IMG/VR virus record: IMGVR_UViG_3300011416_000016
Span: 1-46,844 of that record
DNA length: 46,844 nucleotides
Direction: 5' to 3' (one strand)
DNA from: a virus
Lineage: Duplodnaviria > Caudoviricetes
Made by a program: the position numbers and the translations under genes. Shown here piece by piece: positions 1-46,844 of the stretch; the stretch's first letter is position 1; every line of letters starts with the position of its first letter. Below the pieces are notes generated by a model. It was given only the letters and a program-made list of their open reading frames with translations. It was not told the origin of the DNA and did no database searches.

Positions 1-45
1 CGGCCACCGCGTTCGCGTGTGGGTCGAGGACTTGGGAGACGCGCC

Positions 46-270
46 ATGACCCCACGCAAGCGCGAGAGTGCCCGTGAGCGGGACGAGAGGATTGTGGCGA
101 AGGCGGGCTCGTGGGGAAGCTACCAGTTGGAAGCAGAGAATGTATGGCCTTCAAATCTTCCGGACGACGACGAAGACCACATCGGCAGATACGACACAGC
201 ACACCAACGCGCGTGTGATGCCGCAGTCCGCATTCTCAACCGCATTGCGAAAGGAAAGCGCGATGACTAG
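46..270 (+). CDS. Hypothetical phage protein
   Basis: ATG at 46 preceded by GGGAG; ATGA overlap with the junction-spanning ORF. Confidence 0.65.
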   Translation: MTPRKRESARERDERIVAKAGSWGSYQLEAENVWPSNLPDDDEDHIGRYDTAHQRACDAAVRILNRIAKGKRDD

Positions 271-436
271 CCGAGAAGCAGAGATCGTTCGGCTCGCAAT
301 CGAATACACGGCAGCGAAGAACGCCGCGTGGGAGCGCGGGGGCCTCGTCGACGAGCGCAAGTGGTTACACGCACTGTCGGTGCTCACCAAGATGGAGGCG
401 CTGTGTGCCGCCGCAGCCCGAGGCGACGATGAGTAG
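263..436 (+). CDS. Hypothetical protein (MTSREAEIVRLAIEY...)
   Basis: AAGGAAAG RBS; overlaps both neighbours in an operon. Confidence 0.65.
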   Translation: MTSREAEIVRLAIEYTAAKNAAWERGGLVDERKWLHALSVLTKMEALCAAAARGDDE

Positions 437-683
437 CACGCAGCCGTTTGAGTTTCACATCTCGCACGACATCGAGGGCGACAAGATCGGCTGCTCGTGC
501 TGCACGGTCTATCGCGGTGAGGCGTTTGTTGTGTCGGATCGATTGCGGCAACCATTCGGATTCTGCCGCATCTGTCTTCGCCGAATGCGCGCGACATTGA
601 AAGCCGCCGAGAAGGCGCTGCGGTTGCCTGACCCCACGAGAAGCCGAGGTTCTTCAGTTAGTCGCGAACGGTTACGCGAATAA
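429..683 (+). CDS. Hypothetical Zn-binding protein (CSCC...CRIC)
   Basis: Two Cys clusters; its 3' end overlaps an out-of-frame LuxR HTH. Confidence 0.6.
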   Translation: MSSTQPFEFHISHDIEGDKIGCSCCTVYRGEAFVVSDRLRQPFGFCRICLRRMRATLKAAEKALRLPDPTRSRGSSVSRERLRE

Positions 684-843
684 GCAGATGGCCGCAGAGT
701 TCGCCGTCAGCGTCTCTACCATCGAGAAGCACCGGCAGCACATGATGGCCAAACTCGACCTGCACGACACGGCCGGGGTGACGCGCTACGCCATCTTTGC
801 GGGGGTGGTGGATGCGGGCGGGTTGAGGGGAGGTGGGGAGTGA
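628..843 (+). CDS. LuxR/NarL-type C-terminal helix-turn-helix protein lacking a canonical in-frame start (frameshifted or CTG start)
   Basis: Hand translation gives LTPREAEVLQLVANGYANKQMAAEFAVSVSTIEKHRQHMMAKLDLHDTAGVTRYAIFAGVV, a textbook LuxR HTH. Its stop overlaps the next start (GTGA 840-843). Absent from the ORF track. Confidence 0.85.
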   Translation: MTPREAEVLQLVANGYANKQMAAEFAVSVSTIEKHRQHMMAKLDLHDTAGVTRYAIFAGVVDAGGLRGGGE

Positions 844-1076
844 GTGATATGCGAATTGGTGGCTGTCCAGTCTGTGGCGGTTACACCGAGAATGACTGTG
901 ACCCACGTTGTATGACCTGCAATGGCGGCCGTCCAAAACCACAACCTAAACGCGCTTCCTGCCCCGACTGCTTGGCGTTGGCGAAGACGATGCGCGCAAT
1001 GTTTCTAGAAGACCCCGCCACGCCAACACTGTTCGTTAAGTTTCTCGACGCCTTCATCAAGGAGCGTGAACGATGA
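840..1076 (+). CDS. Small Cys-rich zinc-finger protein
   Basis: CPVC, CMTC and CPDC motifs; GGAGG RBS. Confidence 0.65.
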   Translation: MSDMRIGGCPVCGGYTENDCDPRCMTCNGGRPKPQPKRASCPDCLALAKTMRAMFLEDPATPTLFVKFLDAFIKERER

Positions 1077-1210
1077 GTGGCGCGGAGGAGGCACGCATGA
1101 AGTTGTGGGAGTTCATTCTTGTGGTGATCGGAAGCATAGTGGGGACAGCTCTCGCGATGCGAGTCCTGGTCGACAGGGCCATCAAGGACGTATTCAGGAA
1201 TCGACGGTGA
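1073..1210 (+). CDS. Small single-pass membrane protein (MSGAEEARMKLWEFILVVIGSIVGTALAMRVLV...)
   Basis: Hand-translated; ATGA and GTGA overlaps at both ends; one hydrophobic segment. Confidence 0.6.
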   Translation: MSGAEEARMKLWEFILVVIGSIVGTALAMRVLVDRAIKDVFRNRR

Positions 1211-1563
1211 AACAGACGCCAGCCCAAATCTGCAAGCAGAGGCTCGAGTTTTACGAGCTGGTGAAGGACATTCGCGCGCTCGGGGTTTCTGTGATACCGG
1301 AGCTTCGCTTCCATCAAAAGAGGAAATGGAGATTCGATCTCGGCTTCCCAGATCTCCGCGTCGCGCTGGAGATCGAGGGCCTCGGTGGCAGACACCAATT
1401 CACCGGAGGGTTCGTAGGCGATATCGAAAACTACGGGGAGGCATTTGCCCTCGGCTGGAACGTCCTTCGCGTTACCAGGAAGGACGTTGGTAACGGGACC
1501 GCACTGCGCTGGCTTTCTGCCTATCTATCTGGAGTCAAGAACGGGGCACGCGGAAGTGGCTAG
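1207..1563 (+). CDS. Vsr/DUF559-like PD-(D/E)XK endonuclease
   Basis: ELRFHQKRKWRFDLGFP..VALEIEG...GWNVLRVT signature. Confidence 0.8.
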   Translation: MKQTPAQICKQRLEFYELVKDIRALGVSVIPELRFHQKRKWRFDLGFPDLRVALEIEGLGGRHQFTGGFVGDIENYGEAFALGWNVLRVTRKDVGNGTALRWLSAYLSGVKNGARGSG

Positions 1564-2008
1564 GGTAGGCCGACCTAAAACGGACCACGCCGTCGCCGGG
1601 TGTACCAGTTGCGGCGGGCCTAGGGACCGGAAGTCGTCGAGGTGCTTGAGGTGCAAGGCTACCTCACGTCGCCAACTTCGAGCCAGAAATCCTCAGGGCG
1701 CGAGGGATGCGTGTCGACGCTGGTATGTGAAGAATCAGGCTCGCTTACGAGAGATTGGCAGGAAGAACTACCAGGCGAACAAGAGGAGAAGGATTGACCT
1801 CGCGACGGCGTGGCAAAGGGCGCACCCGAAAACAAATAGGACGACGAAAAAGGATAGGTGTCGATCGCTATTCAACCGGGCGGTGGCCTCCGGTCGCATA
1901 GAGAGGGCCGAGTTTTGCAGCCGGTGCAGCGCCGTCGGAGTGATTCACGGCCACCACCGCCACGGCGAGAGACACCGGATTGCCGGGGGAGACGGCGATG
2001 GCTACTAG
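1556..2008 (+). CDS. HNH-type endonuclease homolog with the C-terminal nuclease core deleted
   Basis: N-terminal CxxC/CxxC. AVASGRIER..CSRC...HGHH matches the paralog at 38743-39057 but lacks DYSxPxDVxWLCxxC. Confidence 0.7.
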   Translation: MARVGRPKTDHAVAGCTSCGGPRDRKSSRCLRCKATSRRQLRARNPQGARDACRRWYVKNQARLREIGRKNYQANKRRRIDLATAWQRAHPKTNRTTKKDRCRSLFNRAVASGRIERAEFCSRCSAVGVIHGHHRHGERHRIAGGDGDGY

Positions 2009-2228
2009 GGGCGACGGGAAGAAGCGGCCGATGTGCAGGCACTGCTTCGCGTTCATCGAAGTTCAGGCAACCATCGAAGGGGATCACGTCCCACTGAATT
2101 GCGACGGATCGAAGCATCGATGCCCCGGAGCTATCGATGACGAGCGCGCGAAGCAGAGGCGCGACTATCTTCGGGAGCGGGCGAAGACAGACCCGTCTCC
2201 AGCTCTGGAGCTGAAGGTGACCGAGTGA
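1998..2228 (+). CDS. Hypothetical Zn-binding protein
   Basis: CRHC...HRC; GGGGGAG RBS. Confidence 0.6.
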   Translation: MATRGDGKKRPMCRHCFAFIEVQATIEGDHVPLNCDGSKHRCPGAIDDERAKQRRDYLRERAKTDPSPALELKVTE

Positions 2229-2869
2229 TTAACCACGTCTACACGCTCACGGATGACGAAGCCGCGTGCGCTGCTGTCGTGGCTCGAAGGCGAAACCGAT
2301 TTAACGCGGGACAGACCAACTTGCCGGGAGGAGAGTCGGCAAGCGAATCTGATCGCCTCTTGCAACACTACATGGCGGCGATGGCTGAGATCGCCGTATC
2401 CCGCGTCACGAATCTCTGCTGGACAGGGTGCGGGCGGGGCTCTGACGGTGTTCCAGACGTTGGTCGCGCGCTAGAGGTGAGGTCGGTGTCGCGAAGAGGG
2501 CTTGGACTCTTGGCGCGGCGGAAAGACCGGGACGATCTTCCGTGTGTTCTTGTCCTGGTCGAGCCGAAAGCGCAATGCACGATTCTCGGATGGGAGACGT
2601 ATGGCGAAGTGAAGCGCCGTGGTCGAGGAAGAGACCTCGACTCCGAGCGGCCATGCTGGACTCTACCGGCTGACAAGCTGAGGCCGATCGAATCGATGTT
2701 CCTAGAGTCAACCAACTGCACCAAGTGCGGCGTGGAGCGCGGCAAGGGCGCGATCGTTCACGCCTGCTTCAACTGCAACAAGATCCTGTGCTGGCGCTGC
2801 TACTGGAGGCACGAGCCCGAGTGTTACGAACGACGTGGAGGGATAAGTGGCAAAGAGGGTTCCGATTGA
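2225..2869 (+). CDS. Putative restriction-endonuclease-fold protein with C-terminal zinc finger
   Basis: AMAEIAV...PDV...LEVRS pattern; C-terminal CTKC/CFNC/CWRC. Confidence 0.55.
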   Translation: MINHVYTLTDDEAACAAVVARRRNRFNAGQTNLPGGESASESDRLLQHYMAAMAEIAVSRVTNLCWTGCGRGSDGVPDVGRALEVRSVSRRGLGLLARRKDRDDLPCVLVLVEPKAQCTILGWETYGEVKRRGRGRDLDSERPCWTLPADKLRPIESMFLESTNCTKCGVERGKGAIVHACFNCNKILCWRCYWRHEPECYERRGGISGKEGSD

Positions 2870-3167
2870 CAGCCCTGAGGACGTTGAGAAGATCACTACC
2901 GGCTACGAAGACCTAGGCTTGGTCCCGAGCTGCGGGTGCTGCGCGAAGTCGATGGAAGCCGGGGACGCCTACTGTCCATTCCTCGTGTGGAATGACGCCT
3001 TCGGTGTTCGCCTATCGATACCGATCTGCTTACCGTGCGTGGAGCTGATGGAAAGGAGTCAGGTCGTAGAAGCCCTCGTAGCGACCAACTGCGACCACAT
3101 AGGAGCGGTCGCCTTCAATCGCTGGATACGAGAGACTCGGCTGTCAGCCCTGGGGACGGTCCATTGA
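2847..3167 (+). CDS. Hypothetical Cys-rich protein
   Basis: CGCC...CLPC; stop overlaps the start of the replication initiator. Confidence 0.55.
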   Translation: MAKRVPIDSPEDVEKITTGYEDLGLVPSCGCCAKSMEAGDAYCPFLVWNDAFGVRLSIPICLPCVELMERSQVVEALVATNCDHIGAVAFNRWIRETRLSALGTVH

Positions 3168-3901
3168 GAATCAGGACGATCAAGCCGAGCTTCTTCACGG
3201 ACGCCACGATCATCGGTCTGCCGTTCGAGGCGCGACTGGCGTTCATAGGTCTGTGGTGCCACGCCGACCGGGACGGTCGTCTCGTCTGTCGAGCGCGAGA
3301 TCTCAAGCTGTCGCTGTTCCCCGATCAGCCTATAGATTTCAGCAAAATGCTGTCACTGATGAGCGACGCCAAACTCATACAGCTCTACACAATAGATGGC
3401 GAGGCATACATCCAAATCGTGAACTTCAACAAGCACCAGATCCCACACGTAAAAGAGAAGGCCAGCACCCTGCCAGCACCGGGCGAGCATAGTGCTAGCA
3501 CGGTGCGAGCACCAGTTGAGCCGCTCTGGTCTGGGAAGGGGAAGGGAAGGGAAGGGAATGGAGTAACTACGTTAGCTTCGTCTCCTAGCGCCAAAGTGAT
3601 CAACGGGGCTCTCTGGTACCCGATATTAGGCCCGCGGAAGACTTGGCCGCTCGAACAGGAACAGATCGACGAGTGGGCCAAGCTCTACTCCGGGGTCGAC
3701 GTGATGGCTGAGTGCAAGAAGGCTCTCGCTTGGGTCTCTGCATCGAATCTCAAGAAGACCGAGCGTGGCATGAACCGGTTCCTGGTGAACTGGCTGAACC
3801 GGGCCACGGATAGAGGCGGCGGAACAGGCACTACCCCAAGGCAGCGATACGAGACGTTGGGAGAGGGCAACCGACGCAGGCTCGGGATCACGGAGGACTG
3901 A
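3164..3901 (+). CDS. Phage replication initiator (replisome organiser)
   Basis: N-terminal RIRTIKPSFF..ARLAFIGLWCHADRDGR, a GKGKGREG linker and C-terminal RFLVNWLNRA; TTG start in a TTGA overlap. Confidence 0.85.
   Translation: MRIRTIKPSFFTDATIIGLPFEARLAFIGLWCHADRDGRLVCRARDLKLSLFPDQPIDFSKMLSLMSDAKLIQLYTIDGEAYIQIVNFNKHQIPHVKEKASTLPAPGEHSASTVRAPVEPLWSGKGKGREGNGVTTLASSPSAKVINGALWYPILGPRKTWPLEQEQIDEWAKLYSGVDVMAECKKALAWVSASNLKKTERGMNRFLVNWLNRATDRGGGTGTTPRQRYETLGEGNRRRLGITED
3461..3515 (+). repeat. Five tandem 11-bp iteron-like repeats (GCnAGCAynGT); candidate replication origin
   Basis: GCCAGCACCCT GCCAGCACCGG GCGAGCATAGT GCTAGCACGGT GCGAGCACCAG inside the initiator gene; period is not a multiple of 3. 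Confidence 0.75.
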
Positions 3902-3902
3902 C

Positions 3903-4355
3903 ATGGAGGCCACGGACAAGGCAGCGTTCAACCGGAGGATCACGCGGCTTGCAGACGTGTTCCAGCGCCCACTCGAAGCCGGGATCGCTGACTCCTACTT
4001 CCTCGCGTTGAAGCCCTACTCGCTCGAAGCGATTGACCGTGCGTTTCAGAAGGCGATCGAGGAGTGCGACTTCTTTCCGAAGCCAGTCGAGCTGCGATCG
4101 ATGTGCAGCGTTCCAGAAAGGCCGAAGGCTTACGACAAGGACGATCGCACCTACGCATGTCTCGAATGCCGCGATGTCGAAGTGATCATCCGCGAGCGGC
4201 ACGACAAGGACGGGAAGAGCCTCGGGATGTTCGCATCGCCTTGTGGATGCATCGGAGGCCAGCACCTGAGAGCGTCGTGGTCGAAGGAAGACTCGAAGGG
4301 ATTCTCGTTCGCCGACTCGGCGAAGAACAACACGGTGAAGCTGAGGTCTCTATGA
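3903..4355 (+). CDS. Putative helicase loader/inhibitor (lambda P / G39P-like position)
   Basis: Follows the initiator; YFLALK..LEAIDRA...FFPKPVEL motif plus a Zn ribbon. Confidence 0.6.
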   Translation: MEATDKAAFNRRITRLADVFQRPLEAGIADSYFLALKPYSLEAIDRAFQKAIEECDFFPKPVELRSMCSVPERPKAYDKDDRTYACLECRDVEVIIRERHDKDGKSLGMFASPCGCIGGQHLRASWSKEDSKGFSFADSAKNNTVKLRSL

Positions 4356-4567
4356 ATCGCGTGGCAACGGAACGGAGGAGGCGCTACCGGATCGGCAACT
4401 TGATCCGCGTCGTTCGAGAATCGAAGGGGCTGAGTCGACGCGAGCTGTCGGAGCTGTCGGAGATTCACATCAACACGATCGAGCGCGTAGAGCGCGGGAC
4501 TGTCGGAGGAAAGCGCGAGACGATCAAGGCGATCTGTGGCGCGCTCGGAGTGGAGGTGCAGGCGTGA
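4352..4567 (+). CDS. XRE-family HTH transcription regulator
   Basis: IRVVRESKGLSRRELSELSEIHINTIERVERG...TIKAICGALGV. Confidence 0.85.
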   Translation: MNRVATERRRRYRIGNLIRVVRESKGLSRRELSELSEIHINTIERVERGTVGGKRETIKAICGALGVEVQA

Positions 4568-5017
4568 GCGCGCGTGGACTTGCATCCCTTCCAGCGCACA
4601 TGCTCCATCGCAGTGAGTTTGGTGTTCACATCGGAGAAGGCGAGCGCCGCCACTACGTCACCTGGAAGCATCTGGGGGCTAGGGGCGGAATCAGGACCGG
4701 CAGGCAGGTCTGTCTTGCCGCTCACTACACGGGGAGGCGTCTTCAGCCAAGATCGACTCACGGTGTGTACGTCCTGGCCTGCAAGGGAAGAGTCGTCTAT
4801 GTGGGGACTAGCTCCTGCTCGCTGGCGATGGGCCAGCTCCGTGGGCAGACTACCGCTTGCGTACGATCAGGATCAGGCTCCGTGGAGTGTGCGCCGTATC
4901 GACTCGAAAGGCGAAGCTCCTCGTCGGGGAAATGCTGCGCTTGAAAGGGCGATGGCGCGGGGTGGTGTTCTACGCAACCCGTCTAGAGAGAACGGGGGTC
5001 TTGTTTTCGCCCCGTAG
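4564..5017 (+). pseudogene. Degenerate, frameshifted GIY-YIG nuclease
   Basis: GVYVLACKGRVVYVGTS in one frame; a plausible C-terminal half (RWRW...EAPRR..ALERA..GGVLRN) in the +1 frame. Confidence 0.5.
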
Positions 5018-5036
5018 ACATCGCGTGAGGTAGAGT

Positions 5037-5124
5037 AAAGCCGTCAACTGGGGCCTCCACCGCAGGTGACGGGCGAAGGGGGCCTGGGTTCGCCATGGGC
5101 CCAGGTCCCCAACGCTTTCCCCAG
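5037..5124 (+). ncRNA. Candidate structured RNA with pseudoknot
   Basis: Pairings 5041-46/5067-72, 5048-53/5119-24, 5054-56/5064-66 and a 14-bp stem 5078-91/5097-5110 with three G-U pairs. Confidence 0.45.
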
Positions 5125-5155
5125 CCATAAACCACACCAATGCGATCCATCAAAA

Positions 5156-5189
5156 ACACATATGTGTCATCGCAGAACGCGCATATGTG
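5156..5189. promoter_or_regulatory. Palindrome ACACATATGTGT plus a second CATATGTG; candidate operator/activator or pac-associated sites
   Basis: 12-bp perfect palindrome at 5156-5167; CATATGTG repeated 23 bp later, in an AT-richer patch upstream of the late promoter. Confidence 0.45.
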
Positions 5190-5221
5190 GAATCACGAAG
5201 TCGAATAGGTGCTTGTTCTGG

Positions 5222-5250
5222 TTGACAGTTTTTGGCTGTAGGTCTACCCT
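5222..5250 (+). promoter_or_regulatory. Sigma70-type promoter for the late/packaging operon
   Basis: TTGACA-17 nt-TACCCT. Confidence 0.65.
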
Positions 5251-5291
5251 CGGCGCATGGGACCTATAGGTTTTCCCAAAAGCGAGTATGT

Positions 5292-5660
5292 GTGAAGCAG
5301 CGTGGCGCAGATGTGCGGCCTCGTAAACTCCGCCAGGATCGTCACGCTGGCCCTGGGAGACCCCAGGGGTCGGACAACGCCCTAACGCTCGGCTCCGTGG
5401 CAGCCATCAAGTCCCTGAGGCATCGGGTGCCCAAGGATCTCCCCGCCGAGGTCATCGAGGTCGCCGACCGGGCTCTCGGGACCGTGATCGCCGTCATGGA
5501 CGGCTCCGTGGTTCACGACACGATGTCGCGGCTGAGCGCGGCCCGTTACGTCCGCGAGGAGATCTGCGGTGCGATCCCGCAGAAGACCGAGCTGAACGTG
5601 ATCGACAACCTGGCCGAGCGCATCAAGCAGGCGAGGGAGCGACGTGGCTCAGGCAGCTGA
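5292..5660 (+). CDS. terS: Terminase small subunit (putative)
   Basis: Directly upstream of terL; GPGRPQGSDN motif; C-terminal LAERIKQARER; start codon uncertain. Confidence 0.65.
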   Translation: MKQRGADVRPRKLRQDRHAGPGRPQGSDNALTLGSVAAIKSLRHRVPKDLPAEVIEVADRALGTVIAVMDGSVVHDTMSRLSAARYVREEICGAIPQKTELNVIDNLAERIKQARERRGSGS

Positions 5661-7158
5661 GCGCCTGTCGAGCGAGGAGACCCTCATCCTCGACATCGAC
5701 CGCTTTCAGCACGACCCGCTCGGGTACGTCGAGTACGCATTCCCTTGGGGACGCGGCGAGCTGTCGGCGCACTCCGGGCCGAGGCAGTGGCAGCGCGAGG
5801 TGCTCGAAGAGATCGGCGCGAAGCTGAGGGCGAACGCGGAGATCGGTGTGTGGGACGCGGTCCAAGAGGCCGTAGCCTCTGGTCACGGCGTCGGAAAGTC
5901 AGCTCTCGTCGCGATGCTGATCATGTGGGCGATGTCGACGCACGAAGACACGCGCGGCATCGTCACGGCGAACACCGACACGCAGCTACGCACGAAGACC
6001 TGGCCTGAGGTTGCGAAGTGGCACAGGCTCGCGATCAATGGGCACTGGTTCGAGCTGACGGCGACGCGCATGTGCTCGCGCTCGAAGGGGCACGAGGACA
6101 ACTGGCGCATCGACATCATCCCGTGGTCGGAGAACAACACCGAGGCGTTCGCTGGCCTGCACAACGAGCACAAGCGCATCCTGATCATCTTCGACGAGTC
6201 GTCCGCGATTCACGACAAGATCTGGGAAGTGACCGAGGGTGTTCTCACCGACGACAACACAGAGATCATCTGGTTCGCTCCAGGCAACCCGACCCGTCAG
6301 ACCGGGCGCTTCGCCGATTGTTTCGGTCGACTGCGCCACCGCTGGACAACGCGACACATCGACTCTCGCAAGGTCGAGGGAACGAACAAGCAGCAGATTG
6401 ACAAGCTGGTCGAGGACTACGGCGAGGACAGCGACATCGTTCGTGTGCGTGTCCGCGGAGAGTTCCCGCTCCAGGCCGACTACCAGCTGATTTCTCAGGC
6501 TCATGTCGCGGTGGCTCGGAAGCGCGCTGTCGTCTTCGATCACAATCAACCGATCGTCGCAGGCCTTGACTTCGCTCGCTCAGGTGCGTGCGAGACCGTT
6601 CTTGCGTTCCGGTGCGGTCGCGATGCCCGTGGGGTCAAGTGGTGGATGTGGCGCGAGCGCGACAGCGTCGTTCTCGCGAGCAAAATCTCGATGGTCATCG
6701 AGGACATGCGGAAGGCTGGCCTGCGCGTTCATACGCTGTTCTGCGATGGCGGCGGGCTCGGTGGTCCGATCATCGACATCCTGTCGCACTCCGGGTATCC
6801 AACGCGAGAGATCCTGAACGGAGCGAAGGCGTCAGACCAGTCGGCCTACGTGAACAAGGCCGCCGAGTGTTGGGGCCGCATGCGCGACTGGCTGGAGATC
6901 GGTGCGATCCCAGACGACCCAGAGCTAGAGCAGCAGCTGGTCTCGCGCGATTACATCTGGAATTCAAAGACCCTACAGCTCGCGCTCGTGTCGAAGGACA
7001 AGATGCTGGCCGAGGGCTTGCCGTCTCCTGATCGCGCTGACGCACTGGCGTTGACGTTCTCCGAGTACATCGTGGCATCAACCAACCTCGCGTCGAGCAT
7101 TCCGTCCGACAAGTGCCTCAACGATCTCAACGACGAACACCCTTGGAGGGACGACTAA
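5644..7158 (+). CDS. terL: Terminase large subunit
   Basis: Walker A SGHGVGKS, Walker B IIFDES, nuclease motifs GLDFAR and SPDRADALALTF. Confidence 0.96.
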   Translation: MAQAAERLSSEETLILDIDRFQHDPLGYVEYAFPWGRGELSAHSGPRQWQREVLEEIGAKLRANAEIGVWDAVQEAVASGHGVGKSALVAMLIMWAMSTHEDTRGIVTANTDTQLRTKTWPEVAKWHRLAINGHWFELTATRMCSRSKGHEDNWRIDIIPWSENNTEAFAGLHNEHKRILIIFDESSAIHDKIWEVTEGVLTDDNTEIIWFAPGNPTRQTGRFADCFGRLRHRWTTRHIDSRKVEGTNKQQIDKLVEDYGEDSDIVRVRVRGEFPLQADYQLISQAHVAVARKRAVVFDHNQPIVAGLDFARSGACETVLAFRCGRDARGVKWWMWRERDSVVLASKISMVIEDMRKAGLRVHTLFCDGGGLGGPIIDILSHSGYPTREILNGAKASDQSAYVNKAAECWGRMRDWLEIGAIPDDPELEQQLVSRDYIWNSKTLQLALVSKDKMLAEGLPSPDRADALALTFSEYIVASTNLASSIPSDKCLNDLNDEHPWRDD

Positions 7159-7346
7159 TGGGCGCACCGAAGATGCCGAAGCAGCAGGCGACGCCGCCTC
7201 CAGGCCCGAACCTCTTGGACCCTACGGTCCTGTTCGCACGTCAGCGCCAGAAGCAGAAGGCGATGCAGGCGACCGGGCGTCAGTCCACGATCCTGTCGAA
7301 GCCTCTCGCAGCGCCGCCCTCGTTGGCCCCGGCTGCCGGGTACTGA
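7158..7346 (+). CDS. Small Pro/Lys-rich virion assembly protein
   Basis: MGAPKMPK...GRQSTIL, the typical small gene before the portal in podoviruses. Confidence 0.7.
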   Translation: MGAPKMPKQQATPPPGPNLLDPTVLFARQRQKQKAMQATGRQSTILSKPLAAPPSLAPAAGY

Positions 7347-7347
7347 C

Positions 7348-9078
7348 GTGTACAACGCTGGCGTACGAGAGAAGCTCCTGATCGCGAAGGAGAAGCGGCG
7401 CACCTCGAAGCGAGCGTTCATGGATCGGTACAACCGACTCGTGAACGATCGCAGCACCTGGGTGCCGCACTGGCGTGACATCGGTGAGCACATTCTGGCT
7501 CGACGCATGCGCCTGCTCTACGACAGCGGAAAGCGCAACTTCGGTGGCAAGGTCAATCAGAAGATCATCAACTCGACCGCATCCCAGGCTCTTCGCATCC
7601 TCAGCTCGGGGATGATGAGCGGCATCAGCTCGCCAGCTCGCCCGTGGTTCCGACTCACGACTCCGTACCCGGAGCTGATGAACGTCGAGTCCATTCGCGG
7701 CTGGCTGCGAGCGGTTGAAGTCCTGATGCGGAGCGTGTTCGCGCGCTCGAATATCTACTCGATCCTGCAGCTGACCTACCGAGATCTCGCAGCATTCGGC
7801 ATCGCCGCCCAGTGCGTCGAGGAAGACGATCGCGATGTGATCCGCGGCTACAGCTACCCCATCGGGTCGTACGTGGTACAGAACGATCACAGACTGTCGG
7901 TCGACACGATCTACCACGAGAAGTGGATGACCGTCGGCCAGATCGCTGAAGAGTTCGGGTTCGACAACGCGAGCGTTGGTCTCAAGGCGAAGTGGGAGAA
8001 CAACGAGATCGACGCTTACGTCCGCATTCTGCACTGCATCGAGCCCAACGAGACCTATGACGCCTCGCAGTTTGGAAGGGCCGGGAAGAAGTACCGCAGC
8101 GTGTGGCTTGAGTACGACTCCGGGACCGAAGATGGTGAGCCGCTGTTCGAGGCCGTCGGCTTCAACGAGTTCCCTGCGATGGTCCCTCGGTGGGATCTCA
8201 CAGCAGAGGACACCTACGGGAACAGCCCAGGCATGGACGCTCTCGGCGACATCCGCGCCTTGCAGCAGCTGGAGCGTCGCAAGCTCACGGCTCTCGACAA
8301 GGTTGTGAATCCTCCGATGACCGCGCCCGTAGAGCTGGAGCGCAAGAAGCGGTCTCAGCTCGCTGGCGATGTCACATTCCTCTCGAACGCTGCTGGCGGT
8401 CAGAAGTTCGAGCCCGCCTACCAGATCGACTCGCGCGTGGTCATGATCCGCGAGGAGATCCTGATCCACCAGAACCGCATCGAGAAGGTCTTCTACAACG
8501 ACCTGTTCCTCATGCTGGCGAGCATGGATCAGGCGCAGCCGATCACGGCGCGCGAGGTCGACGAGCGGCACGAGGAGAAGATGCTGCAGCTCGGGCCCGT
8601 GCTGGAGCGCCTGCATGACGAGCTGCTCACGCCCCTCATCGATCGCACGTTCGAGATCATGCTGCGTCGCGGGATGATCCCTGAGCCTCCGATCGAGCTG
8701 CAGGGCATGGAGCTTAGGGTCGAGTTCATATCGATCCTGGCCCAGGCCCAGAAGCTCCTCGGCACGATCTCCGTCGAGCGCCTGGTGTCGTTCGTCGGGA
8801 ACATGGCCGCGGTGTTCCCCGACGTGGTGGACAAAATCAACTCCGACAACGTGGTCGACGACTACGCCGACATGCTCGGGACTGATCCCGACGAGGTCGT
8901 GACCGGCGACGAGCTGGCCGCGAAGCGTCAGCAGCGAGCGCAGCAGCAGCAGATGGCGGCGATGGCCGCGATGGCGAAGCCAGCGTCCGATGCGGCGAAC
9001 GCAGCGTCGAACCTCGCTGCGGCCGACCAAGGGCAACCGGGAACGCTTGACTCTCTCGTTGGGGCGTTGCAGCCATGA
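7348..9078 (+). CDS. Portal (head-to-tail connector; T7 gp8/BPP-1 Bbp21 type)
   Basis: SPARPWFRL, YGNSPGMDALGD, TAREVDERHEEKMLQLGPVLERL. Confidence 0.95.
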   Translation: MYNAGVREKLLIAKEKRRTSKRAFMDRYNRLVNDRSTWVPHWRDIGEHILARRMRLLYDSGKRNFGGKVNQKIINSTASQALRILSSGMMSGISSPARPWFRLTTPYPELMNVESIRGWLRAVEVLMRSVFARSNIYSILQLTYRDLAAFGIAAQCVEEDDRDVIRGYSYPIGSYVVQNDHRLSVDTIYHEKWMTVGQIAEEFGFDNASVGLKAKWENNEIDAYVRILHCIEPNETYDASQFGRAGKKYRSVWLEYDSGTEDGEPLFEAVGFNEFPAMVPRWDLTAEDTYGNSPGMDALGDIRALQQLERRKLTALDKVVNPPMTAPVELERKKRSQLAGDVTFLSNAAGGQKFEPAYQIDSRVVMIREEILIHQNRIEKVFYNDLFLMLASMDQAQPITAREVDERHEEKMLQLGPVLERLHDELLTPLIDRTFEIMLRRGMIPEPPIELQGMELRVEFISILAQAQKLLGTISVERLVSFVGNMAAVFPDVVDKINSDNVVDDYADMLGTDPDEVVTGDELAAKRQQRAQQQQMAAMAAMAKPASDAANAASNLAAADQGQPGTLDSLVGALQP

Positions 9079-9419
9079 GCGAGAAGGTGGAGCCCCTCAA
9101 CGAGGTCACCAAGATCGGCGAGCTTGGCGATGAGGCCAAGGTCGGGAAGATGCGAGACAAGGACGCTCTTGCGATCGAGCAGGAGGAGCACGACATCAAG
9201 GCCGTCATGCAGACGAGTGAGGGGCGGCGATTCGTGGCGACGATCATCAAGGACTGTGGGGTCGGGGACATCGCGTATCGCGAGTCGGGCCGACTCACGG
9301 CATTCGCACTGGGTCAGCAGAACTTCGGGCACATGCTGGTCGCAAAGCTGCGGACCTACTGCCTGGAGCTGATGCGACTCATGGAAGACGAGGATCGCGA
9401 TGAGCGGAAACGCAACTGA
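9075..9419 (+). CDS. Bbp19-like protein
   Basis: DIKAVMQTSEGRRFV...TAFALGQQNFG; lies between portal and scaffold. Confidence 0.75.
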   Translation: MSEKVEPLNEVTKIGELGDEAKVGKMRDKDALAIEQEEHDIKAVMQTSEGRRFVATIIKDCGVGDIAYRESGRLTAFALGQQNFGHMLVAKLRTYCLELMRLMEDEDRDERKRN

Positions 9420-10101
9420 AGTAGCAACGCCTGCCGCGCCTGTGGTTCCGGCCACACCAGCAGAACCCGCAGCTAAGTCTGCGGCAGCAACCGAAACGAA
9501 ACCGACCGAGACTCCAGCTCCAGCTGCCACGCCCGAGGCGAAAGCCGCAGACGGCACCGCGCTGACGCAGGGAACACCGGCCGAGATCGTGTACGACATC
9601 AAGGCCCCGCAAGGAGTCGACCTCGACCCTGAGGCAGTCAGCTCGTTCGTGGATTTTGCGAAAGCAGAAAAGATCCCGGCAGAGCTGGCGCAGAAGTTCG
9701 TCGAGTACGGCGTGAAGCATCAGGCCAAGATGGCTGAGGCCAGCGAGAAGGCCCTGGCCGATCAAGTCCTCGCGGACGAGAAGGCCGGGTTCGACGAGCT
9801 GAAGAAAGACCCCGAGCTGGGCGGCTCGAACTACGAGCAGACCTTGAAGCTCGCGGCAGAGGGGTTCCAGAAGTTCGCGACGAAGGACGAGATTGCGTTC
9901 ATGGAGAGCACGAGGCTCGGCAATCGCGTTCCGATGATCAAGCTCTTCCATCGCATCGCCCTCGCATTCCGTGAGGACCGTGGGATCGGAAGGGGAGCAG
10001 CAAACCAACCCGCAGGCGCAGGCAAGAGCGATGAGGCCACGCTGAGGGAACTGTACCCGAACAGCCCTGAGTTGTTCGGAGACAAGAAAACGGAGAACTG
10101 A
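9400..10101 (+). CDS. Capsid scaffolding protein
   Basis: Ala/Pro/Glu-rich N-terminus; LGNRVPMIKLFHRI..FRED and terminal LYP; precedes the MCP. Confidence 0.8.
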   Translation: MSGNATEVATPAAPVVPATPAEPAAKSAAATETKPTETPAPAATPEAKAADGTALTQGTPAEIVYDIKAPQGVDLDPEAVSSFVDFAKAEKIPAELAQKFVEYGVKHQAKMAEASEKALADQVLADEKAGFDELKKDPELGGSNYEQTLKLAAEGFQKFATKDEIAFMESTRLGNRVPMIKLFHRIALAFREDRGIGRGAANQPAGAGKSDEATLRELYPNSPELFGDKKTEN

Positions 10102-10103
10102 CA

Positions 10104-11108
10104 ATGGCAGAGCTGAATATCACGGACCCGACCCTGCTCGACATGGTCCGTCGGCAAGACCCCGACGGCTCCATCGCGCAGATCATCGAGATCCTGTCGA
10201 AGAAGAACCCCATCCTCATGGATGCGGTCGCGAAGGAGGGCAACCTCCAGACGGGGCATCGATTCACCACGCGCAACACGGAACCGGCGCTCGGATGGCG
10301 GCGGTTCAACGACGGCGTCGTGCCGTCGAAGAGCACCACGACCCAGTACGACGAGAGCTGCGGGATGCTGGAAGGCTTCTCGTACGTCGACTGCGGACTC
10401 GCGGAGCTGAACGGGAATCAGGCCGCGTTCCGGGCCTCAGAGGACAAGGCGTTCCTGTCTTCGATGAACAAGGAGGTCGCTCGCGCTCTGATCTATGCGA
10501 GCGTCGACGACAACCCCGAGGAGATTCACGGGCTGTCGACTCGGTACGACACGCTCACGACGCCGAACGTGATCGACTACTCCGCCATGACTGGTGCGGT
10601 CGCCGACTCCGGGGCGGACAGCACGTCGATCTGGTTCGTGTGCTGGGGCGAGGACACGACCTACATGATCTATCCGAAGGGCATGAACGGCGGGCTCGTG
10701 TCGGAAGATCTCAGCAAGCAGATCGTCGACGCCGGTTCGTCCAAGAAGTACACCGCGTGGGTCACCCACTGGAAGTGGAACCTGGGCTTGTGCGTCCAAG
10801 ATCGACGCCAAATTGCCAGGGTCTGCAACATCGACTCAAGCGCGATCCAGACAGCCACAGACGCCGAGATGGCTGTCCTCATCAATGCCATGGTCAAGGC
10901 CTACTACCGGCTGTACGACCCCAACGCCGGTCGGTTGTCGATCTACTGCAATCGCGTCGTGGCCGAGGCCCTGCATCGCGGCGCGATGTCGAAGGCGTCC
11001 TCGCAGCTCACGCTCGAAACCTTCGCCGGGAAGCCGGTCACGGCGTTCCTCGGATACCCCGTTCGGGTTGTCGACGCCATCCTCAACAACGAAACGTCGC
11101 TGGTCTAA
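10104..11108 (+). CDS. Major capsid protein (Bbp17-like)
   Basis: PTLLD...IIEIL..NPIL.D...WRRFNDGV..SKS...VD..LA.LNGN..AFRASED; C-terminal FLGYPVRVVDAILNNE. Confidence 0.93.
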   Translation: MAELNITDPTLLDMVRRQDPDGSIAQIIEILSKKNPILMDAVAKEGNLQTGHRFTTRNTEPALGWRRFNDGVVPSKSTTTQYDESCGMLEGFSYVDCGLAELNGNQAAFRASEDKAFLSSMNKEVARALIYASVDDNPEEIHGLSTRYDTLTTPNVIDYSAMTGAVADSGADSTSIWFVCWGEDTTYMIYPKGMNGGLVSEDLSKQIVDAGSSKKYTAWVTHWKWNLGLCVQDRRQIARVCNIDSSAIQTATDAEMAVLINAMVKAYYRLYDPNAGRLSIYCNRVVAEALHRGAMSKASSQLTLETFAGKPVTAFLGYPVRVVDAILNNETSLV

Positions 11109-11130
11109 GCGGGACAAGGGAGAATAGAAA

Positions 11131-11589
11131 ATGCTTTTGGACAAACAGAACATCTTCAGCGACGTGCTGCTCTCGTCGATCACGGCCGCGTCGACGACAC
11201 TGTCGGATGTCATCGACCTTCTCGGTGGCGGGACAGCGCAGAGTGACACGTTCGGGGGCGCGCTCTCGGACATCACTCCCAACCTCGCCGATCTCGACAT
11301 CGTCGCGATCATCACCGACGCAGCGGCTGCTGGTGGCACAAGCCTTCAGCTCCAGCTGGTGACAGGAGCAACGTCGGGCGCAGTCACGACCGTCGTTCAC
11401 ACGACCGCAGCTATCCTGACGGCGGCTCTCGTTCCCGGCTATCGGTTCGGCATCGAGATCCCCCGTGGGTTCCCGATGCAACGCTGGATTGGCGTGAACC
11501 GAATTCAGGCTGGCACGGCGTTCACCGGAGTCGGACGCCTCATGCTTGCGGTCGTGCCGCGTGGTGGACAGCAGACGGCGCAGGCGTAG
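11131..11589 (+). CDS. Capsid cement/decoration protein (Bbp16-like)
   Basis: MLLDKQNIFS...DVIDL...LVPGYR...QRWIGV; follows the MCP. Confidence 0.8.
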   Translation: MLLDKQNIFSDVLLSSITAASTTLSDVIDLLGGGTAQSDTFGGALSDITPNLADLDIVAIITDAAAAGGTSLQLQLVTGATSGAVTTVVHTTAAILTAALVPGYRFGIEIPRGFPMQRWIGVNRIQAGTAFTGVGRLMLAVVPRGGQQTAQA

Positions 11590-11598
11590 GGAGGACTG

Positions 11599-11811
11599 AT
11601 GGCCAAGAAGTACATTTTGGAGCACTCCGCCTTCTACGGTAGGGGTCACTACTACAAGCCGGGAGAGCCGTTCGAGCTTCCTCCAGGTTGTAAGCCGCCG
11701 ACTCACGCCATCCCGTACGAGGCGTACGTCGCGCCAGAGCCCGTCGCCGACTCGAAGCCCGCGCTCTCTGAGATGGGCAAGGTCGAAAAGTCGTCGAAGC
11801 GCAAGGACTGA
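11599..11811 (+). CDS. Small hypothetical virion-associated protein
   Basis: GGAGG RBS; YYKPGEPFEL beta motif. Confidence 0.7.
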   Translation: MAKKYILEHSAFYGRGHYYKPGEPFELPPGCKPPTHAIPYEAYVAPEPVADSKPALSEMGKVEKSSKRKD

Positions 11812-11827
11812 CAACGCACCAACTTCC

Positions 11828-11856
11828 GGCCCACCTCCGAAAGGGGGTGGGCCTTT
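11828..11856 (+). terminator. Intrinsic terminator/attenuator after the capsid genes
   Basis: GGCCCACCTCC-GAAA-GGGGGTGGGCC followed by only TTT, so probably leaky. Confidence 0.75.
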
Positions 11857-11866
11857 CGAGGCGATC

Positions 11867-11992
11867 ATGGCCGACAAATCGAAGGACAAGCCAAAGGGAA
11901 CGGTGAAGATGGGCGGCACAGGAAAGATCCAGCGCGTGCCCACTCCGCCGAAGAAGAAGAAAGTTCCGGACAGCAAGGGTCGGTACGCCTAG
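11867..11992 (+). CDS. 41-aa Lys-rich peptide (MADKSKDKPKGTVKMGG...)
   Basis: Hand-translated; GAGG RBS; below the ORF-track length cutoff. Confidence 0.6.
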   Translation: MADKSKDKPKGTVKMGGTGKIQRVPTPPKKKKVPDSKGRYA

Positions 11993-11993
11993 C

Positions 11994-12137
11994 ATGGGCG
12001 CGAAGGTGGACAGGGCGATCAAGTCCGTTCAGTCGAGCGGAAAGTCAAAGTCCATTGCGATCGCCATCCTCAAGTCGAAGGGCGTGATCCACCAGTCGGG
12101 AAAGCACCTCGCTTCCGGGTCGAAGAGGAAGAAGTAG
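11994..12137 (+). CDS. 47-aa basic peptide (MGAKVDRAIKSVQSSGKSKSIAIAILKSKG...)
   Basis: Hand-translated; abuts both neighbours. Confidence 0.65.
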   Translation: MGAKVDRAIKSVQSSGKSKSIAIAILKSKGVIHQSGKHLASGSKRKK

Positions 12138-12509
12138 GTGAGGGCCCCGTGGTTCGGAAAGAGCGATGAGGCCGTAGCGGCTCGCGCTGCTTCGGCTGTA
12201 GCGGCTCGTACGAAACGCGGAGCGAACCCGCTCGGTGATCCAGCTCCGCAGAAGAGCGCGCTGCAGAAGAAGGCTGCGACACGAGTCAAGGGCCTGTTCG
12301 AGAACGACCGAGACTCGAGAAAATTCAGAGAGCGGTTCAACGCGGGATGGAACCCGGTTCGTGCTCACACGCCGGAGATGGCGAAGCTCGACCAGGCTCT
12401 CCAGCTCGCGGACGAAGTGGACAAGGCAAACGGGGTACAGCATTCCAGGTACGCCGCAGAGCAGCGCGCGGCCTGGAGGAAGTCGCTCGGTGGAGCGGAG
12501 GGACGATGA
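12138..12509 (+). CDS. Basic hypothetical protein
   Basis: Contiguous ORF in the late operon. Confidence 0.6.
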   Translation: MRAPWFGKSDEAVAARAASAVAARTKRGANPLGDPAPQKSALQKKAATRVKGLFENDRDSRKFRERFNAGWNPVRAHTPEMAKLDQALQLADEVDKANGVQHSRYAAEQRAAWRKSLGGAEGR

Positions 12510-12676
12510 AGAAGTCAATCTCGCAGACCGCGCAAGAACGCAAGGACAAGCTCACGGGCAAGGGCCAGGACGCGAAGAGCATCGAGAACCGCGTCCATTA
12601 CGAGAGCATGAACGACGAGGGCTTCACTCGCGGCGGCGGCAAGGCCCCGGCCACCAAGCCGAAGACCAAGAAGTAG
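12506..12676 (+). CDS. 56-aa Lys-rich peptide
   Basis: GGAGG RBS; ATGA overlap. Confidence 0.65.
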   Translation: MKKSISQTAQERKDKLTGKGQDAKSIENRVHYESMNDEGFTRGGGKAPATKPKTKK

Positions 12677-12679
12677 CGC

Positions 12680-13318
12680 ATGGCCTCGCAGGTCGACATC
12701 TGCAACATGGCGCTCGGTCGCATCGGCGCGCGACAGCGCATCGGGTCGATGAACGAGCAGAGCGAGGAGGCTCGCATCCTCAAGCTCGTCTACCCACAGA
12801 TCCTCGGTCTCACGCTCGAACAGGTGGACTGGGGATTCGCTCGTCGACGCAAGGCCCTGACGCTTCTTGAGACCGACCCGAACGACTTCTGGGCGTTCCG
12901 CTACGAGCTTCCTGCGGACTGCGCGTGCCCGCGCAACATCCAGGGCTTCACCCGCAACCCAACCATCGAGGAGCTGATCCCGTGGGAGGTCGAGGGCGAG
13001 GACGATCCGGCGAAGCGGACGATCTTCTCCGACATGGAGGAGGCCGTCCTCCAGTACACGCGCAACGACGTTCCTACCGGATCGTATCCATCGCATTTCG
13101 TACACGCGCTCGCGTGGAACCTCGCCGTCGAGATCGCGATGCCGCTGACCGGAACCACGGATGTCGTGTCGTACGCGATCAACGCAGCGAACGCCGCGGT
13201 GATCCAGTGCGGATCGATGTCAGCGAACCAGCGCCAGCCAGACGACGCCAGGGAATCCGAATTCGTCCGCGCCCGTGATGGCGGCGTGGACACGACGATT
13301 AGGGCCAACCATTCGTAG
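12680..13318 (+). CDS. Tail tubular protein A / adaptor (T7 gp11-like)
   Basis: SQVDICNMALGRIG...WGFARRR..L...YELPADC...FVHALAWNLA.EIAMPL. Confidence 0.88.
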   Translation: MASQVDICNMALGRIGARQRIGSMNEQSEEARILKLVYPQILGLTLEQVDWGFARRRKALTLLETDPNDFWAFRYELPADCACPRNIQGFTRNPTIEELIPWEVEGEDDPAKRTIFSDMEEAVLQYTRNDVPTGSYPSHFVHALAWNLAVEIAMPLTGTTDVVSYAINAANAAVIQCGSMSANQRQPDDARESEFVRARDGGVDTTIRANHS

Positions 13319-13326
13319 GGGGACGG

Positions 13327-16300
13327 ATGCCGACTCCTATCCAGCAGTCAACCCTGTCTGGCGGCGAGCTTGCGCCGTCTCTCTACGGCCGCGTCGACAT
13401 CGAGCGTTACAGGCAGTCGGCTGCTCTCGTTGAGAACTTCGTAGTCGACCCGCACGGGGGTGTTAGGAACCGGCAGGGATCTGAGAAGTTCGGAGAGTGC
13501 AAGTTCGACGACGGCTCGACCTTCCGTCTGATCACGTTCGCACCTTCGGCCGAAGAGAGTTACGTCTTGGAGTTCGGCCATCAGTACCTAAGAATTCACG
13601 ACAAGGATGGACTGCTCTACTCGGGCGGGTACGCTGCGCTACAGGTCAACGATAAGGTTCCGTTCGATGGCTACGCTGGCAACACGTCGTTCGTCTACGA
13701 CGACTTCCACGGCCAGGAGTTCATAGGAGATGCCGTCAGCCCGTTCGAGATTGGAAAGATAGGGTTCAAGCTCGTAAGGAGCTTCGGCACGAAGTTCTCA
13801 AACGCCAAGGTAGCGATCTTCACGAACGTCGCTGGCCTCCCTGGCGTCGAAGTCCCAGGGCTCGGGTTTAACGACTTCCAGTCTATGGAGGACGTTGACC
13901 TTGCCACCGTTCCCCACATTGGGACAGGGGTGGATGGCGGCTGGGTCTACTTCAAACTGAAAGACCCAACGGCTGGAGCGGCCCCGTTCGCACCGGGGAC
14001 AATCCTCCACGCAGTGATCCGTCTCGACCACTTCGTTGACGCAGAGCAGCTCTACTACCGAGTGACAAACTCTCAGGGCGACCTATTCCCTGGCGGGCGG
14101 TACTCGCGCAAGGCAGACACGATCGCAGCGGTGTGGACCCTCCAGGCCGCTGGCCTAGACCTGTGCTTTGGCGTGTTCAATAACGACCAACCGGCCGTCG
14201 TCGAGCTGGTAACGCCGTGGACTGCGACCACCCAGGACGATGAGGGGACCGAGTCACAGATCTCCAGGCTCACCGTGACGCAGTCGGTTGACGTGATGAC
14301 CATCGTGGACGGGACTAAAATCAACCACGCCTACGAGCTGAAACGCGCCAGCGGCGACGCCTGGACGCTCGACACGATCCAGAAGTTCACTAGCGTTGGA
14401 GAGCCCGACGCTGTGCTGTTCCCTGCGATCGGACAGCCAACGCTCGCTCCAACGAGGACGTGGCAGTATGCCGTCGCCGGGGTGACGGTGGACGGGAAGG
14501 AGAGTCTTCCGAAACTGTCAGCCGAGCGCGAGGTCGGCGCTAACGTGTCGACCGTCATCCCGCAGCTGATCGAGATCACATGCGGTGACATCGTTGTCGA
14601 TCACTACGCGGTCTACAAGGGTCTCGATGGGACGTTTGGGTTTATTGGGACTGCGCGTTGGCCGAGGACTGTGACCGAGCTGGCCGATGCCGCGTACTGG
14701 CGAGCGTACCATCTCGCATTCCATGAGTACGTCGTGTCTCTCGGACGTCGCCTACAGGACAGCGACCTGACCGCTGCCTACGCCTACGCCACAGCCGCTG
14801 GAGTAGCGGCTCGTGACGCAGCGGCAATAGCCGGAGGCGTTACACCTAACGTCGACATCCTGCGCTTCGAGGATGAGAATATCGCCCCTGACTATACGGA
14901 CCCGCCGCGCAACGGAGCGAACGAATTCACCGAGGACGGGCGGTACAAGCCAGCCTGCGTCGCCTACTACCAGCAGCGGCTCGTGTTTGCCAACGTGCTC
15001 GACCGGGTTGACACGATCTTCATGTCGGAGGTGAGCGACTACCAGAGCTTCCAGCGCAGCATCCCTACGGTGGACGACGACGCAATCGAGGCGACGCTCG
15101 CGCAGACCCAGCTAAACGAGATCAGGTTCCTCGTCCCTATGCGGGATCTGCTTGTACTCACGACCGGGGCCGAACACGTCCTCTCCGGTGGCGGCAAGCC
15201 TGTGACACCATCAAACCTTGACGCCGCTCCGGTCAGCCATCGAGGCAGTGGCACGCTGCATCCTCTCGTGGTCGGGAACGTGATCCTCTTCAAGGACATC
15301 GGGGGCCACGTCCGCGAGTGGCTCTACGAGCACAACTCGAACGACTATCCAGCGGCAGACGTCGGTCTCCTGGCGAATCACCTGTTCAGAGACGAGGCCA
15401 CCGGCAAGCCGGTGAAGATCACGGAGTGGGCGTACGTGTCGTCTCCGTCATCGGTGATCACGGCAATCCGAGCGGACGGGCTCATGCTGACATTCACCTA
15501 CGTTCGAGATCAGAACGTGGCCGCATGGACTCGACACGTCACCGATGGGAAGTACCGATCGGTGTGCTCTGCACGAAACCTCGACGCTGAGGGTGAGACC
15601 ATCTACACGGTGGTCGAGCGCGAGGTTGCTGGGGCAAGGACGTGGTTCATCGAGAAGAGCGCGACGCGCGACTTCACGTCGCCGTTTTCAGACTGCGCCG
15701 TCATCGTCGAGCTTGACTCCCAGACTCGCAACGGTGAGGCCGTTGGCGAGGACAACTGGGAGTTCATGCTCGGGACCGGGAGTGGCTGGAGCATCGACAC
15801 GCTCGCCGAGCTGGTCTCTGGGGCGACCTGTGAGATCCGAATTCCGAAGTTCATCCTCCCCGGCTCGCTCCTCGGTACCCCCGTCTACCCAGACTTCGCT
15901 GGTGACGAGAAGCGGTGGATCGTCCTGTACGACGCCGACGGGAACCGCTACACGATGCAGATCCTCTCGGTGTGGCCTGGAATCGGCAACGAGGACACCT
16001 ATCAGGTCGTGCTGAACATGGACATCCCCGCGGCCCTCGCCGTGGCTCCTGACGGCTCGCGTTGGGAGCTTGGGGCGAAGAGGTTCGTGGGCTACGACCA
16101 CCTGATCGGCGAGACCGTCGCTGTGCGCGGAGACTCAGGGGCCCACGCGCCTCTAGTGGTTGAGGCCGACGGATCGATCACGCTGAACCTGATCGTTAAC
16201 ACTTGCGCCGCAGGTCTTCCGTTCGAGTCGACCGTGAGGACGCTCCCGCTTGCCGGGGGCCGTGGCGACATCAAGTCCAAGCAGAAGCTGATCAGCATCT

Positions 16301-16527
16301 GCGGCATCGACATCGCCGAGTCTGCCGGGATCTGGGCTGGAGAGTCGCTCGACAGCATGACTCAGCAGCGCGCCGCATTCGACGACCCGACTGCTCCGCA
16401 GACAGGGCGCGTCGACGTGCGCTACCAGAACACTTGGAACACGGGCGGTCAGATCTACATACAGAACCGAGATCCAATCGCCTGCACGATCCTCGGGTTC
16501 TCTCCGGAGGTGAGCGTTGGAGGTTAG
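13327..16527 (+). CDS. Tail tubular protein B / nozzle (T7 gp12-like) with inserted domains
   Basis: QSTLSGGELAPSLYGRVD..RY...NFVV..HGG..NR.G; PACVAYYQQRLVFA; VAAWTRH.TDG. Confidence 0.9.
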   Translation: MPTPIQQSTLSGGELAPSLYGRVDIERYRQSAALVENFVVDPHGGVRNRQGSEKFGECKFDDGSTFRLITFAPSAEESYVLEFGHQYLRIHDKDGLLYSGGYAALQVNDKVPFDGYAGNTSFVYDDFHGQEFIGDAVSPFEIGKIGFKLVRSFGTKFSNAKVAIFTNVAGLPGVEVPGLGFNDFQSMEDVDLATVPHIGTGVDGGWVYFKLKDPTAGAAPFAPGTILHAVIRLDHFVDAEQLYYRVTNSQGDLFPGGRYSRKADTIAAVWTLQAAGLDLCFGVFNNDQPAVVELVTPWTATTQDDEGTESQISRLTVTQSVDVMTIVDGTKINHAYELKRASGDAWTLDTIQKFTSVGEPDAVLFPAIGQPTLAPTRTWQYAVAGVTVDGKESLPKLSAEREVGANVSTVIPQLIEITCGDIVVDHYAVYKGLDGTFGFIGTARWPRTVTELADAAYWRAYHLAFHEYVVSLGRRLQDSDLTAAYAYATAAGVAARDAAAIAGGVTPNVDILRFEDENIAPDYTDPPRNGANEFTEDGRYKPACVAYYQQRLVFANVLDRVDTIFMSEVSDYQSFQRSIPTVDDDAIEATLAQTQLNEIRFLVPMRDLLVLTTGAEHVLSGGGKPVTPSNLDAAPVSHRGSGTLHPLVVGNVILFKDIGGHVREWLYEHNSNDYPAADVGLLANHLFRDEATGKPVKITEWAYVSSPSSVITAIRADGLMLTFTYVRDQNVAAWTRHVTDGKYRSVCSARNLDAEGETIYTVVEREVAGARTWFIEKSATRDFTSPFSDCAVIVELDSQTRNGEAVGEDNWEFMLGTGSGWSIDTLAELVSGATCEIRIPKFILPGSLLGTPVYPDFAGDEKRWIVLYDADGNRYTMQILSVWPGIGNEDTYQVVLNMDIPAALAVAPDGSRWELGAKRFVGYDHLIGETVAVRGDSGAHAPLVVEADGSITLNLIVNTCAAGLPFESTVRTLPLAGGRGDIKSKQKLISICGIDIAESAGIWAGESLDSMTQQRAAFDDPTAPQTGRVDVRYQNTWNTGGQIYIQNRDPIACTILGFSPEVSVGG

Positions 16528-16975
16528 GTTCCCAGACGTGAAGGACTCTCACGTCCTAGAGCTTGCCGCGTTCATGCGCGTCGACGACATCGTCGAGTGT
16601 CACGACGCCGGGTACAGGAGCGCGCTCGAAGCAGTGCGTCACTCGGTCGAGGCATCGGTTGAGTGTCGGGCATGCACGATCGACGGCGAGGTCATGGCAA
16701 TCTACGGCGTGATTCCGAACGACGTGCTGAACGGGCACGGCACGCTCTGGCTCCTCACGACCGAGACCGTTGACGAGCACCGAAAGACGTTCGTGCGTTA
16801 CGCCTCGCTCGTGCTGCTCTTGCTGAAGACGAGGTGGCGAAGACTTAGTCTTGGCATCGGGTCACGACACGTCGGAGCCCTAAAGCTCGCGCTGCACTCT
16901 GGGTTCAAACCCGGAGAGACGTACTTCGATCGTGATACCGGACAGCCCTTCACGCTTCACACGATCGGAGGTTGA
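16517..16975 (+). CDS. Internal virion protein A (T7 gp13-like, GNAT fold)
   Basis: LAAFMR.DD..EC...G.VMAIYGV...GTLWLL.T; position after the nozzle. Confidence 0.75.
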   Translation: MEVRFPDVKDSHVLELAAFMRVDDIVECHDAGYRSALEAVRHSVEASVECRACTIDGEVMAIYGVIPNDVLNGHGTLWLLTTETVDEHRKTFVRYASLVLLLLKTRWRRLSLGIGSRHVGALKLALHSGFKPGETYFDRDTGQPFTLHTIGG

Positions 16976-16976
16976 C

Positions 16977-17453
16977 ATGGCTCCTGCCGCGATACCGCTA
17001 GTCATCTCGCTCGTCGGCACGGCGTACGGAGCCTACGCGCAGAAACAGGCCGGAGACTTTCAGGCGGCGATCGCCAAGCGCAACGCTGACGCCAAGGAGC
17101 AAGAGGCTCGCGACGCTCAGGCTCGCGGGCTCAACGAGGGCGTCGACATCGCGCTCAAGGGCGGTCAGGTCCGCGGGGCCATCAAGGCCGGGTTCGGAGC
17201 GTCCGGGGTCGAGACGACCAGCGGATCTGCTCTCGACGTCCTGAGTGATGCGGCAATGTTCACGGAGCTGGACAAGCAGACCGCCAAGTCCAATGCGGAT
17301 CGCGAAGCGTTCGCGCTTCGCGTAGGAGCTGGGAACTACCTGGCCCAGTCGTCGGCAGACAAGTCCAGCGGCCGCAATGCAGCGGCTGGGACGATCCTCA
17401 CAGGAACGTCGTCGGCTGTTGGGAACTACTACCAGGCTAAGGCGACGCGATGA
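16977..17453 (+). CDS. Ejection protein (T7 gp14-like)
   Basis: Hydrophobic N-terminus; ASGV...GSALDVL motif. Confidence 0.8.
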   Translation: MAPAAIPLVISLVGTAYGAYAQKQAGDFQAAIAKRNADAKEQEARDAQARGLNEGVDIALKGGQVRGAIKAGFGASGVETTSGSALDVLSDAAMFTELDKQTAKSNADREAFALRVGAGNYLAQSSADKSSGRNAAAGTILTGTSSAVGNYYQAKATR

Positions 17454-19183
17454 AGGTCCCCGTCATCACAGGGCCCGAGGTTCGGCAGGCCCCTCTTGGA
17501 ACGCCAGAGATCAGAGTAGCAGCTGGCCCGCTCGCGTTCGGAGCTGGCGTCGCCGCTGGAATCCAGAACGTCGGCGAGGTCGCTCAGGGCGTCGTGATGG
17601 AGCAGAAGCGCGACGCCGACTCTCGCAAGGTCATCGAGATCATGGGCCTCGCGACCGACCTGAACAACGAGACGCTCACGCAGCTCCAGTCGCGCAAGAT
17701 GATGGAGGCGAGGGGCGTAACAGACGAAGCGCGCGGTGCCTTCGAGAAGACCGCGGTCGGCGCTCTCGCGTGGGCCGAGAACGAGACGCAGCGAGACATC
17801 CTCACTCGCGCCCTTACCCAGCAGTCGACAGCGATGCTGCAGAGCGCGCGGTCTCACGAGGTCCAAGAGCTGGACAACTACAACGAGTTCAGCATGGATC
17901 AGGCGATCAAGTCGTCAGAGCAGTCGGTGTCGATCGATCCGCTGAACTACGACCTGGCGCTCGTCTCGAAGGGGAACGCCGCCGCAGCTGTCGCGAAGAG
18001 GTGGGAGGGAAAGGTCGGCGCTGAGCAGCTCGCTCAGCTTCGAGAGGCTGCGGTCTCAAGCGTCACCACGCGACAGCTCGAATCGCTTCTCGCCAACAAC
18101 AGGAACGCCGACTTCCTCGTGCTCTACCCTCAGGTCAAGGGTGAGCTGCGCGGAAAGGACGCGGACAACATGGCGAAGATCGCGTCAGCGACGAGCGACC
18201 TGAACGTCGAGCAGGCGCTGACAGATGTCCTCTTCGCAAAGCATCCAGACGACGAGATTGGCGCGTTGAACGAGGCCAACGCGATGCTCCAGGGTGAGCA
18301 GCAGGACAACGTCATGAACCGGCTCAAGGTCAGGTTCGGTGACGTTGAGAGCGCGGCGAAGAACGTCGAGCAGGCCGACATCGATGCGATCAAGTCTGCC
18401 TATATCAACGGCGGCTACCGCATGGCCGGTATTCCGTCGGACCTAGTTGCCCGCGTTCAGAAGCACAACCCCGAAGTGATCATCGCGATGCGCGACCACG
18501 AGCTTCAGCAGGCGACCAGGACAACCACGGTCAAGACTGATCCAGCGAGCTGGACGCGGTGGGCTTACCTGACCGATGAGCAGAAGCTCGATCCGAAGAA
18601 CGATCCGATCCACTGGGTGAACACCTGGAACGAGTCCGACTACCAGCGCGCTGTGTCGACGGTAGCAGCCCTTCGGGCTGGCAGGGGCCCTGGTGGGAAG
18701 CCGAAAGAGTCCGTGACCGAGGCTGACATCAACAAGGTGATCACGGGAGAGTTCGATCGAGCGTACGGCCCGAACGGAAGAGACAGCGACGCGGACAAGA
18801 AAAGGTTCTCGAACTACGACGGATTCATGCGGAAACAGATCGAGCGTTACCAGGCGAGCAACAAGGGCCTACTCCCGTCCTTCGACGAGCTGCAGAAGCT
18901 GTCGGCGTACGCGCTCGCTGAGGGCAGCAGGGTCGGTCAGGGACGGATCTGGGGAGACAGGAAGGGTCGACGCTTCGAGTCGCTCACCAAGCCCGGTGGT
19001 GAGGAGTTCAGGCCGAACGATCCATCAGCTCCTCAGGACAATCCGATCGATGACGTGATGACTGTGCCAGACGACATCGCACTCAAGATCGCCGATCACT
19101 ACAACACCCGAGGCATCTTCCCGACGAAGCAGCAGATCCTGAACACCTACCGCCGCAGCCTCGGGCTGCCCCCGGTGAAGTAG
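17450..19183 (+). CDS. Ejection protein (T7 gp15-like)
   Basis: 577-aa helical protein between the gp14-like and giant ejection genes; MKVPV N-terminus. Confidence 0.7.
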   Translation: MKVPVITGPEVRQAPLGTPEIRVAAGPLAFGAGVAAGIQNVGEVAQGVVMEQKRDADSRKVIEIMGLATDLNNETLTQLQSRKMMEARGVTDEARGAFEKTAVGALAWAENETQRDILTRALTQQSTAMLQSARSHEVQELDNYNEFSMDQAIKSSEQSVSIDPLNYDLALVSKGNAAAAVAKRWEGKVGAEQLAQLREAAVSSVTTRQLESLLANNRNADFLVLYPQVKGELRGKDADNMAKIASATSDLNVEQALTDVLFAKHPDDEIGALNEANAMLQGEQQDNVMNRLKVRFGDVESAAKNVEQADIDAIKSAYINGGYRMAGIPSDLVARVQKHNPEVIIAMRDHELQQATRTTTVKTDPASWTRWAYLTDEQKLDPKNDPIHWVNTWNESDYQRAVSTVAALRAGRGPGGKPKESVTEADINKVITGEFDRAYGPNGRDSDADKKRFSNYDGFMRKQIERYQASNKGLLPSFDELQKLSAYALAEGSRVGQGRIWGDRKGRRFESLTKPGGEEFRPNDPSAPQDNPIDDVMTVPDDIALKIADHYNTRGIFPTKQQILNTYRRSLGLPPVK

Positions 19184-22100
19184 TGGGCGAGATCGACTAC
19201 GGGCAATTCGTCGACGAAGAGATCGACGAGGCCGCGGCAGGCGCTGGCCCAGACCCAATCGCGGATGCCGTCGAGGCTGACATCGCTGACGCGCAGAACG
19301 AGCTGTGGGCCAACGCGAAGATCGCAGTGCAGACGCCACCCGATAAGTTCGCGAGCCTGTGGAAGACCGGGAGGGCCCTCGGCCTCGACCCCATGACCAT
19401 CCGCGCCGCAGAGGAGCATGCGAAGAACGTAGAGAACTTCAACACGATGGGGCTCACCGACCTAGCCCGAAACAATCCGCGCCTCACCGAGTGGCTCTCG
19501 AAGAGGGACAACATCGCGCTGTCACACGACGACGTGAGCAGCGGGGCTCTCCAGAAGATTGGTGACGCCTGGATGGGCGGTGTCGATCAGGTCAAGCTCT
19601 CCGAGCGTTCGATAGCGCTGATGGGCGCTGGCATGGACCCGACGACAGACGACGCAATCATCGAGTTGAAGAGGAAGATCGAGTCGAGCGCGAAGACGAT
19701 CGACGAGTCGGTGCGTCCTCTCAAGTCGGTGCTGAAGGGCGTCCAGGTTCTTCCAGGCATGGGCACAGCTCTCGGCATCGGCCTCGGCACTGGCGCAGCG
19801 GCTGGAGCCACGGCGGTCGGGAGCGGGGCCTACCCACTCGTTCCGTTCGCGGTAGGTGGCGGCGTTGCGCTCGGCTCAGGGGTCGGTACAGCCCGCCAGG
19901 AGACCGGAGCGGCCTACGTTCAGTACGTCGAGGAAATGAAGGCTCGCGGCGGTCCCGTAGACCTGAGAAGGGCCAAGCTGGCAGCAGAGGCCGTCGGTGC
20001 TATCAACGGCCTGATCGAGGTCGTTGGATTCGGGGCGATGCTCACGTTCCTACCCGGCCTGAAGTTTCTTGTCGGCGGCGAGAAGGTTGTTCTTCAGCAG
20101 TCTCTTCGGAAGCTGGTCGGCGACGCAGTATTGGGTTATGGGAAGCAACTGGTCTCCGAATCGGTCCAAGAGGGAGTTCAGCAGGTCGTGACCGATGTTG
20201 GACAGAACGTCGCACTGAATGACCCGACCGAGTTCGGCGTCGAGATCGAGTCCTTCACGGGGACCGCGGTCGAGAGCCTTGAGGCGTTCATGTTGGCTGG
20301 CGCAGTCGGCTCCGGCGTCAGCCTGCACCAGCAACTGAGGAACCGAGCGGCCGGTGAGGCCAACAAGTCCATCTTTGAGAGGAACGGGAAGATCGTTGCA
20401 GACGCGAAGCTGTCTGCGCGGTCTCCAGAGAAGATCGGAGAGATTGCGGATCTTGCCGTTGAAGGCGGTCACCCGTCGACCGTATACCTGGGCACCGAGG
20501 AGTTCAACACTCTTTTCCAAGACAAGCTCCCTCCAACCGAAGCAGCGGATCAGATCGGAATCGGCAAGGAGTATAGGACCGCGATGCAGGAAGGGTCGGA
20601 CATCGCGATCCCGTTCAAGACGTACGCATCGAGGATTGCGAACAGCAAGTACCACCCACAGATCGCTGGCGATCTCAAGTTCGATCCAGACGACATGACG
20701 GCGCGACAGCAGGAAGAGTTCGACGCCAACATGAAGGACATGAAGAAGGTCGTCGCGGAGATCCGAGACGGTGGAGACAAGCACGTTGACACACCCGCCT
20801 ACGATCTTCGCAAGCGCCAGCTGCTCGACACCGGGCGCGTCTCTGAGCGTGACGCCGACTTCTACGCGCAGCTGCATTCCTGGTTCGTCGACACGATGGG
20901 CGAGCGGACCGGAGAGGACGTGCTGGCCCAGTTCCCGCTCGTCGTTACCGCGACCGATCAAGCTCAGACGGATTTGTCGCAGGACACCAGGGCCGCGATA
21001 GAGACGCCAGAGTTCAGGTCGTGGTTCCAGGGTAGCCAGATCACGTCAGGTGATGGTGCGCCTCTCGTCCTGTACCACGGCACGAGGGCCCAGTTCGACA
21101 CGGCGGCGATCGACACTGAGCACGGAGACCTCGGGCTTCACCTCACCGCAGACCCGAAGGTCGCAGGACTGGTTGTTAGTGCGGATCTTCCTCTGCTCAA
21201 TTCGCGCGTCTACGATAACGAGGCTCCAGCTCGAACGGTGCCCCTGTTCGTGAACATGAAGAACCCGCTTCGTCTTCAAGACAACGGGTTCTGGGGAGCG
21301 AACAACATCATCCCCCAGCTGGAAAAGAGGGGGATGATCGGTAAGGACGCATGGACCGAGTGGCTCATGAAGTACAGGCAGGAGCGCGGCGAGGCCGACG
21401 CCTACGACTACAAAGAGGAGCAGCGACTCGCGCTCCAGGGTCTGATCAAGAGCCTCGGCTACGACGGCATCGTCTACCTGAACAGGCACGAGATCTCCAG
21501 CGCAGAAGGCCAGCCGATACAGGCCTACGATCTGACTCAGAAGTTCGCGACCGACGATCGCTTCCTGCGTCAGCATCCTGAGGCTCGCGACTCCTACATC
21601 GTCTTCGACCAGTCGCAGATGAAGAGCGCGATCGCTAATCGCGGAGCGTTCGATCCGAATGATCCGAGCGTTCTGAACCAGGCCGCCATTCGCGAGCAGG
21701 CCGAAGTCCTCGGTCGCACTATCCGCGAGATCAGGGCCAACATCGGAGACGCTCCGCTTGTTGCTGGCGCGCATCGCGACGGCAAGCCGATGCTCATGGT
21801 CGACGGCAAGGAATTCCTCGAAGCGAATCTCGACGAGGCCGGGGACGGCTGGACAGAGAGCGAGGCCGAGCTTCAGTCCGCAGTAACCGGTGCGTTCAAG
21901 AGCGCGGTCTCTGAGACGGGTCGCGGGCGAGAAGTGGTCGACAGCCTGTCCATGAAGATGGAGCCAAAGCCTGCCGAGTTCTGGGCGCGGGCGCTGACTC
22001 TTCCTAACCGGGCGCGCTACTGGTACGAGATCAGCGCCGAGTATTTCCGCCACGTCTTACCGGACCTCAGCTCGGAAGAACTGTCGCGCTTCATCGATGT

Positions 22101-25100
22101 CGTCGCGGCTACGAGCCCGCAGGCCGACCCGAACCTGAACATCGCGCGAGCCGTTAGTGTGTTCGCTGAGAGCATGGCGCACGTCCCGGTCGCGACGGAC
22201 ATCATCAGCCCGGTCACCGTGGGGGCCGCGCTGTCTGGCGCTGGGCTCGAAGGTCCGAAGGTCAGGTCGTTCTCTGGAACGATGCAGTACGTCCTGGGCC
22301 TCTCGAAGGAACGACCGCTCTCGACGAACGACAGGCAGGTCGCAGCGACGTTCGGTCTGAACGCCGACACTATCGGGAGCAATCCCGTCTTGTACGAGGT
22401 GCTGTCGCGTTTCTACATTAACCTCCGCGACTCGCTTAACGCCAAGCTCCCGAAGGGCGCGGAGCCGTACCAGACCTGGCAGCTCCAGGCGATGGGCTGG
22501 GTTCAGGAGCGTTACGAGAGCGAGCGCCGAGCGGGGGCCGGGAGAGCGACCAGCTCGGACGACTACCAGCAGGCGCTCGGGAAAGTTCTTCAGCGCCTCT
22601 CGAAGGCCGGCGTCAAGATCGATAACGGATCGATTCCAACCGACGTGCTGATGGGCGACGAGATCCCGAACATACTGTCTCGATCTCGCGAGGAATTTCT
22701 CGAGTCTCCGATCGCTACGATCGAGGTGCAAACCCTCCTCACAGAAAGCGGACCGGCCATCAAGGAGGCGGTCGAGCGCGCCAGGACGATCGGCGATCTC
22801 AACTCACTGGGCGAGTTCGACTCGATCACGAAGCGTGCCTTCTCAGGGCTCGGGAAGAGGGGCGGAGGCGAGAGCGCCGCGAGTCTTGCCGAGAAGATCG
22901 CTTCGGTCGTTAAGGGGGACAAGGTACGGATCAGCCGCGTCGTGAACGGGTACGGGACGTACCAGGGAAACGTCGGGGCAAACATCCGACTCCCGATGTC
23001 GGCTCTCAGCGAGGCAGAGCTTGAGACTTTCCTGTCCGTCATCGGAGACGCATGGAAGCAGGGGGCGATGGCGGCGTCTTCGTTTCGTTCCGTGCCGAAC
23101 AACGATCCAAGCGCGAAGCCTTGGCCCGGATTCATCCGGACGTACCAGATCTTCCTTGAGAACCGCGTGTCCCTCAGCAACGGGGAGATTGCCTCGTTCT
23201 CAGAGGCCTTGGGCGGCAACGAGCTGAACGTGAACCCAAACGTCGCGAACGGGATCACGGTCGACATCAACCCAGCTTTCGGCGAGGACGGGCCGGTTGG
23301 TCCGGACCCGCAGATCGTGGTCGAGGCCGCAGAAAAGGTCTTCGGGGCGCACTCTTTTGAGACGTTCCCCAAGAACTACAAATCGACGTATATTGAGCTG
23401 GCTGACTACCCAGCGAAGAGGCAGGCCGATGTCGAAGCAGCGCGAGCCAAAACAGTCGACGCCATCATCGGCAAGTCCGGGCTCGACGCCAACCTCCTTG
23501 CCCGCTACTTGGACACCTCCGCGCCTGCCGCTTCACTCAAGTTTCTCAACCGCGCAGCGTCAGAAGGCGCTCGGGCTGGCAGACGACGAAGTGGTAGTGT
23601 CACTGCCAGCGAACAAGCCCGCGCCGAGAAGCTAAAGCAGTCCTACGTCTCGCGTCTGGCGACTCTCGAATCGCTCAAAGCCGAAGCGGCGAAGATCCTT
23701 TCCGACTACGAACGGACCCTCGTATCGACGTGGAAGCCCAAGGCTGACAAGCGGTTCGAGAGGAGCCAGCGCGGACTGAAGCTCGTCCAGAAGGCCAACA
23801 AGAAGGCCGACGCATCCTACATCGCAGACCCGAGCCCCACGGCTCCGGTGAGCGACAGGTGGACCGCGGATCGTGGCGCGGCTCCTGGCGAAGCCATGAT
23901 GGAGCTGGACGGAGGCGTCGCGGCCATCGTCGAGATCGACGCCGAAGGAGCGATCCAGGGGGTTCAGGCCTACACGTCAGAGGGCGACCCTATCGCCCCG
24001 ATGCGCGATAGCGCGACAGAGGCCGCAGCTGACGCCGAAGCATGGGCCGATTCTCAGACTGAGCTTGAGCAGCCGGTTCGCGGCTCGATCCGCCTGATGT
24101 CTGGCGGTCGCCCCTACATCATCAACATCGGACCAGACGCCGATCTCTCGACGTTCCTGCACGAGACCGGCCACATGTTCATAGACGTGATGGGAAGATT
24201 GTCCTCGAAGGAGGGATCGAACCCGCAGGTCAAGGAGGACTACGAGACCGCCCTGAAGTGGATGGGCTACGAGAGCCACGAGGATCGCGTCGCCTCTCTG
24301 AAGGAGATGCGCGACCCGGCTCTAGACCAAGCTCGCCGTTCCGAGCTGAAGGCTAAAGAGGAGAAGTGGGCCCGAGGCTTCGAGGCCTTCCTCATGGAGG
24401 GCAGAGCGCCTGCGGCTGGGATGATCCGCGCGTTCACTCGCTTCGCTCGTTGGCTCTCCTCGATCTACAAGAAGATCGAAAGCCTCGGTGGCGCGATCCC
24501 TCAGGACATCAAGGACGTGATGTCGCGCATGATCGCGACCGACGAGCAGATCGCTCAGGTCGAAGAGCACGATCGCTACATCCCAATGTTCGCAAACGCC
24601 GCAGAGGCCGGGATGACAGAGGAGAAGTTCAAGGCCTACCAGAACCTCGCGGAAGAGGCGCACTGGGAGGCCTACCGCAACATGGATCTGAAGATCCGCG
24701 CAGAGCAGGAGCGAGAGGGCAAGGCCTGGTGGAAGGAAGAGCGCGCCGCAACTATCGAGCAGGTCACGAAGGACATCGATGCTAAGCCGTCCGTGCAGGC
24801 CTCTCAGTTCCTTCGTGATGGATCGCTCCCTCCAGAGCTTGAGTCGAATCGTGACGTGCTCTCGATCAACGGGGCTCCGCTGAAGGTCTCGACGATCGAG
24901 CTGGACAAGACGTACGAGACCATGTCTCGCGCCATCAAACGCAAGCTAGGTCCCAACGCGACCAGGGCCGTCGGCGGCGTTCATCCAGACTCGATCGCGC
25001 AGATATTCGGCTTCAAGTCTGGCGACGAAATGATTCGCAAGCTGATCAGCGAGGCTCCGCGCTCCAGGCAGATCGTGGCCGAGACCAACAGGCGCATGGC

Positions 25101-27999
25101 GTTGAAGCACGGCGACGTCACGACTGACGGAGCGATGGAGGAGGCCTCACGAGCTGCGGTCCACGAATCAGGCGCTCGCTTGAAGCAGCTCCAAGTGGAG
25201 CTGGACGCCCTGAACCGCAAGGCCGGTCACCGAGTCATTAAGCTCTCGAAGGCGATGCTCTCCGGCTACGCCGACCAGCAGATCGCCAAGGCGACGGTCC
25301 GGTCCGTCGATCCGAACCGCTACCTTCAGTCCGAACGCAAGGCAGCGACCGAGGCGATCAAGGCTGCGGAGAAGGGCAAGTACGACGAGGCCGTCGACTG
25401 GCAGAAGAAGCGGATGATCAACCGCTTCCTCTACAGCGCGGCGGTCGACGCCAAGAAGTCGGCCGATAAGGCGGTGAGCTACATCAAGAAGCAGGACACG
25501 GCGACGAATCGAGGAAAACTTGGCAAGCTCGACACGATCGACCCGGTCACGCAGGAGGTCGTTCATTCTTATCTCGACCAGCAGGACAAGCTCCTCGAAC
25601 GATTCGAGTTCAAGCGAATCTCGGGGAAAGAGTCCCGCGCCCGACAGTCCCTCGCAAAGTGGGTCGAGTCAGAGAGTGCCGCAGGTCGAGATCCCATCAT
25701 CGCGCCGAGGCTGATCGACGAGACCCTCATGACGAACTGGCAGGACATGGCAGTCGATGAGCTTCTCTCGCTCGCCGATGCCGTCCACACAATCAATCAC
25801 CAGGCCGACAGAAAGAACAGGCTGATCGTGTCTGGCAAGGAAGTGATGTTCGATGCCTTCGTCGAGGAGGGCGTCGCCCAGATCCAGCTCAACGGCTCGC
25901 GCAACGGCCCGACACAGGTCAGTGAGAACAACACGACCTGGGCCGAGCGTGCGATCTACGACACGCTTAGGCGCGCCGACTCCGAGCTTGTGCGCCTTCG
26001 TGAGATAGCAAACGAGCTGGACGGTGACGACCCGAACGGCCTGTTCCACCGCATCCTCGTACACCCGTTCGATGACGCGGCCACAGCCGAGCACGAGATG
26101 CAGGTCAGGGTCACCAAGATCATCGATGAAGCGATCCGCGCGTTGCCGAAGAGTCAGCGTGAGCGCCTGTCGAGCCGAGAGACCGTGATGATCCCGAGCA
26201 TCAAGCAGACCGTGCTGTTCTCGGACCTGATCGCGTTCGGTCTCAACATGGGCAACCTGTCGAACCGCTACAAGATGCTGGCCGGGTGGAGTACGTCGCG
26301 CCAGGGCAACATCCCTTGGACTGAAGTCACGATGAGCGAGATGCGCGCTCAGCTCACAGAGGCAGACTGGGACTTCATCCAGAACGTGTGGGATGCGCTC
26401 GAATCCATGTGGCCCGAAGCCTCGGCTCTGGAGAAGAAGCTCACTGGGCTTGCCCCGAAGAAGATTGACCCAGAGCCGTTTACGTTCACGCGACCGGATG
26501 GGACGAGGAAGGATTACAGGGGCGGTTACTACCCGGTGATCTACGACCCGCGCTACAGCGGGCGCAACCTAACGAGCGCCGCGGGCCAGGGGGCTGGGCT
26601 CTACAGCCAGGGGGCCGACCGAGCCGTCACTCCTCACGGACACCTCATCGATCGCATCGAGACGTACGCTCGTCCGATCTCGCTGCAGCTGGAGCGTGTT
26701 CTCGGGAACGTGTCGAGCGTGATCCACGATACGACTCACCGCGAGGCGTTGCTCGAAGCGTGGCGCTTCCTCACCGACCAGCGCATCGCAGACGCGATGG
26801 TGCGTCACGTTGGAGAGGAATACTACCGGATGACCCTGGAGCGGATGCGTCGCATCGCGAACAGTCGAAACCAGCAGTCGAGCTTCATCCAGGGGGTCCA
26901 TCGCGTTCAGGGTGCCGTCAGCGCCTCGATGATGGGCTTCAAGATGTCGGTGGCCCTTCAGAACTTCGCCAACGTGATCCTTGCGAAGCAGGCCGTCGGG
27001 ACAGTCGCCTTCGGAAAGGCAGTGGTCAGATTCGCAACGTCTCCGTTCGATACGATCAATCAGCTCAGCGAGATCTCGGGTGTGTTCCGTCACCGCATGC
27101 AGCAGCGCGACAACGAGCTGCGCCAGGTGTTTGAAGAGAAGATCTCCCTGACGGCGTCGCGCCGGAAAACCATCACGAACAAGGTCATCCGGGTCGGCTA
27201 CCTGATGCAGTCGTTTACGAACATCATCACGGAGGCTCCGGCCTTCCTTGCAGCGTATCAGAACGCTCAGGCCAAGGGCATGACGGATGCCGAGGCCGTG
27301 CGGTCGGCAGAGGACATGCTGCTCTCGACGTTCGGAGGCGGAAGCGTCAAGGATCTCGCTCTCGTTCAGGACACCGAGGCGATGCGCCCGTTCACGATGT
27401 TCTACGGATTCTTCAGCGCGGTCTACAACATGACGCGGCGCACCAGCCGACAGGTGAAGGGCGAGTGGAGATCTGGGAAGCGCGGAGCCGCCACGGCTCA
27501 CGCTCTTGAATACCTGATCTGGAACATCGTCGTGATGAACGTGCTCTCAGAGCTTCTCTCTGGAAGGCCACCGGACGACGACGACCTGGAGAGCCCCGAG
27601 GGTATCGCCGAGTGGGTTGCGATGCGCGGCCTCGCCTACCCGTTCGGGATGGTGCCGTTCGTGCGCGACATCTATCGCGCGATCGACCAGGGAAAGCGTG
27701 ACGTGTCTCTGACCCCACTGTCGAGCGCGATGACAGAGTTCGCTCGCATCGGCCAGGAGGTAGCCAAGGCTGGCATCGATCTGATCGAGTCGGACGAGCT
27801 GGACGAGGATCAGCTTCTCGACGCTGGTTCGACGATTGGGCTTCAAGCCGCGAAGACGGCCGCGATATTCTCCGGGCTGCCGGTGTCGCAGGCTAAGATC
27901 ACGGGGGGCTTCCTGTGGGACTACCTCGTGAACGAAGAGGCACCTGAGAACTGGGCCGAGGGGCTGCACGACCTGCTCTACACCAAGAAAAAGAAGTGA
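19183..27999 (+). CDS. Giant polyvalent ejection protein (gp16 position) with ADP-ribosyltransferase-like, HhH glycosylase-like and zincin domains
   Basis: 2938 aa. FRSWF..S...G.PLVLYHGT...MKNPL...GYDGIV...YIVF..SQMKSA; WYE..AATSP..GPKVRSF..NDR..QLQAMGW; STFLHETGH; YRGGYYPVIYD. Confidence 0.85.
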   Translation: MGEIDYGQFVDEEIDEAAAGAGPDPIADAVEADIADAQNELWANAKIAVQTPPDKFASLWKTGRALGLDPMTIRAAEEHAKNVENFNTMGLTDLARNNPRLTEWLSKRDNIALSHDDVSSGALQKIGDAWMGGVDQVKLSERSIALMGAGMDPTTDDAIIELKRKIESSAKTIDESVRPLKSVLKGVQVLPGMGTALGIGLGTGAAAGATAVGSGAYPLVPFAVGGGVALGSGVGTARQETGAAYVQYVEEMKARGGPVDLRRAKLAAEAVGAINGLIEVVGFGAMLTFLPGLKFLVGGEKVVLQQSLRKLVGDAVLGYGKQLVSESVQEGVQQVVTDVGQNVALNDPTEFGVEIESFTGTAVESLEAFMLAGAVGSGVSLHQQLRNRAAGEANKSIFERNGKIVADAKLSARSPEKIGEIADLAVEGGHPSTVYLGTEEFNTLFQDKLPPTEAADQIGIGKEYRTAMQEGSDIAIPFKTYASRIANSKYHPQIAGDLKFDPDDMTARQQEEFDANMKDMKKVVAEIRDGGDKHVDTPAYDLRKRQLLDTGRVSERDADFYAQLHSWFVDTMGERTGEDVLAQFPLVVTATDQAQTDLSQDTRAAIETPEFRSWFQGSQITSGDGAPLVLYHGTRAQFDTAAIDTEHGDLGLHLTADPKVAGLVVSADLPLLNSRVYDNEAPARTVPLFVNMKNPLRLQDNGFWGANNIIPQLEKRGMIGKDAWTEWLMKYRQERGEADAYDYKEEQRLALQGLIKSLGYDGIVYLNRHEISSAEGQPIQAYDLTQKFATDDRFLRQHPEARDSYIVFDQSQMKSAIANRGAFDPNDPSVLNQAAIREQAEVLGRTIREIRANIGDAPLVAGAHRDGKPMLMVDGKEFLEANLDEAGDGWTESEAELQSAVTGAFKSAVSETGRGREVVDSLSMKMEPKPAEFWARALTLPNRARYWYEISAEYFRHVLPDLSSEELSRFIDVVAATSPQADPNLNIARAVSVFAESMAHVPVATDIISPVTVGAALSGAGLEGPKVRSFSGTMQYVLGLSKERPLSTNDRQVAATFGLNADTIGSNPVLYEVLSRFYINLRDSLNAKLPKGAEPYQTWQLQAMGWVQERYESERRAGAGRATSSDDYQQALGKVLQRLSKAGVKIDNGSIPTDVLMGDEIPNILSRSREEFLESPIATIEVQTLLTESGPAIKEAVERARTIGDLNSLGEFDSITKRAFSGLGKRGGGESAASLAEKIASVVKGDKVRISRVVNGYGTYQGNVGANIRLPMSALSEAELETFLSVIGDAWKQGAMAASSFRSVPNNDPSAKPWPGFIRTYQIFLENRVSLSNGEIASFSEALGGNELNVNPNVANGITVDINPAFGEDGPVGPDPQIVVEAAEKVFGAHSFETFPKNYKSTYIELADYPAKRQADVEAARAKTVDAIIGKSGLDANLLARYLDTSAPAASLKFLNRAASEGARAGRRRSGSVTASEQARAEKLKQSYVSRLATLESLKAEAAKILSDYERTLVSTWKPKADKRFERSQRGLKLVQKANKKADASYIADPSPTAPVSDRWTADRGAAPGEAMMELDGGVAAIVEIDAEGAIQGVQAYTSEGDPIAPMRDSATEAAADAEAWADSQTELEQPVRGSIRLMSGGRPYIINIGPDADLSTFLHETGHMFIDVMGRLSSKEGSNPQVKEDYETALKWMGYESHEDRVASLKEMRDPALDQARRSELKAKEEKWARGFEAFLMEGRAPAAGMIRAFTRFARWLSSIYKKIESLGGAIPQDIKDVMSRMIATDEQIAQVEEHDRYIPMFANAAEAGMTEEKFKAYQNLAEEAHWEAYRNMDLKIRAEQEREGKAWWKEERAATIEQVTKDIDAKPSVQASQFLRDGSLPPELESNRDVLSINGAPLKVSTIELDKTYETMSRAIKRKLGPNATRAVGGVHPDSIAQIFGFKSGDEMIRKLISEAPRSRQIVAETNRRMALKHGDVTTDGAMEEASRAAVHESGARLKQLQVELDALNRKAGHRVIKLSKAMLSGYADQQIAKATVRSVDPNRYLQSERKAATEAIKAAEKGKYDEAVDWQKKRMINRFLYSAAVDAKKSADKAVSYIKKQDTATNRGKLGKLDTIDPVTQEVVHSYLDQQDKLLERFEFKRISGKESRARQSLAKWVESESAAGRDPIIAPRLIDETLMTNWQDMAVDELLSLADAVHTINHQADRKNRLIVSGKEVMFDAFVEEGVAQIQLNGSRNGPTQVSENNTTWAERAIYDTLRRADSELVRLREIANELDGDDPNGLFHRILVHPFDDAATAEHEMQVRVTKIIDEAIRALPKSQRERLSSRETVMIPSIKQTVLFSDLIAFGLNMGNLSNRYKMLAGWSTSRQGNIPWTEVTMSEMRAQLTEADWDFIQNVWDALESMWPEASALEKKLTGLAPKKIDPEPFTFTRPDGTRKDYRGGYYPVIYDPRYSGRNLTSAAGQGAGLYSQGADRAVTPHGHLIDRIETYARPISLQLERVLGNVSSVIHDTTHREALLEAWRFLTDQRIADAMVRHVGEEYYRMTLERMRRIANSRNQQSSFIQGVHRVQGAVSASMMGFKMSVALQNFANVILAKQAVGTVAFGKAVVRFATSPFDTINQLSEISGVFRHRMQQRDNELRQVFEEKISLTASRRKTITNKVIRVGYLMQSFTNIITEAPAFLAAYQNAQAKGMTDAEAVRSAEDMLLSTFGGGSVKDLALVQDTEAMRPFTMFYGFFSAVYNMTRRTSRQVKGEWRSGKRGAATAHALEYLIWNIVVMNVLSELLSGRPPDDDDLESPEGIAEWVAMRGLAYPFGMVPFVRDIYRAIDQGKRDVSLTPLSSAMTEFARIGQEVAKAGIDLIESDELDEDQLLDAGSTIGLQAAKTAAIFSGLPVSQAKITGGFLWDYLVNEEAPENWAEGLHDLLYTKKKK

Positions 28000-28008
28000 G
28001 GAGCTGAG

Positions 28009-28698
28009 ATGAGCGTCGACAATCAGACCTGCCGCGATGAGCACATCGGAGACGATGTCGCCACCGAGTTCCCGGTCACATTCCCGTTCCTTGACAACGT
28101 ACACCTCGTTGTCACGAGGATCGAGGTCGGAGGCACCGAGACTCCGCTCGTGCTCGATACGACGTTCACGGCAACCGGCGAAGGCCTCCCGGCCGGGTAC
28201 GGCGAGGTCACGATCAGCTCGCCACTGCTTACGGGAGAGACTCTCGTTGTCGAGCGCGTGTTGCCACCGGACCAGCCGGTCGACATCGCGAACCTAAGCG
28301 AGGGCTACCAGGAGGTGATCGAGGAGGGTCTCGACCGCCTCGCCATGAAGGGCCAGGAGATCGAGCGCGTGCTCGGCCTTCACGATCACGACAACGCGAG
28401 AGTGCCCAAGCTGGGGCACAACGAGGTCGACGGCTCTGGTTCGTACGACGCCCGCGACAACAAGATCGCGAACCTCGCGGACGGTGTCGATCCAGGGGAT
28501 GCGGTCAACTTCAGCCAGATCTCTGGTATCAGCGGCGTTCTCGTCATCGTAACGGCGCTGCCATCTGCCGACTCGACTTGGTACGGGAAGTCCGTACTCG
28601 TGAAGTACCCGGCAGGGCCTTCGGCTGCGTTCTGGTGCGGCCTGCAATCGGACGGCACCACCTACGAGTGGGTTTCGTTCGGCACGACATCGGCATAA
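28009..28698 (+). CDS. Short tail-fibre adaptor (T7 gp17 N-terminal-like domain plus YadA-like stalk motif)
   Basis: GDDVATEFPVTFPFL..HLVV...EEGLDRLAM..Q; KIANLADGVDPGDAVNFSQI. Confidence 0.8.
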   Translation: MSVDNQTCRDEHIGDDVATEFPVTFPFLDNVHLVVTRIEVGGTETPLVLDTTFTATGEGLPAGYGEVTISSPLLTGETLVVERVLPPDQPVDIANLSEGYQEVIEEGLDRLAMKGQEIERVLGLHDHDNARVPKLGHNEVDGSGSYDARDNKIANLADGVDPGDAVNFSQISGISGVLVIVTALPSADSTWYGKSVLVKYPAGPSAAFWCGLQSDGTTYEWVSFGTTSA

Positions 28699-28708
28699 GG
28701 GGACAGAC

Positions 28709-30478
28709 ATGAAACGGATTGCCTATGTGCTCGCACTACTTCCGTCAGTAGTTCTAGCTACGACAGCTCCGGTCACGGTGAGCAACACGCCTCCGGCTCT
28801 CGGCGGCCCGTGCAAGACGGTCGCAGCTCCGGCGAATATGTTCATGGTGAACATGACCACCGGGGAGGGACTTCGCTGCAACGGAACGTACCCGGCCGAA
28901 GGGGTGTGGGTCGCGTGGCCTGGTGGCACTGGTGGAGACTCGGTCCAGGTTGACGGAGTCGCGTCTACAGACCCCGACATCCGTTCGACAGTGGACATCG
29001 ATGCTATCCGGTGTACTGGCGTCGGCGCGCCGGACGCCTCGTGCCTTGCCGCAGAAGACGTGATCTTCAGGGTTACCGATCCCGAGCTGTCATCGATCCA
29101 GTCGCTCACGTCGGCGGCCGATCGCGCGCCGTACTACACCGGGGCAGGAACCGCCGCCTTGGCGACACTGACTGCTCAAGGGAGATCGCTCATCGACGAC
29201 GCCGACCAGGCCGCTCAGCAGGCTACGCTCGGCCTGGTGCCTGGTACTAACGTTCAGGCGTTCAATTCTAATCTCACCGACTTGGCAGACGGCGCGCTCA
29301 CTCCGACGAAGGTCAGCCACGACAGGGCTCATCAGCCGATGGAGTGGAACGTCCTGATGCGGTCGAACTACGACGGTAACGGTGACGCCACGAACGACAA
29401 CATCACCTGGCCTGGATACACAGGAACGGCGTCTCCGGGTCGCAAGACAATCCTCAACGTTGGGACCAACACGAGCGGAATCGCTTGGAGCGAGAAGTAT
29501 CAGGTCTGGATCATCGTCACAAACGGAGTCGAGGATCTCGATGGAGACGCGACGGCTGACGACCAGATGTGGATGGGAGACATCAACGGGACAAGGATCT
29601 GGGCTGGCCCTCTACCAGGCGGCACGAGAGACTGGGAGTCGTTGACCCTTACCGACCCTTACAGCGACTACATCTACGCCCTAACAGAGCAGGCGTCACA
29701 GGACATCCTAGAGTTCGATATTCGCGAGCTGTTCCGAATTGCCCTCGGAACAGCACCCACTACAGTCGCTACTTGGGACATCGATGCAGTGGACACGACG
29801 GCATGCGTCAACGGGTCTAACGGGTACGAGGGCATGACGTTCGTTCCTGACAGGACGCAGTGTACGAGCTACGTCACCACGGACATGCCATGCGGATACT
29901 TCCTATTGGAGTGCCAAGCGAATGCCGGGACGTTCTACAAGTTCAGGCTCGACACGGGAGGCACAGCCGTCTCGCTTCTCGACAACAGCGCGGCAGCTCC
30001 GTGCTCGGCTAACGATACGACTGGCGACGGGGACGCGCTCGATACCGACTGGCAGACCGGCCTGATCTATCAGTCGATTGGAGGGGGTCAGGATCTTCTC
30101 CTTATCTTCGACGCAGCGTTCAACTGCTTCGCGAGAATGGCCCTTCCTAACGGAGGAGCAACAGACTACGAGGGCTTCGCCATAGGGCCGAGCGGGATCA
30201 TCGGAACGTGTGACGACGCGGGTGGAGACTGCCACACCTATCAGTGGCCTGTAACGTCACCGGCAAGGAACGTCACGACTCCACTGATCACTGACACTCA
30301 CGTCGGCCTCGCGATCTACTCTGACGCCACGGCGGCAACGCACGACACAGGGGCTCTCGTGTGCGGAGTTCTTGGGAGGCGATGCGTGACGACGTACTCT
30401 CCGGCAGGAACGAACCAGACCTGCGCCAACGACTACAACACAGGCTCTCCAGCCCCCTTCTACGCGGTGTGTCGGTAG
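28709..30478 (+). CDS. Signal-peptide-bearing, Cys-rich fibre-like protein with a beta-propeller (SdiA-regulated/YjiK-like)
   Basis: Signal MKRIAYVLALLPSVVLA; fibre motif AADRAPYYTGAGTAALATLTAQGRSLIDDAD..A..ATLGL; blade motifs SGIAW, DWESLT, GYEGMTF, DYEGFA; 16 Cys. Confidence 0.7.
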   Translation: MKRIAYVLALLPSVVLATTAPVTVSNTPPALGGPCKTVAAPANMFMVNMTTGEGLRCNGTYPAEGVWVAWPGGTGGDSVQVDGVASTDPDIRSTVDIDAIRCTGVGAPDASCLAAEDVIFRVTDPELSSIQSLTSAADRAPYYTGAGTAALATLTAQGRSLIDDADQAAQQATLGLVPGTNVQAFNSNLTDLADGALTPTKVSHDRAHQPMEWNVLMRSNYDGNGDATNDNITWPGYTGTASPGRKTILNVGTNTSGIAWSEKYQVWIIVTNGVEDLDGDATADDQMWMGDINGTRIWAGPLPGGTRDWESLTLTDPYSDYIYALTEQASQDILEFDIRELFRIALGTAPTTVATWDIDAVDTTACVNGSNGYEGMTFVPDRTQCTSYVTTDMPCGYFLLECQANAGTFYKFRLDTGGTAVSLLDNSAAAPCSANDTTGDGDALDTDWQTGLIYQSIGGGQDLLLIFDAAFNCFARMALPNGGATDYEGFAIGPSGIIGTCDDAGGDCHTYQWPVTSPARNVTTPLITDTHVGLAIYSDATAATHDTGALVCGVLGRRCVTTYSPAGTNQTCANDYNTGSPAPFYAVCR

Positions 30479-30484
30479 GGTCAA

Positions 30485-33400
30485 GTGAGCAAGCGCACCA
30501 GGGACTCACGCAGCGAGGACCAGTGGCTGCAAGTGCAGATCGACGCGCTCAAGCGTCGAGTCGCGCAGCTCAACGTCATCGCTGGCGGATTCCCTGGCGG
30601 CAACGGAGCTGACCCGACAGCTCAAGTAATCCTCACGGCTGTCAACGGTACGCTGACGACGTGGATGCGATCAGACGCAGCGCCGCCGCTCTCGCAGGCA
30701 ATAGCCCCGACTATGACGGGGACGTGGAACTTCACCCCGTCCGCGAACGTCTGCCCGATCACGATCAACGGAACGAATCTTACGTCTGCCCACATGGAGG
30801 TCTGGAACCCAGACTCTGGTTACGACACCATCGTCAACAGATCTGGAGACGTGTGGATCGGAGACGAGGCTGGAACGGCCATGCTCTCGATCCGAGCGAG
30901 ATCGGCGACTATCTCCGACTTCGGCCCTCTGTTCTGGTACAAGGCAGAAGACTACCCTGGCGGAACTAGGCCACAGACTTGGACGGACTCCAGCGGCAAC
31001 GGCTACGACATGGTTTCGCACAACTGGAATTCGTTGGAGGGCGAGGACAACGCAGGAAGAACGGACGGCCCGAGGAAGAACAGCGTCGGTGCTCTCACTA
31101 CGACCCCTCCCGACCCAGTCGCGGGGTCGGCCCTAACGCCAACGAATCTTCCATCGGTCGATTCCAACTGGTACTTCAATTACCCGACCCCAGGCAACGA
31201 AAGAGAGAACTACTTCCAGCTCTCCAGTGGAGACTTTCCTGATTTTGGTTCCGCTCACGGCGGCTTCACTCTGTTCTACATCATTCACGATTACGGTGGA
31301 ACAAACGTCGGGTCGCACAGCTTCCCGGTCATAGGAAGCTCCACAGTCGCCAACGATTCGATCTGGGCCGGTGACGACGGAACGACCCCGAACAAGAACG
31401 CCAAGCCGTTCACAATCGAAGGGGCGAGCGGCAAAGACTTCTGCACCGCACTCTCTATCGCTGAGGGCCTAACAGAGGTGTGGGGCGTACGCATCGCAGC
31501 GACAAGCGGGGCGTTGCGCGCGACGTATAACGGGACACTACAGACCAGTGCTAGCCACACCAGGACGAACAGTTTCACAACCGTTAACAGGCTTCTGTCA
31601 GGAGCGAACCACGGAGGTGCCAAGGGCAACTCCCTGGTAGAGGTTATCGGGTTCGCGTACGAGATGTCCGACGCGGACATGACCATCATCAACGACCTGC
31701 TCCTCGCTGAGGTCGCGGGAACAGCGGTCGGGTCCACGCAAGACCTGACGCACTGGAAGGACTCGGCCGGAACGCTCGACTCGTTCGTCGACGCGAGCAT
31801 CAACTGGGGCATCGGGCTCGCCGCAGCATCGGCAGCCGCCAAGGTTCACATCAGGAGAGCTACGGCCCCTCAGCTTAGGATCGACCGGGACGCGAGCGAC
31901 TACGTCACCATCAGCGTCGCAGCGACTGGCGACGTGACGTTCGACGCCTTCGGTGCATCGCCTTCGTTCACGTTCGCCGACCCTGTCAACTTTGGAAGCA
32001 CGGTGTCTTTCCAGAGCGCGACGTTCGGTGTCCCTGTATCTGTAGATCTTGCAGCCAACAGCGCGGGAGTCGCAACGACGATCAGTCGAAGCGACCACAA
32101 GCACGATCTCGACGAGTCGATCGCTCCGGTGTGGACTGGTATCCACCGCCACAGCAACTACGTCGAGTACGACGAGATGGCCGCCCCAGGGACACCAGCA
32201 GCGAATCGTGTTCGCCTCTACGCGAAAGACGACACCGGGGTCAGCAGCCTCTTCTTCAAGAAGGACGATGGCACAGAGATCAATCTCGGGGCTGGCTCTG
32301 GCGACATCACTACCGACCCAGCATGGACCGCCCTCGGCGACCTGATCGTAGGGACTGGAGTTTCGACAGCCTCGATTCTTCCTGTTGGCGCTGACACGTT
32401 CGTCCTTTCGGCGGACTCCGGAGAGGCCACCGGGCTCAAGTGGGTTGCGCTAGCTGGTGGCGGTGACGCTCTCGTCGCGAACCCGCTGTCTCAGTTCGCG
32501 GCGACAACGTCCGCGCAGCTCGCTGGAGTCATCACCGACGAGACTGGATTCGGCGGGACTGGCGTCCTCGTCTTCAACAACAATCCGACGCTCGTCTCGT
32601 TGTCGCTCCCAACGACGACGTCCGCGACCACTGGGATCATCTTCAAGAATTCAATCCGTTGGGCTCACGACTTTACCAACGCGGCGAAGACGGCAGGGCA
32701 GGCGCAGAACATCTTCATCGGGGACAATGCCGGGAACTTCACGATCGCCGGGACCGGACTTCAGGGCGTCGGGAACGTTGGCATCGGTGACTCCGCCCTG
32801 ATCGCTCTGACGACAGGCTCCCAGAACTTTGCTTTCGGATGGGACGCGCTGACGGCTCTTACCTCTGGGCGGTACAACGTTGCCCTTGGTGTCGGTGCGG
32901 GCCAGTCGCTCACCACGACGGATAGCAGCGTGTTCATCGGTGCAGCCGCGGGAGCGAACGCGACAGGGTCTCGTGTCGTCGCCATCGGGGATTCCGCAGG
33001 CGGAAACCACGGGGCCGGTGACGACAGCATATTCATCGGACAGGGAGCAGACAGTTCCGTTGGTACCGAAGCCAACGCAATCGCCATTGGTGCCGGGACC
33101 ATTGTTGACGCCGACAACAAGACGGTCATCGGCAATCTGAACACGACACTTACCGAAGTGCGCGGTAACTTCAATATCCGCGATCAAGTCAGCGGCGACA
33201 TTGCAACAATCAATGTGGAGCTTGGTGGAAGCCAGACGCTCTACGTTCCACAGAACACGGGTTACATCTGGGTCGACAACAGCGTTACGTTACTTAGCAA
33301 CCAAGATCCGCTGCTCGACTGGAATCCGGTCACGGCAGGAGGCGGAGGAATAAGGTTGTGGGCTGGCGGCGCCAGCGCAGCCAACGCCGTCGTCGCTGTC

Positions 33401-33853
33401 AATACGAGTGGCCTCGTAGGAATATCTGCCACGGGCGCCGTTGGTTCGCGCATTTTGATCTCGGGTGGCGGTGGGTCTCCGGACGTCGAGATCGGTGGGT
33501 CCGGTTTCCTTAAGGCAACGCGGTTCAACAAGGTAACGATCACGGAACCGGCGTCTCAAGCGACTCTCACTATCGCTGACAACAAGACGCTTACGGTCAA
33601 TGACAATGCGACGTTACAGGGCGCTGGGACTTACTACCCTATCGCGATTGACGCGATCTGGGCCGCTAAGGGTGACTTGCTTGGTGGAATAGCGAACGAC
33701 GCCGCCGCGATCTTGCCGGTGGGCGCGAACACCTTCGTCCTCACGGCCGACTCTGCGGAAGCGACAGGGATGAAATGGGCTGCTGCCGCAGGTGGCAGTG
33801 GCCTTACACTACCGCAGGTCATGGCGACCGGCGTGTTCGGAGGGCCGTTCTAA
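30485..33853 (+). CDS. Large tail fibre / receptor-binding protein (LamG/ConA-like domain, beta-roll repeats)
   Basis: LFWYKAED...WTDSSGNG...EVIGF; N-x-x-IG-x-x-A repeats; duplicated GDL..LPVGA.TFVL.ADS.EATG.KW module. Confidence 0.8.
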   Translation: MSKRTRDSRSEDQWLQVQIDALKRRVAQLNVIAGGFPGGNGADPTAQVILTAVNGTLTTWMRSDAAPPLSQAIAPTMTGTWNFTPSANVCPITINGTNLTSAHMEVWNPDSGYDTIVNRSGDVWIGDEAGTAMLSIRARSATISDFGPLFWYKAEDYPGGTRPQTWTDSSGNGYDMVSHNWNSLEGEDNAGRTDGPRKNSVGALTTTPPDPVAGSALTPTNLPSVDSNWYFNYPTPGNERENYFQLSSGDFPDFGSAHGGFTLFYIIHDYGGTNVGSHSFPVIGSSTVANDSIWAGDDGTTPNKNAKPFTIEGASGKDFCTALSIAEGLTEVWGVRIAATSGALRATYNGTLQTSASHTRTNSFTTVNRLLSGANHGGAKGNSLVEVIGFAYEMSDADMTIINDLLLAEVAGTAVGSTQDLTHWKDSAGTLDSFVDASINWGIGLAAASAAAKVHIRRATAPQLRIDRDASDYVTISVAATGDVTFDAFGASPSFTFADPVNFGSTVSFQSATFGVPVSVDLAANSAGVATTISRSDHKHDLDESIAPVWTGIHRHSNYVEYDEMAAPGTPAANRVRLYAKDDTGVSSLFFKKDDGTEINLGAGSGDITTDPAWTALGDLIVGTGVSTASILPVGADTFVLSADSGEATGLKWVALAGGGDALVANPLSQFAATTSAQLAGVITDETGFGGTGVLVFNNNPTLVSLSLPTTTSATTGIIFKNSIRWAHDFTNAAKTAGQAQNIFIGDNAGNFTIAGTGLQGVGNVGIGDSALIALTTGSQNFAFGWDALTALTSGRYNVALGVGAGQSLTTTDSSVFIGAAAGANATGSRVVAIGDSAGGNHGAGDDSIFIGQGADSSVGTEANAIAIGAGTIVDADNKTVIGNLNTTLTEVRGNFNIRDQVSGDIATINVELGGSQTLYVPQNTGYIWVDNSVTLLSNQDPLLDWNPVTAGGGGIRLWAGGASAANAVVAVNTSGLVGISATGAVGSRILISGGGGSPDVEIGGSGFLKATRFNKVTITEPASQATLTIADNKTLTVNDNATLQGAGTYYPIAIDAIWAAKGDLLGGIANDAAAILPVGANTFVLTADSAEATGMKWAAAAGGSGLTLPQVMATGVFGGPF

Positions 33854-33854
33854 A

Positions 33855-35195
33855 ATGAATCTCACAGGCGTAAGCGATCTCGTCCGCGTCATCACCACGG
33901 GGACTGCGGACGTCGAAGTGCAAGCGTCGTGGGTCGATCAGACGACAACGGCATTCACTCCCGGCCGCACGAATACGATCATCACGTCCGCGACGACGAC
34001 GACCGTCGTCGGCAGTCCAGCCGCTTCGACTCAGCGCGCGGTCACGTCTCTGAAGATCCGAAACGACCACGCCTCAACGGCTAACACGGTAACGATCCTC
34101 CACACGGATGGCACGACCTCGGTAGACATCTGGAAGGGCACGCTTCAAGCCGGGGAGTCGGTTGAGTACGACGGCAAGACGTTCAAGCGTTTCACGTCGG
34201 GAGGTTTCGAGCAGAACGTCGCCGCGGCTGGACCCGCTGACGTGCAAACGTCCACGACGCCAGGGGCCGGAGTGTGGACGAAGCCGACTTCGTTTACGCC
34301 ATCGTTCGTTGAGGTTGTCACCTTCGGCGGCGGTGGCGGGGGTGGGGCAGGAGCGTCCCTCGCAACGGCGGTTGTTGCAAAGGGTGGTGCTGGCGGTGGC
34401 GGGGGCGCGTTCAACAGTCGCGTCTACCGCGCGAGCGATCTCGCAGCGACGGAGAACTTTAACGTAGGGGCTGCGGGAACCGCTGGCGCTCCCGGCGCGG
34501 CTGGCGCGGCTGGCGGCTCGGGAGGCATCGGCGGCAACACGACATTCGGAACGACGGTTCGCCTCTCGGCCTTCGGTGGTGGTGGCGGCATGGGCGGGCA
34601 GATCACCGCGCTTGCCAGCGGCGGCGGCGGGGGCGGCGGAAAAGGAAGCGCGGGAGGAACCGGCACGTCGTTATCCGGAGCAGGCGGGCTCCCGCTCGCG
34701 AGCAACGTCACCGGCTCAGTCGGCGGGCAGGGGAGCGGCGGCACGATCACCGTCGTAACGACCCACAACGCCGAAGAGGGCGGCGGCGGCGGGGGCGGGT
34801 CTACGGCCACGCCAACGTCCTCGGTGGGCGGCGGCTCGATCCGTGGGGGCGGTGGTGGCGGAACCGGGGGACATCACACCGCAGCCCCGGCCGTAGTGGC
34901 CCCGGCAGCGGGAGGCGCGTCGAACACCTACGCAGCAGGGACCGGAGGCGCAGCCGGAACAAGCGGCGCGGCACCTACCGCAGGGTCGGCCGGTGCGAGC
35001 GGATCGTCTGTCATCGGTGGTGCCGGGGGCGGCGGGGGCGGGTCAACCGTCAACGCGGCAACAGCAGGTGCAGTCGGTGGCGCTGGCGGTTCTCACGGCG
35101 GCGGCGGCGGTGGCGGTGGCGTCGGCCAGAACCCAGGGCTCGGCGGCGCTGGCGGACTCGGCGGCGTTGGGGCAATTTACATCTTCACTTGGTAG
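33855..35195 (+). CDS. Glycine-rich fibre-tip/adhesin protein
   Basis: GVWTKP...VEVVTFGGGGGGG followed by many GGGGG repeats, ending GAIYIFTW. Confidence 0.8.
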   Translation: MNLTGVSDLVRVITTGTADVEVQASWVDQTTTAFTPGRTNTIITSATTTTVVGSPAASTQRAVTSLKIRNDHASTANTVTILHTDGTTSVDIWKGTLQAGESVEYDGKTFKRFTSGGFEQNVAAAGPADVQTSTTPGAGVWTKPTSFTPSFVEVVTFGGGGGGGAGASLATAVVAKGGAGGGGGAFNSRVYRASDLAATENFNVGAAGTAGAPGAAGAAGGSGGIGGNTTFGTTVRLSAFGGGGGMGGQITALASGGGGGGGKGSAGGTGTSLSGAGGLPLASNVTGSVGGQGSGGTITVVTTHNAEEGGGGGGGSTATPTSSVGGGSIRGGGGGGTGGHHTAAPAVVAPAAGGASNTYAAGTGGAAGTSGAAPTAGSAGASGSSVIGGAGGGGGGSTVNAATAGAVGGAGGSHGGGGGGGGVGQNPGLGGAGGLGGVGAIYIFTW

Positions 35196-35204
35196 GGAGA
35201 GACG

Positions 35205-35462
35205 ATGGCAAACAACTGCACGGTGTTCCTCATGCAGCAGAATCAAGACGGGACAATTCAGGGAGAAATCTTCCATTGGGCCGACCGTCCGGAGGGAGAA
35301 ACCGTTCCTCCGAATGGCGAGATCCGTCCCGTTCTCGCGAGGAAGCTCCCAACAGAGAACAAGTTCAGCCTCAACAAGAAGGCTCACTTCGCGACGCGGT
35401 CCGCGGCCGTTACCGCGATCACGGCGTTCCTTAACACGGCGTACCCGGATACGCTGCCATAA
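35205..35462 (+). CDS. Hypothetical protein (possible fibre chaperone)
   Basis: GGGAGAG RBS; follows the adhesin gene. Confidence 0.65.
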   Translation: MANNCTVFLMQQNQDGTIQGEIFHWADRPEGETVPPNGEIRPVLARKLPTENKFSLNKKAHFATRSAAVTAITAFLNTAYPDTLP

Positions 35463-35475
35463 CAACGGAGGCTCC

Positions 35476-35787
35476 ATGTCAAAAGGAAGAAGACACATTA
35501 CGGCACCACCGCAGCAGAGAGTCCAGCAGCCCCAGGTCGATCCATTCGCAGGAAAGTCGTATCGAGTCAGGAGGATCTACGTCAAGCTCGACGTTGACAT
35601 CTACGACGATTCCGGGCGCTACAAGGAAACCGTGCTCACCGATCCTCCGGTGATGATCGCTGAGTCAGAGTTCCCAGACGGATTCGAGAAGCTGGTCTGC
35701 TCGAAAGCCGATCTGCCCAGAGGCTTCAGCGGAACGAAGAAGCCTAACAAGCCGGTAGCGGTAGAGAACGAGAAGGCGGCAGGGTGA
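35476..35787 (+). CDS. Hypothetical protein
   Basis: GGAGG RBS; MSKGRRHITAPP... Confidence 0.65.
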   Translation: MSKGRRHITAPPQQRVQQPQVDPFAGKSYRVRRIYVKLDVDIYDDSGRYKETVLTDPPVMIAESEFPDGFEKLVCSKADLPRGFSGTKKPNKPVAVENEKAAG

Positions 35788-36161
35788 TGCTCGCCGCTCT
35801 CCTGCTGATGGCATCCTGCGTTCCGGACGCCCTCTACTCGCCGACTCCAGTCTTGGCGCACGACCAAGTCCTCGACGCCGACCTGGCGGGTTATGCGCTC
35901 TATTACAGGGTGCCGGGTGGCGTCTTCCAAAAGCTGGTCGACTGGCCGTGCGTGTGGTGGGACTCCGACGATGACGGCACCGATGACGTCCGGTCGTGTC
36001 GAGCCGCAGATCAGGGGGCTCCTCTCCAACGATACTGTCCGTCGTGCGAGCAGATGAACGAGTACGAGTTCGCACTGAAGGCCTTTGACGACAGCGGAAA
36101 CTACTCGAGCGAGTTTTCAAACGCAGTGTCGGTGTGCATGCCGCCCTGCGTGGAGTTCTAA
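35784..36161 (+). CDS. Exported fibronectin type III-like protein (possible lipoprotein)
   Basis: Hydrophobic N-terminus ending LMASC; DLAGYALYY...YEFALKAFDDSGNYSSEFSNAVSV. Confidence 0.7.
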   Translation: MMLAALLLMASCVPDALYSPTPVLAHDQVLDADLAGYALYYRVPGGVFQKLVDWPCVWWDSDDDGTDDVRSCRAADQGAPLQRYCPSCEQMNEYEFALKAFDDSGNYSSEFSNAVSVCMPPCVEF

Positions 36162-36637
36162 TGACCTACGAGCAGCTCGCCCCAGGTATCGACACGGAGC
36201 GCCTGCTCCGCGCGATCAAGCGCATCGAGACCACAGACGGCGGTAACAACTGGCCGCGCGTCGAGGTGAGCTACATCCCGAAGGGGCTCGCGTTCACGGT
36301 CCAGGGTCGCACGCTCGTCGGTACTGGTTACAACGTGAACGAGGTGGTCATCCCGCGCTGGAAGAAGTGGGGCCTCGGCTCGGCCGCGAGCTGGGGCCCT
36401 TGGCAGATCCTCTACCACACGGCAGCAGACCAGGGATACCTGATGGCACCGCACGAGCTGTTCGACGAGGGAACGTGCGAGCCGTACGTCATCATGCGCC
36501 TCCGCAGGATCGCCAAGGGCGGGGCGCTGACAGTCCGAGACTTCGCCGATGCGTGGAACAGCGGGAGCTGGCGCGACGCCAACCTCGTGAAGCCCTACAC
36601 CGACGCAGTCGAAGCTGCGTACGCGGAGCTGGTGTGA
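36161..36637 (+). CDS. Endolysin, lysozyme/lytic transglycosylase fold
   Basis: AIKRIET (catalytic Glu), SWGPWQILYHTA, AWNSG, Y...V. Confidence 0.85.
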   Translation: MTYEQLAPGIDTERLLRAIKRIETTDGGNNWPRVEVSYIPKGLAFTVQGRTLVGTGYNVNEVVIPRWKKWGLGSAASWGPWQILYHTAADQGYLMAPHELFDEGTCEPYVIMRLRRIAKGGALTVRDFADAWNSGSWRDANLVKPYTDAVEAAYAELV

Positions 36638-36873
36638 ACCCAGACCTCTTGACCCTTGTCGTCGTAGTCTTCGGAGGGATCGCAGTCGCTGCGACCAGGG
36701 CGAACGTCCTGATGTACCGGCAGATCGGAGAGCTTAGGATCGAAGTGGCGCACCTCGCGAACGCGATCTCGAAGATGACCGACTCGGCGAGGGACGAACG
36801 CGCCGCGTACCGGGAGGATCACGAGGTCATCCATCGCAGGATCGACAACATCATCCGAATCAACGGGGGTTAA
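36634..36873 (+). CDS. Single-TM coiled-coil membrane protein (holin/antiholin-like)
   Basis: LLTLVVVVFGGIAV followed by a coiled coil ending IHRRIDN. Confidence 0.65.
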   Translation: MNPDLLTLVVVVFGGIAVAATRANVLMYRQIGELRIEVAHLANAISKMTDSARDERAAYREDHEVIHRRIDNIIRINGG

Positions 36874-36874
36874 T

Positions 36875-37213
36875 GTGATCGGACATACCCTGGCCTACCT
36901 GTTCGGGGCACTCATCGGAGAGGTGATGCTCTGGGGCTGGTGGCTCAACTCGCAGATGCCTGGAGCGTCGCTGAGGCACTACGCCGAAAAGAAGAAAGGG
37001 CAGATCGTTCTCTCGGCGTGCGTGTCCGCCCTACTCTCACTGATCTGGGCTGAGGGCGGCCTGATCAACGCAGTGCACGAGTGGATCGGAGGCGGCGTGG
37101 AGTTCTCGCTCGGACTGTCGCTCGTCGTTGGCGGTGCCATCGCTTTCTTCGCTCACGGCATCGTCTCGAAGTTCAGCAAACACGCGGGCGTCGACACGCC
37201 TAAGGGAGATTGA
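36875..37213 (+). CDS. Putative holin (3 TM)
   Basis: Three hydrophobic segments and a charged C-terminus; near the endolysin. Confidence 0.65.
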   Translation: MIGHTLAYLFGALIGEVMLWGWWLNSQMPGASLRHYAEKKKGQIVLSACVSALLSLIWAEGGLINAVHEWIGGGVEFSLGLSLVVGGAIAFFAHGIVSKFSKHAGVDTPKGD

Positions 37214-37216
37214 CGC

Positions 37217-37411
37217 ATGACTATCGTGACGCTCGTCCTCTGGCTCCTCGCGCTTGGAGTCGCTGGTTGGCTCATCAACTCTTACATCCCACTGCAGGAC
37301 GGGATCAAGCGCATCCTGAACATCGTGCTCGTTGTGATCGCGATCCTGATCGTGCTATACGCCTTCGGGATTCTCCCGATGGGAAACAAGCTCGTACCTC
37401 AACTTCGATAG
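37217..37411 (+). CDS. Small 2-TM membrane protein (Thivi_2564-like)
   Basis: GVAGWLINSYIPL...IKRILNIVLVVIAILIVL.AFGIL. Confidence 0.75.
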   Translation: MTIVTLVLWLLALGVAGWLINSYIPLQDGIKRILNIVLVVIAILIVLYAFGILPMGNKLVPQLR

Positions 37412-37419
37412 GGGGCGGC

Positions 37420-37797
37420 ATGAACAGCGTCGAGCAGTTCGTGGTCAGGAGGGGCAAGGCCATCGGGATCATCGTGGCGCTTGCCGTGTTCGCGTTCGTC
37501 GCGATCTCGTGCGTTCCGAGGGCGTGCGCCGAGGAGATGAAGGGTCAGTTCTTCATCCCAATCTCCGCTCGCTACATCGAGGACTGGGGCGTGGCTGGTG
37601 GCGTGGCGTACCAGGAGGAGAAGACGAAGATGATCTTCTCGCTCCAGGTGAGCTACGACCAGTTCAACGGTCAGGGCGGGTCTGTTCCGTATCAGGTCAA
37701 CCCGTGCCGAGTGGTTCAGGTTCCGTGGTCTACGCCAGACTACGGTCATCGCGGGATCGAGTTCACGCTCTTGATCCCGGTGGGCAAAAAGAAGTGA
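37420..37797 (+). CDS. Exported protein with four amphipathic beta strands (outer-membrane-like)
   Basis: Signal-like N-terminus ending ACA; alternating hydrophobic strands ending GIEFTLLIPV. Confidence 0.6.
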   Translation: MNSVEQFVVRRGKAIGIIVALAVFAFVAISCVPRACAEEMKGQFFIPISARYIEDWGVAGGVAYQEEKTKMIFSLQVSYDQFNGQGGSVPYQVNPCRVVQVPWSTPDYGHRGIEFTLLIPVGKKK

Positions 37798-37943
37798 CCG
37801 AGGTTCCGTGCAGCCAGTGGCAGGAACTGGCCGAGGCCGTCGTCTACGTCTACAAGAACGGCGGGCTTGAAGGCATCGTGGCGGTTCTCCTCGGGATCGC
37901 GTTCTGGCGGAAGCCTTGGTTCCGTGATCAGGCGAAACCATGA
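37794..37943 (+). CDS. Small single-TM protein
   Basis: GTGA and ATGA overlaps; GIVAVLLGIAFW. Confidence 0.55.
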   Translation: MTEVPCSQWQELAEAVVYVYKNGGLEGIVAVLLGIAFWRKPWFRDQAKP

Positions 37944-38746
37944 AGCCGGAGACGCGCTGGAAGATCGCCTGCTTCCTGATGCTCGCCGTCTGCGTGTCGC
38001 TCGCGTTCGGATTCCTTTCGGCGTACATGCACTCGCGTGAAAGCGACAAGGCGCTCGACGCCTACATCGATGCCGATGCCAAGCGCAAGGGATTCGGTAA
38101 GGGCGAGTTCGAGGAGCCGAAGATTCCCGACGCCCCGGTGGGGTCGAAGAAGATCTTCACTATCGAGGGAGGGGTGACGTATGCTCCTAAGAAAGGGGCG
38201 AGTAGACCGGACCCGACGACCCCTATAGCGAGTGCGAAGCTCACTCCTGAAGTCGGAACTGCTCGCCCCGACCCTGCCCCAGCTGGAATCCCCACCAAAA
38301 CAGCGGACATGGCTCCAGTTCTGACCGGCCAGTGCTCGCTCGACGAGGTAGGGCTCGACGTGAAGTGCAAGGCTGACGGCATCGCGGCTCCAGGGGCCCC
38401 GTACGGACGCCTGACGATGAGCGGGAAGCTCTACGGGTTCGGGCAGGCCCGAGACCTCCCAGAGATGACTGCGGGCGACGTGAAGCTCAGCGTGGCGAAG
38501 TGGCTGGACCCGGCGACCTGGCACATGCAGGTGATGGGCGGCGTTGCCGCCGGGGAGCGTCTAGGCCTTGAGTTCGGCCTGTCCGGTAGGGGACGATCCC
38601 GCTTCGGCTGGTACTCTTTGGTGGAATATCAGCCCGCCGTGTCGGGTGACCAGGCATACAGCTCGTCAACGGAGACCTACTCCACGGTGGGGGCTGAGCC
38701 CTCGACCTGGCGGGTACACGCAGGAATGACGATCTCGGTCCGTTAG
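37940..38746 (+). CDS. N-terminally anchored protein with Pro-rich linker and C-terminal beta strands (spanin candidate)
   Basis: TM IACFLMLAVCVSLAFGFLSAYM; C-terminal strands ending WRVHAGMTISVR. Confidence 0.65.
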   Translation: MKPETRWKIACFLMLAVCVSLAFGFLSAYMHSRESDKALDAYIDADAKRKGFGKGEFEEPKIPDAPVGSKKIFTIEGGVTYAPKKGASRPDPTTPIASAKLTPEVGTARPDPAPAGIPTKTADMAPVLTGQCSLDEVGLDVKCKADGIAAPGAPYGRLTMSGKLYGFGQARDLPEMTAGDVKLSVAKWLDPATWHMQVMGGVAAGERLGLEFGLSGRGRSRFGWYSLVEYQPAVSGDQAYSSSTETYSTVGAEPSTWRVHAGMTISVR

Positions 38747-39123
38747 TCCTTGCGGTGCCTCTTGCCGTGGCAGATGGGGCACAGCCATTCTACGTCCATC
38801 GGCCGGGAGTAATCCTTGTGGTGGCCGTGAACGGGGCCAACCCAGCCGCACTCCGAGCAAGAGTTAGGCCTCTTCACCTTCCCGTCAGCAACGGCATTCT
38901 GCAGCGCCGATCGACACCGTCTCTTATACGGGTCGACGGCAGAACGCTTGCGGCGCTGCTTGGCGTTTACCTTGCTCCGGTTCCTGTCCCTGTACCTCGA
39001 CGCCTCAGCTCTCTTGCGCGGCCTGGTGCATTGGTTGCATGTCGAGGAGTGTCCCATAGGGGCGCGCGCCCCCTTCGGAAACTCATCGAGCGCCTTCTTG
39101 ACGAAGCATCGTACGCACTGTCG
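38743..39123 (-). CDS. HNH endonuclease with N-terminal Zn finger; start region frameshifted
   Basis: CSECG...HGHHKDYSRPMDVEWLCPICHGKRH. The frame extends upstream of ATG 39057 as RQCVRCFVKKALDEFPK, to a TAG at 39124-39126. Confidence 0.8.
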   Translation of the reverse strand, partial: RQCVRCFVKKALDEFPKGARAPMGHSSTCNQCTRPRKRAEASRYRDRNRSKVNAKQRRKRSAVDPYKRRCRSALQNAVADGKVKRPNSCSECGWVGPVHGHHKDYSRPMDVEWLCPICHGKRHRKD

Positions 39124-39135
39124 CTAGCACCCATG

Positions 39136-39160
39136 AAAAGGGCCGGGTTGCCCCGGCCCC
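39136..39160 (-). terminator. Intrinsic terminator of the leftward operon
   Basis: Minus strand GGGCCGGG-GCAA-CCCGGCCC-TTTT. Confidence 0.8.
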
Positions 39161-39202
39161 TCCCATAACGAACGCTCCCCTCCACAGGGAGACGGAATCC
39201 TA

Positions 39203-39373
39203 CTACGCGCTCTTCGTCACGGCCGCCTTCGGCTTCGCCTTCGTCTCCGGGGACGCGCGGTGCGGAACCGTCTTGATGTCCTCGGCCTTCAGGCCAGCCG
39301 TAACGAGCGCCGCCTTCACGTCCTTCGCGTTCACTTCGAGCGGGTCGAACTTCACGATCATGCTGATCAACAT
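39203..39373 (-). CDS. 56-aa protein with Lys/Ala-rich tail (MLISMIVKFDPLEVNAKDVKAALVTAG...)
   Basis: Hand-translated; AGGAGG RBS; tandem TAG TAG stops. Confidence 0.7.
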   Translation of the reverse strand: MLISMIVKFDPLEVNAKDVKAALVTAGLKAEDIKTVPHRASPETKAKPKAAVTKSA

Positions 39374-39383
39374 CTGGAACCTC

Positions 39384-39581
39384 CTACGCTGACTTCCGAC
39401 GTTCCGGTCGGATCGGTATCGGGCGAGCTGCCCGTTCGCTGATTAGGTAACGCCCTCCGTTAGGGCCAGGGCCTCCGTGCTCCCACGTCGCCTTGAGCCT
39501 CGACGCATTGATCCATCGGAGCACGCGCTGGCGGCTGACGCCGAAGCGCGCCGCCGTCTTGGTGACCGTCAGCCTACGCAT
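39384..39581 (-). CDS. Excisionase/MerR-like HTH DNA-binding protein
   Basis: LTVTKTAARFGVSRQRVLRWINASRLKA...GRYLI. Confidence 0.8.
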   Translation of the reverse strand: MRRLTVTKTAARFGVSRQRVLRWINASRLKATWEHGGPGPNGGRYLISERAARPIPIRPERRKSA

Positions 39582-39813
39582 GCCCAACCTCCCTCGCTTC
39601 CTTCGCCTCGGCCTGACGATCCGGCATGCACGCAACGAGACGGATCTTCGCGCTCGGCCACATGCGTTCGTACACCTTGCGGAGGTGAGCGATCGCCTGC
39701 CTCTTCGTACCCGGCACGGCGTTGCCGCGGCGGCGGAATTCGGATTGCATTCCGAGGCGGTCGATCGTCATGACGAACGTGACCCGCCAGTGGGTGCAAC
39801 TCTCGCGCGTCAT
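39574..39813 (-). CDS. Hypothetical protein
   Basis: Overlapping operon member. Confidence 0.6.
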   Translation of the reverse strand: MTRESCTHWRVTFVMTIDRLGMQSEFRRRGNAVPGTKRQAIAHLRKVYERMWPSAKIRLVACMPDRQAEAKEAREVGHA

Positions 39814-40172
39814 CGCCGCACCGCGTTGCGATAGTCGGAGGCCCACAGCTGCAGCGCGTTGATCGCCGTGATGCACTTCTCTCGCCTTGCCGAGCGCCTG
39901 TTGATCCTGATGTGGTTATAGATCTTCTCCGCGTAACAGGTGTACGGGAGGTTGGTATTCCAGTCCTTGTCCTCGTGCTGGAATCCGATCCCGATCTGAC
40001 CGAACTTGGGAAACGCGACGACGGCCTGATCCTTCGACACGACTACACGAGCGAGCCAGAACGTGTCGTCGAGTGGCGGCGTTACAAAGACGATCCCACC
40101 AGAGAGCGTTCTGAGCGGAGCGTCCTTAACCTCGACCGCATTGACTTCGACCTGTAGAGCTTTGGCTTCCAT
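39810..40172 (-). CDS. Hypothetical protein (VVAFPKFGQIGIGFQHE.DWNTNLP)
   Basis: GGAGG RBS; globular composition. Confidence 0.7.
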   Translation of the reverse strand: MEAKALQVEVNAVEVKDAPLRTLSGGIVFVTPPLDDTFWLARVVVSKDQAVVAFPKFGQIGIGFQHEDKDWNTNLPYTCYAEKIYNHIRINRRSARREKCITAINALQLWASDYRNAVRR

Positions 40173-40174
40173 GA

Positions 40175-40393
40175 TCAGTCCTCCACCTGAAAATGGGACA
40201 TTGTCCCGTAGTCCGTTACCTCGTAGCTGATCCTCGATCCGTTCTTCGCCCCGCTCGCCGTGAGCGCGCGGAAGAACGGGCTCGCCTCGACCGGGATCGT
40301 GACGATGTCGCCGTAGTCCGTGAGGATCTCGACGGTCGCGATTCCGCTGCCCTGTGTCCAATTCACGGTTTGGATTGTGCCTCGCTCGCTCAT
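40175..40393 (-). CDS. Small OB-fold-like hypothetical protein
   Basis: GGAGG RBS; beta-rich pattern. Confidence 0.6.
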   Translation of the reverse strand: MSERGTIQTVNWTQGSGIATVEILTDYGDIVTIPVEASPFFRALTASGAKNGSRISYEVTDYGTMSHFQVED

Positions 40394-40593
40394 TCCGGCC
40401 TCCGTGGTGGTCCGTACGTTCCGAAGAGTGGCTGCTCCTTCGCAACCACGACGTGAGTCAGCAGGGCCTCGGCCGTTCGCGCCAGCTTGCGATGGCAGCG
40501 CGGGCACCAGGCGTTCTTCACGCGACGATGCTCGCCGCCTTTCCAGTGGTAGATGACGCCGCACGGCTTGCATCGACCCGTGACCCGGCTCAT
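40390..40593 (-). CDS. Zinc-ribbon protein
   Basis: CKPC...CPRC. Confidence 0.65.
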   Translation of the reverse strand: MSRVTGRCKPCGVIYHWKGGEHRRVKNAWCPRCHRKLARTAEALLTHVVVAKEQPLFGTYGPPRRPE

Positions 40594-40754
40594 CGCGCGC
40601 TCCGATACTCGTGACCACTGACCCCGTCTGCGTAGCCCAGCCGGTAGAGGTAGTAGTCGCAAGTGTAGGAGAGCCGCGAGAAGCGACCGACGAGCCTGTC
40701 GCACCGCCCAGCCCTATAGCCATCGGCATACTGCGTGAGCCACAAGCTGATCAT
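40590..40754 (-). CDS. Small hypothetical protein (YADGYRAG...GYADG)
   Basis: Repeated Y-x-x-G-Y motif; ATGA overlaps. Confidence 0.6.
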   Translation of the reverse strand: MISLWLTQYADGYRAGRCDRLVGRFSRLSYTCDYYLYRLGYADGVSGHEYRSAR

Positions 40755-41116
40755 TGTCCATCCTTCACTAGCGCGAGTGCTGCGCGAATCGTCGGCAGTA
40801 GCTCGTCCGTCCTCTTGCGCGTGCGGCCTTCTAATCCGCCCGACAAGTGCCACAGTGCTTCGCGTAGCGCGGAAGCGAGCGCGTTACGTTGGGTTTGCAT
40901 ACGCGCCCTAGAATCCGTGACGCCCTGAATAATGGCCCGTAGTTCTTTCTCTGTAGTTACTAGGGAATCGTGGGCGTTGCAGGCTTCGACGATGAAGGCG
41001 GCATCTTCCGCACCTTGGTATGTTACGGCAATAGTCTTCCCGTCAATCTCGCTTGCTACTAGGCCTTGATTGGAGGAGTTGCAGGTGTACCACGGTCCCG
41101 GCGTCCGGGCGTTCAC
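40751..41116 (-). CDS. Phage early protein of the TPGPW...DAAFIVEACN type
   Basis: Common phage early-gene motif followed by a coiled coil. Confidence 0.7.
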   Translation of the reverse strand: MNARTPGPWYTCNSSNQGLVASEIDGKTIAVTYQGAEDAAFIVEACNAHDSLVTTEKELRAIIQGVTDSRARMQTQRNALASALREALWHLSGGLEGRTRKRTDELLPTIRAALALVKDGQ

Positions 41117-41466
41117 TTGGAACCGGCCTTGTCGTGCCACGGATGCTCACAAGCTGTGTACCCGCCTCGACCGTTAGGCTCGACGAACCCACGAGCGCGA
41201 CCACCGTGCCATTCTTCGATGTGGCAACGCGGACACGCGAGAGCTGAGGGGGTGTTTGCGTCGAGACGGGCGAGGAAGGAGCGGGCGTCATAAGCGGTTT
41301 CAAGCGCCGTGTTCATCGTGCCGCGCATGAGATTCGATCCTGGTTCCATCGGTTGCCATGCGAACGCGCGCCGGAGCAGCGCAACCGCTTCATCAAGCTG
41401 CGCGCGAAGGGTGTCGATTGTTTCTGTCTCGGCTCTTCGTGATGTGAAGTTGTCCTGTCCCATCAC
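41113..41466 (-). CDS. Hypothetical protein with Zn motif
   Basis: CPRC...CEHPWH; GGAGG RBS. Confidence 0.6.
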   Translation of the reverse strand: MMGQDNFTSRRAETETIDTLRAQLDEAVALLRRAFAWQPMEPGSNLMRGTMNTALETAYDARSFLARLDANTPSALACPRCHIEEWHGGRARGFVEPNGRGGYTACEHPWHDKAGSK

Positions 41467-41693
41467 GCACCTCCCCAGCTGCGCTCGGACGCCCTCAGCT
41501 CTGCGGCGTTCTCATCGACCACCGGCTCGCCGATGTACTCGGCGCGATAGCTGCACGGCGTGCAGACGTAGTCGCAGTAGGGGTCGCCGTCGAGGACGTA
41601 GAACCCCTCGGCCAGCAAGAAGTTGGTATCGCAGTGCTTGCACGTCACGATGAAGTGCAGCCCGCTGGTTCCGTTGTTCTTCGCGAGTGTCAT
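41463..41693 (-). CDS. Zn-finger hypothetical protein
   Basis: CKHC...CDYVCTPC; GGAGG RBS. Confidence 0.65.
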   Translation of the reverse strand: MTLAKNNGTSGLHFIVTCKHCDTNFLLAEGFYVLDGDPYCDYVCTPCSYRAEYIGEPVVDENAAELRASERSWGGA

Positions 41694-41705
41694 GGGGCCT
41701 CCAGT

Positions 41706-41727
41706 GCGGGGGGACGAAGCCCCCCGC
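41706..41727 (-). promoter_or_regulatory. Intercistronic GC hairpin (TTCG-containing loop), no U tract
   Basis: GCGGGGGG-CTTCGT-CCCCCCGC between the DUF932 stop and the next RBS. Confidence 0.6.
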
Positions 41728-41733
41728 TGTTCT

Positions 41734-42762
41734 TTACGCGGTCTCGATGATCGAAAGCAGGTAGCGCCACGCGCGGTCCTTGATCTCGTCGCCTTGACCG
41801 AAGACTGCGCTCTTGAACCGGCTGTCGTTGTCTGAGTCGCGGAGGTGGTCGATGAAGTAGGTCGTGGCTTCCCAGAGGCCGCGCGCCGTACCGGGGCGAG
41901 CGCCTGGGGCGTTACCGTAGGCCTCCTGAAGAGCCTCGAAGCCGCGAACCTCACGGTCGACCCCCTCGTTGAACTTGATGCCATCGAACGCGGCAACCGA
42001 GTACACGCCGCTCGGAACCAGGCTAGGGCGAATCAATGCGCGGAAAAAGCTGGCGGCCAACCTGTCAGTCACCTTGATGCCGTTGAGCTGGCGGATCACG
42101 TTGACCTGTCCGTGGAAGACGCTCGCAGCTGCGTCGAGATCGAAGCCTAGCCCCTCGGCCGCGCGCTCGTTCGAGAACGCCGAGCGGTGCGACTGGCGAG
42201 CCTTTGACTTGTCGACCGAATCGGATTCGAGCGCAGCCTTCCAGGTGTTAGCGCACACCACGCGCACCGCCGTGGGGATCGCGATCGTGACCATCGACCC
42301 GTCGCACGCGGTCGCGAGCAGTGCGTACAGGCTGGCGATGTCTTGACCGGAGCCGTTGAGATCGGCATCGACCTCGGTGCGTCCCAGCGCCCAGTACCGC
42401 TCTCCACGCCCGAGCACGCCAGCGGTCTCGATGTCGAGGTTGAACTGTTTGCCGTAGCTCAGGAAGAAGTCGAGGATCTCTTTCGGCTGGTGGAATTTGT
42501 ACCGCTCGCCGACGACGCCGATGGCCGCCCCGGTGTCCGAGCGCGTGACAACCTGCTTGCCTTCGACGGAGACGAAGCTACCGGCGGGGTCGACGTAACC
42601 GGCCTTGCGGCCGATCAAGGAGAAGTTGAATCCGCACTTCTCGCTGATCTGCTCCGGCGTGTCCTCGGGGTTGATGACGTTGCAGTCGCTGTGCCAGGGA
42701 GTCTGGCCGCGATACGCCATGCTCGCGATGCCGTTTTCCCTGATGTGGATGTCTGCGCTCAT
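41734..42762 (-). CDS. DUF932/DUF945 family phage-plasmid protein
   Basis: MAYRGQTPWH...RSDTGA.IGVVG.RY...ETAG.LG.G...LLAT..DGS...T.VRVVC.NT...GTA.GLW.A.T...DH. Confidence 0.9.
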   Translation of the reverse strand: MSADIHIRENGIASMAYRGQTPWHSDCNVINPEDTPEQISEKCGFNFSLIGRKAGYVDPAGSFVSVEGKQVVTRSDTGAAIGVVGERYKFHQPKEILDFFLSYGKQFNLDIETAGVLGRGERYWALGRTEVDADLNGSGQDIASLYALLATACDGSMVTIAIPTAVRVVCANTWKAALESDSVDKSKARQSHRSAFSNERAAEGLGFDLDAAASVFHGQVNVIRQLNGIKVTDRLAASFFRALIRPSLVPSGVYSVAAFDGIKFNEGVDREVRGFEALQEAYGNAPGARPGTARGLWEATTYFIDHLRDSDNDSRFKSAVFGQGDEIKDRAWRYLLSIIETA

Positions 42763-42800
42763 TGGGGCCTCCGTTTGGTGCGCTGCATTGCGCGATGTGG

Positions 42801-42829
42801 AATATAGGCGATTGACAACAGAAGCGCAA
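42801..42829 (-). promoter_or_regulatory. Leftward early promoter
   Basis: Minus strand TTGCGC-17 nt-TATATT. Confidence 0.7.
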
Positions 42830-42889
42830 GAAAAAAGATGAGCTGCAAGTCGCTGGCAGCACAGGGCTTGCAAACCATGCTCTTTTCTC

Positions 42890-42917
42890 TTGCGCCACCG
42901 GCTACGAGGTGTATCTT
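42890..42917 (+). promoter_or_regulatory. Rightward early promoter
   Basis: TTGCGC-16 nt-TATCTT upstream of GGAGG and ATG 42935. Confidence 0.6.
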
Positions 42918-42934
42918 TCCGTGCGGAGGTTCCC

Positions 42935-43012
42935 ATGAAGACCATCATCGACCCAGGCCGAGCCACCCGCGCCATCGGCTCTGCGCGAAGTAGGAATGCG
43001 GTGATCGCGTGA
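42935..43012 (+). CDS. 25-aa leader ORF (MKTIIDPGRATRAIGSARSRNAVIA)
   Basis: Strong GGAGG RBS; stop overlaps the HNH start (GTGA). Confidence 0.5.
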   Translation: MKTIIDPGRATRAIGSARSRNAVIA

Positions 43013-43482
43013 GCGAATCAGACTTCTGGAAGTCCCGATCGGTAGATCCATTGACCGGGTGCTGGCTCTGGACCAGGGCAATAAATCCGCGAACTGGATA
43101 CGGCCAGGTGTTCTATCGCGGTGCCTTCATCAGCCCCCATCGACTGGCCTATCGCCTAGCCTGCGGAGAGATCGCCACGGCGCTCGTTGTCCACCATCGA
43201 TGCCGCGTCCGGCGTTGCTTCAACCCCGAGCACCTAGAAGCGCGGACCAGCCGCGAGAACGTTCTCATGGGGTCGGGTCCGTCCGCGCAGAACGCCAGGA
43301 AGCTGACCTGTCTGAAAGGTCATCCCCTCAGTGGCGACAACCTATGGGCGCGTCCGTCCGGCGTGAGGGAGTGCTTGATCTGCAAGAGGGCTAGGGCCGG
43401 AGCGCACCGCGAGAAATACAGGCAACGGATCAATGCGTGGTTCCGAAACTACGTCAGGCCAAAGAAAGCGAGGACAGCGTGA
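43009..43482 (+). CDS. HNH homing endonuclease
   Basis: GCWLW...GYG...HRLAY...VHHRC..R.CFNPEHLE..T..EN; C.KGH...REC..C. Confidence 0.92.
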   Translation: MSESDFWKSRSVDPLTGCWLWTRAINPRTGYGQVFYRGAFISPHRLAYRLACGEIATALVVHHRCRVRRCFNPEHLEARTSRENVLMGSGPSAQNARKLTCLKGHPLSGDNLWARPSGVRECLICKRARAGAHREKYRQRINAWFRNYVRPKKARTA

Positions 43483-43745
43483 GCATCGTACGCAACGGCA
43501 AGGCTACTAGGTCGGAGTCCATCGTGCCGCCACTGGAGTGCGGTGATGTTTCTAGGTACCAGGCCGTCAACCCAGACGTGTGGGAAGACGAGCCGTCGCG
43601 CCCGGTGCCGTGGAAGCACGTCGCCGTGTTCGCCGGAATTGTCACGCTCGCGTGCATCGGGCTGTTCGCGCCGCCACAGGCTCAGTTCGTAGTGTCTACC
43701 GTGATCGTGTTTGTGGGGGCGGCGGCGTTGCTGAAGTTGCTGTGA
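43479..43745 (+). CDS. 2-TM membrane protein
   Basis: Two C-terminal hydrophobic segments. Confidence 0.65.
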   Translation: MSIVRNGKATRSESIVPPLECGDVSRYQAVNPDVWEDEPSRPVPWKHVAVFAGIVTLACIGLFAPPQAQFVVSTVIVFVGAAALLKLL

Positions 43746-44029
43746 AGAGGTCCACGAAGCTCATCGTGCAGCGCGGCCTTGAGCGCATCGGAGAGGCGAG
43801 AGCCGAGGAGCGCCGTCGTCGCATGGATCGTCACGAGCAGGTCGTGAGACTAGAGGCCATCGTGAGGGCCGCTGACGCGCTCTTCGAGGCTTACCCCTTA
43901 GATCCTGGGTGCTTCGAGGGGTGTACCTGCCTCGACTGTGACTCACGGAATGACTACGCCAGAGCGCGCTCCAAGTACCGTCTCACTCCACAGGAGGCCC
44001 AGAGTGAATCGCATAATCCGAAATCTTAG
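43742..44029 (+). CDS. Hypothetical protein
   Basis: GTGA overlap; C...CTCLDC cluster. Confidence 0.6.
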   Translation: MKRSTKLIVQRGLERIGEARAEERRRRMDRHEQVVRLEAIVRAADALFEAYPLDPGCFEGCTCLDCDSRNDYARARSKYRLTPQEAQSESHNPKS

Positions 44030-44840
44030 TTACGACGACTACGTCAAGATCCCGGCGCTGCGCTACAGCGACGCGAAGGGATTCGTCAGATCTGCGCTGC
44101 ATGCGCGACACGACATGACACACCCGCGCGATCACACGTCATCGACCCTCACGGGAGTTGCCCTGCACACGGCCGTTCTTGAGCCGGAGAAGTTCTCAGC
44201 CCTCTACGCCGTAGCTCCCAAGCTCGACAAGCGCACGACGAAGGGCAAGGAGGCCTGGGACGAGGTCAAGGCGAAGAGCCCCAGCCTTCTGATCCTGCGT
44301 GACTCCGAGTATGAGAACGTCAGGGGCATGGCGGCAGCGATCAAGGCGCACCCGTTCATCCAGGCCGCGCTCGAAGTGCCGAAGTTTTCGCGCGAGCTGA
44401 CACTCGTGTGGGACGAGACCGTCGACGGCGTCGCGACTCCGTGCAAGTGCCGCATCGACTGGATCGTCACGCTCGACGGTGTCACCTACGTCATCGACCT
44501 CAAGTCGACCCAGGACGCGAGCGTCTACGAGTTCGGCAGATCGATCCACAAGTTCAAGTATCACGGACAGTCGGCGAGCTACTTGCGCGGGCTCCAGGCC
44601 GTGGCTCCCATCACCGCGCTTCGCCGCTGGGTGTGGGTCGCGGTCGAAAACACCGCGCCGCATGGCGTCGCCCTGTACGAGCCGAGCGAGGGCCTTCTAA
44701 CTCAGGGCCTCAACGAGTATCTGAGCGCCGTTCGGCAGTACGCTGATGCGGTGCGAACCAATAGCTGGCCGGGTTACCCGGCGATGATCACGCCGATCGA
44801 TCTCCCTCGGTGGGCGTGGAAAGACGAGGAGGTTGCGTAG
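44004..44840 (+). CDS. RecE/exonuclease VIII-like PD-(D/E)XK exonuclease (DUF3799 type)
   Basis: G.ALHTAVLEPEKF, CKCRIDW, IDLKST, YHGQSASY, WPGY. Confidence 0.9.
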   Translation: MNRIIRNLSYDDYVKIPALRYSDAKGFVRSALHARHDMTHPRDHTSSTLTGVALHTAVLEPEKFSALYAVAPKLDKRTTKGKEAWDEVKAKSPSLLILRDSEYENVRGMAAAIKAHPFIQAALEVPKFSRELTLVWDETVDGVATPCKCRIDWIVTLDGVTYVIDLKSTQDASVYEFGRSIHKFKYHGQSASYLRGLQAVAPITALRRWVWVAVENTAPHGVALYEPSEGLLTQGLNEYLSAVRQYADAVRTNSWPGYPAMITPIDLPRWAWKDEEVA

Positions 44841-45595
44841 TGACACAGGCAATGGAGAAGAGACAGATCGACATCGGCGAGCGCGGGCTCTCGCTCCGAA
44901 ACTTCGACGACATGTTCCGCTTCTGCGACGTGTTCGTGAAGAGCGGACTCGCGCCTGATGGCGACACGCAGGCCAAGGTGATGATCAAGCTGCAGGCCGG
45001 TCTGGAGCTTGGCTTCCAGCCGATGCAGGCGCTGCAGACGCTCATCGTCACGGACAAGGGCAGGCTCTCGATGATGGCGGTCGGCATGCTCGCGCTGATC
45101 CGCCGCTCACCGCTCTGCGACTGGGCCGACGTGACTGTCAAGGGCATCGGCGACGAGCGCGTGGCCGTGTTTTCCTTCCAACGGCGCGGCACGCCGGAGC
45201 GTTCGGTCACGTTCTCAGTGGACGACGCGAAGACGGCGCGCCTGTGGAACAAGAAGACGCAAAAAGGCCACGACACTACGTGGGTCACGTCGCCCGAGGA
45301 CATGTTGATCGCTCGCGCGATCTCCCGCGGAGCGAAGCGGTACTGGTCGGACGTTCTGCTCGGTGTCGAGGCACAAGAAGTGATGCAGGACGTGGATGGA
45401 TTTTCTCCGACTCCAGCGACCGGCCCGGTGCGCGGAGCAACGACGGTGAGCCAGCCGTCTGTCCTGACCGGACCAGTCGGTAATGATCCGATCTTCGACG
45501 CCGTCGAGGCGACGGCTCCTGACGGTCCGATCGACATCCCGATGGACCCAGAGCCCGAGCCTAAGGTCGACGAGAACGGAGAAGTAATCGAATGA
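44840..45595 (+). CDS. recT: RecT-like single-strand annealing protein
   Basis: SGLAP...GLELGFQPMQALQ...FSVDDAK.A.L...W...P.DML.ARA; follows the RecE-like gene. Confidence 0.8.
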   Translation: MTQAMEKRQIDIGERGLSLRNFDDMFRFCDVFVKSGLAPDGDTQAKVMIKLQAGLELGFQPMQALQTLIVTDKGRLSMMAVGMLALIRRSPLCDWADVTVKGIGDERVAVFSFQRRGTPERSVTFSVDDAKTARLWNKKTQKGHDTTWVTSPEDMLIARAISRGAKRYWSDVLLGVEAQEVMQDVDGFSPTPATGPVRGATTVSQPSVLTGPVGNDPIFDAVEATAPDGPIDIPMDPEPEPKVDENGEVIE

Positions 45596-45978
45596 GCGCC
45601 AGGGTCGCGGTCGTTGGGACTCGCAGCCCGAGCCACGAGCTGATGAAGCTGGTGGAGGACTACGTCTACAGCCTCGACCGTGAGGACATCGTCGTAAGCG
45701 GGGCGTGTCGCGGCGTCGATGCCTTCGCCGCGAAGATAGCGATCCGCCGCGGCATGAGGGTCAAGGAGTTCCCGGCCATAGAGACGGAGCAGGTTAGCTA
45801 CACAGACGCCTGCAGGGCGCGTAATGTTGAGATCGCCAAGTATTGCGATCGCATGATCGCGTTCCCAGGCCCCACGTCCAAGGGCACATGGGATGTCGCT
45901 CGCAAAGCCAGGTCGCGCAACAAGCCTGTGCTTGTCGTGACTCCGGAGACGACGTATCAGTACGAGGTGCTGCCGTGA
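45592..45978 (+). CDS. SLOG-superfamily protein (YspA/DUF2493/DprA-like)
   Basis: VAVVGTRS, VVSGACRGVD..A, RN..I...D..IAF....SKGT...A....KPV. Confidence 0.85.
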   Translation: MSARVAVVGTRSPSHELMKLVEDYVYSLDREDIVVSGACRGVDAFAAKIAIRRGMRVKEFPAIETEQVSYTDACRARNVEIAKYCDRMIAFPGPTSKGTWDVARKARSRNKPVLVVTPETTYQYEVLP

Positions 45979-46334
45979 GCGAACACGAGGACGGAATTGA
46001 CCCAGAGGCCAAGGCCGCGTTCGATCGCATCTTCGGAGAGGAATCCAAGCGCGTTGCTAAGCATGCAGCGATCAGCCTTGATCCGAAGGACGTCGAGGCC
46101 ACCAAGAAGCTGACGGAGAACCCGAAGGGCCCAGCCCAACTTCGGGTCGGAATGAAAGACGGCCAAGTCGTGATGGACTTCGGTAGGGCCATGTCCTGGC
46201 TCGCGGTGACGCCAGACGTTGCACGCGCCATAGCAAGCAAGCTCGTTGAGTGGGCCACCAGGGCCGATGCGTCCGCGCTCAAGATCGAAATGTCACCAGT
46301 GCTTCCGTTCAAACCAAAAGGAGAACGGCAATGA
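45975..46334 (+). CDS. Hypothetical protein
   Basis: G.VVMDFGRAMSWL..TP..AR.IA..L pattern; overlaps both neighbours. Confidence 0.65.
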   Translation: MSEHEDGIDPEAKAAFDRIFGEESKRVAKHAAISLDPKDVEATKKLTENPKGPAQLRVGMKDGQVVMDFGRAMSWLAVTPDVARAIASKLVEWATRADASALKIEMSPVLPFKPKGERQ

Positions 46335-46714
46335 ACAGAACCTTCCTCGCCTTCGCGATCCTCGTCCTCCTCTCCGTAGCGACCAAGGCTGCGGCTGCTC
46401 CGAGAAGCGTGCTCGTCCACACCGAAGAGTTCGCGGCAAGCGCCGTCTGGCTCGAAGACGAGCCCGGTCGGGACGGAGCTGAGCCTGAGCTGCTCGATTC
46501 AAGCGGAGGATGCGATTGGCTCGGAGACACGACATGCAACGCGAGGTGCTCAAGCAGGACGACGGGATCGGCGATCCTCGTCTCCGTCTCGTGCCAGCCC
46601 ACGGACAACCCGACGCAGTATCGCTGTGGCTGCACCTGGGTTCTGCCAGGGCCCTACGTCCCTCCGTGCTACTGGAACTGCGGCGGCTCTCGCAATGCGT
46701 TTTCACCGTACTAG
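46331..46714 (+). CDS. Secreted Cys-rich prepropeptide, defensin-like
   Basis: Signal peptide MNRTFLAFAILVLLSVATKAAA, acidic spacer, then C-x7-C-x3-C-x14-C-x10-C-x-C plus CxxxC. Confidence 0.65.
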   Translation: MNRTFLAFAILVLLSVATKAAAAPRSVLVHTEEFAASAVWLEDEPGRDGAEPELLDSSGGCDWLGDTTCNARCSSRTTGSAILVSVSCQPTDNPTQYRCGCTWVLPGPYVPPCYWNCGGSRNAFSPY

Positions 46715-46728
46715 CCGGAGGGGAAGCC

Positions 46729-46844
46729 ATGACCCACCACGGGCCGGAGCGGAGGGTGCGGCAGACGCCGCGATGCTGTGGGAGCGCCGATGGCACGAAG
46801 AGCTGCTACCTACGCTACGACGCGCGAGAGCACTCTGAGGACCA
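46729..46844 (+). CDS. Small ORF continuing across the window junction to position 49
   Basis: GGAGG RBS; reads ...AREHSED|HGHRVRVWVEDLGDAP* with its stop at 47-49. Confidence 0.65.
   Translation, partial: MTHHGPERRVRQTPRCCGSADGTKSCYLRYDAREHSED

Follow-up and report, generated by a model that had tools for sequence, protein, structure and literature searches.

Cis-defensins have been described from eukaryotes and, recently, from bacteria (PMC11561630). The regular expression of Cardoso et al. 2024 for bacterial defensins of classes I-V is CX(2,18)CX3CX(2,12)CX(4,17)CXC, and all of the peptides in that paper carry a GxC gamma-core (PMC11561630). Its class IV, from myxobacteria and one Acidobacteria, has a signal peptide, the cysteine order C..CxxxC..C..CxC and a long acidic, hydrophobic N-terminal segment of 21-53 aa. 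Lipid II-binding GXGCP defensins carry an aromatic GXG (Gly-aromatic-Gly) before the first cysteine and a His in the helix (PMC12284004), and the GA/GG leader of actifensin goes together with ABC transporters (PMC6989792). The CS-alpha-beta scaffold can also be a receptor ligand, as in SP11, the defensin-like peptide of the SRK-SP11 complex 5GYY (PMC7530648), and it can be without antimicrobial activity, as in xanthusin-1 (PMC11561630). Phage-borne bacteriocin clusters are known (10.1101/2020.10.01.322628). We found no report of a phage-borne defensin among the literature matches listed, which were searched by titles and the beginnings of abstracts and leave most subscription papers outside.

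The protein described here, P0001, is a predicted exported, Cys-rich mini-protein encoded near the end of a window of 46,844 bases, by which we mean the whole stretch of DNA that was analysed; it is an entire virus record, with a completeness rating of 100%. P0001 resembles the class IV bacterial cis-defensins in having a signal peptide, the order C..CxxxC..C..CxC and a long acidic, hydrophobic N-terminal segment, about 37 aa in length. Unlike the peptides of PMC11561630, in whose main text the word 'phage' has 0 occurrences, P0001 is found in a phage, and its family of nine members has neither the GxC gamma-core at the fourth cysteine (0/9) nor a fit to the regular expression (unmet in 9/9, with a C3-C4 gap of 13-18 residues, 14 in P0001, vs a limit of 12). 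The family also adds a conserved tail of 20-30 aa with a fourth Cys pair, which sets it apart from class IV as that class is described. Judged by its sequences, the P0001 family is not a standard defensin; P0001 likely founds an undescribed family, found in a phage, that joins a likely defensin-type core to an unusual conserved tail. Our main reading, to which we give a probability of about 0.4, is that P0001 may be an exported disulfide scaffold with a predicted CS-alpha-beta core, whose tail would bind a protein of the host envelope, most plausibly to exclude superinfection or to control the envelope.

The P0001 gene sits in a phage recombination-replication operon

The window contains a podophage virion module recognized with Pfam and PHROGs (terminase, portal, GP7-type capsid, Bbp16/Bbp19-like proteins, T7-like internal virion proteins and tail fibres), and the closest isolated phages by capsid, at 41-43% protein identity, are BcepC6B- and phiV10-type phages of Proteobacteria. 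A Pfam and PHROGs scan of 46 window ORFs revealed no integrase. The P0001 gene lies near the end of a rightward run consisting of HNH, RecE-like, RecT-like, SLOG, unknown ORF and P0001; the genes in the upstream block 43938..46334 (+) overlap at their junctions and have the same orientation as P0001. The features at this end of the window are:

43938-44840, + strand: RecE-like exonuclease, upstream context of P0001 (Pfam/PHROGs)
44840-45595, + strand: RecT-like protein, upstream context of P0001 (Pfam/PHROGs)
45592-45978, + strand: SLOG/DprA-like small protein, straight after RecT and two genes upstream of P0001 (Pfam/PHROGs)
45975-46334, + strand: unknown ORF immediately upstream of P0001
46319..46323, + strand: Shine-Dalgarno-like AGGAG, 7 nt before the ATG (sequence)
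46331..46714, + strand: CDS of P0001, a 127-aa predicted-exported Cys-rich mini-protein (translation, 8 homologs, codon score)

The P0001 ORF is a real gene. A first-pass annotation of this DNA had placed an ORF with a signal peptide, an acidic segment and a cysteine-rich part at 46331-46714 (+), and translation to 127 aa together with the gene signals confirms it. The start codon overlaps the stop of the upstream ORF in an ATGA at 46331-46334. The synonymous-codon score of the P0001 frame is 0.195, near those of the SLOG (0.237) and RecT (0.281) genes, while four other frames score between -0.02 and -0.01 and one antisense frame scores 0.163. The gene recurs with no differing letters in contigs of run X3, over its whole length, and in contigs of run X2, over 46331-46642; the window itself may stem from run X1. 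Across 42500-46844 no sigma-70 promoter-like site was found, and terminator-like sites were no more frequent than at chance level.

Contigs of run X1 show the genome running on beyond the window end through a variable stretch and then back to position 1, which is preceded there by 954 more bases; about 0.9 kb or more of the genome is missing from the window. Because the genome re-enters at position 1 past the window end, the P0001 gene likely lies upstream of the replication genes found at the start of the window. In runs X1-X3 the contigs branch near the gene that begins at 46729; a short stretch at the start of that gene appears repeated, and X1 contains two alternative continuations after 46844, at depths of 9.3 and 4.5. 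Probably both window ends fall within a variable cassette. Loose contig ends at 46727 were rejected as proof of a P0001-less phage variant, since a short repeat where the next gene begins accounts for them equally well.

Three further features were observed elsewhere in the window:

19183-27999, + strand: polyvalent protein of 2,938 aa in the virion region, carrying LPD22 and an ART-PolyVal ADP-ribosyltransferase domain (Pfam/PHROGs scan), probably ejected into the host
33792-35195, + strand: 467-aa protein, very Gly/Ala-rich, with a weak tail-fibre-assembly match
35784-38746, + strand: putative lysis/envelope cluster with no Pfam or PHROGs match, comprising an ORF for an exported protein that contains Cys (35784-36161), a gene at about 36161-36637 that by eye may encode a muralytic enzyme, some small membrane proteins, and a 268-aa protein anchored in the membrane whose C-terminus is beta-rich

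A family with a variable cysteine core and a conserved tail

A phmmer search with P0001 against 1.84 billion representatives (E <= 0.001) returned nine proteins, namely P0001 and eight relatives at 34-55% identity. The eight relatives all derive from assemblies of metagenomes or runs (ENA, Logan, JGI); seven are singletons and the eighth belongs to a cluster of two, and they are named 'hypothetical protein' at most, none being matched to a family. The nine members share ancestry, so counts over them are not independent. The layout of P0001 is:

46331..46399, + strand: predicted Sec signal peptide, residues 1 to about 23, with a basic n-region, hydrophobic core and Ala run (hydropathy)
46400..46504, + strand: acidic spacer, residues 24-58, little conserved, ending in a (P/Y)-x(1-2)-(L/M)-(D/Y)-(S/A/G) motif (net charge -7; identity)
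46511..46633, + strand: six-Cys core C61-C101, predicted to be CS-alpha-beta-like, with helix 63-76 and strands 82-90 and 96-104 (Cys in 9/9; AlphaFold; weak structure matches)
46634..46681, + strand: conserved Pro/aromatic tail, residues 102-117, with invariant G107, P108, Y109, P111, Y114 and W115 plus C113/C117 (family alignment)
46682..46711, + strand: Gly-rich variable end, residues 118-127, with a terminal aromatic (Tyr/Phe end in 9/9 members)

The N-terminus of P0001 is hydrophobic, with an 11-residue hydropathy peak of 3.06, and a hydropathy profile, used in place of a dedicated predictor, is compatible with a signal peptide and no further transmembrane segment. Hydropathy thus supports the signal-peptide-like N-terminus of the first-pass annotation, and its acidic segment is borne out by residues 24-58, with a net charge of -7. 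G59-G60 come next, and the cysteines stand at 61, 69, 73, 88, 99, 101, 113 and 117. A signal-peptide-like segment was seen by eye in every relative, and each has an acidic spacer with an (L/M)(D/Y)(S/A/G) motif 6-8 residues before C1. The GG dipeptide, earlier proposed as a processing site, precedes C1 in only 1/9 members (P0001 itself) and was rejected as a cleavage site; the segment just upstream of C1 is a conserved motif, modelled as a low-confidence strand (residues 53-56, pLDDT about 51). A RiPP (modified-peptide) precursor was also rejected, with no modifying enzyme among the 46 ORFs scanned. In the homologs P0012 and P0014/P0016 the hydrophobic stretch is preceded by an additional N-terminal segment, in which they share an H-(A/T)-G-P-D motif; this segment is either an extended signal anchor or a miscalled start.

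The earlier proposal of a defensin had been tied to cysteine spacing conserved among homologs, and the framework C-x7-C-x3-C-x13-18-C-x9-11-C-x-C is present in 9/9 members (gaps of 7, 3, 13-18, 9-11 and 1). The six frames of the window contain one match to a relaxed CS-alpha-beta Cys pattern, vs a shuffled mean of 0.097, and the pattern arises in 0.2-0.9% of shuffles of P0001 itself; this rarity alone is modest evidence, and a stronger test is the retention of six cysteines in 9/9 members. When each member was left out of the profile in turn and scored with its cysteines masked, members reached 26-70 bits vs 11-29 for their own best of about 100 Cys-preserving shuffles, winning in 9/9 cases, and for eight of the nine the masked score exceeded the highest shuffle among all members or came within a few bits of it. 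Since Cys-masked members beat their shuffles, the family is more than a Cys pattern; the members had first been picked by similarity to P0001, and the test measures coherence rather than independent discovery.

The first-pass annotation had treated CYWNC as an extra, but the C-terminal segment is the most conserved part of the family. G-P-Y-x-P..Y-W is invariant in all nine members, and of the seven non-Cys residues that are invariant, six belong to the tail (those listed above). Non-Cys pairwise identity is 0.60 at residues 102-117 vs 0.20 in the core; outside these two parts, pairwise identity is 0.16 at residues 24-52 and 0.31 at 53-60. C7 and C8 (C113 and C117) are both kept in seven members and both lost in two, never occurring singly, and because they are kept or lost together (in two loss cases only) the sequences suggest that they form a disulfide of their own. 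The C-terminal residue is Tyr (8) or Phe (1) in every member, though 4-14 residues follow YW; the background for such ends is 14/344 long-ORF ends in the DNA examined, and the family members are related rather than nine independent draws. Because the tail is poorly modelled (pLDDT 45-69), its residues may form a binding epitope, or may pack against the core in some way missed by the model. PPxY-like letters in the tail were rejected as a WW-domain ligand, which we take the PPxY motif to be, because they are missing in 3/9 members and there is no eukaryotic context.

Occurrence of the family

P0001 had no match in Pfam or PHROGs at E <= 0.01, only weak matches in NCBIfam, none meaningful among PDB sequences and none usable in the ESM Atlas. 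A word-indexed protein search returned P0001 itself only, two profile searches recovered 4 and 6 of the known members without adding any, and viral scans with P0001, P0010 and P0016 as queries gave no match. The tail pattern, carried by 6/9 members, had 2 viral, 7 metagenome and 4 genome matches, all chance except the window's own record, and a Cys-plus-GPY pattern had 14 viral matches, none of them real (0/14). No match was found by tblastn against 50,697 phage records and against plasmids, and a RecT-based scan gave no relative. Among capsid-related virus loci, the gene is carried by 0/50 whole records (of 58), most of which are fragments, and by 0/9 of the records at least 90% complete. One 24.5-kb virus record (L015) has a capsid 100% identical to that of the window and no family match, in a record that is only 56% complete.

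Phage-borne status is established for P0001 only, and the family may be mostly cellular. P0001 could then be a host-type secreted Cys-rich mini-protein carried as an accessory passenger, with a role as a bacterial surface or signalling ligand and no phage-specific job. The counts for the capsid-related records and the 50,697 phage records would fit this, as would the position of the gene, which adjoins the variable region at the window end. We nevertheless consider it rather unlikely: the tail pattern has no true member in 185,579 prokaryote genomes (4/4 matches by chance), an NCBI source is listed for none of the eight homolog clusters (0/8), the codon usage of P0001 fits the phage's own genes and its gene is coupled to the upstream neighbour.

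The predicted fold of the core

AlphaFold modelled residues 58-127 from the single sequence as a helix plus hairpin (pLDDT 54), and with a 10-row alignment residues 60-99 were modelled at pLDDT 75-77. The elements are a helix at 63-76 (C69, C73), strands at 82-90 (C88) and 96-104 (C99, C101), and the low-confidence strand at 53-56. Both models place CxxxC on the helix and CxC on the final strand of an antiparallel sheet, and from this placement of the cysteines a CS-alpha-beta arrangement is predicted. The helix and beta-hairpin expected by the first-pass annotation are therefore present in the AlphaFold model, with cysteines where a CS-alpha-beta fold needs them. Overall we regard the core of P0001 as likely CS-alpha-beta-like.

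In the Foldseek check suggested earlier, chains of 5GYY, the complex that contains the defensin-like SP11, rank 3 and 4 with weak E-values of 0.93 and 1.6; no match was obtained at E <= 0.001, and none at all for the single-sequence model. BFVD gave no significant structure match, and VIA over 48,161 chains gave no Z >= 5, the top row (Z 4.6) being an unrelated enzyme domain. Among the top 50 VIA chains, tied with unrelated folds, are SP11 5gyy_H (Z 3.6, rmsd 2.6, 50/54 residues), SP11 6kyw_D (Z 3.4, rmsd 2.4, 44/46 residues) and termicin (Z 3.0, rmsd 2.1, 36/36), which we take to have the CS-alpha-beta fold and whose model range, 11-57, is exactly the Cys core. One of the nine members matched PF25052 AtDEF-like (Pfam) with E 0.071 and 13.8 bits, below the cut-off of 25; the PF25052 profile matches no PDB sequence.

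The best defensin-fold structural matches to the P0001 model are thus to Brassica SP11/SCR (5GYY, 6KYW; PMC7530648). SP11/SCR is secreted, is highly variable in its core apart from the cysteines and acts by protein binding, and these are the traits on which we compare it with the P0001 family. Unlike P0001, this plant peptide is basic and has four core disulfides, and a match this weak (Z 3.4-3.6, 14-24% identity) shows neither homology nor shared function.

The core might instead be a convergent small beta-alpha-beta-beta domain with other disulfides or metal, and not a cis-defensin fold. ACT-like or other small alpha/beta domains occupy the top VIA rows and the Atlas structure rows, the published regular expression fails in 9/9 members, the loops are longer than those of typical defensins, and P0001 has a weak metallothionein match (E 0.045), probably from composition. 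This we find improbable given the position of CxxxC and CxC in both models and the three defensin-fold chains that align over nearly their whole length; the even Cys counts, the co-loss of C7 and C8 and the signal peptide favour disulfides over metal.

What P0001 may do

The first-pass annotation had seen a defensin signature in P0001, noted that several such defensins bind lipid II, and proposed superinfection exclusion, receptor or cell-wall-precursor binding, or competition between bacteria. The cysteine order is kept in 9/9 members and the fold is predicted; the published regular expression and the gamma-core are each found in 0/9 members. The family shares its six-Cys order and predicted helix-hairpin with the lipid II-binding plectasin and actifensin (PMC12284004); unlike these it has longer loops and lacks the aromatic GXG before C1 (0/9), the His before C3 in the helix (0/9) and cationic charge, its cores being neutral to acidic (+1 to -4 across members). 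It also lacks the features of a double-glycine-leader bacteriocin, with GG before C1 in 1/9 and no ABC transporter among the 46 window ORFs scanned, where the actifensin leader goes with one.

A true antibacterial defensin, with its pro-piece cut at GG and a lipid II-binding peptide directed against competitors or other phages, would account for the layout of signal, acidic spacer and six cysteines, which is that of defensin precursors, and for the predicted CS-alpha-beta-like fold; moreover, active anionic defensins such as AfusinC exist, and the gamma-core is dispensable for defensin activity (PMC5116183). The absent lipid II-binding features, the core charge and the missing transporter speak against such a peptide, and conservation lies in the tail and not in the core. 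We hold this reading to be very improbable, and a lipid II-type antibacterial action is not supported; superinfection exclusion or receptor binding, also proposed in the first-pass annotation, may still apply.

We would give as little chance to the idea that phages own a cis-defensin-fold family whose core is only the stable carrier for a conserved, disulfide-looped aromatic tail; the tail would imitate the C-terminal signal of outer-membrane proteins, jamming BamA or a related envelope machine and excluding phages or harming neighbours, or, in a variant drawn from general background, triggering a periplasmic PDZ protease. Such a tail would be L-type-bacteriocin-like on a tiny disulfide scaffold: in L-type pyocins (LlpA; PMC13463100), a folded domain carries a flexible, unstructured C-terminal peptide that binds BamA strand 1 at the place of the beta-signal's conserved C-terminal aromatic, and by analogy only the family has a terminal aromatic in 9/9 members despite varying tail length and a tail that is flexible in the model, but the pyocins consist of lectin domains of about 256 aa, related to it neither in sequence nor in fold, the last residues are Gly/Pro-rich with no clear alternating beta pattern, and two members have only 4-6 residues after YW.

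We return to the main reading of an exported scaffold with an envelope-binding tail. From the observed gene, family and conservation pattern, and from the predicted fold, we infer the following course. P0001, whose gene signals are those described above, would be expressed and translated with the recombination-replication operon, and its signal peptide would direct it into the periplasm of the host, probably a Gram-negative one, and there the disulfides would form. In the predicted topology C1-C4, C2-C5 and C3-C6, a pairing expected from the fold type, would lock the helix to the hairpin, and C7-C8, judging by their co-loss, would close a small loop in the tail. The variable core would serve as a stable scaffold, and the conserved elements, the invariant GPYxP..YW and the free C-terminal aromatic, would contact a conserved envelope partner. 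The conserved aromatic tail and the lack of positive charge suggest that P0001 likely binds an envelope protein, in contrast to classic defensins, which kill bacteria. The most likely benefit would be a block of a receptor or entry factor against superinfection, or a damping of envelope stress during infection.

Implications

If the fold is confirmed, the cis-defensin superfamily would extend to viruses of bacteria. The P0001 form, with its long loops and no gamma-core, escapes the usual search pattern, and similar families may therefore have gone unnoticed. Its inverted conservation, with a variable core, a fixed aromatic tail and a fixed C-terminal aromatic, points to one small epitope in a domain of about 70 aa.
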